A stretch of DNA of 57,059 bases, counting the filler, from Catajapyx aquilonaris (Eukaryota), in NCBI GenBank assembly GCA_000934665.2. It is 3 parts of 3 records of this genome, joined end to end, with 100 filler letters (N's around TTAATTAATTAA, not from the genome) between each part and the next. Parts side by side here need not be neighbours in the genome. Positions count along the whole stretch, not along the records: positions 38,139 to 57,059 come from JYFJ02006573.1; 2 more parts are not named here. The stretch is one strand, 5' to 3'. The position numbers were made by a program, and so were the translations under genes. Of this stretch, positions 1-57,059 are shown piece by piece. Each line of letters starts with the position of its first letter. Positions within the stretch are counted from its first letter, which is position 1. Under the pieces are notes generated by a model that ran no database searches, was not told the origin of the DNA, and saw nothing but the letters and a program-made list of their open reading frames with translations.

Positions 1-67
1 CTGACTCGGTTCTGTTATCATGCCGTGTGGGTTGCTTAGGATAGCCAGGATAAAGCTCGTTTGCGGG
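1..67 (+). CDS. Probable upstream exon fragment of the channel (S4 segment)
   Basis: Frame 2 reads LGSVIMPCGLLRIARIKLVCG, followed by GT at 68. A phase-0 join to the exon at 734 (VLDFF) gives an S4-like LRxxRI..V.DFF pattern. An in-frame TGA at 2-4 lowers confidence. Confidence 0.45.
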
Positions 68-733
68 GTGTATGAAACTATATGTCGTATACTGTACTCT
101 ACTTGGCAGATACTCTTGAGTATTGCCACTTTCATGCAGGAGAGTCTGCAAAATGTACATTGATACAAAATAATGTGGTCTAAATTCTGAAACACAGTAG
201 AAATATCACTGCCTCTACTTAAACAAAGAATACAAGGACATGTGACACATTGCATGAGTAAAGTGGGCAGAGTCATCCGCTTTAATATCTATGGTTGATT
301 GGTTCAGGTGAAAACAAAGAATCCTCACCAATGTATAGAGTTGACCATGGGTTATCCACGGTATGGTTATTTGCAGTTTCGATTGTCTGCTGACGTACCA
401 CTTGTTGACTGTTTCACGTCCTATTGTCACTCAACATTCCTGTGAAATTAACCAATTTTAAAGAAGTAGTCTCAACTATTTTTGATGGAGGCTTTAGAGA
501 TACACATTTGTGTCAAGCTGGGTTTCATGATCAACAGTAAACCCTGAAGAAGTGATTGATCCTTCTTATTGTTTCAAACATTGGCACAGTTATGAATTAC
601 AAGGATGAATCACTAGTTCTGAATTCAATACTTCTCACATGATCAAGAATTAATGTCTGGATGTCACTAGTTAATGTCTTACTTCCCTTGCAATTGTGAC
701 TTGTATGTAATTATTTTCTGTTATTTTCCACAG

Positions 734-1197
734 GTACTTGACTTCTTTGTAAAAGCAGAATCAAGGGTACTTCATGGGGTCCAGTTCCTTAGGAATATCA
801 AGTGTATCATCCTTCTTGTCACAATGGTGCACTTGGTTTCTTGCCTCTTCCATGCAGTTTCATGTTTCTCACAGTGAGTTGAGTTGATTGGTTGGTTTAT
901 GCATATATTTATACAGTATTTTGTCAGCAGTTTGCTTGCTGGACAATTCTGCAAGCATTTCTCTACAGATCATTTGAAATAATTAAGCCATATTAATATG
1001 AACTAGAAAAGAGTGTTCATATGAAAGTCTGGGTGTAATTTATTATTGAATTAACCTTCTGTTCATTTGTTAAATTCATTTTTTCTGTAAAGAATTTCAG
1101 CTGGTTAATTAATGTTTGTGACGGTAACTTTTGTCTCTCCAGAGAACACATTACTGCGCAGCCAGTGGGGCTGAACGATCTATTTAATTTATTATTA

Positions 1198-1250
<53 letters not shown>

Positions 1251-4200
1251 TGTCAGTTGCTCCTCAACTCATTTTTTTGGTTGATAAATCTACATATGAT
1301 TATCATATTCATTTATAATGCAGTAGACTCCCAATATAACAGACTTCAAGGGACAGTGGAAATCAGTCTGCTGTAACTGAGGTCTGTTATAGCCACATGC
1401 ACAGGCCATAATTTATGAGGAAGTATGCTAGGAGCCTAGGACCAGCCTTTCATGTCTTCTATAATCCGGCATCTGTTATAGCCAAGGGTGTTATATCTGG
1501 AGTCAAGTCTATTGTTTTGCTGTCATCTGCTTTGAGACAATGTTATCTAATATTGTGTAATATAATGATTCAGCTGTTCCTGGCCAGTAAATGGAGGAAA
1601 CCTTGTAATTTTAGGGACTGCAGCAAGAATTCTTGGGTGCTTCCAAGTTGCATTAACCAAGGGCAGTATTTTGAGAACCCATATCTCTTAGCCCTCTATT
1701 GGAGCATGCAGGTTGTCACTTTCACCTGCTATGGGGATGTGGTGCCCCAGAACCTTCGTGAACTGGTCTTTGAGGTGCTCCTCACCATTGTCGTGCTTGT
1801 TCTTGCTGTGGGATACTACACTGCCTACATCACCTTGTACCTCATGGCCCAGTACCAGTTCAATGAACAATACATTCAACGTGTCAGGACACTAGTCACC
1901 TATTTGGATTCTCATAAGGTTAGATTAGTTGGTGTTGTCAACTTATTGGTAAATGGAATAATGTGTCTTCACTTGCAAGGTGGATAAAGAAATGAAGCAA
2001 CGTGTGGTTGACTACTATGAGATGCAATGGGTATCACACCTTGGTCTGGCCATGCCGGGAGTGTCCCCTATTGCAGATATGCCACCTACAGAGCGTCATG
2101 AACTTTTGTTACATGGCCCAGGAAAGCCCCTCTTGCAGGTGGAACTGTTCAAGGGCCTTAATAGGAGGGTTTTGCTTGATATTGCTAGCAAAATGAAGAT
2201 GTACTTTCTGCCAGCTGGGGCGCTGGTGACCAATGAGATCCACTACGGGACAGGCATGTATGTGGTTGTCAGGGGAAAATGCACAATATGGACATCCACT
2301 GGACGTCTGGTGTGTGAAAGGCATTCTGGGGATGTGTTGCTGTCACCAGTGGCTGTAATTCAGGAAGGCATGCCACCCCTGGGCTTAAGGACTCTCTGCA
2401 GCACAAATTGTATCTTTTACTACGTCAGCAACTGGAACCTTGGTAAAATCCTTGGGTATGGCACACGTTACGTAGGACCGCATCATGTACCGGTGAGTGT
2501 ATCTGTGTGTATGATATTTTTTTTTGCAGAGAGGGGAGGGGAGGTGTTGAATTCATCTCTGGTGTAAGACTCATTTTATAGGGAAATGTTATGATGGGTT
2601 GTTTGCCTCTTTGTACATCTAAAAAGCATAGAAATGGTCAAATGATTTGCATGATATGAATGGCAGAGCACATCTTCATTACAACTTTGGCAACGTTATT
2701 GGCCATGTTGAGTAGTGCATACATTTGGACACTACCTGCGCATTTAATTTCAATTTCTTAATTTTTTATACATTTAGGAAATTTTGAGTGAATTCATTCT
2801 TGGCATACTGACCTTCAATGAGCCACTCATTTTTACCAGTGAGTGGCAGATATTCTCTGCATGTAAACAAAATACGCAAACTCTCATTAGTGGTACCATG
2901 CACAGTTACACTTTTTAGCAAGTTTTTGTTGCATGTCCCAATAGTTGTGGCCATGATTACCTGTATGCCCAGAATGTTAGAAGAGGTGGAATTTGAAGAC
3001 AGCTTGTCAGTGGGATTGTCAGTGGTTCAGAGCAATAAGAAATCCACTTTGTACTTCTGAGTGTAGATTTCAGATGCAAGCACAGCACTTCGGATTTTCC
3101 AGGAAATGAAAAATAATTGGAGTAGCTGTCGCTTCTTTGGGGTTAAAAGAAGTGAATATGTCAACAGGCCTTAAATTCTGTCTTTTGATAAGCATATTTT
3201 TCGATTGGTCACATTCAGAAACACACCAGAGTCTCTAACATTCAGTCCAGTGGGACTAGTTAAGTCTTTAACAATAAAGAAACCTCTATGCAGGAATACA
3301 GAATTAGCTTAACCCTCTTCAGCTCTAGTTTGAGGCTGAGATGTACTAGTTGGACTGGTGGGAATTTATATTGTGAAGTGACAGCTCCTCTGCAGCCAAC
3401 TAGGGCCCCACGGATCAAATTTATTGCATAAAAAGTAGCCAAAGGTAAAAAAAATGGAAGTGCCAGAATATGCCAAAAAAAATCAATGCACTACTGAATT
3501 TTTTGTTATGAGAGCTCAGAGGTAGAAGGCTGTGAAGTTAACCATTATGCAGGGCATTTTACTGTATTGCCTCACAAAGAGTACCAAGAGTCCAGTATAA
3601 AATGAGGTTGACCAGTGGGTCTGCATACCCAGTGGAGCTGTCTGCCCAGTGTAAAGTGGGATAGAGTTTATTATTTCCTTCTTCCCTTGAAAATTGTATA
3701 TTTTTATGGGAACTTCAATTAATTGTCTGTAACTATATTCAGAAAACTGAATGTCAGGTTAGAATACATGAAGTTTAAATGTGTGCAGTCCACTCCATTT
3801 TTTTCCTCCCCAGAAGGCATGGTTTCAAAATTATGCATGCCTACGTGTAGAGAATGTGGACAAACTCCACTCAACACTGGTATGATGGTATAACCACCAG
3901 GTGTGCATTTTCTAAAATCTAATCACTCCTGATTTTACCATACTGCTGCTCTTTGCAGGGTAATATGGTATTATGCATATGATTTTTCAAGTTGCCATTT
4001 GCAATAATTTTGATACAATGTGCCTAGAAACATGCTTCTGAACATGTCCTTATAAATGAAATGTGAATACTGTGGAATATTCTGAATTTAATTGGTTGAA
4101 TTTCACCCCTTACGGTATATGTGCAGCTTATAATGGATGTGGGCAAGCTAATGGCTGCAATGAATTACAACCCTAAGGAGACCTCTTCTCCAACGCTGAC

Positions 4201-7200
4201 ACGACCTCGTTCAATTGATTTGCATTTAAACATGGAAGAGAGTGGCAGCAAGGATGTTAGCTGGTTCAAGAGACAAGATATTGGCAAGTTGAAGAAGTTT
4301 GCACAAAAAATAATTAGGCCTCACGATACTGTGCAGGATGTGAATATTGTCCCTGAAGCTTGGCCGAAGGATGAAAACTCATCACAGGGTTACATGTCAT
4401 ATTCGCGTAAGGACTCTATTCCAACAGATTCCTGGAGGATGATACCATATTGGATCATTATAAGTGAAGAATTTAATGCAAAGTGGGATTCTTATAAAGT
4501 CATGAAATTTCTCAGGTGAGATATAATGTATGAGTGTAAGATAGGTTATTTCTAGCAGTATTAATGTCATCAATCCTGCATTTAAATCAACTTTTAATGA
4601 AATTATATCAGTCACATTTTATGTTTTATACCGTACCATGAGTCTTAAATCAGTGGTCTATGGACCTGTGTGATGGGGGTTGCCAAAATATTGCCTGGTA
4701 AAATGACTGGGATATGCAATATACTTACTTGTATAATACAGTACGTACATGATCTGTTATGGCTGAAAAGTTATGTGAATGTTCAGATATCTCAATCACT
4801 GGCCAGCGGTGTAACCGATAGACCACCATGCCGCCCTCTTAGCAGCTATTAATCCAAACTCAATATGAAATAAAGGCTGAGAAATGCCTTATTTGTTGCT
4901 GTGCCAGTTTCCACAGGATTGTGAACCAGAATTGCATATGGGTACCATGAAGATATAATGGTCCATGTATGGTGACTTGTTAGTGCAAATTGACTGGACA
5001 TTTAAAAAATGGGAAAAATAACAACGAATTTGAAAATGTTGGCTGAAAGTACTAATCCTCTTAGCAATACGTTAAGTAATATATTGGGATATCAAATAAA
5101 TAAGTACCAATCACTTTCCTTAATTGCATTTGGTTATTTTCCTACCACTTGTACTTAACCTAAATAAGACACAATAACAGAATATTCAAAATGGTATGTT
5201 TGGTATTATTAGGGCTTAATAAATCACGCTATTGTAGCAGACTGGGACACTGAGATGAATTTGCAGTCTTAGTTAGACCCAAACTTCGCAGGCTGTTGCA
5301 CCTCAANNNNNNNNNNNNNNNNNNNNNNNNNNNNNNNNNNNNNNNNNNNNNNNNNNNNNNNNNNNNNNNNNNNNNNNNNNNNNNNNNNNNNNNNNNNNNN
5401 NNNNNNNNNNNNNNNNNNNNNNNNNNNNNNNNNNNNNNNNNNNNNNNNNNNNNNNNNNNNNNNNNNNNNNNNNNNNNNNNCCCCCCCCCCCCCCCCCCCC
5501 CATCGGGGATGTCCCAAGGGAGAGAGAGGAAAATCATATCATCTGTAGTGTAACAGGATATAAAATTAATATCCATATTAAAGTCTAACCCCCTTCCAGT
5601 AGGCCGAGTAGGGGATCTCCGTAAAAATTAGTTCCTTCAAAGCTCAGACAAATGTCAATGGAAAGACTTTCATGTCGGGAGACCAAATGTGCCAGGGGTA
5701 GGAGCACTCTGTACTGTACCAACCTACCCCATGACCTAACTTTCCTTCCCGCTGGATACAAGCCTAGGAAAGCAGGTAAAAGTGTGGGGTCTCCCGAAGT
5801 GAAAGAGTAGCCATGACAACCCTTATACATGTACTACTATCTGTGCTGTCTAATGTGGAATACTCCAGTGCAGGCAGTGCTGTTACTCCCTATGGGGCAT
5901 TGGATAACATTGTTCTTGATTAATTATCTTGTATCACTACACTCTATTTTAAAGATATTTTCCTTGGGGACACCCCCGACAGGGACATTTTTTCCGGGGA
6001 TGTCATATGTCGGGGACGAATTTCAGGGGACAAAATTTCTTGTCACCATAAGTTACTGCACTAGCAGCAGAACCAGTTCTTCGCAAGGCTGGTTTCCATG
6101 GTAACTCCTTTGGGTATAAAATTGGTGTAAGTGGGTATGAAATGGGTATATACCATGGGACCCCCCCCCCCCTCCCCCATCCACCTGTACAAACAAACTT
6201 CGCCTTTTACATAATTATGTAGATATGTAGATATTGTACTATTTTTGCTTTAAAATATTGGGTGTATGCTCTGAGAGTTATTAATTCTTGACTTTCCAGG
6301 TATTTCATGATGGAGAGAGCTCTAAATCCAAGTGGTACTTTCCTGAAATATTGGGAGATCTTCCGCATAATGACCATATTTGTTATGTCACTGGTGCTTC
6401 CTGTATTGGCTATTCACAAACCACATGATATTCTGGAATATGTCATAGCAGTGACCTTTGATCTCACCATCTATGCAGACATGTGAGTTTGTGTTGCTGT
6501 TTTGCTGCTATCCGTAAACTTTTGCTTGCACTGGTAATGCAATGTCCTTACAAACAAATACCACTTCCCGAAACCCATGCTGCTGGGATATACATGGTGT
6601 TCGGAAATGAGATACCAGCATGATACTAAAGTTTGATGACACCTTTCCGAATCGATAAGTTCATGCATTTGGTCTCATGCAACTAATGTACTACATAGGC
6701 TATCAGTGATTTGTCTAAACTTTAAATGCATTGTCCTGTGAGGACTAAAATGTGGACCAATTTTACACATAGTTATGTCTCACTATGACCTATACTGTAT
6801 AATGCAGATCATAATGTTCAGTATTATTCATTTAATACCTAGTGAAAGGCAATAACAAAACACTATGTGTAAAGATCATTTGGAACATGTGAAGCACTGA
6901 TTTTTAATACACCACATGGAAAGTTTTGCTATTTGATAGAATCAATGTCATGTGAATTTCTTGGTAGTTGTTCTGTTAATTGTGAGGTTACTTGTCAAAC
7001 ACAACTTTTTGGACATAGCAGTATATTTGGAAAGACTAACCCTTACTGGCATGCGGGATGCGGCAGGGGGAGTGGTGGCTGGGGACAGCTTGGCTATGTC
7101 GCAAAGGCAGATTGATTTTTTGGATTTTGGAAGGGTATGCTGTACCAACCTAACCTAACCAAGCCTAACCTTCCTTCCTTGCGGATACAGACCTATCTTA

Positions 7201-10200
7201 GCGACACAGCCCGCTGACCCCACCGACTACTACCCTCCCGCCTCCCGCATGCCAGTAAGAGCAAGTACAGCCGTATGTTTATGCATTTTTGTGTAGAAGT
7301 TGCTGTGTCCATTAAAGGGATCATTTACATTTTTGCATAGTCATGAGTAAACTGGGCCTGGTTTCTATATAGCCCATTATGTGTGTTAGTTTTTATTTTA
7401 GGTGTTTGCCGATTATTCTTAGCAGTTTGACTGACCTGCATAACACCTCCATACCTGCAATAACAAATAAATACTTTGCTATAGGTCTATACTGTACAGA
7501 CTGGGCCCAGAATACTTGTGACATTGTATGTTAATGATTCCAAAGGGATACATGCAGATCACAAGTCTATAGGAAGTGTAAGAGTTAACAGTGGCACTTT
7601 TTGAAACAAGGTATATGAAGTTGCATCTGGGATACTTCAATGAAAACAACGTGCTTGTGTATCATCAAGCAATGACCGCACATCGGTACCTGACTAATGC
7701 ATTCCCTATGGATCTCATGTCAGTGCTGCCTATTGAGTGGGCAGCCTGGTATGGCTTTGATCTGGCCAGCAAGAAGCATGGCCCAATGCTGTTCAGAGTC
7801 TGGAGGATGAACCGTATGCTGCAACTGTACAAAACTGGTGGATTTTTTTCACATCTGTCAGAGAATCTGTTCCATGCTGGCCATTTGATAAGGTTCCCCA
7901 GCTACTTAATCTTCTCAGTGATGTTCCTTAATGTGTTAGCTTGTACTGCTTTAGGAGTGGCATGCCCTACATACCTATGGGATGATGAAGTCGTCCGCTG
8001 CTTCAATGACTCCTGGATAGTAAAGGGTGGTGAGCATCACATTTTTATGGCATTATGAAACTGAGTTAGGATGGGGTAGTGCAATACATACAAAATTCAG
8101 ACATAATATAGTTAATAGTTTTAAACCTGGAGCCCTGATTTATTTTTCTAGTGCCCTTTCACCGTAGGGTCTTCAAGGAAAAAGTACAATTTCATTCTTA
8201 TCAAAAGCAGGGTTTTAAAACCTTTCATAAGTTTCATTTAAAAAATAATGTACTGTACACACCCAGGTGGGTAATACTGTAAGAAGCAGTCATCGTAATA
8301 CCTCACCCATGCTAATGTATGAAAGTCAAATGGGGTGATAGCATACTGGTCCATAATATATTGAAGAGTATGTTATTATCCTAAATATTTTCGAGTTTTT
8401 TGGCATGTCACTTTTCTTTTTGCAGGTTGGTGAAAATGGGGGTTTAAAAAGTCAACTTGAAAGCTTTAATGCAAGTTAATTATATATCAAAAATAATTAT
8501 CATCATTTAGACATATCGCATCCCGGCAATAACAGGGGCACAAGTCCAACAATGACGATTTTGACTTACTACTAGAGCAGGGTCCATGACTGCGTGCACA
8601 TTCAGAATGCATGTTCTGATTTTTAAAAATTAATAATTAATAATTCTGATTATTCGAATGCTGCATCAATACCTGATTTATGATAACACTATACCAACAC
8701 TATACAACTTTCAAAGTGCTCTCCTGTGAAATTGACTTTTTGGACTTGTGCCCCTGTTATTGCCGGGGTGCGTTTATGTAGGGATCCAGTAAAAGGAAGA
8801 GAGAGAGAAATATAATACATCTTTTTCAGACCAAAAAATAAATGAAAAACCTCTTTAAAATTTTAAAAAATGGAAGTTTTCCGGTGGAATTCATGACCAT
8901 AAAAATAATCGAAATAAAGCAATATCACTGAACAAAAACTTCACTTTTAAAATTCAAACCTTGAACCATTGGCCAAAATAATTCAGATTTCATTCTGGAC
9001 CAAAATAAAAATGCATTTCTTATTACCCATCAAAAATGTATTTCTCCACTCATAAACAAAACACAGTAACAAATGTATCTTATTATCATATCATTTATTA
9101 TTGAACATTATGATAGATATACTTGCTTTGAGAAGAGAGGATCTCTCAATCTACTGTATAAATGTAGCCTACACATAGCATGGTATAAAATAATGTTATT
9201 TTATACCATGCTATGTGTAGCATGCAATTACAGTCACAAGAACTTGATTAGACAAAAAATATGATTACTCCGGTTTTTGTCAGCATGCTTCTACTTAGGC
9301 TACATGTTAATGCACGCAATGGTCTTTTTTCCTGGCCCTCACTGCATCGTCTCCTTTAGAGGAAAAGGAGACGATGCATAGATAAAAAATGAATTCAAGG
9401 GAATAATCTTCCTTGGACAACATACTGTATAATGAATCACTCATTACCAAACTTGTTACTTCAATATTCCAAAGAAAAATGTATTCATCATGACTTCTGT
9501 TCCAACTCATGTGTTATTTACACTTTGTGACATTTATGAATGAGTAACTAGTATCATCTTGACATGTGATTTTAGGAATTCAGGACTACAACTCAAGCCT
9601 ACATGTATACCTTTACTCCTTATACTGGGCAACTACAAGTGCTGTCACTGTTGGTTATGGAGAATTAATGCCATTCACTACCCAAGAAGCTTTCATGTGC
9701 ATATGCTTCATGTTGAGTGGTAAGTTATGAGAGGATCATGTGACTCAGAACTGGGCTCATTATTTTCATCATGACTTTTTACAACAGGTTTCATGTTTTT
9801 TCACCTGATTATCACCAACATCAAAGCTCATGAGGTTGACCCAGATGCCATTCGATATACCTTTCGCAAACAACTGACCTTTTTGTTGGATTACTTGGTG
9901 CGCAATGGAGTCAGCCCTACGTTAGTCAGGTGAATTTTTCACACTATTTTGTATTTCAATTGGCTAAGGGGTACCGTAGATTAAGTTTTTAAGCACCTGA
10001 CACCCTTAGGTTTCTATAATTGCATATACTGTATGTTGGTAGATGAGGGGTATGAACAAGTAAATGCACTGGGTCAGGGATTACAGTAGGCTACAACCTC
10101 TATACAGGGTGAAGGGAAATTCGCCAGATAAACCTATAGTACTTGCAAAACTAATATAGGGATGTGCAATTAGTTCTTAGCTCCATAGTTAATGCGTATG

Positions 10201-13200
10201 GCGCCCTTAAAGTGTAGAGGGCCAGATGGTGGAATACGAGGCAAAAACAACAACGTGCATGGGTGTCATGCCCGGGTTCTTTCTCTGACGGGATTTTATC
10301 GCTTTTTGCACATGGACAATGTTGTTGGGGAACCAAGGCAAGGGACTGGAGGCCCTCGAACTGACTTTTGCTTAGAAGCTGGCGGAACGGATGTGACATC
10401 ATGAAACTTTGACCACACCTTACGCATTAACTACGCAAAGGAGTTCTAAACTAATTGCACATCCCTTGATTAGTTTCACGAGTACTATCAGTCTACCTGG
10501 CGATTGTCCACGAGTTTCCCTTCACCCTGTATACCGCTCTTCAAGGGACTGACCAAACATAGCGTTATATGAGGGAAATACGATTTAATTCACCCTTTTC
10601 TCAGGTAATGAATGCCTTCACTGTTGCTGTATGTAGGTTGAAGCCTATGAAGTATAAACTAGGCTAACGTGAACTGACCTGCCCACGTACCACATACAGT
10701 ATTTGATGTTATATGCGGAATAAGTGTGTTTCTCTGGGGACCAGGGAAATCGAGCAGTATATGCGGGAAAGCGTTAAAAGCAGGAAGCGAGTATAAGGGG
10801 TCGTGCAAATACCATGTGACCGATGTCGATGTTAGGCCACTTTTTGACAACCCCCCCACCCCCTGGGCCAACCCATTTCACGTGGTATTTTTAAATGTCA
10901 ATGTCAACTAACTTTGCTGGCTAATTGGTGAATTATTAACAGATCTGCCCATAACAGCCTGGAGCATCAGTGGCGTATGACATCTGGAATTGCATTTCGG
11001 GACCTATTCAGCTGCCTGTATCCAATGCTGGAAGAAGATGTTGCACATGCCTGCCTCCGATCAGGGCTTAACAAATTGCCATTTATCAATGAGCTCACTC
11101 TTTCAGAGTTACGCTTTCTTTCAGTAAATGTCAAGGAGTACTTTTATAGAATGGGAGAGGTCATATCACGCAGCAATGATATCCCTCCAGGTCTCACTCT
11201 CATCTGCAAGGGAAAGATTGCTGCCTGTTTCCCAAACAATGGATCTATGGTGCTAGGAGAGGGAGAGTATGTAGGCCACAACATGACCAAGGAACTAAAA
11301 GGGTTATGTACAACTTACTTTGAGTTTGTCCTCTAGCTTTGTTGGTGACTTGTCAGTATGGTCAGCGACATTCAGGTGCACATATGAGACACTCTCAGAG
11401 GTTGAAGTACTATTGTTCCTGATAGAGCATTGGGTTCTCATCCAGAAACATGCCCCAAGAGTGGCCAAGCTGTTTGCTCTATATGTGCCTAAACAAACTT
11501 GGGTATGTACCATATGTATAATCATGCGCCACATAAAATGGTGAAAAATTCAAGGTTCATTGAAATGCAAGTTAACCTGACAACCATAGCAAGCACAGTC
11601 ATGAATATGCCTAGGAAGGACCATTTTTCCATTTTGGTGTATGTGGTTTCTTGTATCACTACCCTTGGAACATTATTTGTTTGACATCAGCAACAGTTGA
11701 TCCAGCTGATATTTTCACAGGGGTGAATGGCGAGCACTCAACCATTCAGGCCCATCCTCCACAAGGTTGATATGCTGCTGGGATGTGGGATGGAGGAGGG
11801 ATTGTGAATAAATGCTTGGCCATGGCGCAATGTTCAGGTCAATCGGTGGGACAGAGGAGTAACCTACTCTTGAATAAACCTTTCACCCAAACCAATCCTT
11901 GCCTTGCTTCATTCATTGGCCTCCATCATCACATTTCACTGAGCTCTTACCTGCCCTTATTGTGGTTGCACATGAAATCGTCAACATAGTAGGTGATATT
12001 GGAATTTCCACTGGCTCTACTGCCTCTCGAATTCAATCAGACTTGGTTCACATATTAATACCTTCATGAATCATGATAATTTTTATTTTCAATATACCTG
12101 TATTTGTAACAATGACCATGTATTGTTGAATAATCCACTTTTTATTGAACATTGTAGTGATTTCACTTTTTAATGTGCTGAGGAGACATACAACATAATT
12201 ATGTGGCTCATTTATTATTGTTAGGTGAATTTATTATAAAGCCCTTTTTGGTAAATTTCAGCTTGGGAAAGGGCTGATTGACTGAAATTAAGGTTTGGCC
12301 CACAAGACCATCTTCTATCAAACTTTTCTCTGTACCCTTAGTGTAGTTTAGTAACCTTCATTTCCCATTTAACATATATTACAAGTACTGTGACTGCATT
12401 AGAGTTATGTTGTGGAAATCACTGAGATTCATATTGTAGTTTAGAGAGTACATGAATGCAATAAAGCCATGCCTCTATGGCCATAACTGAAACTCATTGT
12501 GACCTATAATTTTGGTCCTGCCAAGTGGCCTATTGCATGTGGAAAGATATTTTGGAAATTTACGATACAGTCTGGGCTTCTGATTTGATGTTAGGTAAGT
12601 TTTGAAGGCATGATTAATCCAAATATAAATTTAAAGCAGGATCATCTACAGCAGTAATGTGGTTTAGATGGTTAGCACTCAAAAAGCTCTAACAGCAAAT
12701 TTTGGCATTAACTTTTAATTATTATGAATATTATGGGGAGGCTTTCACCCTTGCACCCTGCACGATGTCTGAAGAAAATTAAGAAAATAGTGATAGAAAA
12801 ATGGTGGTGTTCCACCCCCCTAAATGGGCTTTGTCTCCCAATGGGGTAAGTAAAGTAAAATAAAAATATATTTAAAAAATTATTAATTACCGTAAAATGG
12901 GGCTACTTTGATCCCTGCGGGGCTTCTTTGGTCCAAGCACGTACCAAGTACTTCAAAAATGCATAAGATGGCAGGTAATTATACTAACTACATGTAACAA
13001 GCACAGTCAGAATCACTTAGGGTTGGTGCATCTGTGGTAAAGGTGTCATACATTGAAGTTTGCAAACCATCCTGCAGAGGGCTACTTTCCACTTTGTGCA
13101 CTTTGTCACTTCGGCGTGAGTTTTCAAGAAGTCCATACTGCTAAGACCTGTGCAGCCGCACGTGTAGGTATAAACTTCATTTAGCATGCTAGGATTTGTA

Positions 13201-16200
13201 ATACATTTAGTTGCCATTCCAGGCATATGTAAGTCAAGAAATAATTCTTATCAGGAATTGTGTGGGGGAAAAGAAATCAAAAAAGTTGTAAGTGATGGGG
13301 TACTTTGGTACATAATATTCTTGGATCAAAGAAGCCCCAAGGCTTCTGGTACATTATGGCCATGATAACTGGACTCTCTGGGTACAGTCAGTGAGTTCAA
13401 AACCCCACCCCACCCCACCCCATGGGGCTCCTTTAGTCCTGTACAGTGTTATATAATCTGCACTCCATGAACAATAGTGCAAAAGTGTTGCTAAGATGCT
13501 CAAGAATTGTGCATAATTTTTTAGTGCTCGAAACTGCAATTTTCAAGGGAGATATTAACCAAAATAACCAAAAATTGGTACAAAGTAGCCCCACTTTACA
13601 GTATAGCTGCAATTTACTGAAGAATGTAGTAGGCTGTTTTGTCATGATTTTCATTTTTTGTACCGGTACTGTAATTGATTTCCTGAAACAGACAAAATAG
13701 CCACTTCTTACAGTACCAGTACTTTACGTTATGAATGCCATTCAGCACAAGTGGTAACCTATACAAGAATGGCTAGATACATATTCTATGTTTGGATATG
13801 ATTCAAAAAAACAATTACAGTGATGTAGATAACACAACTGTTATGCAAATTTTTTCTGATTTGTAACAGTCTTTGTTAAAGTCATGACAAGTTGTGTGAT
13901 GCAATGAGATTCTGTGAGTTTGAAATATATATTTCCTTGTAATGACCACATTTTGTATACTAAGATTTTTGTTTTCCCCTTGTTTCTCAGTTGTTATCAC
14001 AGCGGAGAACCACCGTAATGACAGACCTCCCTGATGATGTCAGGTGTTATCTGCATGGCCACCCTCAAGCATTGACCACAAGTGACTCCAGTTCTAACGT
14101 AAACAAAAATCAGTCCTTCAGTGCTATACCATTAGCAATCTTCAACTGGAAAAATCGCCTTATCCGCCATGGAAGCCCTGATGACAGGGATACCCGACGG
14201 ATGTCATTTGCTCATGTCATCAGCAACAAGATGAATGTCTCTTATCTGGTTTTTCATCCAGATTGTCGGCTAGTTCACTCGATGCATGTGATTAATGGTG
14301 CTGGTGCTTTTGTCTCCATCTGGCTAGTTTTCTACCAGGCAGCAATGAATCACTCTTTCGAAACAGCCGCTTACGTACACACTGCTGTTACAATTTTGCA
14401 CTGGCTGCAAATAGCCTTGCACATAACCACAGGCTACAGAGATGAGCACAAGGTTATTGTTTGGGATCGAAGATCAATATGGAATCACTACAGGAACAAC
14501 AAGCTTCAGTTTTACATTGACATCCTGATGGCCACACCCATTGACATCATTTCCATATTTCACGATCACTACTGGCTTCTTTATATCAGGATCATCTACT
14601 GCCTGCGAATTGTAAGCTCTGTCAGCTTGTCATATTGAGGGCCCTAGTTTGAACACTAGAGGTAACTTACTCATGGGCATGTTATTTACTGTTACCGTAA
14701 CATTGTAAGGTGCATGATCATAGTAGTGTCCCATGGGTATTTTATTTCAGGTGTCCATAATAGGGGCCTGAACCAGGTAATATGTCGCCAGTAATGAATT
14801 TGTGAGTTTTTTTGGCGTTATTTTTATAACCTACAAACTGTTTGTTGATTCAATCAGGTTATTGTCCTGATCACTGTGGTGAATACAGTGTGGAATTCAG
14901 TGGTGTGTGGTGAGTAATTTGAAGTCTCTACAATTCAAATAGGCGAACGTTGTAAATTCTTATAAATGTTTTTCGTACCTGATGCGGGATGAATAGCAAC
15001 ATACTGTAGTTAAAAATCGAATTTTTAAATGTTTTAATGGAATGCCATTGTTATTTAAAATTAGATAAGCATTGAAGTTGTGATTATTGAGATTGAGAGA
15101 ATTTTGAATTTCCGAATTCAAAATTTTAACCATGTCCCTGCACTTTTTTTTCTTTCTTTTTTTTTGTCTTAGGCCAATTCCATGCTTGACCTAGAGTCCT
15201 AGACTGTAGAGCCTACAATAGTGGGTAGACTGGTAGGGCACTTTCATGGAATTTTGAATAAAACTACCAAGTTAATAATTTCCACAAATTTTTGACCATC
15301 AAACATTTTTTTAAACCAAATTAAGCTCCTATGAACTTTATTCCATGTTGAAAAGGGTATACATTGAAATACAAGTGTCACTATTGACCCAATCTATGGG
15401 GTGGTCCTCTTTTGCCTCTGTGGATGTGTAGAAGATCATTAGATGAACTTCAAAGATACCAGGACAGTACTTGAACTGATTTGAACCCAATTTTGCCACC
15501 ACCTTACAGTTAGCTGCATACTTTTGGCTCATATACATTGCCTGACCTTTATTCTTGCTGGCAGGAATTTTTCCAACATTACATTTGAAAATATGAAATA
15601 CCACTTATTGCATCTCATCATTCTAAGAATCTCATAATGATTGGTGAGTGTTAACTCAAAAATTCAAAATACTTCAAGCAGGAAATAACATAGTGACATC
15701 CAAGGGGGTAGTCACTCCTCAAAAAAGTGTACACCGGCTCTCCGCGGCTCTCCCCCGGCCCACCAGCAGGCTCATCCATGGTATTATGGGCTCACCGCTG
15801 CATTGGAGAGCCGCAAAGAGCTGCAGAGAGCTTCGGAAAGCCAACTACGTCACAACCTGCGGGATGGATGATAGGACATCAATATGATGTAGTTTTCCCT
15901 CGGCTCTCCGCGGCTCACCAGTGAGGGTGTACACCGGCTCTCCGAAGTGACTACCCCCTTGGTGACATCATTGCCATTTGTTATTGTATTCAATATTTGC
16001 TGCATGTACGTATATTGCACTGAATAACTATGAAAATAAATTTTGTTCCCTTAGGTGTATGTGGACAAAGCGTTTCTGTTGGACCCAGATGACATCAATC
16101 AGAACCTGGTCATTATTCGCATTCGCAAGCTCATCGTGATGCTTCTATTATTCTGCCATTGTGCTGCCTGTTCTCTCTATATTGCCAATTGTGCTTTGGG

Positions 16201-17545
16201 TCATTGTAATCATGCTGATTATTTCTATGACATATGGGAGACTGAAAGTCCATATATGCACCAGGGCGGTGCAGGACTTAGTAGTGCAGGAAAGGGATGG
16301 CTTGAGAATCTTCTTCCTGGAGAGGAGAGCTGGCTTTACTTGAGAAGATATTTGACTGTCCTGACTTGGGTGATACATACTGTCACCATGGTGGGGCTCA
16401 ATTCTCTGAGTCCTTACTCCCACACAATGCTAATTTTCAGCATTTGCCTCATGGTGGCTAGTGTGTTTGTTATGGGAAGAGTCATGGGAGGTCTGGCATC
16501 AGTCCTGAGATATGAGTACCAGAATCAGATGATATTCATGCAGGTTGTGAAGGTGGTTATGGTAAGTGTTACACAGTATTACATTGAGTATAGAAATAGT
16601 GCCCAAACAACATCCTGCATTGCTTCCTCAAAGTGAAATCCATGATCTTGCTGATGCTTCTTTAGCTCCCCAAAAATGTGGAAGTCACAGGGGGACAAGT
16701 CTGGACTGTACTCCGGATGCTGGAGTAATTTCCATACGATTATTATTATTTTTTTTGGAAAGGCAAACCGAGATGATTTTCGTAGTCGGGGCAGGCATTA
16801 TTATATGAAAATGAACGTATTATTCCTGCAGGCGGCTTGGACTTGATTGAAACTCAAGGGGCTGGAAGCATGGAGGGTCATATTGACTTTTTGGACCACA
16901 AAAGCCCACCACTGATCGAGTTTATGATGATGCCCACCCACACACTGAAAATCATTGAAGATTGCATTTCCATATTTAGATGGAAAACACTCCAGCATTT
17001 GGGGTATGGCCCAGATTTGTCCCCATGACTTTCACATTTTCAGGGAGCTGAAGAAGCATCTACCTTCTACTGTCACAAATTTCACTTAGAGGAAATGATG
17101 CCGAGTGATGCAGAATGCTGGTTGGGAAGGATTTTGTCAGCAATCTACCAACTTCTTTGCAAGAGACACTTGAGACTGTCTCATTATTTTTTATGCAATC
17201 ATAGTGTTATGTACTAGAATTGGAATGCAGATCTTCACTTATTTTAATCAATTCAACGAAGATTCAAGAGGGATCAATTTATTATTATTCAATATGAGGG
17301 ATCCCATATTCTCAGTTTAAACACTTCTAAATTCTTGTAGGCCATATTTCACGTCACATTTTTTATTGCAGAAATTCTTGCATTCAATGGGACTTGAAAA
17401 AGAGAAGACGGACACATTACATAAGTATTGCAAGTACAAGTGGTTTCTTTCTGAGGGTGTGTACCAGCAGGATTTGATGAAGAATCTTCCAAGATGTCTC
17501 CGGAGTGATATTTGCTGGCAGCTGTATGCAGAGAGATTGCAAGGC
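734..17545 (+). CDS. Concatenated cyclic nucleotide-gated K+ channel (CNGK/tetraKCNG-like), partial; 13 exons
   Basis: Phase-consistent GT-AG exons: 734-873, 1615-1918, 1980-2492, 4127-4515, 6300-6482, 7611-8029, 9576-9719, 9788-9929, 10943-11266, 11337-11502, 13991-14611, 16055-16561, 17372-17545 (4026 nt, about 1342 aa). Three tandem transmembrane + C-linker/CNBD units. Pores: LYWSMQVVTFTCYGD, LYWATTSAVTVGYGE, LTWVIHTVTMVGLNS. S4 FRVWRMNRMLQLYK. C-linker RVVDYYEMQW..MPPTERHEL. The 5' part lies upstream of the window. Confidence 0.88.
1321..1514. mobile_element. pogo/Tigger-like MITE (TATAAC/GTTATA family)
   Basis: Starts CAGTAGACTCCCAATATAACAGACTTCAAGGGAC and is similar throughout to the copies at 36280-36458 and 33584-33750. 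Confidence 0.6.
7016..7274. mobile_element. Palindromic non-autonomous element with internal (AACCT)n
   Basis: Inverted repeat CTTACTGGCATGCGGGA / TCCCGCATGCCAGTAAG, with AACCTAACCTAACC inside. Confidence 0.5.
8517..8772. mobile_element. MITE with about 33-bp TIRs
   Basis: CGCATCCCGGCAATAACAGGGGCACAAGTCCAA ... TTGGACTTGTGCCCCTGTTATTGCCGGGGTGCG. Confidence 0.7.
10105..10529. mobile_element. Tc1/mariner-type MITE
   Basis: TA-CAGGGTGAAGGGAAA ... TTTCCCTTCACCCTG-TA, plus subterminal inverted repeats (GGGATGTGCAATTAGTT / AACTAATTGCACATCCC). Confidence 0.8.
12890..13601. mobile_element. pogo-like non-autonomous DNA transposon
   Basis: TA-CCGTAAAATGGGGCTACTTTG ... CAAAGTAGCCCCACTTTACAG-TA, with internal copies of the GGGGCTTCTTTG motif. 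Confidence 0.75.
15701..15961. mobile_element. MITE with 16-bp TIR and 8-bp TSD (P/hAT-like)
   Basis: Perfect TIR CAAGGGGGTAGTCACT / AGTGACTACCCCCTTG. Perfect TSD GTGACATC at 15693-15700 and 15962-15969. Internal CGGCTCTCCG repeats. Confidence 0.88.
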
Positions 17546-17802
17546 GTGAGTGTTTTTCTGAACATTAGCAGGATACCTTAATCAAATTGGTCAACATATG
17601 GACCTTGACCTAGTCAGTAAGGTGCAGATATCGTATGTCAAGAGCGTGAATCCTGTCTCAATCTGAGTAAATTGCACTCAGTCTTGAGGGATTGTCACAG
17701 GTTGTTGATGGAATTATGCCCAGTCCCTCATGCTACAGTTTTTTAACAGTATTACGTACAGCTGAAATCACCTTCACAATCTGTGAAATGACAGTCATGT
17801 AA
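17546..17802 (+). pseudogene. Frameshifted CNBD-like continuation of the third visible channel repeat
   Basis: With two compensating frameshifts (about 17570 and 17620) it reads VSVFLNIS/GYLNQIGQHMDLDLVS/GADIVCQERESC..LHSVLRGLSQVV. This aligns by eye with the first CNBD (VELFKGLNRRVLLDIASKMKMYFLPAGALVTNE..MYVVVRGKCTI). Confidence 0.55.
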
Positions 17803-17825
17803 ATGGATCCCATTCCCTATTATGT

Positions 17826-18115
17826 GTTTTTTTTTACGTTACCCTGTGATAAGGCGGAGCCAGGGGCGGAGCCTTTTTAGGGGGGTGGCACACCACCATC
17901 AGTTTTCTAGTAACTGTGTACTATTTTTCTTTGCTCACCAGTGCAAGGAGACAGGGACATGGGTAAGGATAGGGATTTTTGAGTGGGGAACATATATGTG
18001 GTACAAGTGCAAGGTCTGTAAAGGGGTCATGTGCTGTTCCCCAGGAGGTTAGGTTGCCAGACACCTCCAAGGTGCAGGTCAGAGACCCTCCTGACGCAGG
18101 TGAAAGGAAAGTGAT
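17826..18115 (-). mobile_element. SINE family A, 5'-truncated copy
   Basis: Highly similar to 25066-25330 but lacks the tRNA head. Near-perfect TSD ATTCCCTAT(T/G)ATGT at 17812-17825 and 18116-18129. Confidence 0.8.
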
Positions 18116-19036
18116 ATTCCCTATGATGTTAAAATGTGCCACTTCGCCTACTCGTAGGAACTCTCAAGCCAGAAAGGTTATCATGGAATAAGAGACAGAT
18201 CACAAGAGAAATATAAATAAAAACAGCCTTTCCTGTATTCGTTCTCTCTTTTCTCTCTCCATCTATCCATCTGTATACCTTATTGTACAATATAGCCATA
18301 CGGCCTTGTTTGCTTTGGTTTCTTCCTTCTCAAACAACAGACAAACAAACAAACAAGAGGAATATGAAGTATGTGGCCAATCTCTGTCAGCAGGTGCAAA
18401 ATACAAATGTAATTTTAACTATGAGTAAAAAGCTTCATAATATTGTCCAATCACTTAGTTGTGTACCAGTAAAGTGGTAAGTGCCCAAATGGCTAAATGG
18501 CACATTCTGTCATTCTTTGATGAAAGATGACAACCAATATGTTTCCCCACTGATAGCATCATTGCGCTCCTCATTCACATGCAATGTTATAGGTCAATGG
18601 TCAACACTAATTACAGTGCTTAGTAACTCATAAAAATAATTAATTTTTAAAACGTTGTCAGCACCAACTATGAGTCGATAGCATGCATTTACTAGTACAT
18701 AAGAGATTATATGTGCATTAAAGTAGCTGTCTTACTTGTGCAAGGAAAAGTGCCTCCACCTCCACCACTGATAGCTCTTTCTTCATGCCACATTGCACCT
18801 TCCACATTTTAAATGTGAGACCTTTATGTCAAATTAATCGTCAAAATCATCCACAACTCATGCAATCTATGACTAAATTCTGGATGTAGGTACTGTAATG
18901 ATATGCTAAGATATGTTCTTGTGTAGTATCTCCTATNNNNNNNNNNNNNNNNNNNNNNNNNNNNNNNNNNNNNNNNNNNNTTAATTAATTAANNNNNNNN
19001 NNNNNNNNNNNNNNNNNNNNNNNNNNNNNNNNNNNN

Positions 19037-19198
19037 GAAGATGTTACACCAGCATTTCCGACACATTTTCCATGCACAGATTTGTTTTGCAGGCAAAAAA
19101 AGCCAGGTGTCCTGGGACTTTTCGCCCACCCTGTACTACCATTGCTCCTCGCACAAGCTAAACCTTGTCGTGCACGACTTAAACGTCATCCCACAAAT

Positions 19199-19273
<75 letters not shown>

Positions 19274-20787
19274 CCGGGGTAGTGCTGACCTCATCAGAGG
19301 TATGTAGCACGGACCTTTATTTATTTTTGTCGTGTACATTGGAGCCTTTATACGTAACGCCCGGGCCCACGGGCAGGATGACAGGAGGGGATGTGCAAGG
19401 TGCAGTGCAATGTCTTTATGTGGCCATTTTTAGTGAACTCCCCGGGTGGTTTAGTCTGTAGGAAATACCACCCGAGACGAAGCCAGAGGTGACCCAATGA
19501 ACTCTGCACGAGATGAAGGGGGTGTCCCCGGGTTGGGATCGAACCCGGGACCTTAACATCCGTGGGCGCGTACGTTACCGCAGCACCACTTCGCCTCCCC
19601 TCATCCCACAAATTAGAAACTGCATTGGAACTATCAAGGAGATAATCATATTTTTTCGCGAGTCCGTTTTATGCCGCAACGTTATTGCTAACATTCCTAA
19701 ATTGTGTGAGACTAAATGGTCAGAGAAGTACAAATGCATTTCTGTCTTTAAGGATCACTTCGTTGATATTGTCGATGCATTAGAGACATTAGCTGAAGAG
19801 GGAAATGCAGTAACTAGAAAAAATACATATCAAATGCATGCAGCGGCATGCAGATCTTCATTTGTTGTGTCAATAGCATTAATTGCGAAGTATTCCGCTA
19901 TACTGGAACCCGTAGCAAATACACTTCAATTGAAGACACTTGACATAGTCAAAGCCAACCAGCACATTTAAACTATTCTCGAAATGCTAAGAGTTCATCG
20001 GGAAGATGCGGAGAACGTCACAGCTGACGTTTTGAAAGAAGCAGGTGACATTGCGAAGCATTTGAATGTTGATATAACCGCCACTCACGTTGCTGGCCGA
20101 CAAAAGCATAGAAAAGCAACCCTCCAGCCGAAAATCTATCCGAATTTTGGCGAAGGTCTCTAATAATTCCTTACTTGGATTCCATCATATCATCTTTAGA
20201 AATGTCAGATGTTCTGCAGACAAATCGCCTGCATTTTCATTGACACATTTCCATCCGAGTAACATGAGAGATGTTTCAATGGAGGAATGGAAAGAAAGTA
20301 CTTCATTTTGTGCAACTTTTTACAATTTGGAAGCAAGTTTGGATGGTATCGAAGGAGAAAGGGAATTGTGGTTCAAAATGTGGAATGGGGTACAGGAAGC
20401 ACTAGACATCATTGAGGTTTTAAAAAAGAGCAAATTGTTTTTCCCCGCCATTAAAAAAGCACTACTGATATTGCTTTCACAGCCCTGCACAACAAGCACT
20501 ATAGAGCGTTCATTCAGCTCACTTCGCCGAATTAAAACATGGCTAAGAAGCACTATGGCTGAAAATAGGTTGAATGGGTTAGCCATGCTAAGCATTCACA
20601 GTCAATGGGTTTTCGGAAACAAGGAACAATTGGTGGAAGCTATAATCAGAAAATTTGCAAGTAATCCTCGCAAACTATTGTTCAAAAATTAATTCGGTTC
20701 TTACGTTATTGTGAATTTCTCTCTCTCTCTCTTCCCCCCCCCCCCCCCCNNNNNNNCCCACCCCCTCTGCCGCTGGATACACCCTTG
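19037..20787 (+). mobile_element. hAT transposon remnant (ZMYM1/PRKRIR-like transposase, disrupted)
   Basis: Motifs HCSSHKLNL, LCETKW and the C-terminal hAT dimerisation motif PCTTSTIERSFSSLRRIKTWLRSTMAENRLNGLAMLSIH. Contains stops/frameshifts and a SINE insertion. Probable right TIR CTGGATACACCCTTG ends at 20787; the 5' part is lost in the gap. Confidence 0.88.
19201..19600 (-). mobile_element. tRNA-derived SINE family B inserted in the hAT transposase
   Basis: B-box GGTTCGATCCC on the - strand, (ATT)n tail, and perfect 15-bp TSD TCATCCCACAAATTA (19186-19200, 19601-19615). Confidence 0.92.
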
Positions 20788-21713
20788 CCACTGTACGACA
20801 ATAGTGAGATGAAACCGCGGACTAAAAGGGATGAAACATGACGAACATGATAGTCATAATTATGTTGCACATGCGTTCAACCGTTAATAGTTCTGTTCTT
20901 TGTACTCGTGTATCACCCGTTTGTGCTCGGCGACCGGTACCAGAACGGCAGAACTTCTTGCCACATTCGTTGCACGCAATGCAACGGCACTCTTCGGCAG
21001 AACAACTTAAGTTGCACTTGTACTGTACGGCCTCCCCTTGAAATGGCCCAGTTCGTGTATGTCCCGCGACATCTTAGGCTTCTTAGCAACGTACGACTTA
21101 CCGCACACTTTGCATGCGTGCAGTAGCCCTACGGCTGCTCGCCAGTGTCATAGCCAGTGTGAAGCCGCGGATGGTTATAACCAGCAGATTGAACCGGTTA
21201 ACCAGCAGATTGAACCGTGACGACAGCACCCTCCCGCATTCCTTGCACGTTTCAGGCATAAAAGGCGGCTGCTTACTCGATCTGAACTCCTACGTTCGAT
21301 GGTGTATCTTCAGCCTGTTGTCTGAACTGAGGCTTTTTCCAGGTCACACGCTCACAAAGACGCCAACGTGCAACATACTGATAGAACAAACTTCTCAACC
21401 GTTACGTACAGTCAAATCAAAATAGTAGCGAACTCTGGACATCGACTGGGCACAAATAGTTGGCGAAATTTGTATTTAAACCTGATTTAAACATTGCTAA
21501 AAATTTGTTACGTAAGCTGATGAGAACGGATCGTTTTATATTTTGGATTGAGTCATTGCAGTTTATTTTTATATGCGTGTACATTCCCTTCATTGTTCAT
21601 GGAGAGCGATGGAGGGCTTGAAGCCTTGAACCTTGAAGGAGTGCTTATATTAGCCGAATATTTTCTGCTCTCTCCTACATTACCGGTTGGCTGCTATAGG
21701 GGCGCAGCAGAAA

Positions 21714-21920
21714 TTCTGCCGTCAGATGTAAGAAGACCGTATCTCAAAAACTAGTGAGGGTGAAAGTCACATGCATGCCATATGTACAGTACACCTATGT
21801 ACTAATCCCCTCTGAGTCAGGTGGGAATCGTGCAGGCGTATGCATGCGGCCACGGACGAGCATGCGCCTCTCACCCTCACTAGTTTTTGAGTTACGGTCT
21901 TCTTACATCTGACGGCAGAA
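21714..21920. mobile_element. MITE / foldback with about 50-bp TIRs
   Basis: TTCTGCCGTCAGATGTAAGAAGACCGTATCTCAAAAACTAGTGAGGGTGA ... TCACCCTCACTAGTTTTTGAGTTACGGTCTTCTTACATCTGACGGCAGAA. Confidence 0.8.
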
Positions 21921-22406
21921 ATGCAGGGAACAGCTGCAGAATATAACAACTACAATAATTACTCCTTCAAAAGCTCTCCTTGAATAATGAAGGGATTGTA
22001 GAGTACAAGCAAACCCAAAGAGACGACTGCGCATGTAACGAATCAATCCAAACATATAGAACAAGCCGGCCTTATCGCAACTGCATGCTAAATTTTAGCA
22101 CTGTTGAAATACACATTTTCTTGAAAATTATTAGTGCAAAGCACGTGCCCCCATTTCGCTACTATTTTAATTTAACTGTATGTAACGGTTGGAACTTTGA
22201 AATTTCGGTTGTAGGTTGACGTCCGTCGTTGTGAGCTGGAAAAAGTTTCTGTTCAAACAGCGAACACATCAGTTCAGACCACGTCTGCCAGCCAGTGCCG
22301 GATTTACCCCCTCGGCTGCCCCTAGGCAGTTGAGATCTTCCCTGAATTTTTCAATTACGTTTTATGTGATAATGAATATTCATTGCACATTTAAATTATT
22401 GGAAAT

Positions 22407-22737
22407 AATAATAATAGTTGGGTGATAGGCGTACCCCTAGGGGTTTTCAGCCAGACCTTTATTTTGACGTTGGTACAATTTTTGGGAATCCTATTTTTGA
22501 AGTGCCCGGGACCACGGGCAGGATGACAGGAGGGGATGTGCAAGTGCAGTGCCTTGTCTGAAATGTGGTCGTTTTGTGAGCTCCCCCGGGTGGATTAGTC
22601 TAAGGAAATTCCACCCGAGAGTCAGAGACAACTCATGAACTCTGCATGAGATGAAGGGGGTGTCCCCGGGTTGGGATCGAACCCGGGACCTTAACATCCA
22701 TGGGCGCATACGTTACCGTAGAACCACTCCGCCTCCC
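22407..22737 (-). mobile_element. tRNA-derived SINE family B
   Basis: Head near-identical to the 19201-19600 copy. TSD TAAATTATTGGAAAT at 22392-22406 and 22738-22752. Confidence 0.9.
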
Positions 22738-23141
22738 TAAATTATTGGAAATTGCCTTCACAGCAGGAATAATTACCGTTATTGGTAACACAGCGGGTCA
22801 GTACTCAGAAATGTCAGAATCTTGTTTGCCTGTGCATTGAGATAGACATGGCTTCCTTTTGTCCTCGAAACAATATTACGACTTCATGTCTGGTAATTTT
22901 TCCCGTTATTGTGGTTTAATTGGGTGGAAATTAATCGAAAATGTTGCCCACAGTTTCAAGCCTCACCTGAGTGTATCATATGGGCACAAATTTGCAAAAT
23001 ATATTAATCGGCTAGGTCCCAGGATAAATCTGACCACAAACGTTGGATACCAGGGGAAATGAATGTGAATATTTTGCACAAATATACACAAATCTTTATT
23101 CCAGGTCTTGCTGTGGTTACCCTTTGAAGTTGCCCCAAGAG

Positions 23142-24365
23142 ATGCCTCCAAACGGCCAAGATTTCTGCTGTGTTTCTAGATGTTTAAACCACCACCCCGA
23201 GTCGAAGGACAGCTCCACGTACGTCTTCTTCCCATTTCCGGCCAATCCAGAAATCAGGTTACAATGGATGGAGGCCATACTCAAGCCAGAGGAGTACAAG
23301 GTCTGCTCCAAGCACTTCCTGAGGGATGACATCGTCACCATTCAGGCCGTGGAGCAACCGAAGCTACAGGAAAATGTTGTTCCGATATTCTTTGCACCCA
23401 CAGGTATAGTTAACTACAGAGGTTGATTGCACGAATGTTTGACATTACGGTACCTTTTCTTTCAGACTTCGATTTCAAGGAAATCCTGTCATTGCCTGCA
23501 CCCAGCTATTCAACTACAGCAATATCAACCGAACCTGCCGCTGCGGACAAGTCACCAGATGCATCTGTAGCTATGGTGGATGGCCCTACATTTTCCTCTG
23601 ATACCAATTTTGTGATTAGGGTATGAGAACAGTTTTGAGCATTTGAGCTGCAGTTAATGCGATGCATAGGGTTAGGGGTTAATTGTGTTTCTACAATGTG
23701 CTGTAACAGGAACATGATTAAACTAATGTAACAGTGAATGGACAATGATGAAACACATTCTGGTTTCAGAGGAGCTGAAAGAAGAAATCATTTTAACTTT
23801 TCCAAGCAATGGGACTGATGAATCTATGCAGTCAAATTGATTCGAAGGTGCAGGGCAAGTGACAGGTTCTGTTGCTGAACATGGTGTTCCAAGTGCCGAA
23901 TCTGCACAGGAAGAGACTGTAGGAAACAGCAGCCTAGAGGTTGCCAGAAGCAATGCGGCACAAGAAGAAAAATCTCTTGGCTCATAAGCACATTTACAGG
24001 GTGGAGTAATATATTCTGGCTGTACCCCCCAAGCTCTAGGCAGGTGCTTTACTTGTGCTCATGCATAATTTCTTAATTTCAGGGATAGAAGTGACTGTGC
24101 ATACACAATCAACCTGTCGTCTCAATTATCTCATACTTACGGTGTAGTTACTAACGGTGCACTGCAGAAACTTTGCAACCCCTGCAGCCAGCGATTCGCC
24201 GTGGTTATGCAGGATGTGTGGCACGTGCTTTATAAAGAGCTGCGTACTTAAAGCGCACTTCATGACCTTCACAACATTGATGTGTTTCCTTGTGAGATGT
24301 GCAAGAAGCAGTTTGAGACCGAGGGGAAGCTGAAGTTGAAAAGGGCATGCACAGAGAGTACCATT
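23142..24365 (+). pseudogene. THAP-domain + C2H2 zinc-finger gene, 3' part disrupted
   Basis: Exon 23142-23403 encodes a THAP C2CH domain (CCVSRC..FFPFP..RLQW..VCSKHF..L..NVVP). Exon 23466-23620 is in phase. Later exon-like segments contain an in-frame TGA (about 23838) and frameshifted C2H2 fingers (CRMCGTCF..LKAHF; FPCEMCKKQF). Confidence 0.65.
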
Positions 24366-25065
24366 CAACCCACACGCAATGTCGAGATAGGATCTGTTAG
24401 GTTACATACCGGGACATTCCATGTATCATTTATAATTGAAGGGTTTGGTGCAGAAACACGATAAGTCCACTTTTGTTACTTTCGATAAAACAAATAAAAA
24501 GTGAATTTCCGCCAAATTTAAGGAATTTTTCTTATGATATTTTTCTGTTTCATAGGGGGATACCAAAGTCAACATGCACCAGAATATTTATGAAGTTTGT
24601 ACGACGCATATTACACATTCTACAGTATAGAATATAATGTGGACATGTCTTGCAAACATGTGACATAGAGTAAAAAACCGAACTTCACTTTTAATTTTTA
24701 AAAAGCTTCAAAAATCTTTGATTATGCTGAATATATGTATTCAGAGATTACACAATCGCCTAACACCCTAACTTAAACATCATATTATTTTAATATACAA
24801 CACCTCAATGAGGGTCGCGTAGAATGATAGAGCCTTGAATAATTTCATAGTGTGACCGTTTTTTCTACAGGACAGTAGATTACCTGCTCTCGATTACATG
24901 TTGCTGTGTCGAAAATCCAGGCATCGAAGTCTGGACAGAGAATGAGAAAACACGCCTCCTTACAATGCGAATGTCAAGCCTTCTTAGGACTTAACTAGCT
25001 CAATTAAATACATTATATGTCAACTTTCGTGTAGAGTTTTTCTGCTGTTAGGATGTGTTGGTTAT

Positions 25066-25406
25066 TTATTATTTTATTTTTTTACGTTACCCCGTGCTAA
25101 GGCTTATCCTTTTTAGGGGGGTGGGATACCACCATTTTCACTCCTTAACTTCATACACCGGTGCAAGGAGACAAGGATGTAGGGTAGGGATAGGGATTTT
25201 TTGGGGAGGGAACATAGGTGCAAGTGCAATGTCGGTAAAGGGGTCATGTGCTGTCCCCCAGGAGGTTAGGTTGCCAGACACCTCCTTGGTGCAGGTCAGA
25301 GACCCTCCTGATGCAGGTGAAAGGAAAGTTCCCCAGGCGGGGATCGAACCTGGGGCCTTTCACTCAGCAAGCCGTGACGTTACCATCACGGCCACCACAC
25401 CTCCCC
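25066..25406 (-). mobile_element. tRNA-derived SINE family A, full length
   Basis: A-box TGGCCGTGATGG and B-box GGTTCGATCCC on the - strand, A-rich tail, TSD TGTGTTGGTTAT at 25054-25065 and 25407-25418. Confidence 0.9.
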
Positions 25407-25665
25407 TGTGTTGGTTATCTATATCACACATGTGTCACTCTGTCCTGTAATTTTTTGTTAGCTGAATACATTCGACAACCCCCACTCCCTGTTCTAACCG
25501 TACTGTCCCAGATTATATTGTAAATACAAACACTTAAGGGGAGGGGGGGGGGCACTTTGTTCTGGCAACAATTACAATATTTTATTTACGTTGTCCTAGT
25601 TACAGAGTTGACTCGACGTGAAATTGCATAATCGGAGAGAGTGAAAGATAGTAGCTCTTCTTAAG

Positions 25666-28037
25666 ATGTCCAGCGAAGCTAGGAAAAATCTTCTCAGAAA
25701 GCCGCTCCGTAAGTTGCACGATATTGAATGACTTTTGCTTGATATGCTTCAAAGGGCTGAAGGTATTTTCAGTACAGATAAGCAGTAAATCTCTCTCATA
25801 CACAATTTTGTGACTCACGTCAGTAGAAGCCGCGCAAATAATGCAATGGTTATCCCAATTTTATTTTCAAAATGACCCTGCCAGCTGCGCTAAAACTAGG
25901 TGACCCCAGGTTGTAACACCCGCATGAGTTTTATTTCACATGACACGTAATTTGCATGTTGAAAACAACGACTATACAATATATGCGAATACGACAATGG
26001 CAATTGTTATTGTTGTCATGACATTAAGTCCGATCGTTTTGCCTCTGGAGTCAGTGGCAATATTATTTTATTCAGGTATTAAGGCATTAATAAAGCACTC
26101 GGTGAGTCCAATTACATTTTCACATAATATTTTTGGCCTGCATTTACCAAGCAATTACATGACTCGACTGAATACAACAATCTATTGATACGAACATGAA
26201 TTGGAGCCAGAAAATATTAATAAAATGTAGGGTACAATGTGAAAGGTGTAAATTAACCCATTTGTACCTGAGGTTGATCTACTGATGATATTTTAATAAT
26301 TTTAAGGCATGCGTTAGAAGGCGGAAACTAAGATAGAAAAAAATAGTTCAGAGTAAAATTTTAACTACAACAGAAGTTACAAGCCGTCCTATATACAGTA
26401 TGTATAGAATGCTAGGACAATCCGTATAATTTTTTCTCCACTTATTGCTTCACTTTACATGCAATGCAATGTGGCAATTCTCACAATCGAATTCTCACAG
26501 TGCTGGTAGCAATGATGGAATCATATTATATCCCAATCATTCAGGTATTTCAGCCCATTTATCAAGTCGCATAAATTTCTCGTAAGCCTTCTCTTTTTTC
26601 ATCTTGGAAAGTATGGGTCCCAAGTTTCACTACGTAAGACTATGGCTATACAAGGTGATCTAAAATACTTCTCCAATTGCTGTGGCTGTTGTTGGCACTA
26701 ATCTATGTAATTTAAGCAGTTACTTTTTAATGGCTATCAAAAGTAATAGTAGATTGTAGGACACCATTGTTTCCCTTGCTGCCATTCACCACTCATAAGG
26801 GCCAACAATGTAAATATTGTATGGTGGCTTTCCACAACCTTTCTTGCAACACTCACACACTGTATTAATTTTTCAAAGCTATAGTAGTATTTATAATTCA
26901 AAGAAATAGTTACTAAATCGTACCCGATCGCACCAATTCTGCAATTTGCAAATCCCAACACTCAACTTGTATTTGTGGCTGATTCAATCACGGAAATGTG
27001 ATGTATCTGCATTCTCCCACTAGAGTAGACTTTCATGAAGAGGTTCAGCTGCCTTATTGTGTGATTTATAATCATAACTGCGAGAAATATTTTTTCCCCT
27101 GCCCGTCCTATGTATAGGACGCTAGGAACAAATGGGTTAAATGTGTATATCTTTTCTTTATCAGATAACAGCAAGAACGCAAACGTCGCCGAAAGAGTAT
27201 CTCAGCAGATTGGTGTCGAGCAGGTGGCCTCCCCGGAACCCCCTGACATGCCTCCAGAGTGCAAAGTAGGCTACTGCTTTTGCAAGTGCAATAATTATTA
27301 CCAAGATCAGTGCAATGCTTATGACATTAGACTGATACAAAATGTCTGTTGTCCAAACAATTAAGTAGTGTGAAATGAACTTTAGTATTCTAATTCTAAC
27401 TCATTTGGTCCAGATCAAGAGAACCTTCACTGCCCCATGGCCTGTTTTCAAGAAACCGAAGTTGATTACCCGCGAACCAGAAGGAATTTGTGACATGAAG
27501 ACAGGGTTTTTCCTATACTTCAAGTGGGAGATCCTTGCTCTCAGAAGCAAATTTCCCCAAGTACCACCAGACGATATCTATGTTATGTTGCGTCAGAACT
27601 GGTTCAAAAAGAACAGCCTTGATAAGAACGAGTACTTTGAGATCGGACAGGCCTTGGATGATGTAAAGGGGAAAGGCGAGTTTCACATATTTCATTCAAT
27701 ATCATTGTAAATATCTATTCTCTTAAAATCACTTCTGTCTGTAGAGCAGGTTATGCGTCCTCCGAACAATATACTATAGCTCTTAGTAGAGTCCATCAAA
27801 CGTATTAGTTGCTAACATTAGGTCTAATTGAATCATCCATCCAAGCTCGGCATTGAGACTCCGATGGAGACTGACCCATTATAACAACTATTGGCATCTA
27901 TAATGTCAGTGGCATAACCCATTTTTTCGGCTAGACCTCTGTATGGTTAATAACGTTGCCCTCACGTGACTTATTAGCTAGTAGCTACGTTATAAGTTTG
28001 ATAATCTCTATACATGTGACTGTTCCCAAGTTAGTGC

Positions 28038-28100
<63 letters not shown>

Positions 28101-29954
28101 GTAATAGTAATAATAATAATTAATAATCTGGGTAGTGCTTGATCTCATTGCGAGGTATGTAGCTCAGAACCTTTTTTCCAATCGCCCGGGTTGTTTTGTG
28201 AACTCCCCCGGGTGGATTAGTCCACGATTAGTCCCACCCGAGACAAAGCCAGAAATGATCCAACTCTGCACAAGATGAAAGGGGGGAAAGCCCGGGCTTG
28301 GGCTCGAACCCGGGACCCTTCCATCCGTAGGCGCGTACGTTTCCGCAGAACCACTCTGCCTTCCCAGTGCTTAAAAATAAAGAGCTTATGACGACAAATT
28401 ATTAACTCAAAGGGAAACCTTAACTGTAGGCTACCGTAACACATTCTGTTGGCCATAAAATTCGTGACTTTTACTAAGGAAATATATAGCCTAGACCTTA
28501 TAATCTATCTATCGAAACTTTGACAGGCAATGGTTTTACTTTATTTACGCAGGTGTTTCCTGGTGTAAAAGGCATCGGTTGGCTGCATCCCTAAAGCTGT
28601 TCTTCCTGAGGGACAAGCAGAAAGCCAGCAACCATGTGGTAAGACAATATTGTTTATTTGACAGCAGTCTTTTACGACATTGTTGTGTTAAAATGCAGAG
28701 CACTACTTTACAGGTGTAATATGTAATATACAGTACACTTAGTACAGCAATTACAAATGATTTCTTACATGGAAATGAACTGACCTCTGAATGACCCAAA
28801 TCTGCATTGCAAGTTATGCTTTTCCATGTCACACTTAAAACCTTATTATCAAAAACCCCAAGGTGTCCAAAGAACGTAATTTTTCAAAAGCGTTGCACAG
28901 TCATTTATTCTATGGAGGATTACTTGTCATGAACAAGAAAAAATTCCAAGAATTATTCATTTTCTAACAACGCCAGAACAAAAATATATATAAGATCTCA
29001 AAATTATTATCCAACGCTCCTAACATTTTCTTTGGTGACTGGAAGTTGGAATAAGATTGCAAAATTATTGCAACTTTCAATCCAGATTTCTCAGTTAAGG
29101 ATAAGGCAAAGACTGAGTTTTACTTTTTAAACTATAAGGTTATTAAGATCAACCTCACTAAAATAATACTATTGCGATATGTGGCAACAACTATCTTGCA
29201 ACACATCCTGGACAATCCATATAACATCCACATATCAGATTGTAGGGTTGTGACAAATAAACATTTTCACTCTTGATTCCTAAGTACAATAACTTCAATG
29301 ACTTCACTTATTTATTTTCACTACGGTATGGGTTTTTATTGTGATACGCCGGAAACACCTATGCCAATATTAAAAGTGGACTAATATCACAATTTCAAAA
29401 GAAAACTGACGATAGCAGCGTACATGTAACTTTGCATCGTTTTAATCAGTCTGTTAATCGCATAAAACCTCGATCAATCCAGTAGAAGCTGCAGATGCAA
29501 ATTGAGATAGTCCGAATCTGAAACTGTTCATTTTAATAATATTATTCTATTTATATAGGTCCCAAGCCTGGAAGATGAGGCAAGTCTCAGGGCACGTATC
29601 CAAGCATTGAGGAAGAAGCACTACTATGGTGGTGACGTTGACAAAGATGAAGGCAACCATGATGTCATCGAAGATCTGGAGAAGAAGAAGTCGCGTGGAC
29701 AAAAGCCAGGCTCAGCAGCGGGGACAGGGGTCGAGTTCAGAGGGTTGCGGGTTAGGACATCGCATGGACCGCTCTTGGAACAATTGAAGGGCTTGGTGCA
29801 AGAAGGGGATAAATCCAATTTTGATCGGAAGGACTTCATTGGCCGCTCGGATAGGAAAAAAAGGCCGATCATTAGGTGCAAGAATGAGAGTCATCCAGCT
29901 GGAAACGAGCATGTCATACAGGCTGTGGATATATACCCCAGCTCCCTTTGGTAG
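25666..29954 (+). CDS. Basic protein with a single divergent HMG-box-like domain, about 295 aa
   Basis: Phase-consistent exons 25666-25708, 27165-27265, 27414-27675, 28553-28638, 29559-29954 (888 nt). HMG-like segment KTGFFLYFKWEILALRSKFPQVPPDDIYVMLRQNWFKKNSLDKNEY. Intron 3 is GC-AG. Confidence 0.72.
26257..27136. mobile_element. piggyBac-like non-autonomous element in intron 1 of the HMG-box gene
   Basis: TTAA-CCCATTTGT ... ACAAATGGG-TTAA (TTAA TSD, CCC/GGG termini). Confidence 0.75.
28042..28365 (-). mobile_element. tRNA-derived SINE family B (diverged, internally deleted)
   Basis: Similar to 19201-19600, with an (ATT)n tail and TSD AGTGCTTAA at 28033-28041 and 28366-28374. Confidence 0.85.
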
Positions 29955-31269
29955 TAAGAAGGGGGCAGATCCGGAGGTTTTTTGTGTCCCCTGTAAAGTT
30001 TTGTTTTTGGCACTTATCCCCTTCTTGCACCAAACCCTTCAATTCCCAGACGGATCGAGCGATCAGTCACAGTAAATGGACACCAGTGTAGCCATTCCCC
30101 AAAATTTTAGTGAAAAACATGCAGAAGAAGAATGCCCTATTTATTCCTGTTCAGAAAGGAGGATCGATCAGTTTTTTCTTCCTCCTAATCAGAAGGGAAA
30201 ATTCGCACGTGCAGACGATGTGGCATTTTGGTCGAATTTCATTGGTGCTTATTCTACAGGGCATTTGCCTCGAGGGTGACCTTATGCAAGCCAGAGGATC
30301 ACTTTACATAGCGGGGTCATTATTTTGATCTGCACAGCATATATTACCGAGATAAGACAGAGCATTTTATACCACATAGTGGAAGTTTGGCATTAGGTCA
30401 CACCACTTGGGTCACACACAGGAGGCGTCCAAAACTACCGTATACACGGCTGCAGAAAGTGTTGGATCCCCAGTGCAAATAAAAACTTCATGGTAACTCT
30501 TGCATACCAAAATATGTAATTCAACCATGGGAAGGGCACTTGGTACTTCTTCCTCTAAACTTCTAAAGACTCTCTGTAAGCCACAACTATAGTTTCAGAT
30601 AAGAATTTGAGTTTTACCAGCTCTTGGTTTTACTACTGTTACCCTGTATTTCTGGGAGTCGGGTAGGCCTAACTGGTTCGTTTTGTAATAATCTTTGAGG
30701 ACTGACTTAAATGGATTTCATGGCTTCTGAATTTAAAACGTTTACAATATTCAGTTTAACCGTTTTTGTTTGATGCTGATGGTGCCTGCGGCATCTTTTT
30801 CTGCATCTCTTCCGTCCAGGTTGTGACTATAGTAGCCGACGCAGGGTAGTCCTCAATGCTAGAGTGAACATCTGGGTTGGATCGTCTCTGTGATATGGTC
30901 CTCCAGAACGAATATTTCACGTGCTTATAGTCAATTACATTGTATAGACATACAGTGAAACACAATAAGTCCAATTTTGGTGGTTTTGGTTCACAACCCT
31001 ATGTATAGCTTATGAGTTATAACACTCTTTATAGGCCTATGCAATCAAAGGACAAATATTGCAGTAACCAAACATCTCCCCAAGTATAGGGAATTAACTT
31101 CTTAAAGAACCACGAGGCAAAGTCTCGTTACCCTATGTGCTATAAGATGTGCTATGTGCTCGTGTAGCTCCAGGTAGATTCCATTTTCTTTCATCTCGAA
31201 ATTGGCAAAGCGATCCTTGCTGGGTCTACTCCTTGGTACTCCCAGGTCCTCCTTGGTACTCCTTGAATT

Positions 31270-31544
31270 ACCGAAGCAGGTTGGCATAGTGGATAAGGCG
31301 TCCGACTGCTAATCGGGAGGTCCTGGGTTCGAATCCCGGTGCCGGCAACTCTAACCGTGGTTTTCTGTGGTTTCCCACGGTTTCTCCAGGAGAATTCCGG
31401 AGTTGTTTCCTAATAAACAGGCCACAGCCGCCCCCTTCCTTTCCTATCCTCTCCCAAAAAGCAATAAGTAAAAATGCAAGCAAAGAGTTCCAGACAAAAC
31501 AAAAATTCCCCCCTAAACAGCCGCCGGCTGATAACGGGGTATGA

Positions 31545-31615
<71 letters not shown>
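31270..31615 (+). mobile_element. tRNA-derived SINE family C (GCT-anticodon-like head)
   Basis: A-box TGGCATAGTGG, anticodon-like arm CCGA-CTGCTAA-TCGG, B-box GGTTCGAATCCC, (ATT)n tail, TSD TACTCCTTGAATT at 31257-31269 and 31616-31628. Confidence 0.9.
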
Positions 31616-31618
<3 letters not shown>

Positions 31619-33118
31619 TCCTTGAATTTGGTACTCCAGTGTTCACTTTACAGTCGAGTTCCCTTGCATATTACTCTCGGGCACTAGGCCTATGGGATAA
31701 TGTAGTGCCCCATGATCCCACGTCAGGAACACCATGATGAATGATAGGCACCGGACAGCTTTAAGATATATATTCTTCACACATGTACAGATAAACGTCT
31801 GATCTCTCGAACAGTCACTCAACGACTCCCCGTTCCAAACAGTCCCGCATATATCAACACTGCTCCCTTAACAACGGTTTCCAGAACAATCCTCCTGACA
31901 ACAATGCAGTACTGTTGCCAGGACTCGAACCACTACAATAACTTATTTTGAACATGATTGTACCCAGTACCCTGGCCTATTACTTTGAAAACAAAAAAAT
32001 CCTGATTAGTTTTGTGGAAATTCTTCTCCTGACCCCGAGTATAAACAACATTGTTAATATAATCAATATTACTGGTATTTTATCAAACTATACTGCATCA
32101 CGTCACTACAACAGAGGCAGTTTATTATAAGTGGAAAGGGGATAGTAAGGAGGCCGATTATGTCAAAAAATACATACAGTTATGTAACCGACTTCGAAGG
32201 ACTGCGGAAAAAGTCTGTTATAGCCGAGGTCTGTTATAGCCAAATTGCCACCTTTTCAACGAACACGCAAATATTTCTGCTTTCAGTATGCCTATAATGC
32301 ACACTACTGGATGCTTACTGATGAAATGAAACTACGGTATATAATTATCCACAAAAATTGCAAAATTAGCTCACCCAAAAATTATGCAGGACGAAAAATG
32401 CGTAATTTTCTGAACAGACGACATGTGTGCCTCAACCTTGTGGTGCAAAACTTGCGAGTAACACGCTTAGATCACTGACAGATGCGAAAATCACCCCTCC
32501 CGCTCCAGTATTCTCTGCGTGATACATGCGTGCACATCATTGTTATGCGTAGCGTTGTGGAGTACTTAATATTTTTCAGAGCCGACGAGAGGAAGTCATA
32601 TCAGTGATTCCATTTCGACGTGAAAGCTCCAGCACGGATATGCCCTTGCAAACCTTGTTGCTTACATTCATGATGTTAAAGACTCAACATCCGATGGGTT
32701 CCCCCTTTACAAAATGACAGATTTAGCAAGGGTAATACGAAGACTCTTACTGAGGGACATGGGAATTTAGATCCTTGACATCTGCATGCCTTACCTCCAA
32801 GCTTCAGGGAAGCGGGGCCAACCAGCCAAGATATCCTTCTGGCTTTCTGGGACGATGCTGACGAATCGGTACGGTCAGCTTTTCGAGACAAATTATTATC
32901 AGACACATTCCAGTTCACCAACATTGATAGTGTCATAAGGAAAGACATATTTAGCCAGGACGAGAAAGACTGGAAGGGTATGATGAACAAGCAGAGTGAC
33001 AGTACCCCCCTATCATTGGAAGTGCTAAATCTGAGGGGTCCTGGCAGCGTAGCAATGACCAATGATGACCAGCTTATTAATTCGTTTTCTGAGCTCATTG
33101 CGTACCATCATACACACA

Positions 33119-34020
33119 CACTGAGGCGCTTAGAACAAAAGTGGCCCAAGTCTAAAAAAATGCAATTTTCGAGATAGGACTGCCATCACATTCGGAGAAC
33201 TACTCCAAGTTGGTAAAAAAATTGTATAAATCCTAAGTTGGATATTTGGGCAGTAAATGACATATGTCATTTATGCTCCAAGGAGAGTTGCCTACCCCTT
33301 GGAGCAATCCTGGTGTAAGTCCCATACCAGCTGTTAAAGATGGCAGACGAAGATCCAAGTGATATTTCTGGGGGCACCTCTATGGACAAAATAATATTGT
33401 GTATGACAAATAATAAGTGTGTGGCTGTCAGTTTTGCCATTTTGAAAATTATGTCGTGAATTTGCGAATTTTAAATATTTGCTGAAAATTTCCTTCTCTT
33501 AAATTTTTTATTGAAATTACCGTAATTTTTACTAAAATCATTTTCGTTAAAATTGAGGAATGATCAAAGGAAATTTTATAAATACAGTTGAGAGCAGATA
33601 TAACGGCCTCGGCTATAACGGACTCGAAAGGACGGTCACGGCATATTTCCATAATTATGGCTTGTGTATTCGGCTATAACAGACCTCGGTTATACAAGTA
33701 ACAAGACTGATTTCCGCAGTCCCTTGAAGTCTATTATATCCGTCTATTACACCCAGTCAACAATGGTGTAAGTTCATGATTCTGTAGGATCATTATGGTG
33801 TAAGTCACACATGATTTTTATCAATAAATCAGTTTTTTTGTTACAGTAGCAATACATCTAAAAAAGACTGCCATGTAATGATTGGCAATCTGACATAATA
33901 TGGATACAATACAGACATATGATTTCCCTTTTTTCTATGACCTTTCAAACTTCCAGGCGAATTATCCCAACTTGAGCTTTTTGGACTTGGGCCACTTATT
34001 TGTTCTAAGCGCCTCACTTG
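33119..34020. mobile_element. Inverted-repeat element (Tc1-associated) with a nested TATAAC-family MITE at about 33584-33750
   Basis: TGAGGCGCTTAGAACAAAAGTGGCCCAAGTCTAAAAA versus TTTTTGGACTTGGGCCACTTATTTGTTCTAAGCGCCTCA. Confidence 0.6.
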
Positions 34021-34037
34021 TGACATCATGCCATACA

Positions 34038-34312
34038 TTAATACTTTGTGCTTCCAACATTTGCTCTAATTACTGCAGCACTGCATTGACGTGAAATTGA
34101 CGAAATCAACTGGTCTACTAGAAAAGTATCAACTTCGTGGAACCAAATAAACTGGCACAATCTGCTCCTTGAGCTAGAGGAGATTCTCTGGTGACTTCTT
34201 CATGACCAGGTCACCCATTTCCCTCCTTTATATTCTCAATTGGATTGAGATCTGGTCTTTGCCCTGGCCAGGGCAGTGTTTTGTTATGCTTCTCCTGGAG
34301 AAATTTCTTTAT
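34038..34312 (-). mobile_element. Tc1 transposase C-terminal remnant
   Basis: The - strand reads IKKFLQEKHNKTLPWPGQRPDLNPIENI (WPxxSPDLNPIE motif) and ends ...AVIRANVGSTKY*, typical of Tc1. Stops and frameshifts lie between the two. Confidence 0.8.
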
Positions 34313-35507
34313 CTGTGATTGGTAATAACATCATATGCCTTTAATATTTTTTTCTGAGAGACATAATGGAATGATTTAAGCTACCGTCAAATGGGGTGAT
34401 GTTGGCTGGCCGGGTGAACTTGGCCACAATTCCAAAACTGTCATTAATGAATATTTAAGGTAACATGTGTCATAAAAATGGGGCTTTCAATGACGTCATC
34501 ATGCCATTACTGCAGGACAATATATTATTTAGCATGCTGTAGACCAAAAAAAATTCACCTGTGCTGACATAGGTGAGCAAGGAGATAAAATATGTTAAAG
34601 TCCACCACATGAAGCCATCAAATTTTCATAGTGTGCAAACTTTATTTTGCAAATCAAGAAATTGAGAACCAATGGTATTGTCCATTTTTAAGAGATGAAG
34701 GTGAACTTTTTCAGTGGTGGTATAATGTTTATTACTGCTTATGAACATCGTTCCTTAAAAACACATTAAAAATTCCTATCAGAACTCGTTTCCCACAGTG
34801 CATTTGTAATGGGAAAATTCATTGACTTCATCAAAATGGTCTCTCATGGTGCGGATAATTTTGTCATTTAGAACCTTCAAATACTTTGTGATTCATAGTT
34901 CCTGTACAGCCTACAACATTTCTGTACAGAACCTATGAATCACATACAGTATTAAAGTGCTAGGTGGATGATTTTCAGGTGCCAAATTCAACCTGTATAA
35001 ATTGCAACCTAGGACTGGCAGATCATAGTTGGAACTGTAGGTATGTAGGTATGGCAATTCAATAGTAATTGAGTTTTCAAAGCATATTAGACTTGTATAA
35101 TATTCTAGTATAGAAGTAAGGCACTCATGTGGACCTGTTCAGTGTCAAAATATGCAACATTATTTTGCTACAAATATGTAGGCCCTTATGTCACAGTAGC
35201 CTACTGTATAATGTGAAACAAATATTCACTATTTTTTCTTTCCCAAATCAGTGCTAGATATTTTTGTCATTTAATTCAAGGTGTAATTGACTTACCTACT
35301 AGTAAGGCCTGTCACTGACTGTAAGCTGAAAGAAAAATGTCAAAATACTGTACCCTCTTTACTTCTGTTTTATATTGCACATTGCTGACTGAGATATTCT
35401 AAACATTCTGCAAAGTTTTCTTATGTTATCCACCATACATATCTGAGTTCACCTCCAAACAAGCCTATTGGCTTGGGAATGGGATAATATATGGTAGCTT
35501 ACATTAG

Positions 35508-35651
35508 ACATCAGACTAGGGGCGGGATAGCTTACCCGGGGTCACCAGACTAGGGGCCATAGGCAATCACCATGGCAACATATGTAAAAGGATAGCAGTA
35601 AACAACCAGTTACCCCAGGGGGCAAGCTACCACGGGTCACCAGACTATACC

Positions 35652-35724
<73 letters not shown>
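35508..35724 (+). mobile_element. Probable retroposon 3' end with (AAT)n tail
   Basis: Repeated GGTCACCAGACTA/CAGACTAGGGGC units followed by a long (AAT)n tract. No clear TSD found. Confidence 0.4.
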
Positions 35725-35728
<4 letters not shown>

Positions 35729-36279
35729 TTTGCCACACATTTTGACTTAGGTAAACAAGTTATACCTAAATAAGTGTAATCCAAAATATTATTGGGATGT
35801 CTTCTCATACTAAAATAATCCCAAAATAAATTATTGTGCTATGGATGGCCTTCATGAAGTCACAGAAAAACTCCTGTTTTCTTATTCTTTATTCAGTAGC
35901 ACCATGATTGTGTCTATAATTGATTGTTACAAGAGTGCAGGTCACAAATCGAGAAAAAAAACGAAAAAAGACAGCTGGCATTTCAGTGGGAATAATGGGA
36001 ACATAAATTGAATGACCTTTCTGAGTCAACATGCTGGCTATCCTGGTCGTCCTTTGACGACCTGCACCATCCCATAGTCTTCATAAGCCAACGAGAGGTT
36101 CTCCATGGGCTCAACGACCTGGAAAAAGACACAACATCAGCAAGTGTAGTAGTTAATATGTAACAGTTTCCACACAAGATTTTGTAAATACTAACTGGTT
36201 AATCACTTTCTGGAGCACATCATTGCTTTCATTGACCCATCAGCAGATACTTATTTATTTAATAATTAATTAATTACTA

Positions 36280-36458
36280 CAGTTGAATCCGGATATAACA
36301 GACCTCAAGGGACCACGGAAATCAGTCCGTTGTAACCAATGTCTGTTATAGCCGAATACAAAAGCCATATCTGGACGTGTGCCGGGACCGGCCTTTCGAG
36401 TCTGTTATAAGCGAAAGTCTGTTATAGTCGAGGTTGTTATTATATCCCGATTCAACTG
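36280..36458. mobile_element. pogo/Tigger-like MITE (TATAAC/GTTATA family)
   Basis: TA-CAGTTGAATCCGGATATAA ... TTATATCCCGATTCAACTG. Confidence 0.8.
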
Positions 36459-37488
36459 CAGTTAATTTCTGGTGCCTTTTGGTCACCTGTCTCTCCATCC
36501 GAGTTCATCATTTTCACTATAGTGACTAACACCTTATTAATACGGGTGTGTGGATATCTCGGTGGATATCCTGCAAGTGATTTTACCTCATCGTTGGGAT
36601 CACAAAGCGTGTACAGGCTCTCGGCATAGAGCATCACCTTCTTCCTCATGTTCCCCATAATCTCCGACTTCTCATGGGCGTATTTTCTGGCTTTCGCTCC
36701 TCAGCACCCTTATCCTTGGCCTTTCGTTCCTCATCACCCTTCTCCTTGCCACGTCCCTCCACTTCTTCATCAGATGAGGACGAGTCGTCAGCCAGGCTGA
36801 TAACTATCTCCTTGCCTGGCTTATTGGTAGGCGGGTTAGGGCGGGTCGGGGCCAGGTTCCAGCTGATGTCTTCTGGCTCATCCTTCTGTTCAATCGGAGG
36901 CCGCCTCCTGCGCCACTTTGCCATGGTATTCTCCTGGACATCTTCTGGTGTGGGGGCAGGTCCCTCTGGATTTGGCCAGTACCTGACATACTCCTTCATG
37001 AGTGGATAAAACTCATCCTTCTTCGCCTGGTTGGAATCCTTGGGCCTGGCCATGGGCCGCCTGACCGATCCCTTCCCATGCCACTATAAAATGGAACGTG
37101 ACTATATATTGCTCTCTTTGGGTGCAAAATGTGAGTTATTTACCTCCCGTTGAGCCAACGAGTTGTCCTCTTCCTTGTCCTTGCTGTTTGGGGTCACGCA
37201 TTTGACCAGGAGAGACGAGGCCTCGTCCTCAGATCTACCTGCCCAGCTCCCTTCACCTGATGCAGCCATTTTCCTATTCTCCAGTTCTCCTTCGATGTTG
37301 CCAGTAGGAAAAGGGTGGCCAACAGGACATGGATTTCACAATGAGAAAGCAGGGTTGCCAATAACAGTAGTGTTTCCCAAAATGGCCGAACGAAGGCGCT
37401 TTTGGAGGCGCCAAAATTCAAAGTGTTAGTAGACGAGAGTGGTAGGATTGGGCCTCTTTCTCACAGTAATTTAATTGCCCATATGTGG

Positions 37489-37590
37489 CCTTGTGTGAAG
37501 AGGAAAAAACATGACTATGGAAGAGGAAAAAACATGACTATGGAAGAAGAAGAAGAAGAAGAAGAAGAAGAAGAAGAAGAAGAAGAAGAA

Positions 37591-37631
<41 letters not shown>
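37489..37631 (+). repeat. Short retroposon tail: 23-bp tandem duplication + (GAA)n(TAA)n
   Basis: GAAGAGGAAAAAACATGACTATG twice, then a compound microsatellite, flanked by ATATGTGG (37481-37488, 37632-37639). Confidence 0.6.
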
Positions 37632-37634
<3 letters not shown>

Positions 37635-38492
37635 TGTGGGTAATGCTTTCACCCCTTCAATTATCTTCAATTTATCCAGTAATGTCATTTTGATGCAACA
37701 GAGTCATGGAATGTGTGTTTACAGGCATGGGCTAGCTATTTATGAACAAAAATCCCAAATCCCAGACCAAGGCCAGGGACCATATTATCCCTATATATAT
37801 AAAGCTCAAAATGTGTACATATATTTATTTATCACGCCTAATTAAGCCGCTTCCCGGGCACGGAGAGAGCTCAAATTTCTCAGAGCCATGTCTTACATAT
37901 CACTGACCCCGAGAAAAGTCCCAAACCAGAACTTTTTTGAGTCTAAGGGGGGTTTTCAGCAGAATAAGCAATTGCCTAGCAACCCTGGCTGTCAACAAGC
38001 CCAAATGATGGATCTGCCTCTCTCACTCACGTTTTAAANNNNNNNNNNNNNNNNNNNNNNNNNNNNNNNNNNNNNNNNNNNNTTAATTAATTAANNNNNN
38101 NNNNNNNNNNNNNNNNNNNNNNNNNNNNNNNNNNNNNNTGGATCTTATGCCCTCCATGCTGAAGAGTATCCTTCCGCGAAAAAGTCATTTTGACCAAAAG
38201 GTGGACTTATGCCCTTTCCATTCTGGGTGATTCAAATGGTCTTTCTTTAGAAAATAAAATACATCAACTTGCGTATAGCATTGACGTTATTTTTGAAATC
38301 ATGTGTTGCGAAATTTCCTTGCATGACAGTGGGTCGAATATAGCAGGTGCTATAGAATGGAGCACGTGGTTAGGGGCACAACAAGCTACAAAAAAAAATA
38401 ACTGCGATCGGGTGATATCAGTTATCAAAAAGTGACCCACAAACTACCTGTATATACTGGATATGGGCAGTGTAACACGCTATGTACCTGGT

Positions 38493-38600
38493 GTCCAACA
38501 AGAATTGTCGCAAGCGGCAGCGCACGAACTACAGTCTCTCGTATACCTGTGCTCGTAGATTGTAGTTCGTGCGCTGCCGCTGCGACAATTCTTGTTGGAC
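38493..38600. repeat. Near-perfect hairpin with about 40-bp arms
   Basis: GTCCAACAAGAATTGTCGCA(A)GCGGCAGCGCACGAACTACA ... TGTAGTTCGTGCGCTGCCGCTGCGACAATTCTTGTTGGAC. Confidence 0.85.
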
Positions 38601-39244
38601 TGATAGTACACCCGCAAGCATAAAGATGGAGACAGCAGGCCCTCACCTTCGGCAGGCTGTTCTGCCAATCTCAGCTATTACGGTATCAAATACACGAACA
38701 CGCGCCTGAAGCAGCTAACTCGGTCCAAAAAGAGTTCATTAATTTGAGTTGTATGAAAAAGGTCATCTTCTTCTTTATGCTCACGGGGGTACATGATGGG
38801 ACGGTACCTTTTTAAATATGTTAACATCAAATTGCTCCTCCCAGGTATTTTGTTAGTCTATCTCAGAATAATTGTACTCAAGCAAGTGAGTGTGCAACCC
38901 CTCACCATGTCCAGTGGAAGTGTTGGTTGATTATTATGTGCAACACCTTCCTAGGTACCTATGTTTTGTTCCATAAGATGTTTACAGATTTTTTTTTGTA
39001 AAGGAGATTATTATATCCTGCATCAAGTGTGCAGAGCTGATTGATCAGTGAGCTTTGAATGCAGCATTAGCTTCTTCAGAAAGACTCCTTGTGAGGCCAT
39101 GATATTATGCAAGCTGCAGATTTGTATTGCTGTGCACTGTTTTCCAATTTGCATTCATTTGTCAAGCAGTACAATTGGCTTACTTTTTTCATGGGTGTGG
39201 AGGATAAGGGAAAAACAAAACATCTGGCTTTCGTGTATTTTCAG

Positions 39245-42200
39245 GAAAAACCCCCTCCCGGTCGGTGTGTAGGGGTGTTTGGTCTAAGCTTACGCACGAC
39301 CGAGCGAGACCTTCGAGATGTGTTTTCTCGTTTCGGCCCGCTTGAGGACGTGGATATAGTCGTAGATGCACAGGTAAAGGGCATTTGTGGCCACCCTATT
39401 TTCATTTTTCCCTTTCCCCCCCTCCCCCTCTTTTTGCTCTTCTCCAACTAGGAGGACCCCACACCCAGCCGATGTTTAGGCGTATTTGGCCTGAGTCTGT
39501 ACACAACTCGGCAAGAGATACTCCACATTTTTTCCAAATACGGCCCAGTCCAAAAGGCTGACCTGGTCATAGATGCCAAGGTAAATTATTTGGATTTTCA
39601 TTACCCTCCCTCCCAACCTTAAATGTGTCCACATTGATTTAGTATTGGATTGGTCCCAATTGGTCATTCTTAGCCCCTCCTGTATTTTCATTTCACCAAT
39701 TTACTTTTCGGAGCCTGGTTTTGAGCAGGTCAAATTACGCCCCTTTTTTTTCATAGATTTCTTAGTTCCGGCGGGTTTGAGGGGGAGTCAGTGTGGAGAA
39801 ATGCATTTTTAAGATCCCCATTTTAGTACAGGAAGGGCATGGGTTCCAAGATGGCCAACCACATTTAGTTGTATTTGCATGCAGTGTGCCATGTGTATAT
39901 TTTACGATACAGTAAAACCTCTATAAGTCGAATCTTCATAAGACCGGGAAAAAACTTTGACTTATATATAGAAGATTCGAGTTAGAGAAGTTTGGAATTT
40001 TTAAACACGCAACTGTATAAGGAAGCCTACCTTTATACTCTCCGATTCACATAAGTCTAAACCTTTTTGGATATTCATACGCCCAAAAGTAGTGGCCCCC
40101 ATGCCCTACCACTCCTCACAACAAAATGCACAGTTTGTGTAGCGCTCCAGCTACCGCATGGGCTGCCCATGATAATTAGGCATTCGAATTACATGTGCCT
40201 GCACTTCGAGAAAGCCAGTGATACGGGGACTAATTTTGTGGTGGCTCACGCCCTTAGGCGTATGTATATCCAAAAAGGTTCAGACTTATGTGAATCAGAG
40301 TGTCCAGCGACAAAAGGTGTTCAAAACGTTAAAATAACTGTCACTATCACATTTACAATGTTCCTCATTGTTTTGCAGTAAAAAAATCTCCGTTATGGAC
40401 ATTTGCCTACTCATAGATTCAAGGATTCAATTGCCACAACAGAGTCAAACACTTCTTTCGGTACGTCTGGTAGACGGAGATCAGGAAATTTAGCCTTTCT
40501 GTACTTGTGGCCTACTTTCGCTGGGAAATAAGACAATTTTCCGTACTCACCAACGTGAACTTCAAATTAGGGAGACTCAATCGTAAGGCCCTGCCTTCAC
40601 TTCGAGTTAGGGAAGTTTATTTCCTATTAATTTATTTTGCATTGTGACCAACCTAGCTCATAATTTTCTTCGACTTACAGAGAACTTCGACTTATAGAAG
40701 TTTTACTGTGTTTTGTCTTAGGAATTGAGTCTGCACGCCATTTTGAAAGTGGGAAATCACCAGGCCCCTCCTGCACTACATGTACTTGGGTGAAACTTGA
40801 CTATGGGCAGTGTCATTCAAGATTGCAGGGGAAGTTTGGGCATTGCCATGGTGACTTAATGTTTCAACCTGTAGTGGACAGGGTTGCAACAAGTTGCCAT
40901 GACAACAGCCAAATTTCCGCTGCCTTGAGTGAATAGGCCTTAGTACCCTGTGACATCAAGTGCACTGATCATGCTGAGGAACCAATTCTGGACTTTTGCG
41001 TTGGTTAAAATTGGCATAAAAAGTTGGAAATTATTCACACTTTTTTGTTATTCTAGATCCAAGCTCATGAGTCAGCTTCCACCCACTGCCTTTTATTCAT
41101 ATCACCCCCAATGAGAACACAATCACGCTAACTTCTTGTGATACCAAGCTCACCAAGGGGCTTGCATACCATGCATTTGATAAAAAGATTCCTGATCATG
41201 AGCAAGAAGTGACTAATTTATATCTGCGAGCTTTTTATTGACCCAAGTTTTGAATGTTGAATTTGGTATGGAGTGGCATTGACATAAGGTGGTGGGTGGA
41301 GTCTGATATCAGACCTTGGATCCAGAATATCTCATGAACAGTGCACATGGTGATGCATGAAATTGGTTATAGTTTCCTATCTAGAGATAAACACGTGACT
41401 TGAAAGATATTGTACTAATCATCAGAAGTTTATCTGTAGAATATATAGCTATAATGTGGATGATGAAATTGTACCTCATGCAATGCATTTCAAGTTCATG
41501 TGTTAAAGTACCTCATCTCCACCATTTCAAAACACAGTGTCTTGACATTGGGTGGGAAATTGAGAGTCGGGGTGGACGGAGGATAGTTTATGCTGGTAAA
41601 CCTCTGTGTATACCCTATTTCATGACCTTGCTCAATACAGAATGGACACTGATATTTGCAAATGTGCAGATGCAGCGTTTTAGAATGGTGGGGCCCTACG
41701 GTAGAGGAAACATCAAAGTTGAAGGGGTCAGTGCATCATCGGGTATCAATACCTTTCTTTCTGTCAGTGGTAAATGATAACAATGCTGATGGGTTGAGTA
41801 CATCCAACAAAACTGGCGATGAAATTGTTCAATTTTGGTACTTGTAATGGTAGCCATTGTGACCAGTTCTCGTTTGTCTTGCATTAATATTGACGGAAGG
41901 TTTATAAAATAATGACAGTCAGGTGTTAATGATGATGCCTCCAATATAAACCATCTGTCACAAAATATTTTAGAATGGGGAGGGGAATCTGCTGATGCTA
42001 ATAACTTTTTGAGTTGTCACTTTAAATCAGTGCTTCTCAATTTTTTTCATTAGTGACCCCAGAAAACTGTGTCGTAAAATTCGCCACCCCCCGCTTCCCG
42101 ATTCAACCCTACCCTCCCTCAGTGATAGCTCAGTGATGACAATAATCGCTATATGAACACATCTCGTTTACGGGCTTATTTTACCAAAGGGAGAGAATCA

Positions 42201-44097
42201 TTTTGTAAAAATAATTTGTTATCCTCCCTCGTGACTCAGTTTGGGAAGCCCTGCTTTAAATGTTCAGGTCATGTGTCAGTTATAGTTACTGAAAAACAAT
42301 GTTGCACTGAGCCCTTTAATGGTCAGCAGCTCAATGTTCTGGGCTTGCATTTTGTAAGTTGAATTAGCACAGGAATCCTCAAACAGTGTTAAGTGCTGCA
42401 ATTTGAGTGTCCCTCTGCTAGACTGGAAAATGGTATGCACTAGTTTTTTGCAAGCATTAAATTTATTATGCACCTTTATTTGCACGCATTTTAAAATAAT
42501 GAATCTAATGCATAATGCCCCTTCCCATCCCACAATCCCTGTTTCTTCCACTAGACTGGGCGTTCGCGAGGCTTTTCATTTGTGTACTTTGAGAGCCTGG
42601 AGGATGCCAAGGCAGCCAAGGAACAGTGCACTGGAATGGAGATTGACGGAAGACGCATCCGCGTTGATTACTCCATCACCCAAAGGGCCCACACACCAAC
42701 CCCTGGTATCTACATGGGCAAGCCCACATAGTAAGTGCATAACATTCTTCAAGGTACCACCAACACTAAGTTTATGTGGCTATCGTGCACTCCTGCGGGT
42801 TGGGTGGCAGTTGGTGTGGAGTGGGGGTGGAGATGTGTGGAAGTGCGGCAATGCCCCAGCCTGAACCGCCAAACGGCAGGGTTGTTTGGGGGTCGGTTAT
42901 GGGGGGGACCGCCCTCGCAATTCGCGGTTCATTGTATGGTGCATGACATGTATGTATGACATGCTTTAACCGAAATAAATATGTAGCTGGAACTGGAACT
43001 CTTTGTCTTGGTGTTGCTGTGTGGCTTTTTGTTACCGCAACAATACTGTACTTTGTTGTGGCCATGCCAAGCAAGACATGTCGTCTTGCGAGATTTTTTT
43101 AGTTCATTGCAGAGCGTTAGCGGAGCTGGGATCTTATTGTGGGTTTGTATACGCAACAATACTGTCCTTGTTGTTCGCGGCAGGCCAACAAACATTATTG
43201 TGGCCTTGCCAAGTGCTACACAGCCACGAGAATCTGTCCCGGCCGTGGTCCCGGAAATACACCACCGCCATCCCCCCTTCCAACCAATGCCCCCCCACCG
43301 ACTCCCTCCGAACAGCCGAACGAACCACCGAACAGCACCCACCACGGCGTGGTGTTGCCGCACTTCAGTGCCACTCCACCCCGTCACTCAACCGCTCAGA
43401 GAGTACCACTTCCGTTTATATTGGCAAGATACACAAATTTTTGAAATTCTAGTAAACTTAAATAATTGCATATTTATAAACATTAGGTGCCAGTTTCTAA
43501 CCTGTAACATTTCTTGACTTGTAGCAGTGGGTACCGAGGTGGAGGGTATAGGCGCTCGCCATCCCCTTACTACAACAAGTCCTCCTCCTCTTCATCGCGA
43601 AGGAACCGCTATGAGCGTTCACGCTCACGGAGCTACTCACCTCGTAAGTAGGCTTTTGCAAGTTTGTGGAGGAATAAATTAATGTCATTCATCATGTAAT
43701 AAGTGTTTGACCTGCCCTGTCTCTTCCTTAAAATTGCCATTCCCAAGTTCCTTGATTTCCAGAAGTTTTGACCAGAGTGTTCCATTACTGTAATTGTAAT
43801 TTGTTTTTTCCCTTCACCCGAAAGTGCCATGTATCACAAATCTGGCATCTAAGGAACAAATAGTTAACAGTAAAAAAGAAATTATGCATTGAGATCATGC
43901 AGTGTCAAAATTTAAGTTCTGGAGGCTAAAGTGAATTTTTCAAATTGGATAAGGGGCTTCAATTATGGAGCACTTTATCTTCTCCCCTCCACAACAATTG
44001 TCTTTCCTCTTTTTGCCTTTTTTTTTTTTGTCTTTTCCTCTCTCATTACATTCACCCTTATTTTTCTCTGCCCTGTCCCATTCCAGGTCGGTATTAA
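39245..44097 (+). CDS. tra2: Transformer-2 splicing regulator (RRM + RS2), N-terminal RS1 exons not found
   Basis: Exons 39245-39373 or 39452-39580 (RCxGVFGLS), 42555-42730 ([41 protein letters not shown]), 43525/43528-43643 ([17 protein letters not shown]), 44087-44097 (RRY*). These are diagnostic Tra2 RRM, linker and C-terminal motifs. Confidence 0.95.
39452..39580 (+). CDS. tra2: Duplicated alternative tra2 RRM exon (copy B)
   Basis: 129 nt, phase 0/0, with AG and GTAAAT sites. Translates [43 protein letters not shown], paralogous to 39245-39373 (also 129 nt). Confidence 0.9.
39910..40708. mobile_element. pogo/Tigger-like non-autonomous element in a tra2 intron
   Basis: TA-CAGTAAAACCTCTATAAGTCGAA ... 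TTCGACTTATAGAAGTTTTACTG. Confidence 0.8.
41053..41326. mobile_element. Diverged MITE
   Basis: Imperfect TIR GATCCAAG..TCAGCTTCCACCCACTGCCTT / AAGGTGGTGGGTGGAGTCTGA..CTTGGATC. Confidence 0.5.
42028..42253. mobile_element. hAT (Charlie-like) MITE
   Basis: TIR CAGTGCTTCTCAA / TTGGGAAGCCCTG with 8-bp TSD CTTTAAAT at 42020-42027 and 42254-42261. Confidence 0.82.
42795..43396 (+). promoter_or_regulatory. Structured intronic RNA element in tra2 (long-range duplex enclosing repeated hairpins)
   Basis: G-rich 42795-42910 is complementary to C-rich 43270-43396 in nested order, with internal repeats CGCAACAATACTGT. Confidence 0.6.
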
Positions 44098-45568
44098 CAG
44101 CAGCCAGGTGGGAGCTTCTGGGGGTTCTCTTCACATTTTAGGCTTAAATGTGATTATTAACATTTAAGCAGGATAAGGGCTGCTGTAAAGCAAAAAACTC
44201 TGAATTGGTTGGCATTGCCTTTTGCTTTTGTTATGTAGCGCATATTTTCCTTGCTTGAATGTTCTTTTCTTTTCATTTTGCAATCCTGAATATGTGTACA
44301 AGTCTGAAATGTGCGGTACAATACCCAGCACTCTTTTTTTATCATGTTAGGGAGCAAAGTAACGTGTTAATTTTTAGCCAACCATTTCATTGTGGTTATT
44401 TTTTTTCTGCCTACGTTTTTGTTCACTGTAACATTGAGCTAGTGGTGTTTTTATTGGACAATTTGAACTGTCTTGAAGTAGAATTAGTCCCTAGTGGAGA
44501 AAACAACAACAAAGGAAGTTGTTTAACCCCAAAAAGATACAACAAAAAAATCACTATCCTAATAAACAAAAAGAAAAAAAAACTACCAAACTCTAATCCC
44601 ATTTTTACTTTCATTTTCATGAGGTGTAGAAGCAAGAGGTGTGGGATGAAGTAAAGAAGTTTTGCAAGTAGGAAGTTGCTTGAAGTGTGTTTAGGAAGTC
44701 ACTCATGGGGCAAGAGAAAGGGGCCTCCCCTGAAAAGGTGTCCGAAGTGAAGACCCACAGAAAATAACGAGAAAAAGAATACCTAAAACAAACAAACAAA
44801 TTAAAAAAGTGGAGGGAGGGGGTCGTAACATTGATTGGAAATGTATGTAAAAGAGCAAGACTTTCTTCCCCCTTGGAAGAAGGCAGTCTTTGGAAGAAAT
44901 TGTCTATGGGGTCCCAAGAAAAGAAAAATCGAATCCCGAAGATAATGGTAGAGGGGGTTCAAGAGAGAACATAGAAGTGGAAAAGTGGAAGAGAGGAGGA
45001 GGAGAAAAATTACGTAAGTTAAATTGCCCTGGTTTAGGGTTTTGCAAGTGGGATTAGTATGCCTTGTAATTATTTTTTAACACTTCTAAGGTGTTGGTAA
45101 CGAGCACCTCTGTAACGTGGCTGCGAAGGCAGCGGCGGTTCAGAGGTGCCCAAGTGGTTTGGAGAAACTTGGGAGTCCTTTGAGTGTGGTGGCTTCGAAA
45201 GCCAATTGCGTAACAAGTACTATTCATACTTGGTTTTCAAGGCACTGCACCTGGGTTCACATGTACAGAGTGCATTATTTACTCAGGAGGATAATTTTTT
45301 TGTGTGTCTTGACACATTTTAATTTCACTTGAGCGTGTATTTCACTCCCCCTTAATTGATGTCCTTTCCAGCCATCAATATTGAAGTTGCAAGTTGTGTA
45401 GATCTCTGTGAAGTCACTTGGTAAAGAAAAAAGTTATACAAAAAATCTCCAACATAAGGTGATTGGAAGCCAGAAGATTCACTTTGCATGTTGGGATTTT
45501 TGTGTACCCATGACAAATAAACACCATTTTATGAAATTAACATTGTATTTGACTAATTACAACTGGGG

Positions 45569-47032
45569 TCACCACCATTTCTCATACACGATCTGTGATT
45601 GGTCGTAACCCAAGTCCAACAGGAGCAACTCCATGTCCGTAATCATTGGAGGAGGTCCACATATGTACACTGAAGATGCCTTCCCTGGGTAGAATGGGCT
45701 TAGGAGTGCATGATGACCTATGCGACCTGCAAAATGGTAAGTAAGCATTGATGTGACAAATCTAAGGAGCTGTGTGCAACATAGTAGACTGCAAACCCAC
45801 AATTGAACAGACCTTACGTACCTCGAGTTACATTGTGCAGGTACAAGCTCTCTGAGCCAGTCACAAAATATTTCGCATCAATGGCTTCATTGGCTGCACA
45901 TATAGAGTCAATTAGTTCTCTAAACAGAAGTTCTTGAACACTGATAGCACTGTACAGAAGCACCAATCGTCCCTTCAACCTGCTGGCGGACTGGTGCTGG
46001 GCATGTACGTATTGAAGAATAGACACCAGGGGATTGATTCCGACGCCACCAGCAAGAAGAAGAATGTCTCCATAACAGGAACCTTTCTCAGGTGGGAAGA
46101 AAAAGTCACCCCCAACTCGCAGTTGAACTAGGCTGCCGACTGTGCACTGCAAGGTACATCTTTGTCATACCATATAAAAGCACTGCTGGAGGACGAACAT
46201 ACTTTTGTGTGTATCCAGTATGTTGGTGGCCACTTTCCATACTTGACTGCAAGTTCAATCAAACCCTCTTGTTCCAATTGACTGGGAGGGGAACATATAG
46301 AAAAACCACCTACTGTCTCCACACCTGGTATGAAGAAGTCGACCCTGCAATGTAAGCAATGTATGAACATTTGCTGCCCACGAATAGAAGAAAACCCTTT
46401 AATTATTTGACGTAAGTTGCAAAGTATACATACCACTGCCCAGCTTTGAAGGAGAAGTTGGGATCAGTCACCCTGAGTGTAATTGACTTGACCGTGGGGC
46501 TGAGATCAGTCACTTCAACCACCTGCCCCTGCGTGGTAAGATCACTTCTCTGTTGTTCTGCAGTCAATTCCAGATGTGTCTTCCTTCCATCCAGAGGTGG
46601 TCCACTGTTTCCAGGCACAATGCGACACAAAGGCTGGAATAACCTGAAATAAATAATTCCAGGGTTGCTCCCACTTTCCAAGAACCACTACCAAGCAAAT
46701 TGTAGGTTTTCACCCCGACTGCTGGATCGCTGCGTATTATGAACCTGTGTCACGCACTTGCGTTCCCAGGAATTTATCAATTAGTAGGCTACACCTGACC
46801 ATTTTCCAAATGAATAGTGTAAGCTTGGACACTATTCGCTGCACTTGTCTGTTAATTTGTTCCCTTAAAATTGCACTAAAGGTCAGTACACATATTTAGC
46901 AGCGCTTCACATGACTCATTGCAACAGCAGCAATCAAACGCACCGTCCGAGACTGCAGGTGCTGAATCTCGTCCTCTGCACAAGCCCCCTGAGCCTCATG
47001 ACCGTGCATGTCCCTCTGTACGCCCTCCACAT
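45569..47032 (-). CDS. OXNAD1: Oxidoreductase NAD-binding domain-containing protein 1 (FNR family)
   Basis: Phase-consistent exons 47032-46944, 46643-46434, 46344-46203, 46146-45822, 45726-45569. Motifs FKAGQWVDFFIP, VGGFSICS, LLAGGVGINPL, YICGPPPM and terminal YEKWW. Arg-rich N-terminus resembling a mitochondrial presequence. Confidence 0.93.
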
Positions 47033-47293
47033 GGTCCTGCAGCCAGCTGCAGCCTCCCAACTTCCAGCTAGGCTCCAGCACGGCCTGGCAACACTGTCCA
47101 GCAGATGAGCAAGTTCAGATTCCGCCCGTCAGATTCCGCCTCCTTCCACCCACCTGCTTCCTAGTAAGGATCCCCTCCACTAGAGGCGCTTTAATCTGCA
47201 AAAAAAAAGTATGGGGAGGGGAGGGGGAGGGGTCGTGGGCTGCCCCCACCACCCGCCAACCCGGGCGGAATTATTAGTCGAGAAGAAAAAACC
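47033..47293. promoter_or_regulatory. Likely bidirectional promoter / 5' exons shared by OXNAD1 and DRAK
   Basis: GC-rich stretch just upstream of the OXNAD1 ATG. A strong + strand donor GTAAGT at 47294 suggests a non-coding first exon of the kinase gene. Confidence 0.5.
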
Positions 47294-49075
47294 GTAAGTA
47301 GTAGGACGGTTGGCGGATTCGAACATCCGGCATTACCTCTCCAGTGTGTCCTGTACCCGTCGCTCGGACATTACCAGTTCAACAGGGTGAGGCTAGTCTC
47401 TGCTGGTTCCTATATTTTGTAATGTTGGGAAGAAATTGTTTAAAAAAAAATTGGCCAACGGTCACTGGCACACACCTGGCAGTTGGGAAGAGAACACGTA
47501 ACGAATCGATTGGAATTACTTTTTAATTGGCCGGTGCTTTTACGATGGGGGGTTTTGCGCAATTTTTTATTGACAGCAGTGTGCACTAGAAGTCAGGGTT
47601 TTAAATTTTTGAATTTGGTGCAAATAGACAGTCATAAAATAATGTTGTCTAGAACATGCTGATTAAAATCCTTCCGAATTGAATTTAGCTGCTTAAATAT
47701 TCAGTTTAATGCATATTAATATAAATTAATTTCAGTCGTAACAAGGTGGTCTGGTAATACCTGAACACCACTCTCTATGGGAACTATAATGCAGTGAAGA
47801 AATGTATGTAATAACAAGAGCTCTTGGTAATAATTATTAATTTCTCTGTGCCAATATGCAGTTGGTAGTAAATTCAGAACAGTCATTCTACATGACAAAT
47901 ATGGAAAAACCACATGTTCTGGATTTACCATCAGTTATGCAACTCCCTTAGTGACATTGCGTGCACATGTAGCGTTTCAGTGAGATATTTCTGAATATGG
48001 TCCGTAGCTTGTCACTTTCCGGCATGAAAGCTGATGAATTATAATAATTCGGTTGTGTTCTGCCCTTTTTGTTTCACAGTGCTTTTAACGAGCTATAGTG
48101 AGCATGCACGAGAAAGCGGCATGAAAATGTCAGTTGAGCCAGTCGGTGATGTGCAAACTGTGGATTTCAATGTCCAATCTCAACTGCGGAGTTGGAACTT
48201 GCAGAAAGTCTAACAGACCCTGACGTAAAATGATGGCAAAATTTGATTTGGTAGTAGTAGCAACAGGAACTATGGCTTGTGAGTTGCAGTTATTCTCTCG
48301 GCTACATTCCACAGGTGTGACTCGTACTGTGGAATACAATTTGGTGGGATCATTGCTTTTATACCTATGCTAGTCATTGACCAGGTAGCCTGCAATGTGC
48401 AGAAGAAAAAATATATATTTGTGATATCTCTATGTTAGTACACAGTTGAACAGTACCGCTTGTGAAATGTTATTTTGCGGAAGAGTTGTCAGCGTTATGT
48501 AAAATATCTCTGAAGCTAGACACATTGTGTAGGTGAATTATCAGCTAACTTGGTTTTGTCAAATATCAGAGGAAGTGGTTGGAAATTTTTTTCCAACCCT
48601 TTAACCAGACTTCCTCATTACGTACAAGTTCAAGGTACCAACAAAGAATTGTGGTTGTGCTGCTTAATAAAATGGCAGTGAAAGTTATGCCCCGCAATGC
48701 GTTCAGTCATTTAAATGCCTCCAAGCGGAATTGTCATGGTAGGGTGATCACCACAGAATACAAACAATGAGAACCCCCAAAAAATTAATATTTTTTCAGC
48801 TCAGAGTACTGACACACAACATTTTTTTTTTTTCCTTTCAGGTATACAGTGTACGCCCCGTTCACTTTCATTCCCGCATTTTAAATTAAATATCCAGAAA
48901 GCTGGGTAGCTCGTGCAGCGTGATAATCCCATGCGCTATCCATCACCTCAGACTGGGAGAGGTGACCTGGCCCAAGGGCCGGCTGGAGGAGGAACAGAAA
49001 GTGCGGAGGAGAAATAGCAGCAGCAGTGTCAGTGGTGGAAGTGGCGTGGTGGACAGTGGAGGGAGTGAGGAGACA

Positions 49076-49224
49076 ATGTCCAACAAGCTGAACCTGGAGG
49101 ACGGTGTGGTTGTCAACGGACACCACCAAGGCTTGCTCACACTCTCGGAGGATGCAGCGAAAGACCTGGTGCACCGTGACTCCATCAACACCAAGTACAA
49201 GGTGGAACAGATGCCCTTTGCCAG
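49076..49224 (+). CDS. Drak: Death-associated protein kinase-related (DRAK/STK17) first coding exon; gene continues beyond the window
   Basis: MSNKLNLEDG..DSINTKYKVEQMPFAR followed by a GTCAGT donor matches the Y.VEQ.PFAR(GKF) start of the insect Drak kinase domain. Acceptor at 48841/48842. Confidence 0.75.
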
Positions 49225-52200
49225 GTCAGTTCGTCGTCAAAAAATGATGCCTGCTATGTTATTGTGAATGATATTTATTTAATTATGACTAGGAACTTGA
49301 TTTTCAATATTCTGAAAACATGCAAAAGATGTCAGCATCTAGAGATAGGCCCATATATAAATTAAATGTCATGTAAATGGCCTCTTATTCAACTCCAATC
49401 TGTACATAGCACCATGATGCAATTCACTTCAATGCGTGGTATTAATGGTAATGTAAGAAATATTTTCATCGATGATATGTGATGACTATTGAATGCAAAT
49501 GCCAGATGTTGATGAAGCAAAACATTAATATATTGTTTTGGCTTATGAATCATTGAATAACTTATTGTAGTTTGCTCTGGATGAGTGGATATATGCACCA
49601 TATAGGCTCTGGTTGGAGAAGTAAATAACTACATTATTAGCAGAGTACAACATGTCAATTAAACCTTGTCAAAATTCATCGAGATATGATGGACCGTGTG
49701 TACCGCACTCTATCATTGCACTAGCGGTTTTATCAATGGCATTATTTCATGCAGTTGACTTGTGGTCTCCGTACTTATATCTTGACAAGACCACATATTA
49801 ACATCGAGCTATGTTTACCCATGAAATTGAAGCTGCTGGTTATGTCAAATGGTGTCCATGTGCTGCACAGGCAACGGGATTAATTATGCCGGAGCATGGT
49901 TCAAGCTACGCTCTTTGACCTCCCCTGCGCTGGTGAATATTTAGTACTTGGCCTGAACCGGGACAGAAACAAGAAGTTTCCTTACGGAGAAAAGATAACA
50001 ATTTTTCTCTGGCCTAACAGATTTTGCAGATGTAGAGGAGAAAGGTGTTACGCAGCTGCCAAAGGGAGGATGGAATTTACTGTAAATATGACAGCAATCT
50101 GTAACTTTCCTCTGATTCAACTCCCATGCTTTCATTTCCTACTCCTGTTTCTTCAGTGGCGTATCTTCGATTGTGATTTAATGAGCTTTATGACATGGTG
50201 AGCTTGTAAGAGGCTGGTGGGTTATGGCTGCCATATATCAGGGCTGTTAATAGCTGCTGCAGTCATCAACAATCATGGGTTGGAAGTGGGAGAGCGAAAG
50301 CTGTCAAAGTTGTAGAAGGGGATTGGCCCAATTCAAAAACAGTTTGGGTGGATAAAACCAGGCACTTCTTTTGTTTCCAGTCGATGTCGATTAGGGCATC
50401 AGTTTTTAATGGCAGGTAAATGACAGATTACTATAGGGATGGGAACCCCATCCATGCACTTTGTGATTAATGATGCATAAAAGCGAGGGACAATGTAACA
50501 TTCCAGGCTCATTTGATATTCCACGTCCTTCAGAAGTCAGGGGGAATGTGAGACATGTGGGAAATGTCGCATACATGCATAATAAATTAATAAGCCGTGA
50601 ATGACACTTTTGGCATATTCTGCAGATTCACACAACAATGCCGTCACACGTTATTAGGATATTCTCCCCCGCAACCAGTGGATTATTCGAGCACTGCGCC
50701 GTAATTCCAAAAGCGCAGTTTTCACTGAAATGAAATGACCCAAGGACGAATTCATCATTTCCATTCATTCCAAAGTGGCCTGCTAAGGATGAAAATTGTC
50801 GCACCAAGTTACGTATGCAATTCCTGCTGAAATTGAGTCTTCAAACTGCTTATGAAACGATGCGCACCATTTGTTGTTGTTTCTCTCGTCTCCAACCCCC
50901 CAATTTATTAACGTGCACGTAACCATTACAGAAACAAAACGTGGGCTGGATATTTGCAATGAGACTGGCACACGTACAGAGAGACACACTACGCTCGAAA
51001 TTACATGTATTTAGCGCGTGAGTAATCGGAGAAAGTGAACAATTCTACACACCGGGTCGTGCCATGAACTGCAAATGAGGTCTATTTGCTCAAAACCAGA
51101 GGCGTCGCTCGTGATTGCTTTGTAAGGAGTGTATCTTAAAATGTATATAATCTCTCTACAGTACAAATCTAAAAGTTTGTATGTCTTAGTCCGGGCCCCC
51201 AAGCCGTGACCCCAAGAGCTATGCCGGTGGTATGCCCATATGTTGTCAAATCGTGTGCCACATGATCCAATGGCATAGATCTGTGAATATCCCGTCTGGC
51301 TTATATAGAGAGGTGTGACCGTTCTTGCCACCTGCAATTAGCGTCCATTCATGGTCCGATGTAAAATGTAGACGGGCGAACGCGACGATAACGTTATCAA
51401 ATCGCGCGGAATGCGTACAAGTCGCGCGGGTCGGTTGACCTTCCTGAGTCATATGCATGCGAAAGAGAGCCGTTACAAGACTCGAAGATTGTGTGTGGGC
51501 AGTTTCAGGCATGGCAATGACGCCAATAAGAGAGCTAGACCCATTTGCAGGATGGCTTGGCCGAAGAAAAAGAAGAAGAAAAAATAAGGTGTGTACCACT
51601 CTTTATATGGAGTGCGGGGTTAGGAAAAACTCGAAAATTCCAGAAGTGTTTCTTGTTGTGGTTACCGTAATGCTTTCGGTTCACTGACTTCCCCGGCTGG
51701 GGGCCTGACAAAACAAACATGATCGGGCTGGGGAAATATTGTCGGAAGGGGTAGATTAATAAAGGGAAGAACGCGAACGAAGAACGCGAACTTCCGTGCG
51801 AGGAAATTGGATAATGTGTAATAGGTAAGGTAATTAGACATCTGCAGGGGGTGGAAACGGACGATAATTGTTGGCCTGGAGTGATTTTTACGCCACATTG
51901 TGTCTCGCAGAAGCATCCCAAAAAATCCCACAAAAACAGGTAGAGAAATGGCCAGTATTTGGCTGAATTTTCATACCTGAAGTTTAAAGAGCACCTGTAT
52001 TACTATAATAATTTTTTGGCCAAAATTGTGGTCATAAATGAAAATTGCGGATATATTTAGATTGCTAATTTCGCATTAGTGAAACAAATTCGGCGTGCCT
52101 TTTTCGTGCCAAACTCGTAATTCTTGTGGGACATATTGCGCCTGCACTTTGTTGGTCGTTTCATGCACCGGGAAGGAACTGCAATTTGCATACGAAGGAA

Positions 52201-55200
52201 ACGAGGCACGTTCTTTCTCTCATACACATCATACACACACAAACGAGACAATTAGTACGAAAGGGCACATTAAAACCATTGCCATTGACCCTGGCACTGG
52301 TTCGCAAGAAAGGAGAGTCCCACTTCACAAGTCGAGTGTTTCTCTCATTAGAGGAATTAGAAAAGGGCTTTACTACTATAGTACATACTATTTTTTTGGA
52401 ACCTAGTGTCCGTAGGTTCCAAGAATAGCTTCCACGTTTGAATCATTCACACCATTGATCTTGTTGCAGCAGCATCCGGCAAGTGAAAATGAAGATGTAT
52501 GGTGGGTAGTTGGATCGATGTGGGGCGTGTTATGGACCTGTGCTTTTGGGAGTCATTTTTCGGGTGGTCCATTATTGACAAATTGATCCGGCTTTGAAAT
52601 CTGAGAGGGTTTCTGGTACTGGATCCCCAGGACCAGTTCGTGCTCCGGCTGCCACAGTTTGATGAGATGATGGGGGTTCCCAAGGTGGCTGCAGACAGGT
52701 TGGGTAATTAATATTTGCATTCATTATACCTAGGGGCCCCCATGTGAATACTAGGCTCATGTGGGACCAATTAAAGGATCGAGTTATTTCGGGTAATAAA
52801 ACACTTGAGACTTCACTTGCCCTGTGGGGGTACAGTGTATGGATATCGTATGTTTTATCGGTTGATCCTGCATTTTTTTTACGGTAATAAACCTCGGTTG
52901 AGATGATTTGATTGTTGACTTGAGGCGTTTTGGAGCTCATCTTTTTTACCCCCTTTCAGTTAACCGTATCTTTTACTCGTATTTCAATTTCGGGTCCATT
53001 GTAGCGTTGTTTAAGGACGTAATGATGGTGTTTCATATTGTTTTATTGCTTTTTTGTGAAAGTTTATGAACGGCGCCTCTTGCCATACATTATTTAGGGT
53101 ACATTTTTTGTAGTGGGCAAATGTAACGGGAGATAAAAGGTGTTCGCTAGCTAATTGAGATCCATCAATGTCTGGAGCACAAATCACTCACATCCAGTTT
53201 GCGTTACTGGGTGTCTTATTACTGCTCGATACGCGTAATTACGAGGAAAGTTCGGGGGGGATATACAACTACAAGTGAAGCATCCGAAATATTAAGAACC
53301 GGCCGGACTAGTTCAGAAGGGAAATAGGTTATCCAATAACGGTGCGCAGGTGAGGGTGTAATCGGACACATGTAGGTATCGATGATAACATGAGACGCAC
53401 CTGGCAATTATATCTGGTATGCAGTTCATTTGCATGAGGTTGAATTGAGTAAAAAAAATGATTTTAGTTCCAAGTGACATTTTATTTGCAGAATTCACTA
53501 CAGTTAATCTTGTTAGCGCCTCGTTTTTCCCGAGCATTTATAATACATTGCTGCCAGTTACCCTTGTCAACAGGTTGTAAGCCGGAGTCTTACATTAATA
53601 ATTACCTGCTACAGGCCAGGTGGCTGGAGTTGTTTGCATTTTGCGGAGGATTATCCAGGGTAAATGTTAAATCTGACGTGTGAAATCGTTTATCACACGT
53701 TTCTTAATGGTGGAAAAAATGGCGTCTAAGGTGTTAAAACATTGCGTTTTATCGGGTGATTGTTTCATGTGGCGCCTTGCTGGTTTTTCGCATCAGGATA
53801 TCCAGTAATTTGAAAGTAATCAGTTTCACTCAATATTTGAGTACCTACTTGTCCTCTTTGGAATGTCACTTATTGCAACACACCATATTTGTGCACCGTA
53901 CTTTTCACGCCCGTGGTGGCGTATGCCGAGTGCGATTAAAAATCGCGAAACGGCGGCTGTAAATTAGTCACTTTATTGTTCTGTACTGTATATTTCAACA
54001 CTTCAAGGCTGCGGACGAGCTTTCTCCTTACGGGGTCGTAGCAAGTAGTGTAAATAGAGGGGGATGAGCCGTTGCGCAAATGCGAATAAAACAATACGGT
54101 ATACACAAAGTCAGCTGTCAGCCAGATTGTGTATAGTACGACCTTGTCAGCTATGCAGCAGGACACGGTTTATTCTGGGGTTCCAATCGAAGCCTTCTGA
54201 CAGTTGTGTCATTGACATTTTTATATACAGCACATACCGTAGCCCCCCCGAGGATGCAATTTCCACATTTGATGCTCCACTTTTCCATGCTCCACTTCCC
54301 ACCTGTAGTACATCTGAGCAACTCTTTTGTGTTGTAGAACTTCCTTCCGAAGAGGGTTTTCTGAAAGAAAAATGCTGCCTAAAGTTGTGCACCGTTTTTT
54401 TTGTTTGTTTTGTAAGATCAAAGAGGAGACTCTCACGAAATGCAGGTGTATAACGAGTTACTATTTAAGCAGGATTTTTGTGATAACTGCTTCTTTTTTT
54501 TGTAATATGGCGGAAACTCAGCTTTCACGTTGTTCAGTCATTTCTCTTTCGCCTGGTCGGATTTTTTTTTCTGTGAGCACTTGACCTTTTTGGGACGGTG
54601 GTCAGCAGCAAGTGCAGCAATTTTGCATGCATGACAGTTTTAGCGCGAAACGAAAAATTGAACCTGTTATCTGTAACTTTTAACTGGTTTCGCATGGGAT
54701 TCGTTCGTCTTTGTGTTTGCCTGTGTGAACCCAGCTCGATTTTTCATGGGGAGTGGAAATTCCAAGGGACTAATCACGTCAGATTCAGCGAAATAATTTA
54801 GTTGAGCGTGCTCAATCTTTTTCTAAACATGACATGTAATTTTTTTTTTTCGTAGCCGGAATTTGTGCCTTCCGTCATCAGCCGCATTTTTGCGCATGAT
54901 AAAAATGAGCATGTGCAGAGTACATCATTTCTGACGTCTTGTTACAGTAAACTTGATATGGGTTAATCTCTCTTGCGTCTGTCGTAGGGCATTTTCTGTG
55001 GACTTGAGTGCTCTTTTTTAGTGCAGATTTTTACGTGTTTTTAGGCCTCCCACGTCGAACGGCTTCCGTAAAAATGGGCAATTTTTTAAGCGTTTTGCGT
55101 GCTGATGAAGCGGGTCACTTTCCTACATAATCATGGCTTATGTTCAAATTTTTTTCATATCTGGCTGCATGAATGGGGGGGTTACGTTCAAGACGCCCGA

Positions 55201-57059
55201 TGATTCACCACGTCACCTTTTAAGGTGCTGCGGGTCTGCATAGGTTATCACGGAGGTCTTTCCTATGAGACTTGATTTCGCAGATGTGTGGAGGCGGCGG
55301 AGGAGACATGTGACCTTGCAAGGACGTCTGCTATGGCGATAAGAGCAATGGTTGGCCTTCATGTACACTTTATTCACTACTTGCTGAAGCACTCACAGGT
55401 GCAATTGTTTTGTAGGTTTTTTTTTTTTTTTGCAAGTGAATCATAGTGTACACTACAGATTTCCCCCAACTGAATTGCGCAATGCATAGCTAGCATCATC
55501 ACCGATCCGTGACATATATATAATTAGTTCCTGTTTGTGTCTGGTACAAAAGGTACCATTTTCAAGGCGGTCTCATCGCGGTCGAGAATGGCTAATGAAG
55601 GAGTTGAACGAGGCGTTGTTTACATTTCCTCTGTCCTTGCAACGCGATGTAATTACTAACCTTTCCAGTAGAAGGCGGGGATTTTTTTATTTTTTTAAAA
55701 GCAAGAGTCATTTCTGCACGGATAAGTGCATAGGTAATTGGTAATGCAGATCCGGCTTCAGCTTTTCGGTAATAAAGGAATTTGATGTTTGGTAGCTCAT
55801 TTTCGAAAGGAAATCGGGTGTGGAATGTGACCTTGCGTGAGAGGTTTTCGCAGGGTTGGAAAAATTGCTGGCATTGTTGCGGTCGGACGTGGAGGAAGTC
55901 GTGCGATTTTTCAGAAAACGGATCCGTATTTTGTAGTGTGTCGACCACTAAACTTGGGAGGGCTGTAAACTATGCCAGTAAACAAACGTGGTGTGGTCGT
56001 TAAAAAAAAAGGTGTCATGTAAACAGCTGATACAAGTATCGGTGCATTGACTGGGCATTGTTTCAAGCCAACCCGTTTTGTTTCCAGGGTCTGCTTCTTT
56101 TTTTATATATATATAGTACATATATGCGCAATTGGGGCTGCGTCATGTCTGTCAGGAATCGCTGATAAATAGTAGTATTTAACGAGCATCTGTCGATGAC
56201 GCAAGGACGTCTAGTGGCCTTGCCCGACATTTTTTCCCCCCATTTGCGTCTTTTGTGCCGTTCAAGCGAGCAGGCAGCTTCATTTCCTCAACGCTTGTCT
56301 TCTGCCCTTATGTAGCCACGCCCATATTCAACGCTACACTGGTTACCACGCAGTTACGGACATTTTTCTTAATAATATCTCAAAATATGATTATGACATT
56401 GTGTAACAAAGTGGGTATCACCATAGACTGAAATTAATTTTATTACATTATTGTGTGTATAAATGTTGTCTTCGAGCACTCTAGTTATTGTAAATAGTAA
56501 AATTAATTATACAAATATATAATGCAATTATTCTGCACATACCAAGTGTGCCCTCTGCCCTCTTGGGTTTTGTTTCCCACCAGATGAAGGCCAATCAGCA
56601 TGCGGCAGATCACATTGTTGTTCGGACTTTCGGAGTATATGGCAAAAATCCTTGGACTACATTTTTTAGTGTGATCAGGTGTGGGTTTTTTTTGATTTAC
56701 TTCTCAGTCCTTCAAATGGAAGGACTTGGATGAGAAAAGAAGGAAATGCGGTTTATTGGCGTTGGCAAGTGCCCTGAAGAGAGAAAATGGCGCGGTTTTA
56801 CGAGAAAACTAGAGGAGGGAGATACGCCCTAGAAACCAGTCGGGACAATAGAGCACTTGGGAATCGGAGTGGATAGAGAACTTGTGTAACTCCATTGTCA
56901 CGTGGGGGCCACGCCGAAAATCCTCTTGAGCCTGCTGGGAGGTGTATTGAGGACAAATCTCTAGGTCAGCTGAGAGATGGCTGGTGGCGAAATTTTTAGG
57001 GAATAGCTAAGTTTTTTTTTTTTTTGCAAGTGGTGCCGATTGTCATGCATGCGGGGCCT

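Follow-up and report, generated by a model that had tools for sequence, protein, structure and literature searches.

The HCN, CNG and KCNH channels and the bacterial SthK share a fold of pore, C-linker and CNBD and carry one repeat per chain. In CNGK channels (tetraKCNG) four such repeats, each consisting of S1-S6, C-linker and CNBD, are joined in a single chain of ∼2200 aa, and their distribution has been described as choanoflagellates, marine invertebrates and fish (PMC4749565). One review sees 'no obvious adaptations or specializations' among these repeats (PMC6259924). The working nucleotide site of sea urchin CNGK is CNBD III, and zebrafish CNGK is not gated by nucleotides (PMC4749565). 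Here we describe a gene of the same architecture in a terrestrial hexapod, with three paralogs in one genome, two of them in tandem.

The window, i.e. the whole stretch of DNA that was analysed, comprises 57,059 nt from Catajapyx aquilonaris and consists of contigs joined by N linkers: positions 1 to ∼18936 are contig C4081 and 19037-38038 are C4082. Because of these linkers, genes beyond 19 kb are not established neighbours of the gene discussed here (gene A), which is cut by both ends of C4081. An arthropod host had been suspected from the sequence; a COX1 piece matches Japyx solifugus with 97% identity, and none of the other 119 listed matches exceeds 88%, which points to a japygid dipluran, a soil hexapod without wings. 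The sequence-only reading had proposed a continuous spliced frame with three tandem channel + CNBD repeats, probably repeats 2-4 of a CNGK-like K+ channel, and had named a profile search, recovery of the upstream exons and a phylogeny as checks. The continuous frame is confirmed. Thirteen exons between 734 and 17545, all with AG acceptor and GT donor, join to 4026 nt or 1342 aa with 0 stops, and their junctions recur in a paralog (gene B). The numbering of the repeats was also correct, as repeat I was found on neighbouring contigs. Three pores are indeed present, but the window holds the part of the gene from S5 of repeat II to the C-linker of repeat IV rather than three whole repeats. The proposed end at 17802 was wrong: the last exon lies on C5922 (1036-1692), and 17600-17830 as well as 15490-15660 have no match in the paralog contig C4716.

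All exons in the window lie on the plus strand and are numbered as in the complete model of 21. Repeat II begins in the window with exon 8 (734-873; 140 nt in A and B, 57% identical), which encodes the S4-S5 linker and S5. Exon 9 (1615-1918; 304 nt in A and B, 57%) contributes the turret, pore helix, filter, S6 and A' helix. Its filter FTCYGD (1721-1738), identical in B, shows Phe at the filter threonine and Cys at the first glycine. Exon 10 (1980-2492; 53% to B) carries the C-linker and CNBD II, which has neither the GE motif nor the binding Arg. The linker between repeats II and III is encoded by exon 11 (4127-4515), which is weakly conserved in B (23%, E 0.03) with the same phases. For repeat III we found S1-S2 in exon 12 (6300-6482; 45% to B and 30% to gene C, a third four-repeat gene located on C1584 away from A and B), the S2-S3 loop, S3, S4 and S5 in exon 13 (7611-8029), the pore helix, filter and start of S6 in exon 14 (9576-9719; 66% to B), S6 and the A' helix in exon 15 (9788-9929), the C-linker and first half of CNBD III in exon 16 (10943-11266; 57% to B) and the second half in exon 17 (11337-11502), with GD instead of GE and no Arg at the binding position. 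The filter of this repeat, TVGYGE (9647-9664), is the sole complete K+ signature among gene A's four. Exon 18 (13991-14611; 38% to B) encodes the linker between repeats III and IV and S1-S4 of repeat IV, exon 19 (16055-16561; 52% to B) S5, turret, pore helix, filter and S6, and exon 20 (17372-17545; 54% to B, 38% to C) the C-linker. In the filter of repeat IV, MVGLNS (16388-16405), the second filter glycine is lost; B reads GLY there. Phase and comparison with the paralog led us to discard two candidate exons (15510-15643, 17683-17802), as well as an acceptor at 1574 and a donor at 14661.

We detected Pfam pore domains in 3 of the 12 exon pieces scanned (E 1.9e-5, 6.7e-7 for PF07885 in exon 14, and 1.4e-4), while the two CNBDs encoded in the window, CNBD II and III, scored weakly (E 0.25 and 0.027). 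PF00027 was above the cut-off for CNBD I and CNBD IV. With a profile made of 24 pore-to-CNBD modules of CNGK we found four modules in gene A (107-152 bits), and CNBD II and III were aligned through their module despite their weak scores. A CNBD is therefore present after each of the four repeats, by PF00027 for I and IV and by module alignment for II and III.

The missing parts of gene A were recovered from neighbouring contigs. Upstream, C1470 carries the start codon and S1-S5 of repeat I and overlaps C12537 at 99.1% over 341 nt, which in turn overlaps C8438 at 94.2% over 1498 nt. C8438 holds the pore and CNBD I, two linker exons, which were located through paralog B, and S1-S4 of repeat II. 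The intronic start of C4081 (1-97) touches C8438 only by an inverted end match: bases 2-97 match the final 96 bases of C8438 in reverse complement, at 100%. Since this is the sole contact, we infer the junction from paralog B, in which the two flanking exons lie on one contig. C4080 was rejected as the upstream neighbour of C4081. Downstream, 17936-18936, in the last intron, overlaps C5922 (1-996) at 96.5% over 1005 nt, and exon 21 with CNBD IV and the stop follows (C5922, 1036-1692). The one junction which is unlinked in A sits inside one contig in B, and the converse also holds. The completed genomic model predicts 21 exons and 2253 aa with 0 internal stops, in which four repeats of S1-S6, C-linker and CNBD follow each other in a single frame. 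We are almost certain that gene A is intact and encodes one chain of four repeats.

Gene B begins ∼6.2 kb past the stop of gene A on the same strand of C5922 and thus forms a tandem with it. It continues through C10269, C8661, C4664 and C4716, with overlaps linking all of these contigs except C10269 and C8661, and comprises 21 exons and 2339 aa; 19 of its 20 donors are GT and one is GC. All 20 intron phases are identical between A and B, and 13 of the 21 exons have identical lengths. This agreement argues against a chance frame as the source of the multi-repeat gene. It includes both introns which link repeats, at 2492-4127 and 11502-13991, each a phase-0 GT-AG intron. Over 2228 codons the two proteins are 46% identical, with dN of 0.46, dS of 2.8 (near saturation) and dN/dS of ∼0.16. 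The codon comparison indicates that A and B are under purifying selection.

A phmmer search with the repeat I exon against 1.84 billion representatives returned 2871 matches at E≤0.001. The best 150 of these were 18-29% identical and the top ones showed four matched stretches; given this low identity, there is no close ortholog among the best 150 of the 2871. We looked up the names of 30 of the 150, chosen by hand. They include sea cucumber tetraKCNG, fish CNGK and proteins of a crinoid, amphioxus, a nemertean, a brachiopod and a coral, as well as six arthropod proteins which are called 'uncharacterized' or named after a domain: two from the barnacle Pollicipes (LOC119101913, LOC119106145), one from Bombyx mori (LOC101747086), two from Onthophagus taurus (LOC111427547, LOC111427895) and one from Nicrophorus (LOC108568661). 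Arthropod four-repeat relatives are thus already in RefSeq/UniRef, without names. The public models of the relatives are single chains of 1900-2200 aa. An unnamed protein, P0085, has 2026 aa, and its listed contig is 6736 nt long. For the CNBD II pair a word-index search of proteins of 302-2000 aa gave nothing at E≤0.001, and for the arthropod alignment it gave 9 matches with no new arthropod member; an Atlas search led to generic ion-channel/CNBD clusters and nothing more specific. In the literature searched, which leaves out most subscription journals, we found no description of an arthropod CNGK and no mention of the Bombyx, beetle and barnacle relatives under their gene identifiers. These identifiers are also absent from the supplements of PMC8382682 and PMC13115824, and the supplements of PMC5712127 have no cyclic-nucleotide entry, although other identifiers may be used in all three.

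Plain similarity scores alone do not single out CNGK. For the repeat I exon the top solved structure was EAG1 (77.5 bits), and two bacterial channels (112 and 99.5 bits) ranked above the best CNGK repeat (99.4 bits). The trees were built without gene C and without KCNH rows. In a repeat-level tree from a quick search (87 rows, 265 columns) the A/B repeats were sister to the same-numbered repeats of the insect clade with SH-aLRT values of 83 (I), 98 (II), 95 (III) and 97 (IV). None of the HCN, CNG (the genome's own included) and bacterial channels fell into the CNGK repeat clades. The repeat IV clade of the hexapods stood apart from the remaining repeat IV rows, and two single-domain channels of fungi were nested among the repeat III rows. 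A concatenated tree under a mixture model (17 rows, 1055 columns) gave (barnacle,(A+B, insect clade) 96/96) 99/99 and agrees with the species tree. At 2.05 changes per column the stem of A and B is very long, and it may have been attracted to the insect branches, which are long as well. The trees place gene A's repeats as orthologs, in order, of CNGK repeats I-IV rather than with HCN or CNG, subject to this long-branch effect and with KCNH outside the comparison. Independently of the trees, kinship with CNGK is supported by two sequence features. S4 of repeats I-III in A and B matches the repeat-specific CNGK patterns, and a His motif in CNBD IV is common to A, B and 4 of the 5 insect-clade rows. 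We regard CNGK ancestry of A and B as highly probable. Gene A does not fit the HCN and CNG channels with their single repeat per chain; the Catajapyx genome has separate genes which, going by motifs, we take to be HCN-type and CNG-type.

The four filters set gene A apart from the six non-arthropod animal CNGKs used for comparison. They read MQGYG, FTCYG, TVGYG and MVGLN in repeats I-IV of A and MRGYG, FTCYG, TVGYG and TVGLY in B. Hence G-x-G is found in two of gene A's four repeats and the complete TVGYG in one; a filter glycine is missing from two loops and the filter threonine from three. Across the six non-arthropod animal CNGKs all 24 repeats have G[YFL]G, whereas A and B have it in 4 of their 8 repeats and five insect-clade proteins in 5 of 20. 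The GYG/GFG signature expected of every CNGK repeat is therefore not found throughout gene A. We take the gene to be real, intact and derived from CNGK, with four repeats, but its filters speak against filing it as a K+-selective CNGK. Of the proposed label 'CNGK-like K+ channel' the first part stands, by trees and S4 patterns, and the second is doubtful: repeat II has Cys for the first glycine, repeat IV has G-L-N and only repeat III is complete. Around the filter A and B share 18 of 20 residues in repeat II, 15 of 20 in III, 12 of 20 in I and 10 of 20 in IV. The altered filter of repeat II is not decaying, since its 18 of 20 compare with 46% identity overall. The insect-clade filters are unlike those of A/B and unlike one another, a scatter that fits relaxed constraint as well as new selectivity. 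Those of the barnacle are near-canonical.

Gating by cyclic nucleotides, implied by the 'CNG' in the original label, is doubtful as well, because among the four CNBDs of gene A only CNBD I retains the binding arginine. It keeps GE and Arg, in register with 24 other CNBD channels (E254 and R263 in at least 90% of 26 rows); CNBD I of paralog B lacks the Arg. In gene A, CNBD III, which is the working site of the sea urchin channel, has neither GE nor the Arg needed for nucleotide binding. In the insect-clade rows there is no Arg at the nucleotide-binding column in any of the four CNBDs, and these proteins share degenerate filters and CNBDs with A and B. The repeat I exon was modelled with AlphaFold from 26 rows, with a mean pLDDT of 77.8 and the CNBD above 90. 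This predicted structure matches SthK and CNGA1 with E 1e-17 to 1e-16; it is silent on selectivity.

Our preferred explanation, which we put forward tentatively, is that gene A encodes a CNGK-derived four-repeat chain that serves as a sperm cation channel with an asymmetric pore and without strict K+ selectivity. The four repeats would fold around one pore, each giving one different loop. As the repeats are chained, the stoichiometry would be fixed and each loop would be free to specialise, as in Nav/Cav channels. Two of the four loops lack a filter glycine, which would interrupt the ring of K+ sites and make a mixed-cation current likely. Substitutions at the first filter glycine make K+ channels permeable to Na+ in weaver GIRK2 (Gly to Ser) and in KCNJ5 (Gly to Arg). 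A pore that conducts but is not K+-selective is, on the filter residues, a reading we find plausible though far from assured. Such a current could set the flagellar membrane potential upstream of CatSper, and gating is probably mostly independent of cyclic nucleotides, via pH or voltage as in zebrafish CNGK, or acts through CNBD I alone.

A role in sperm is probable by analogy, on account of the known role of the family and of a CatSper-beta gene in this genome, for which we found a match above the Pfam cut-off on C1074. A search for CatSper-gamma matched nowhere, controls included. A somatic function, sensory or epithelial, seems rather unlikely to us. Three paralogs would permit subfunctionalisation, and Bombyx and the beetles retain the gene although CatSper is patchy in arthropods (PMC6660944). 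However, the characterised CNGKs of sea urchin, zebrafish and Ciona are sperm or testis proteins (PMC8835908, PMC4749565), diplurans have flagellate sperm (PMC7140630) and the fast evolution of the gene fits a reproductive function.

The pore may also be dead, since Gly-to-Ser at the first filter glycine renders Kv and HCN4 pores nonconducting (PMC7306766). The protein would then be a voltage sensor, a scaffold or a proton pathway through the voltage-sensor domain like HCNL1, and gene C, whose filters are more canonical (GFG, GYG and GYG in unjoined frames of repeats II-IV), would do the K+ job. The filter of HCNL1 is likewise unconserved among species (PMC7306766), as are those of the insect clade with their 5 of 20 G-x-G. 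We nevertheless consider a non-conducting pore unlikely. Between the paralogs, the pore helix and filter of repeats II and III agree well above the overall 46%. Moreover, zebrafish HCNL1 is a single-domain homotetramer of the HCN lineage with a Met in S4 (PMC7306766), whereas S4 of repeats I-III is canonical CNGK and A and B share no Met-for-Arg change; in repeat IV the last Arg of S4 is missing from A and B alike, with no Met in its place. The combination that marks an HCNL1-type proton channel, an S4 Met with a non-conserved dead pore, is thus not what we observed.

Less likely still is a CNGK that has remained K+-selective, with the altered loops tolerated and the other loops and backbone carbonyls holding the shape of the filter. 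CNGK ancestry, the canonical repeat III and the GYG retained in repeat I are in keeping with it, and sequence alone cannot tell selectivity (PMC7576140). Against it stand the two loops without a filter glycine and the three without threonine, where all 24 non-arthropod repeats have both glycines. That each repeat is a single-domain gene of its own in a tandem array, or that the transcripts are shorter, is very improbable. There are Met codons near the start of exon 11, and the repeats of gene A are only remotely alike (13-37 bits by phmmer). In B, however, the linker exons keep both frame and phase, and the one that follows CNBD II lacks a Met among its first 46 codons. Reading on past CNBD II and III yields short tails, which are not the same in A as in B, and the relatives are modelled as single chains.

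A wider version of our cation-channel reading is speculative. The hexapod CNGK branch could have evolved an asymmetric filter of specialised loops, a counterpart in the K+-channel fold of the Nav/Cav pore, which conducts Na+ or Ca2+ in sperm and is possibly the missing depolarising or Ca2+ pathway of insect sperm where CatSper was lost. The family was already known and the insect proteins were already in databases, and the function given here is a prediction. What these data add is an extension of the CNGK lineage to diplurans, moths and beetles, in which, under purifying selection, the repeats have come to differ in filter and ligand site. They also name a candidate for insect sperm ion signalling, a poorly known field, with a Bombyx ortholog open to knockout. 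The gene is at the same time a natural experiment in which a K+-channel pore carries four different filter loops in fixed order.

Finally, we compared gene A with gene C, which was scored as unjoined frames. Repeats II, III and IV of gene A scored best on the same-numbered zones of gene C. Repeat I reached 37 bits on its same-numbered zone and 60 bits on zone III.

Two overlapping copies cover part of repeat I of gene A, the four-repeat CNGK-related channel gene, and we compared them (stretch L035 of contig C12537 vs stretch L027 of contig C8438) across codons 175-272, where 8 of the 98 codons mismatched. Within codons 180-197, which encode the extracellular turret of repeat I, 5 of the mismatches alter the amino acid and 2 are silent; the remaining 80 codons showed a single change, which was silent. 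The copies are either alleles or very recent duplicates, and the outer loop of repeat I is possibly under diversifying selection. Gene A and its tandem paralog, gene B, both have an acidic insert of ~60-70 residues inside the beta-roll of CNBD IV (L028:1150-1400 and L022:2150-2370). Upstream of gene A, 5.5-8 kb from its start codon, Pfam identified a TPD-motif gene (PF14811; L044:919-1440, minus strand) and an OPA3 gene (PF07047; L044:2584-3258, plus strand).

A third four-repeat CNBD channel gene, gene C, lies on the minus strand of contig C1584 (L009-L012, about 26000-12650). Its coding sequence is split into many small exons and the filters of repeats II-IV are more canonical (GFG, GYG and GYG). 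The gene that follows it on this contig is presumably enoyl-CoA isomerase-like.

Many unnamed four-repeat CNBD-channel proteins are on file, including P0010, P0014 and P0015 among the phmmer matches listed. Two such proteins, P0010 and P0015, were included in the repeat-level tree, which placed their repeats outside the animal CNGK clades and so points to separate quadruplications.

In the window, the hAT transposase dimerisation domain (20078-20692, +) and the THAP domain (23034-23426, +) are remnants of DNA transposons. An HMG-box exon (27369-27710, +), an RRM exon that we take to be Tra2-like (39095-39451, +) and an oxidoreductase NAD-binding exon (45814-46164, -) are on contigs different from that of the channel gene.

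Elsewhere in this likely dipluran genome, CatSper-beta exons scored above the Pfam cut-off (L045-L047; C1074:39197-40311). A channel gene on C1473 (33300-38200) is, we assume, of HCN type, and ~9 kb downstream of it we observed divergent frames (46400-47900), presumably histone H4- and H3-like. COX1 pieces were found on C5905 and C8523 (L048-L051); the C5905 copy, which is broken across two frames, may represent mitochondrial DNA inserted into the nuclear genome.

Follow-up and report, generated by a model that had tools for sequence, protein, structure and literature searches.

Gene A of Catajapyx aquilonaris is supported by sequence comparison as a member of the CNGK family by descent, and we see about an even chance that it is an intact arthropod CNGK relative whose asymmetric pore is under selection and has little or no K+ selectivity left, with sperm as the probable site. 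In the proposed mechanism, gene A would encode a single chain of four S1–S6 + CNBD repeats from an arthropod branch of CNGK whose pore turned asymmetric, and covalent linkage of the repeats would give every channel a mixed filter. Such a mixed filter would break the fourfold carbonyl cage that selects K+, so that cations could pass with weak or absent K+ preference. The current of gene A and its tandem paralogue B (46% identical; a paralogue C is more distant) would then be expected to depolarise rather than hyperpolarise.

The window, that is the whole stretch of DNA analysed (57,059 nt of assembly GCA_000934665.2, three joined parts with 100-N filler between them, positions 1–18,936 being KZ539559.1), carries the middle part of the four-repeat, CNGK-type gene A, repeats 2–4, on the plus strand in one spliced frame. 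Its 13 exons there, all with AG/GT ends, encode 1341 aa with 0 stops, and the start of the first exon was refined to 734. Repeat 2 consists of exons for the S4–S5 linker and S5 (734..873; 26/46 aa identical to paralogue B), for the pore helix, filter and S6 (1615..1918; Pfam Ion_trans_2, E 1.6e-5) and for the C-linker and a degenerate CNBD2 (1980..2492; no Pfam match at E 0.05). The linker exon between repeats 2 and 3 (4127..4515) has the lowest conservation of the exons (33/116 identical to B). Repeat 3 is encoded by exons for S1–S2 (6300..6482), S2–S5 (7611..8029, with S4 RVWRMNRMLQLYK from about 7795), the pore helix, filter and start of S6 (9576..9719), the end of S6 and start of the C-linker (9788..9929), the C-linker and first part of CNBD3 (10943..11266; no Pfam match in the CNBD3 part) and the degenerate CNBD3 cassette (11337..11502). 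Exons for a linker and S1–S4 of repeat 4 (13991..14611), for its S5, pore helix, filter and S6 (16055..16561; Pfam Ion_trans, E 1.4e-4, under the curated cut-off) and for its C-linker (17372..17545) follow. The last intron (17936..18936, plus strand) matches the start of contig C5922 at 96.5%, and this contig holds the CNBD4 exon of gene A and, about 6 kb on, the start of paralogue B.

Gene A extends past both ends of contig C4081, with repeat 1 and the last exon on other contigs. Repeat 1 was located on C1470 and C8438, which were joined by exon order and by comparison with paralogue B. A three-repeat protein is ruled out, as repeat 1 was found on these contigs and matched in B; the three repeats of the original prediction are present, but they correspond to the last three of four repeats and not to the whole protein. 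A gene-model artefact, with contig pieces that do not belong to a single four-repeat transcript, seems scarcely tenable. The model was built from genomic sequence, is incomplete at the linker exon(s) after CNBD1, and uses exon order instead of overlaps for the joins C1470–C8438, C10269–C8661 and C4664–C4716. However, repeats 2–4 of the four S1–S6 repeats of the chain lie in one frame on one contig, exon phases are equal in A and B at all 19 exons compared, and a single contig carries the whole set of four repeats of gene C. Splice ends of B are AG/GT but for one GC donor.

Closest matches of gene A are four-repeat CNGKs. In a tree built without pore columns, from which single-repeat CNG, HCN and KCNH channels were left out, A and B were nested among arthropod CNGK members, and the arthropod group was supported at 100/100. 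The predicted pseudo-tetramer is supported by the four repeats together with this placement. Moreover, a C-linker and a CNBD follow each repeat, CNBD2 and CNBD3 of gene A align with CNGK CNBDs, and the repeat-4 pore exon has its top phmmer match in the fourth repeat of a crinoid CNGK. For the same exon, a word-based search gave 0 matches among 351 candidate proteins of ≤2000 aa, which is weak evidence, and the AlphaFold model was poor (mean pLDDT 52.8, pTM 0.30); an ESM Atlas search returned generic Ion_trans/cNMP clusters only. Among the genome matches listed, no further A/B-like copy was found, and C3398, C570, C132, C1473, C1272, C78, C1716 and C36 resemble single-repeat CNG, HCN, KCNH or Kv genes, these names being our reading of the sequence.

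Filters of repeats 1–4 read MQGYGK / FTCYGD / TVGYGE / MVGLNS in gene A and MRGYGT / FTCYGD / TVGYGD / TVGLYT in gene B. A pore HMM aligned VTFTCYGD (1715..1738, plus strand; identical in B), AVTVGYGE (9641–9664) and VTMVGLNS (16382–16405) of gene A all in filter register, and its repeat 1 filter on contig C8438 is AYMQGYGK. In both genes, repeat 1 keeps GYG with M and Q/R ahead of it and no D behind, repeat 2 has F at the KcsA T75 position and C at the G77 position, repeat 3 has a K+-type filter, and in repeat 4 L stands at Y78, with N (A) or Y (B) at G79. The GYG tripeptide is found in repeats 1 and 3 only and the complete TVGYG in repeat 3 only. Hence the claim that only the middle repeat has a canonical GYG needs correction: TCYGD, TVGYGE and MVGLNS are all present in frame, but repeat 1, outside the window, also has GYG. 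Neither A nor B carries the GYG/GFG K+ filter in all pore repeats. Judged from these alignments, the deviation exceeds family noise, because G-[YF]-G is kept in 44/44 filters of 11 non-arthropod four-repeat CNGKs and in 4/8 filters of A and B. Assembly error is an unlikely source of the odd motifs, since the same CYGD recurs, together with a matching GLY, in paralogue B, which lies on different contigs.

In A as in B, the 19 exons contained 0 internal stops, and the reading frames, of about 2170 and 2250 codons, had no frameshift. Over 2140 aligned codons of A and B, pS was 0.69 (near saturation) and pN 0.35; uncorrected pN/pS for repeats 1–4 was 0.50, 0.54, 0.44 and 0.51, with all 95% intervals <0.64, and identity at the three codon positions was 0.58/0.70/0.43. 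The filter loops, each repeat having its own, are conserved between the two old paralogues, with 64/96 identical in the four pore windows vs 46% overall (P=0.003 against four random windows). Decay of A/B therefore appears unlikely, given exons free of stops, pN/pS of 0.44–0.54 and above-average conservation of the pore windows. The original prediction had relaxed selection as its alternative and set GYG in all orthologues and dN/dS near 1 against specialisation. Neither was found: paralogue B and the lepidopteran relatives do not all carry GYG at these positions, and per-repeat pN/pS between A and B is about 0.5, which with the intact frames and conserved pore windows backs selection on repeat-specific filters. 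Pore-loop conservation may also reflect folding, since most channels are best conserved in these loops.

We give a low probability to relaxed selection, in which A and B would be fast-evolving duplicates losing function and short gene conversion would cause their likeness. It would fit the long stem branch to A/B (1.77 substitutions per site), the differing nucleotide cassettes of A and B, their near-identical repeat-2 filter DNA (37/38 bases same) and the saturated dS, which makes recent relaxation invisible; the intact frames, the codon-position identities with pN/pS of about 0.5, and odd filters held across many moth families speak against it. Short gene conversion could be the source of the common repeat-2 filter, but conversion at this tract was not significant gene-wide (P=0.85), and gene-wide gene conversion is not supported.

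Lepidopteran and beetle four-repeat CNBD proteins share with A/B the four repeats and a repeat-2 T-F-T with a non-glycine behind it. A/B, beetle and moths were grouped at 82/80 on long branches, and the alternative topology, with A, B and C as one group, was not rejected (AU p=0.079). Orthology of A/B with the lepidopteran and beetle genes is only moderately supported by this tree, and the likeness to moths may be convergence in view of the 82/80 support and the AU result. Among 41 lepidopteran relatives, repeat 2 was found in 38, with G77 in 0/38, F75 in 34/38 and H78 in 38/38; repeat 1 had I-G in 34/34, repeat 3 T-G in 38/38, and repeat 4 G77 in 39/39 with V78 in 35. In both the A/B and lepidopteran lineages, G77 is kept in repeats 1, 3 and 4 and lost in repeat 2, and repeat 4 is aliphatic at Y78. 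Outside repeat 2 the filters differ considerably (IPIGPS / TFTxHxE / TTTGY[NGS] / TQNGVGD in moths; about 19% overall identity), those of moths and beetle being more altered than those of A/B, and GYG occurs in only 12/38 repeat-3 filters of moths and in no other repeat. In the literature searched, which lacked most subscription journals and supplements, we found no paper on insect CNGK filters and no functional study of these lepidopteran and beetle proteins. The label of the Danaus protein is a database name and not a functional test, and labels of moth proteins as potassium-selective may be wrong.

Altered ion selectivity or gating of A/B is plausible from these filters. BK, GIRK2 and Shaker are no longer K+-selective once the G77-equivalent glycine is substituted (PMC11251424, cited, like the other papers here, from the parts of the text available), and G-to-C at this glycine abolishes it in human GIRK2 (bioRxiv 10.64898/2026.07.28.741201). 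The GIRK2 mutants, weaver G156S and human G154S and G154C, lose K+ selectivity with the same filter glycine replaced, in G154C by the residue of A/B (PMC11251424; bioRxiv 10.64898/2026.07.28.741201). Unlike A/B, these are disease mutants of a Kir homotetramer with all four subunits changed; that the mutant data come from homotetramers, while in A/B G77 is changed in one repeat of four, counts against our best reading. It is unlikely that the pore is still K+-selective, perhaps at low conductance, with the odd repeats tuning gating or inactivation. The GYG loops of repeats 1 and 3, kept in A and B, are probably diagonal in the pore, KcsA G77A retains selectivity in liposome flux assays and some T75 mutants are also selective in some assays (PMC11251424), and normal subunits can give partial rescue, with wild-type partners able to restore weaver GIRK2 in some stoichiometries (bioRxiv 10.64898/2026.07.28.741201). 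However, T75, G77, Y78, G79 and D80 are changed over three repeats of A/B, a filter glycine is lost in 0/44 non-arthropod CNGK filters, and GYG is restricted in moths as above. Selectivity cannot be read from the filter motif, as the available text of PMC7576140 warns.

We consider it rather unlikely that the central pore is shut and that the protein, like the sperm proton channel HCNL1, persists because of its voltage sensors or CNBDs or serves as a scaffold. In its favour, Kv and HCN4 pores stop conducting when the first filter glycine is changed to S (PMC7306766), three of the four filters are altered and those of moth and beetle relatives still more so, and four arginines are retained in the S4 of repeat 1 in both A and B. 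HCNL1 and HCNL2, HCN-like proton channels of fish sperm, are likewise CNBD channels with a changed filter, and HCNL2 has S at the first glycine that is C in repeat 2 of A/B (PMC7306766). However, both have a single repeat, and HCNL1 has a long S4 with Met and a dead pore whose filter string, in the accessible part of PMC7306766, is not conserved between species, whereas filter residues are conserved within each lineage in A/B and the lepidopteran relatives. A long arginine series with inserted Met of the HCNL1 type was absent from the S4s of A/B, whose patterns match marine CNGKs.

The S4 argument of the original prediction holds in so far as RVWRMNR (within 7792–7827, repeat 3) and IRIIYCLR (within LYIRIIYCLRI, 14579–14611, repeat 4) differ. 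But marine CNGKs likewise have uneven S4 charge from repeat to repeat, and the Y of IRIIYCLR stands where four of them have H, not R; charge asymmetry was rejected as a special feature. The FGE..R cassette is indeed missing at 2319–2399, but from CNBD2 and not from the first CNBD, and its loss in CNBD2 has precedent in zebrafish CNGK (PMC4749565). Degenerate CNBDs are common to CNGKs and A/B. Pfam cNMP_binding was above cut-off in CNBD1 and CNBD4, with none in CNBD2 or the first CNBD3 exon. CNBD1 keeps GE..R in A and not in B, and CNBD3, with a register doubtful by one residue, has GD for GE in both, reading GD..R in A and GD..K in B. In CNGKs, gating is by cGMP at CNBD3 in sea urchin and by pH in zebrafish (PMC4749565). 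In A/B, cyclic-nucleotide control would be lost or confined to one site, CNBD1 of A, and gating by another cue, such as pH as in zebrafish CNGK, would then be likely.

In the available parts of PMC7576140, PMC4749565 and PMC6259924, CNGK is described as a sperm channel, symmetric and selective for K+, that occurs in marine invertebrates, fish and choanoflagellates, with filter deviations that are rare and not clade-wide. CNGK or tetraKCNG proteins (sea urchin, zebrafish, coral; Anneissia XP_033108885.1, Branchiostoma XP_035668949.1) are, like gene A, one chain of four S1–S6 + CNBD repeats, although A/B are only 20–25% identical to the marine ones; described members have GYG/GFG and are K+-selective (PMC4749565), whereas A/B have one canonical filter of four. 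Described CNGKs are termed pseudo-symmetric, with repeats lacking specialisation, in the accessible text of PMC6259924. The whole arthropod branch seems to depart from this picture repeat by repeat. Tentatively, insects and their kin may have an undescribed CNGK-derived subfamily with a fixed asymmetric filter on four linked K+-channel repeats, in which the repeat-2 glycine was lost early and stayed lost from the Catajapyx lineage up to butterflies; the one-residue-set-per-repeat design of Nav/Cav would then have been reached a second time, by an independent route, with new ion selectivity, probably in sperm. Four-domain Nav, Cav and NALCN channels resemble A/B in that linked repeats permit a different filter residue per repeat (PMC6259924). 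A/B do not belong to this class: its channels have no CNBDs, and the filters of A/B, unlike theirs, descend from GYG loops. Nav and Cav filter rings are of the DEKA or EEEE type, and no such ring is seen in A/B.

With one canonical and three altered loops in a natural single chain, this channel could show how many loops must be intact for K+ selectivity. Paralogue C, none of whose four repeats has lost either filter glycine, may be the better candidate for any K+ role left. A and B might be at work in sperm, and lead to a candidate ion channel of insect sperm not studied so far. The genome encodes CatSper-beta, and a Pieris rapae transcript bearing the name of the lepidopteran four-repeat family is pupa-specific in the part of PMC4948883 available.

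The channel gene A lies in the window within contig C4081 (1–18936), where 13 exons, flanked throughout by AG and GT, encode 1341 amino acids without a stop. The filter motifs TCYGD, TVGYGE and MVGLNS, the two S4 strings and a CNBD lacking FGE..R were all confirmed where the original prediction had put them. Searches of the animal's own genome located the missing parts: S1–S5 of repeat 1 on C1470; the repeat 1 pore, CNBD1 and S1–S4 of repeat 2 on C8438; and, on C5922, the exon that encodes CNBD4 and contains the stop. Hence, the window holds repeats 2–4 of a protein that has four repeats and, in a model without the linker exon(s) after CNBD1, is at least 2168 amino acids long. That the gene model is an artefact seems very improbable; three of the contig joins were made by exon order alone, and the last part of C4081 (17936–18936) matches C5922 at 96.5% along roughly 1 kb. 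In addition, window positions 2–97 are the exact reverse complement of the final 96 bases of C8438, probably through inverted ends of an intron element that broke the assembly.

A tandem paralogue, B, starts about 6 kb downstream of A on C5922 (7847 onward) and continues on C10269, C8661, C4664 and C4716, with exon phases equal to those of A in 19 exon pairs. The repeat 4 pore exon of B has a GC splice donor at the place where A has GT. A more distant paralogue, C, has all four repeats complete on one contig (G000:C1584, about 12650–25850, minus strand; loci L018 and L019) and carries no nucleotide cassette with the binding arginine in place.

The asymmetry of the filters is the strong part of the finding. 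Read in the register of KcsA positions 73–80, the filters of repeats 1–4 are AYMQGYGK, VTFTCYGD, AVTVGYGE and VTMVGLNS in A, and SYMRGYGT, VTFTCYGD, ATTVGYGD and ITTVGLYT in B; those of C (ITTAGLGD, LSNCGFGD, FLLVGYGD and FSTTGYGD) keep both filter glycines in all repeats. G77, Y/F78 and G79 were present in 44 of 44 filters of 11 non-arthropod four-repeat proteins, picked for spread from phmmer and profile matches with close relatives, partial records and protist proteins excluded. Among 30 database proteins scanned, in which two amphioxus or partial records matched incompletely, the exceptions were a barnacle (Pollicipes) pair with GSG in repeat 3 (P0043 and P0044), a moth protein, and two protist-like four-repeat proteins (P0045 and P0048) with VIGD in repeat 3, one of them also with GLG in repeat 1. 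As judged from sequence, VIGD apparently arose by a separate loss of the first filter glycine, so that outside arthropods, too, G77 has disappeared from a single repeat.

The relatives in insects also deviate. No recognisable GYG was found in any repeat of the beetle protein (P0104, Onthophagus). In 41 lepidopteran proteins, several per genus and thus not independent of one another, the first repeat (recovered from 35) has I-G in all 34 readable cases and GYG in none; repeat 2 (found in 38) has G77 in none, F75 in 34 and H78 in 38; repeat 3 has T-G in 38 of 38 and G79 in 12; and repeat 4 has G77 in 39 of 39, V78 in 35 and G79 in 34. Since the family as a rule has threonine at position 76, the derived repeat 2 traits common to A, B and the moths are F75 and the absence of G77.

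When the repeat 4 pore exon was compared by phmmer with 1.84 billion representatives, 11 matches were obtained, including an amphioxus four-repeat channel and, at the top, repeat 4 of a crinoid one. A profile search gave 26 proteins, barnacle and moth members included, and the moth protein, used as query, matched 42 (41 lepidopteran and one beetle). In the IQ-TREE analysis (15 rows, 1438 columns, pore columns excluded), arthropod proteins form one group (100/100), within which A, B, C, the beetle and the moths are grouped (99/98); A and B join the beetle and moths at 82/80 with long branches, and the alternative topology A+B+C was not rejected (AU p=0.079). By descent and layout A is a CNGK; because its filters depart from the CNGK filter, it is classed as a variant rather than a K+-selective member. 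CNGK repeats show no obvious specialisation according to a part of PMC6259924, whereas the filters of A differ by repeat, and large filter deviations typify single channels rather than clades in an excerpt of PMC7576140. Four-repeat CNBD channels are not mentioned in a portion of bioRxiv 10.1101/2025.02.15.638427, and our literature search found no publication on the filters of insect CNGKs. Databases do contain insect members, one labelled potassium-selective.

A is an intact four-repeat gene under selection, and its four filter loops all differ. Its alignment with B (2140 codons) shows 46% identity (codon-position identity 0.58/0.70/0.43), with pS of 0.69, pN of 0.35 and no internal stops in either gene. 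Uncorrected pN/pS of repeats 1–4 is 0.50, 0.54, 0.44 and 0.51 (95% intervals within 0.38–0.63), values which overstate omega because pS is near saturation. Moreover, the 24-residue pore windows of the four repeats have 64 of 96 residues in common between A and B, more than four randomly drawn windows would (P=0.003). Drift is thus given little credence, with saturated dS hiding any recent relaxation. The repeat 2 filter DNA (window 1715–1750; locus L014, about 3676–3711) is identical between A and B at 37 of 38 bases, with synonymous sites near saturation elsewhere. Short gene conversion is a possible explanation of this likeness; however, no conversion tract reached significance gene-wide (P=0.85).

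A fixed mixture of filters would be expected to break the fourfold K+ binding sites. A conducting pore with poor K+ selectivity has, in our analysis, about an even chance of being correct; BK, GIRK2 and Shaker channels lose K+ selectivity when the first filter glycine is replaced (PMC11251424, in part), and G154C has this effect in GIRK2 (bioRxiv 10.64898/2026.07.28.741201, in part). A change of this glycine to serine leaves Kv and HCN4 pores non-conducting (PMC7306766, in part), and a non-conducting pore is an unlikely alternative. A pore that is still K+-selective is also doubtful; KcsA G77A kept selectivity in one assay (PMC11251424). All of these mutants, from BK to KcsA, were homotetramers. 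A role of A in sperm may be suggested by the CNGK family (parts of PMC4749565, PMC6660944 and PMC8640785), by CatSper-beta exons above the Pfam cut-off in the genome (G000:C1074, 39197–40311; loci L069–L071) and by a pupa-specific Pieris transcript bearing this family label (PMC4948883, in part).

The differing S4 charge, proposed as a special feature, proved ordinary for the family, as it likewise differs between repeats in marine CNGKs. S4 of repeat 3 follows the family pattern RxNRxLQLY, and the tyrosine in S4 of repeat 4 is histidine at that site in four of six marine proteins displayed. In CNBD1, GE..R is kept in A and not in B; the CNBD2 cassette is lost in both, CNBD3 reads GD..R/K in uncertain register, and CNBD4 reads FGQ..H. 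Degenerate CNBDs are known in CNGK of sea urchin and zebrafish (PMC4749565, in part).

In the window, distinct contigs of about 19 kb are strung together by runs of N (18937–19036 and after 38038), C4082 forming 19037–38038, so that genes past 19037 do not lie next to the channel gene. These include a hAT transposase remnant (19501–20692; C-terminal dimerisation domain, E 6.9e-11), a THAP domain ORF (23034–23426, E 1.7e-12), an RRM exon (39095–39451, E 3.5e-8), which presumably resembles transformer-2, and an oxidoreductase NAD-binding domain gene (45569–46687, minus strand, E 1.5e-5).

Follow-up and report, generated by a model that had tools for sequence, protein, structure and literature searches.

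Two adjacent exons of equal length in Catajapyx aquilonaris raise the question whether one gene makes two proteins that differ in half of their only RRM and, if so, how each mRNA comes to hold a single version. The window, by which we mean the whole stretch of 57,059 nucleotides that was analysed, contains both exons and the coding sequence that follows them. We hold with moderate confidence that the locus is an arthropod transformer-2 (Tra2) gene, with an old tandem exon pair for the first half of the single RRM, of which each mRNA would take one copy.

The original prediction assigned the gene to tra2, and the RNP motifs, the nearest named proteins and the RS2 tail agree on this. Human Tra2-beta has a single RRM with an unusual RNP2 motif, L-G-V-F-G-L, and the RNP1 motif R-G-F-x-F-V-Y-F (PMC3045587). 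Both exons of the pair, here called A and B, carry the RNP2 (V/L)GVFGL and the constant exon C carries the RNP1 RGFSFVYF, while the PDB entries that match best, 2CQC, 2RRB, 2RRA and 2KXN (E 3e-11 to 5e-11), are structures of the RRM of human Tra2-beta. Many of the named protein matches are labelled transformer-2 or Tra2; others bear generic labels (RRM-domain, hypothetical, unnamed, SFRS10) and possess the same motif, and a single fungal RRM protein was the lowest-ranked match in one of the searches. The tail encoded by the last exon is rich in R, S and Y and aligns with the Tra2 tails of a sawfly, a mayfly and the JGI protein P0001. By its constant part the gene is placed near Palaeoptera and springtails, and this part is 94% identical to P0001 over 70 columns. 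At its 5' end the gene model is incomplete within the window: three scans of the plus strand found no N-terminal RS1 exon in the 39.2 kb upstream, and a weak candidate ("SSRRR", near 30834) was dropped as not RS-like.

All features described here are on the plus strand. Exon A (39245-39373; borders attttcag/GAAAAA and GCACAG/gtaaag) and exon B (39452-39580; borders ccaactag/GAGGAC and GCCAAG/gtaaat) are each 129 nt long and in phase 0, and they are separated by an intron of 78 nt (39374-39451), and both have AG/GT sites; the predicted lengths, phase and spacing are exact, as is the start of the next exon at 42555. Exon C (42555-42730; donor ACATA/gtaagt) encodes the constant second half of the RRM, from RNP1 to beta4, with a C-terminal extension, and the last exon (43525-45333) encodes an RS2-type tail with its stop codon at 43649-43651, followed by a 3' UTR that extends to at least 45333. 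Exon A comprises an N-terminal extension, beta1 with RNP2, alpha1 and beta2. Positions 3-33 of the 70 of Pfam RRM_1 are matched by A and by B (E 1.5e-6 and 1e-5) and positions 35-70 by exon C; as had been proposed, A and B are homologous, each an alternative version of the RNP2/helix-1/beta-2 half of the domain. They are identical at 77 of 129 nucleotides and at 22 of 43 residues (51%), leaving 21 residues that differ. The nucleotide differences are distributed over codon positions 1, 2 and 3 as 17/7/28 (chi-square p 0.0017), which is the pattern expected of coding sequence under selection. A change in charge between the two exons was likewise predicted; it is real, although modest in size (net charge -2 for A and 0 for B). 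A third copy was not found in the window, where tblastn with Tra2 proteins returned exactly A and B. An open reading frame upstream of A, considered as a decayed third copy, resembled A or B no better than shuffles did (845 and 1392 of 2000) and was rejected.

The two exons have different sets of relatives. Exon A shares 35 of 43 residues with P0001, 30 with springtail Tra2 and 30-31 with vertebrate Tra2, and its type was found in springtails, vertebrates and further transcripts (5 of 12 candidates in one search and 40 of 41 in another). Exon B shares 35 of 43 residues with Lepidoptera and 29-31 with Odonata, Ephemeroptera, Hymenoptera and Coleoptera. The search with this exon kept 114 of 118 candidates, and all the named ones are Tra2 of pterygote orders. 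These relatives are identical to B at 22-35 of the 43 positions, compared with 19-25 for A. A tree of 44 exon-equivalents, built on 43 columns, places B within a pterygote clade of 19 rows (support 99/84), and A with P0001 (89/91) within a springtail-type clade of seven rows (94/93), although exon A (winA) matches only four of the nine columns that separate the springtail-type from the pterygote-type consensus. An AU test with 25 rows, for a hypothesis set up once the identities were known, rejects a single clade of A and B (lnL -26.5, p 0.0027). By these relationships exon A is of the ancestral animal/springtail type and exon B of the winged-insect type, each with its separate ancestry, and the duplication is placed before the split of the Catajapyx lineage from the pterygote-type clade. 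All sampled winged insects have the B type, and springtails the A type. That both exons are intact holds more strongly than was claimed, as each is old, conserved and provided with relatives of its own.

No tandem pair was seen among the 114 pterygote-type proteins, and none of the 155 collected Tra2 proteins has two copies of the motif. Tandem copies were likewise absent from 80 metagenome loci, the top 80 in a ranking of 203 relatives by similarity to exon A; these are mostly A-type loci of springtail or annelid-like kind, leave B-type loci unsampled and say little on pterygotes. P0158, from another organism, has two copies of the exon-equivalent 10 codons apart in one genomic open reading frame. 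P0001 and its cluster mate P0156 carry the A-type exon, which indicates that the nearest database relatives express the A type; the gene of P0001 may be A-only.

The sequence between the two exons suggests how one of them could exclude the other. Adenosines occur in the A-B intron only at 39376-39378, 39383, 39393, 39398, 39404, 39446, 39447 and 39450, and its sole yUnAy match, TTCAT, predicts a branch point at 39404. It is followed by a pyrimidine tract of 41 nt without any adenosine (39405-39445), one of seven A-free runs of at least 30 nt on the plus strand of the window, and AG is absent from 39380 up to the acceptor of exon B. Upstream of this acceptor, adenosines are present only at -59, -54, -48, -6, -5 and -2, with none from -47 to -7, and the candidate branch points of B lie 20-31 nt from the donor of A (20, 25 and 30 nt past it). 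For A, C and D, adenosines are present at -18 to -44 of the acceptor. A steric threshold of about 50 nt between a 5' splice site and a branch point, a value that comes from vertebrates, is given in PMC7969005. We interpret the layout of the A-B intron, with its predicted branch point, as a putative steric block of the alpha-tropomyosin/OGDH type. Arthropods splice very short introns, so that a distance of 30 nt might be close to the limit in this group and not under it. With the upstream exon joined to A, the donor of A would be unable to use the acceptor of B, because the only possible branch points of B are 20-31 nt away from that donor, and A would join C. With A skipped, the upstream donor would use the distant branch point and the 41-nt pyrimidine tract, and B would be included. 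In either case the mRNA would take one copy, A or B. As 129 nt is a multiple of three, A and B are both in frame, and NMD would be unable to enforce their exclusivity.

A candidate RNA stem brackets exon A. The upstream flank of this exon (39192-39243) is complementary to the initial 54 nt of the intron that follows it (39374-39427), with a duplex energy of -33 kcal/mol, and a duplex as good was obtained in two of 500 shuffles and in three of 230 other windows. Such a stem would place exon A in a loop. Taken as a whole, the region 39150-39680 folds no better than shuffles do (z 0.48). Exon clusters of the Dscam1 type pair a docking site with selector sequences in the RNA. The tra2 locus resembles them in that complementary intron segments bracket an alternative exon, but differs in having only two such exons and no conserved docking site.

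The RNA data consist of one public run, X1, which is transcript-like and represents a single sample recorded without kind, tissue or sex. Record 1 of this run is a contig of 2425 letters at a depth of 47.8 and has no mismatch over 2115 placed letters. It begins with 309 upstream letters, which fall outside 38900-39450, and continues with exon B (39451-39578; letters 310-437), exon C (42553-42730) and the last exon (43525-45333), the latter in one piece without a further joint. The joints 39580>42555 and 42730>43525 have GT..AG ends. A B-only mRNA is real. The junction 39580-42555 that was to be looked for is present, while in place of a 39373-39452 join the contig runs from the upstream sequence directly into B and skips A; routine co-inclusion of A and B is refuted for the sample of run X1. 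Over exon A, the depth in this run is 0 in all bins, in contigs that drop rare forms, and some intron pieces appear at a depth of about 3. The claim of mutually exclusive use is upheld in part: the lack of routine joint splicing, the contig with B in and A out, and the steric-block layout of the intron argue for it, but exon A stands without cover in X1, and its use in Catajapyx aquilonaris is predicted.

This zero cover in the only run, set against B in a contig at a depth of 47.8 and intron pieces at about 3, could mean that exon A is a relic, i.e., that the gene is effectively B-only as in winged insects and that A persists as an (almost) unused, undecayed remnant. We consider this rather unlikely in view of the age of the pair. 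The duplication appears older than the split from the pterygote-type clade, and yet A remains identical to P0001 at 35 of 43 residues and to springtails at 30; an exon that is old and intact would not have survived so long unused. The want of a tandem pair in the 114 pterygote-type proteins indicates that loss of one copy is the common outcome, and an open frame of 43 codons says little by itself, but the AG and GT sites of A are also intact, its branch-point region is normal, and its type is expressed by the nearest relatives. The tandem pair with one copy per mRNA is accordingly the reading that we follow below.

Under this reading, one gene probably provides two versions of the Tra2 protein. 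The A and B proteins share RNP2, RNP1 and both RS-adjacent parts, and differ in helix alpha1 (7 of 8 residues), in the alpha1-beta2 loop and in the edge strand beta2. The RNA-contacting core residues are identical. As the differences lie on a face and an edge of the RRM that are distant from the core RNA contacts, an effect on partner binding or fine tuning is likely, rather than a change in GAA-type RNA specificity. The expectation of isoforms with different RNA or partner specificity can be narrowed in the same way: the partner surface is the likelier target and, with the same core residues in contact with RNA, a difference in RNA specificity is less likely. In the medfly, an AlphaFold model docks TRA on strand 131-138, which would correspond to beta2 of the swapped exon (PMC10380613).

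The exchange of a segment that would include this modelled TRA-docking strand invites the idea that A or B is chosen by sex or in the germline, within the sex-determination cascade. Tra2 acts in insect sex determination and has been studied for the same role in decapods (PMC8858584, PMC7363937). However, PMC10380613 describes insect Tra2 itself as non-sex-specific, and the crustacean tra-2 isoforms described in PMC7363937 differ at the 3' end and not in the RRM; we regard a choice by sex or germline as very doubtful. That A and B are both included, or both left out, in a meaningful share of the mRNA, as a regulatory inactive form with an in-frame duplicated or missing half-RRM, is extremely improbable, for although both products keep the reading frame, so that NMD would not remove them, and 78 nt is in principle long enough for arthropod splicing, the dominant contig has B without A, the B acceptor lacks adenosines from -47 to -7 with candidate branch points at most 30 nt from the donor of A, and no Tra2 protein among the 155 has two motif copies.

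If the reading of a tandem pair used one copy at a time holds, Tra2 RRMs would fall into an ancestral and a winged-insect type, distinguished mainly by helix alpha1 and strand beta2. The presence of both types as adjacent alternative exons in one genome would then suggest that the insect type probably arose by exon duplication rather than through one exon changing gradually. The locus would also constitute a natural experiment, in which one gene yields two RRMs that share the RNA-contact core but differ in the back face and edge, and it would be directly testable which partners, TRA-like proteins or other SR proteins, read the changed surface. Tra2 is a conserved partner in the splicing module of insect sex determination and a general splicing activator elsewhere. 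It is conceivable, if distinctly unlikely, that one exon replaced another at the root of the winged insects and that the pair survives from an intermediate stage, in which B arose beside A, most insects lost A, and the Catajapyx lineage toggles between a "general" A and an "insect-type" B. With a changed alpha1/beta2 surface that takes in the strand of the modelled TRA docking, B would be the form for TRA-like partners in sex-specific splicing. Were this true, the origin of the insect TRA/TRA2 module would be tied to one datable exon duplication.

A full-text literature search found no description of alternative RRM exons in tra2. In the shrimp paper PMC8858584, the term "mutually exclusive" concerns fruitless. 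Known Tra2 isoforms belong to the same family, in which a single RRM is flanked by RS regions and a gene gives several forms of mRNA. What varies among the described crayfish forms CqTra-2A/B/C (PMC7363937) and the shrimp and human forms is the last exons, the RS regions or a non-coding poison exon, the latter being present in human TRA2B (PMC11829967), and the shrimp "paralogs" Pmtra 2 and PmOvtra 2 are treated as two genes whose overall identity is 63% (PMC8858584). Unlike the pair described here, none of these described crayfish, shrimp and human forms exchanges half of the RRM.

In the arrangement of the intron, the closest likeness is to exons 2/3 of alpha-tropomyosin and exons 4a/4b of OGDH, on the account given in PMC7969005. 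There, too, the upstream exon has normally placed branch points, whereas that of the downstream exon is far from its acceptor and 25-41 nt from the upstream donor, a long adenine-poor pyrimidine tract follows it, and the intron between the pair is short. The distant branch point of tropomyosin goes back to Smith and Nadal-Ginard 1989, as cited in PMC7969005. The vertebrate branch points were mapped by experiment, whereas those of tra2 are read from sequence, in an arthropod.

In the encoded protein, the pair is most similar to exons Ab/3 of vertebrate U2AF1 (U2AF35), as described by Kralovicova and Vorechovsky 2017 (PMC5224494). This is likewise a tandem mutually exclusive pair in a splicing factor's own gene; it encodes RNP2 of an RRM-type fold (UHM) together with the helix after it, has been retained over long evolutionary times, and gives isoforms that differ in a partner-facing helix. 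Only seven residues differ there, compared with 21 of 43 in tra2, and U2AF1 transcripts with both exons or neither carry stops that lead to NMD, whereas the tra2 exons are multiples of three. If the tandem-pair reading of the Catajapyx locus holds, tra2 would join U2AF1 as a second splicing factor in which mutually exclusive exons diversify the RNP2/helix part of the protein's own RRM.

The gene carrying the twin exons is certainly tra2. Many of the named database matches are labelled transformer-2, the rest bearing generic RRM, hypothetical or unnamed labels, and the matches in the PDB are RRM structures of human Tra2-beta. On the plus strand the first half of the RRM is encoded twice, by exon A (39245-39373) and exon B (39452-39580), both of 129 nt and phase 0 and separated by an intron of 78 nt. 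Each has a pyrimidine tract and AG at its 5' side and GTAAA at its 3' side. Each likewise matches positions 3-33 of the 70 in Pfam RRM_1, of which positions 35-70 are matched by the constant exon C (42555-42730, plus strand, donor ACATA/gtaagt). A tblastn search of the window with four Tra2 proteins found these two copies and no third. The original prediction had the coordinates, sequences and description of the pair correct, and the twin-exon feature is real. Homology of the two exons is certain; they share 77/129 nucleotides and 22/43 residues, and their differences fall 17, 7 and 28 times on codon positions 1, 2 and 3 (p 0.0017).

The last exon (start 43525, stop 43649-43651, plus strand) codes for an RS2-type tail. 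No RS1 exons were located in the 39.2 kb upstream, and the model is incomplete at its 5' end. A consensus-like donor at 43647 (C/gtaagt) lies immediately 5' of the stop codon and is unused by the transcript contig described below; relatives terminate in ...RKYY, and an alternative short last exon is conceivable.

The two copies have different affinities. With exon B as query 114 of 118 candidates passed, and all named matches were Tra2 of winged-insect orders (Lepidoptera, Hemiptera, Hymenoptera, Coleoptera, Odonata, Ephemeroptera, Siphonaptera, Trichoptera and Diptera), the proteins being identical to B at 22-35 of 43 positions versus 19-25 to A. With exon A only 5/12 candidates passed, with the corresponding stretch of a springtail Tra2 40/41; these A-type matches comprised springtails, vertebrates, unnamed transcripts and one fungal RRM protein, and no winged insect was among the matches of either search. 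In a tree of 44 exon-equivalents, one row of which (L053) is one residue out of register and has a very long branch, B falls within a pterygote-type clade of 19 rows (99/84), while A pairs with the database protein P0001 (89/91) within a springtail-type clade of 7 rows (94/93). An AU test on 25 rows, 19 including L053 having been dropped for speed, rejected a sister relationship of A with B (lnL difference 26.5, p 0.0027), a hypothesis framed after the identities had been seen. The two consensus types can be told apart at nine columns; at 6 of them B carries the pterygote residue and at none the springtail residue, and exon A, with 4 and 2, is typed less cleanly than B. The separate groupings in searches, trees and AU test imply that the duplication is old, and both copies have probably been retained under selection. 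Seven metagenome loci of an animal (L041, L042, L045-L047, L051 and L067) carry an exon-equivalent that falls between types A and B; they form the sister group of the pterygote-type clade in the 44-row tree (94/84) and might be of use in dating when the B type arose.

No Tra2 protein among the 155 from the A, B and springtail-equivalent searches has two exon copies, nor does any of 80 metagenome loci. In the springtail-like loci L006, L007 and L009-L011 the A-type exon is followed after about 80-210 nt by exon C, and no B intervenes. In a mayfly gene model the B-type exon comes after a retained intron of 63 nt, too short to accommodate an A, and in hymenopteran and beetle genomic ORFs RS1 is fused straight to the B-type exon. 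From an all-against-all search with exon A (the best 150 of 916 matches), 11 two-stretch proteins of at most 400 residues were inspected. Nine contain two whole RRMs, and the other two, P0158 (JGI) and P0161 (ENA), genomic or transcript ORFs of other organisms, have tandem copies of the exon-equivalent 10 and 4 residues apart, those of P0158 being about 82% alike by hand count. Duplication of this exon has thus recurred in other lineages; the pairing of an ancestral-type with an insect-type copy was seen only in this gene, among the matches listed and the loci examined.

Transcript evidence comes from X1, one public run of unrecorded kind, available as contigs and compared with 38900-45400, which behaves as a same-species transcriptome. 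One contig (2425 letters, depth 47.8, zero mismatches) splices 39580 to 42555, one of the junctions proposed as a check in the original prediction, and 42730 to 43525, both with GT..AG ends; unique intron sequence is uncovered or covered by small pieces at depth about 3. Exon B occupies contig letters 310-437, and the first 309 letters fall outside 38900-39450, so that exon A is skipped; its bins have depth 0. This demonstrates an mRNA with B alone, the main form of the sample, for which routine co-inclusion of A and B is refuted. Within the B-C intron, many contigs of 90-95% likeness accumulate over 39768-41069, where their summed depth reaches 182 and anomalous joints and loose ends occur; the stretch resembles a repeat family, expressed or abundant, outside the tra2 mRNA.

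The main rival reading, that exon A is decaying, is unlikely. The zero depth does not mean that A is unused, since contigs lose rare forms. The constant part is 94% identical to P0001 over 70 columns and pairs with it (SH-aLRT 89); P0001 and its cluster mate P0156 have A-type exons, so the nearest database relatives express the very type absent from X1. Mutually exclusive use of A and B is the best reading, and we hold it to be somewhat probable. A sex- or tissue-specific switch between them, as raised in the original prediction, is speculative.

The architecture of the A-B intron suggests how exclusivity could arise. Immediately ahead of the B acceptor runs a pyrimidine tract with 41 nt free of adenine, and adenosines occur only at -59, -54, -48, -6, -5 and -2; the single yUnAy match predicts a branch point at 39404, and the candidate branch points lie 20-30 nt past the donor of A. 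The acceptors of A, C and the last exon have adenosines at ordinary distances. With a steric threshold of about 50 nt (PMC7969005), which may be lower in arthropods, the predicted branch point would be too close to the donor of A for A to splice to B. The flanks of exon A are also complementary (39192-39243, 52 nt before, with 39374-39427, 54 nt after; -33 kcal/mol), a duplex equalled by 2/500 shuffles and 3/230 other windows; the region as a whole folds no better than shuffles. As a lead, this candidate stem would loop out exon A, cover both its splice sites and favour B.

Abutting exon A in frame, 39209-39244 (36 nt) resembles over 12 residues the start of RNP1 in exon C (G-basic-S/T-basic-x-x-A/S-F-V-Y-F-Q/E), a pattern equalled in just 1-2 of 2000 shuffles of the ORF, with a tblastn E of about 5-7 in the whole window. 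It may be a relic of a duplicated unit that once extended into RNP1 coding and later became the pyrimidine tract of exon A, or, just as well, a chance likeness within an acceptor rich in T. Farther upstream in the window, an open frame at 20078-20689 (plus strand) encodes the C-terminal dimerisation domain of the hAT family (PF05699, E 6.9e-11) and is a transposase relic. At 37515-37650 and at 5307-5480, 18937-19036 and 38039-38138 the window has long simple repeats of GAA/AAT type and several runs of N, including two pairs of 44 N, 12 nt apart.

By alignment the swapped exon corresponds to human Tra2-beta residues 112-154, which include the N-terminal extension, beta1, alpha1 and beta2. A and B differ at 7/8 positions of alpha1, 4/7 of the alpha1-beta2 loop, 3/5 of beta2, 3/8 of the extension and 1/4 of beta1, and the equivalents of Gly124, of Val150 and of Phe123, which stacks on RNA, are identical. 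The swap likely alters a surface that faces proteins. In the medfly complex as modelled with AlphaFold, residues 55-64 of TRA are added to strand 131-138, an exposed strand of the TRA2 RRM, a domain that spans about 100-180 (PMC10380613); by position rather than sequence numbering, the modelled strand would be beta2, within the swapped exon.

Searches of freely available full texts found no account of tra2 in which RRM exons alternate, and the Tra2 isoforms on record vary in other parts of the gene. The predicted design of the A-B intron, a distant candidate branch point with a long pyrimidine tract, would match that of OGDH and tropomyosin, where the upstream exon has a canonical branch point and the downstream exon a distant one, 25-41 nt from the upstream donor, with a very long pyrimidine tract (PMC7969005). 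The closest known case is U2AF1, another splicing factor, whose exons Ab and 3 swap RNP2 and helix A of its UHM. There only seven residues differ and NMD exerts control (PMC5224494), whereas NMD is unable to police the choice between A and B, both being multiples of three; added interest lies in the ancestral-type and insect-type half-RRMs residing inside one gene.
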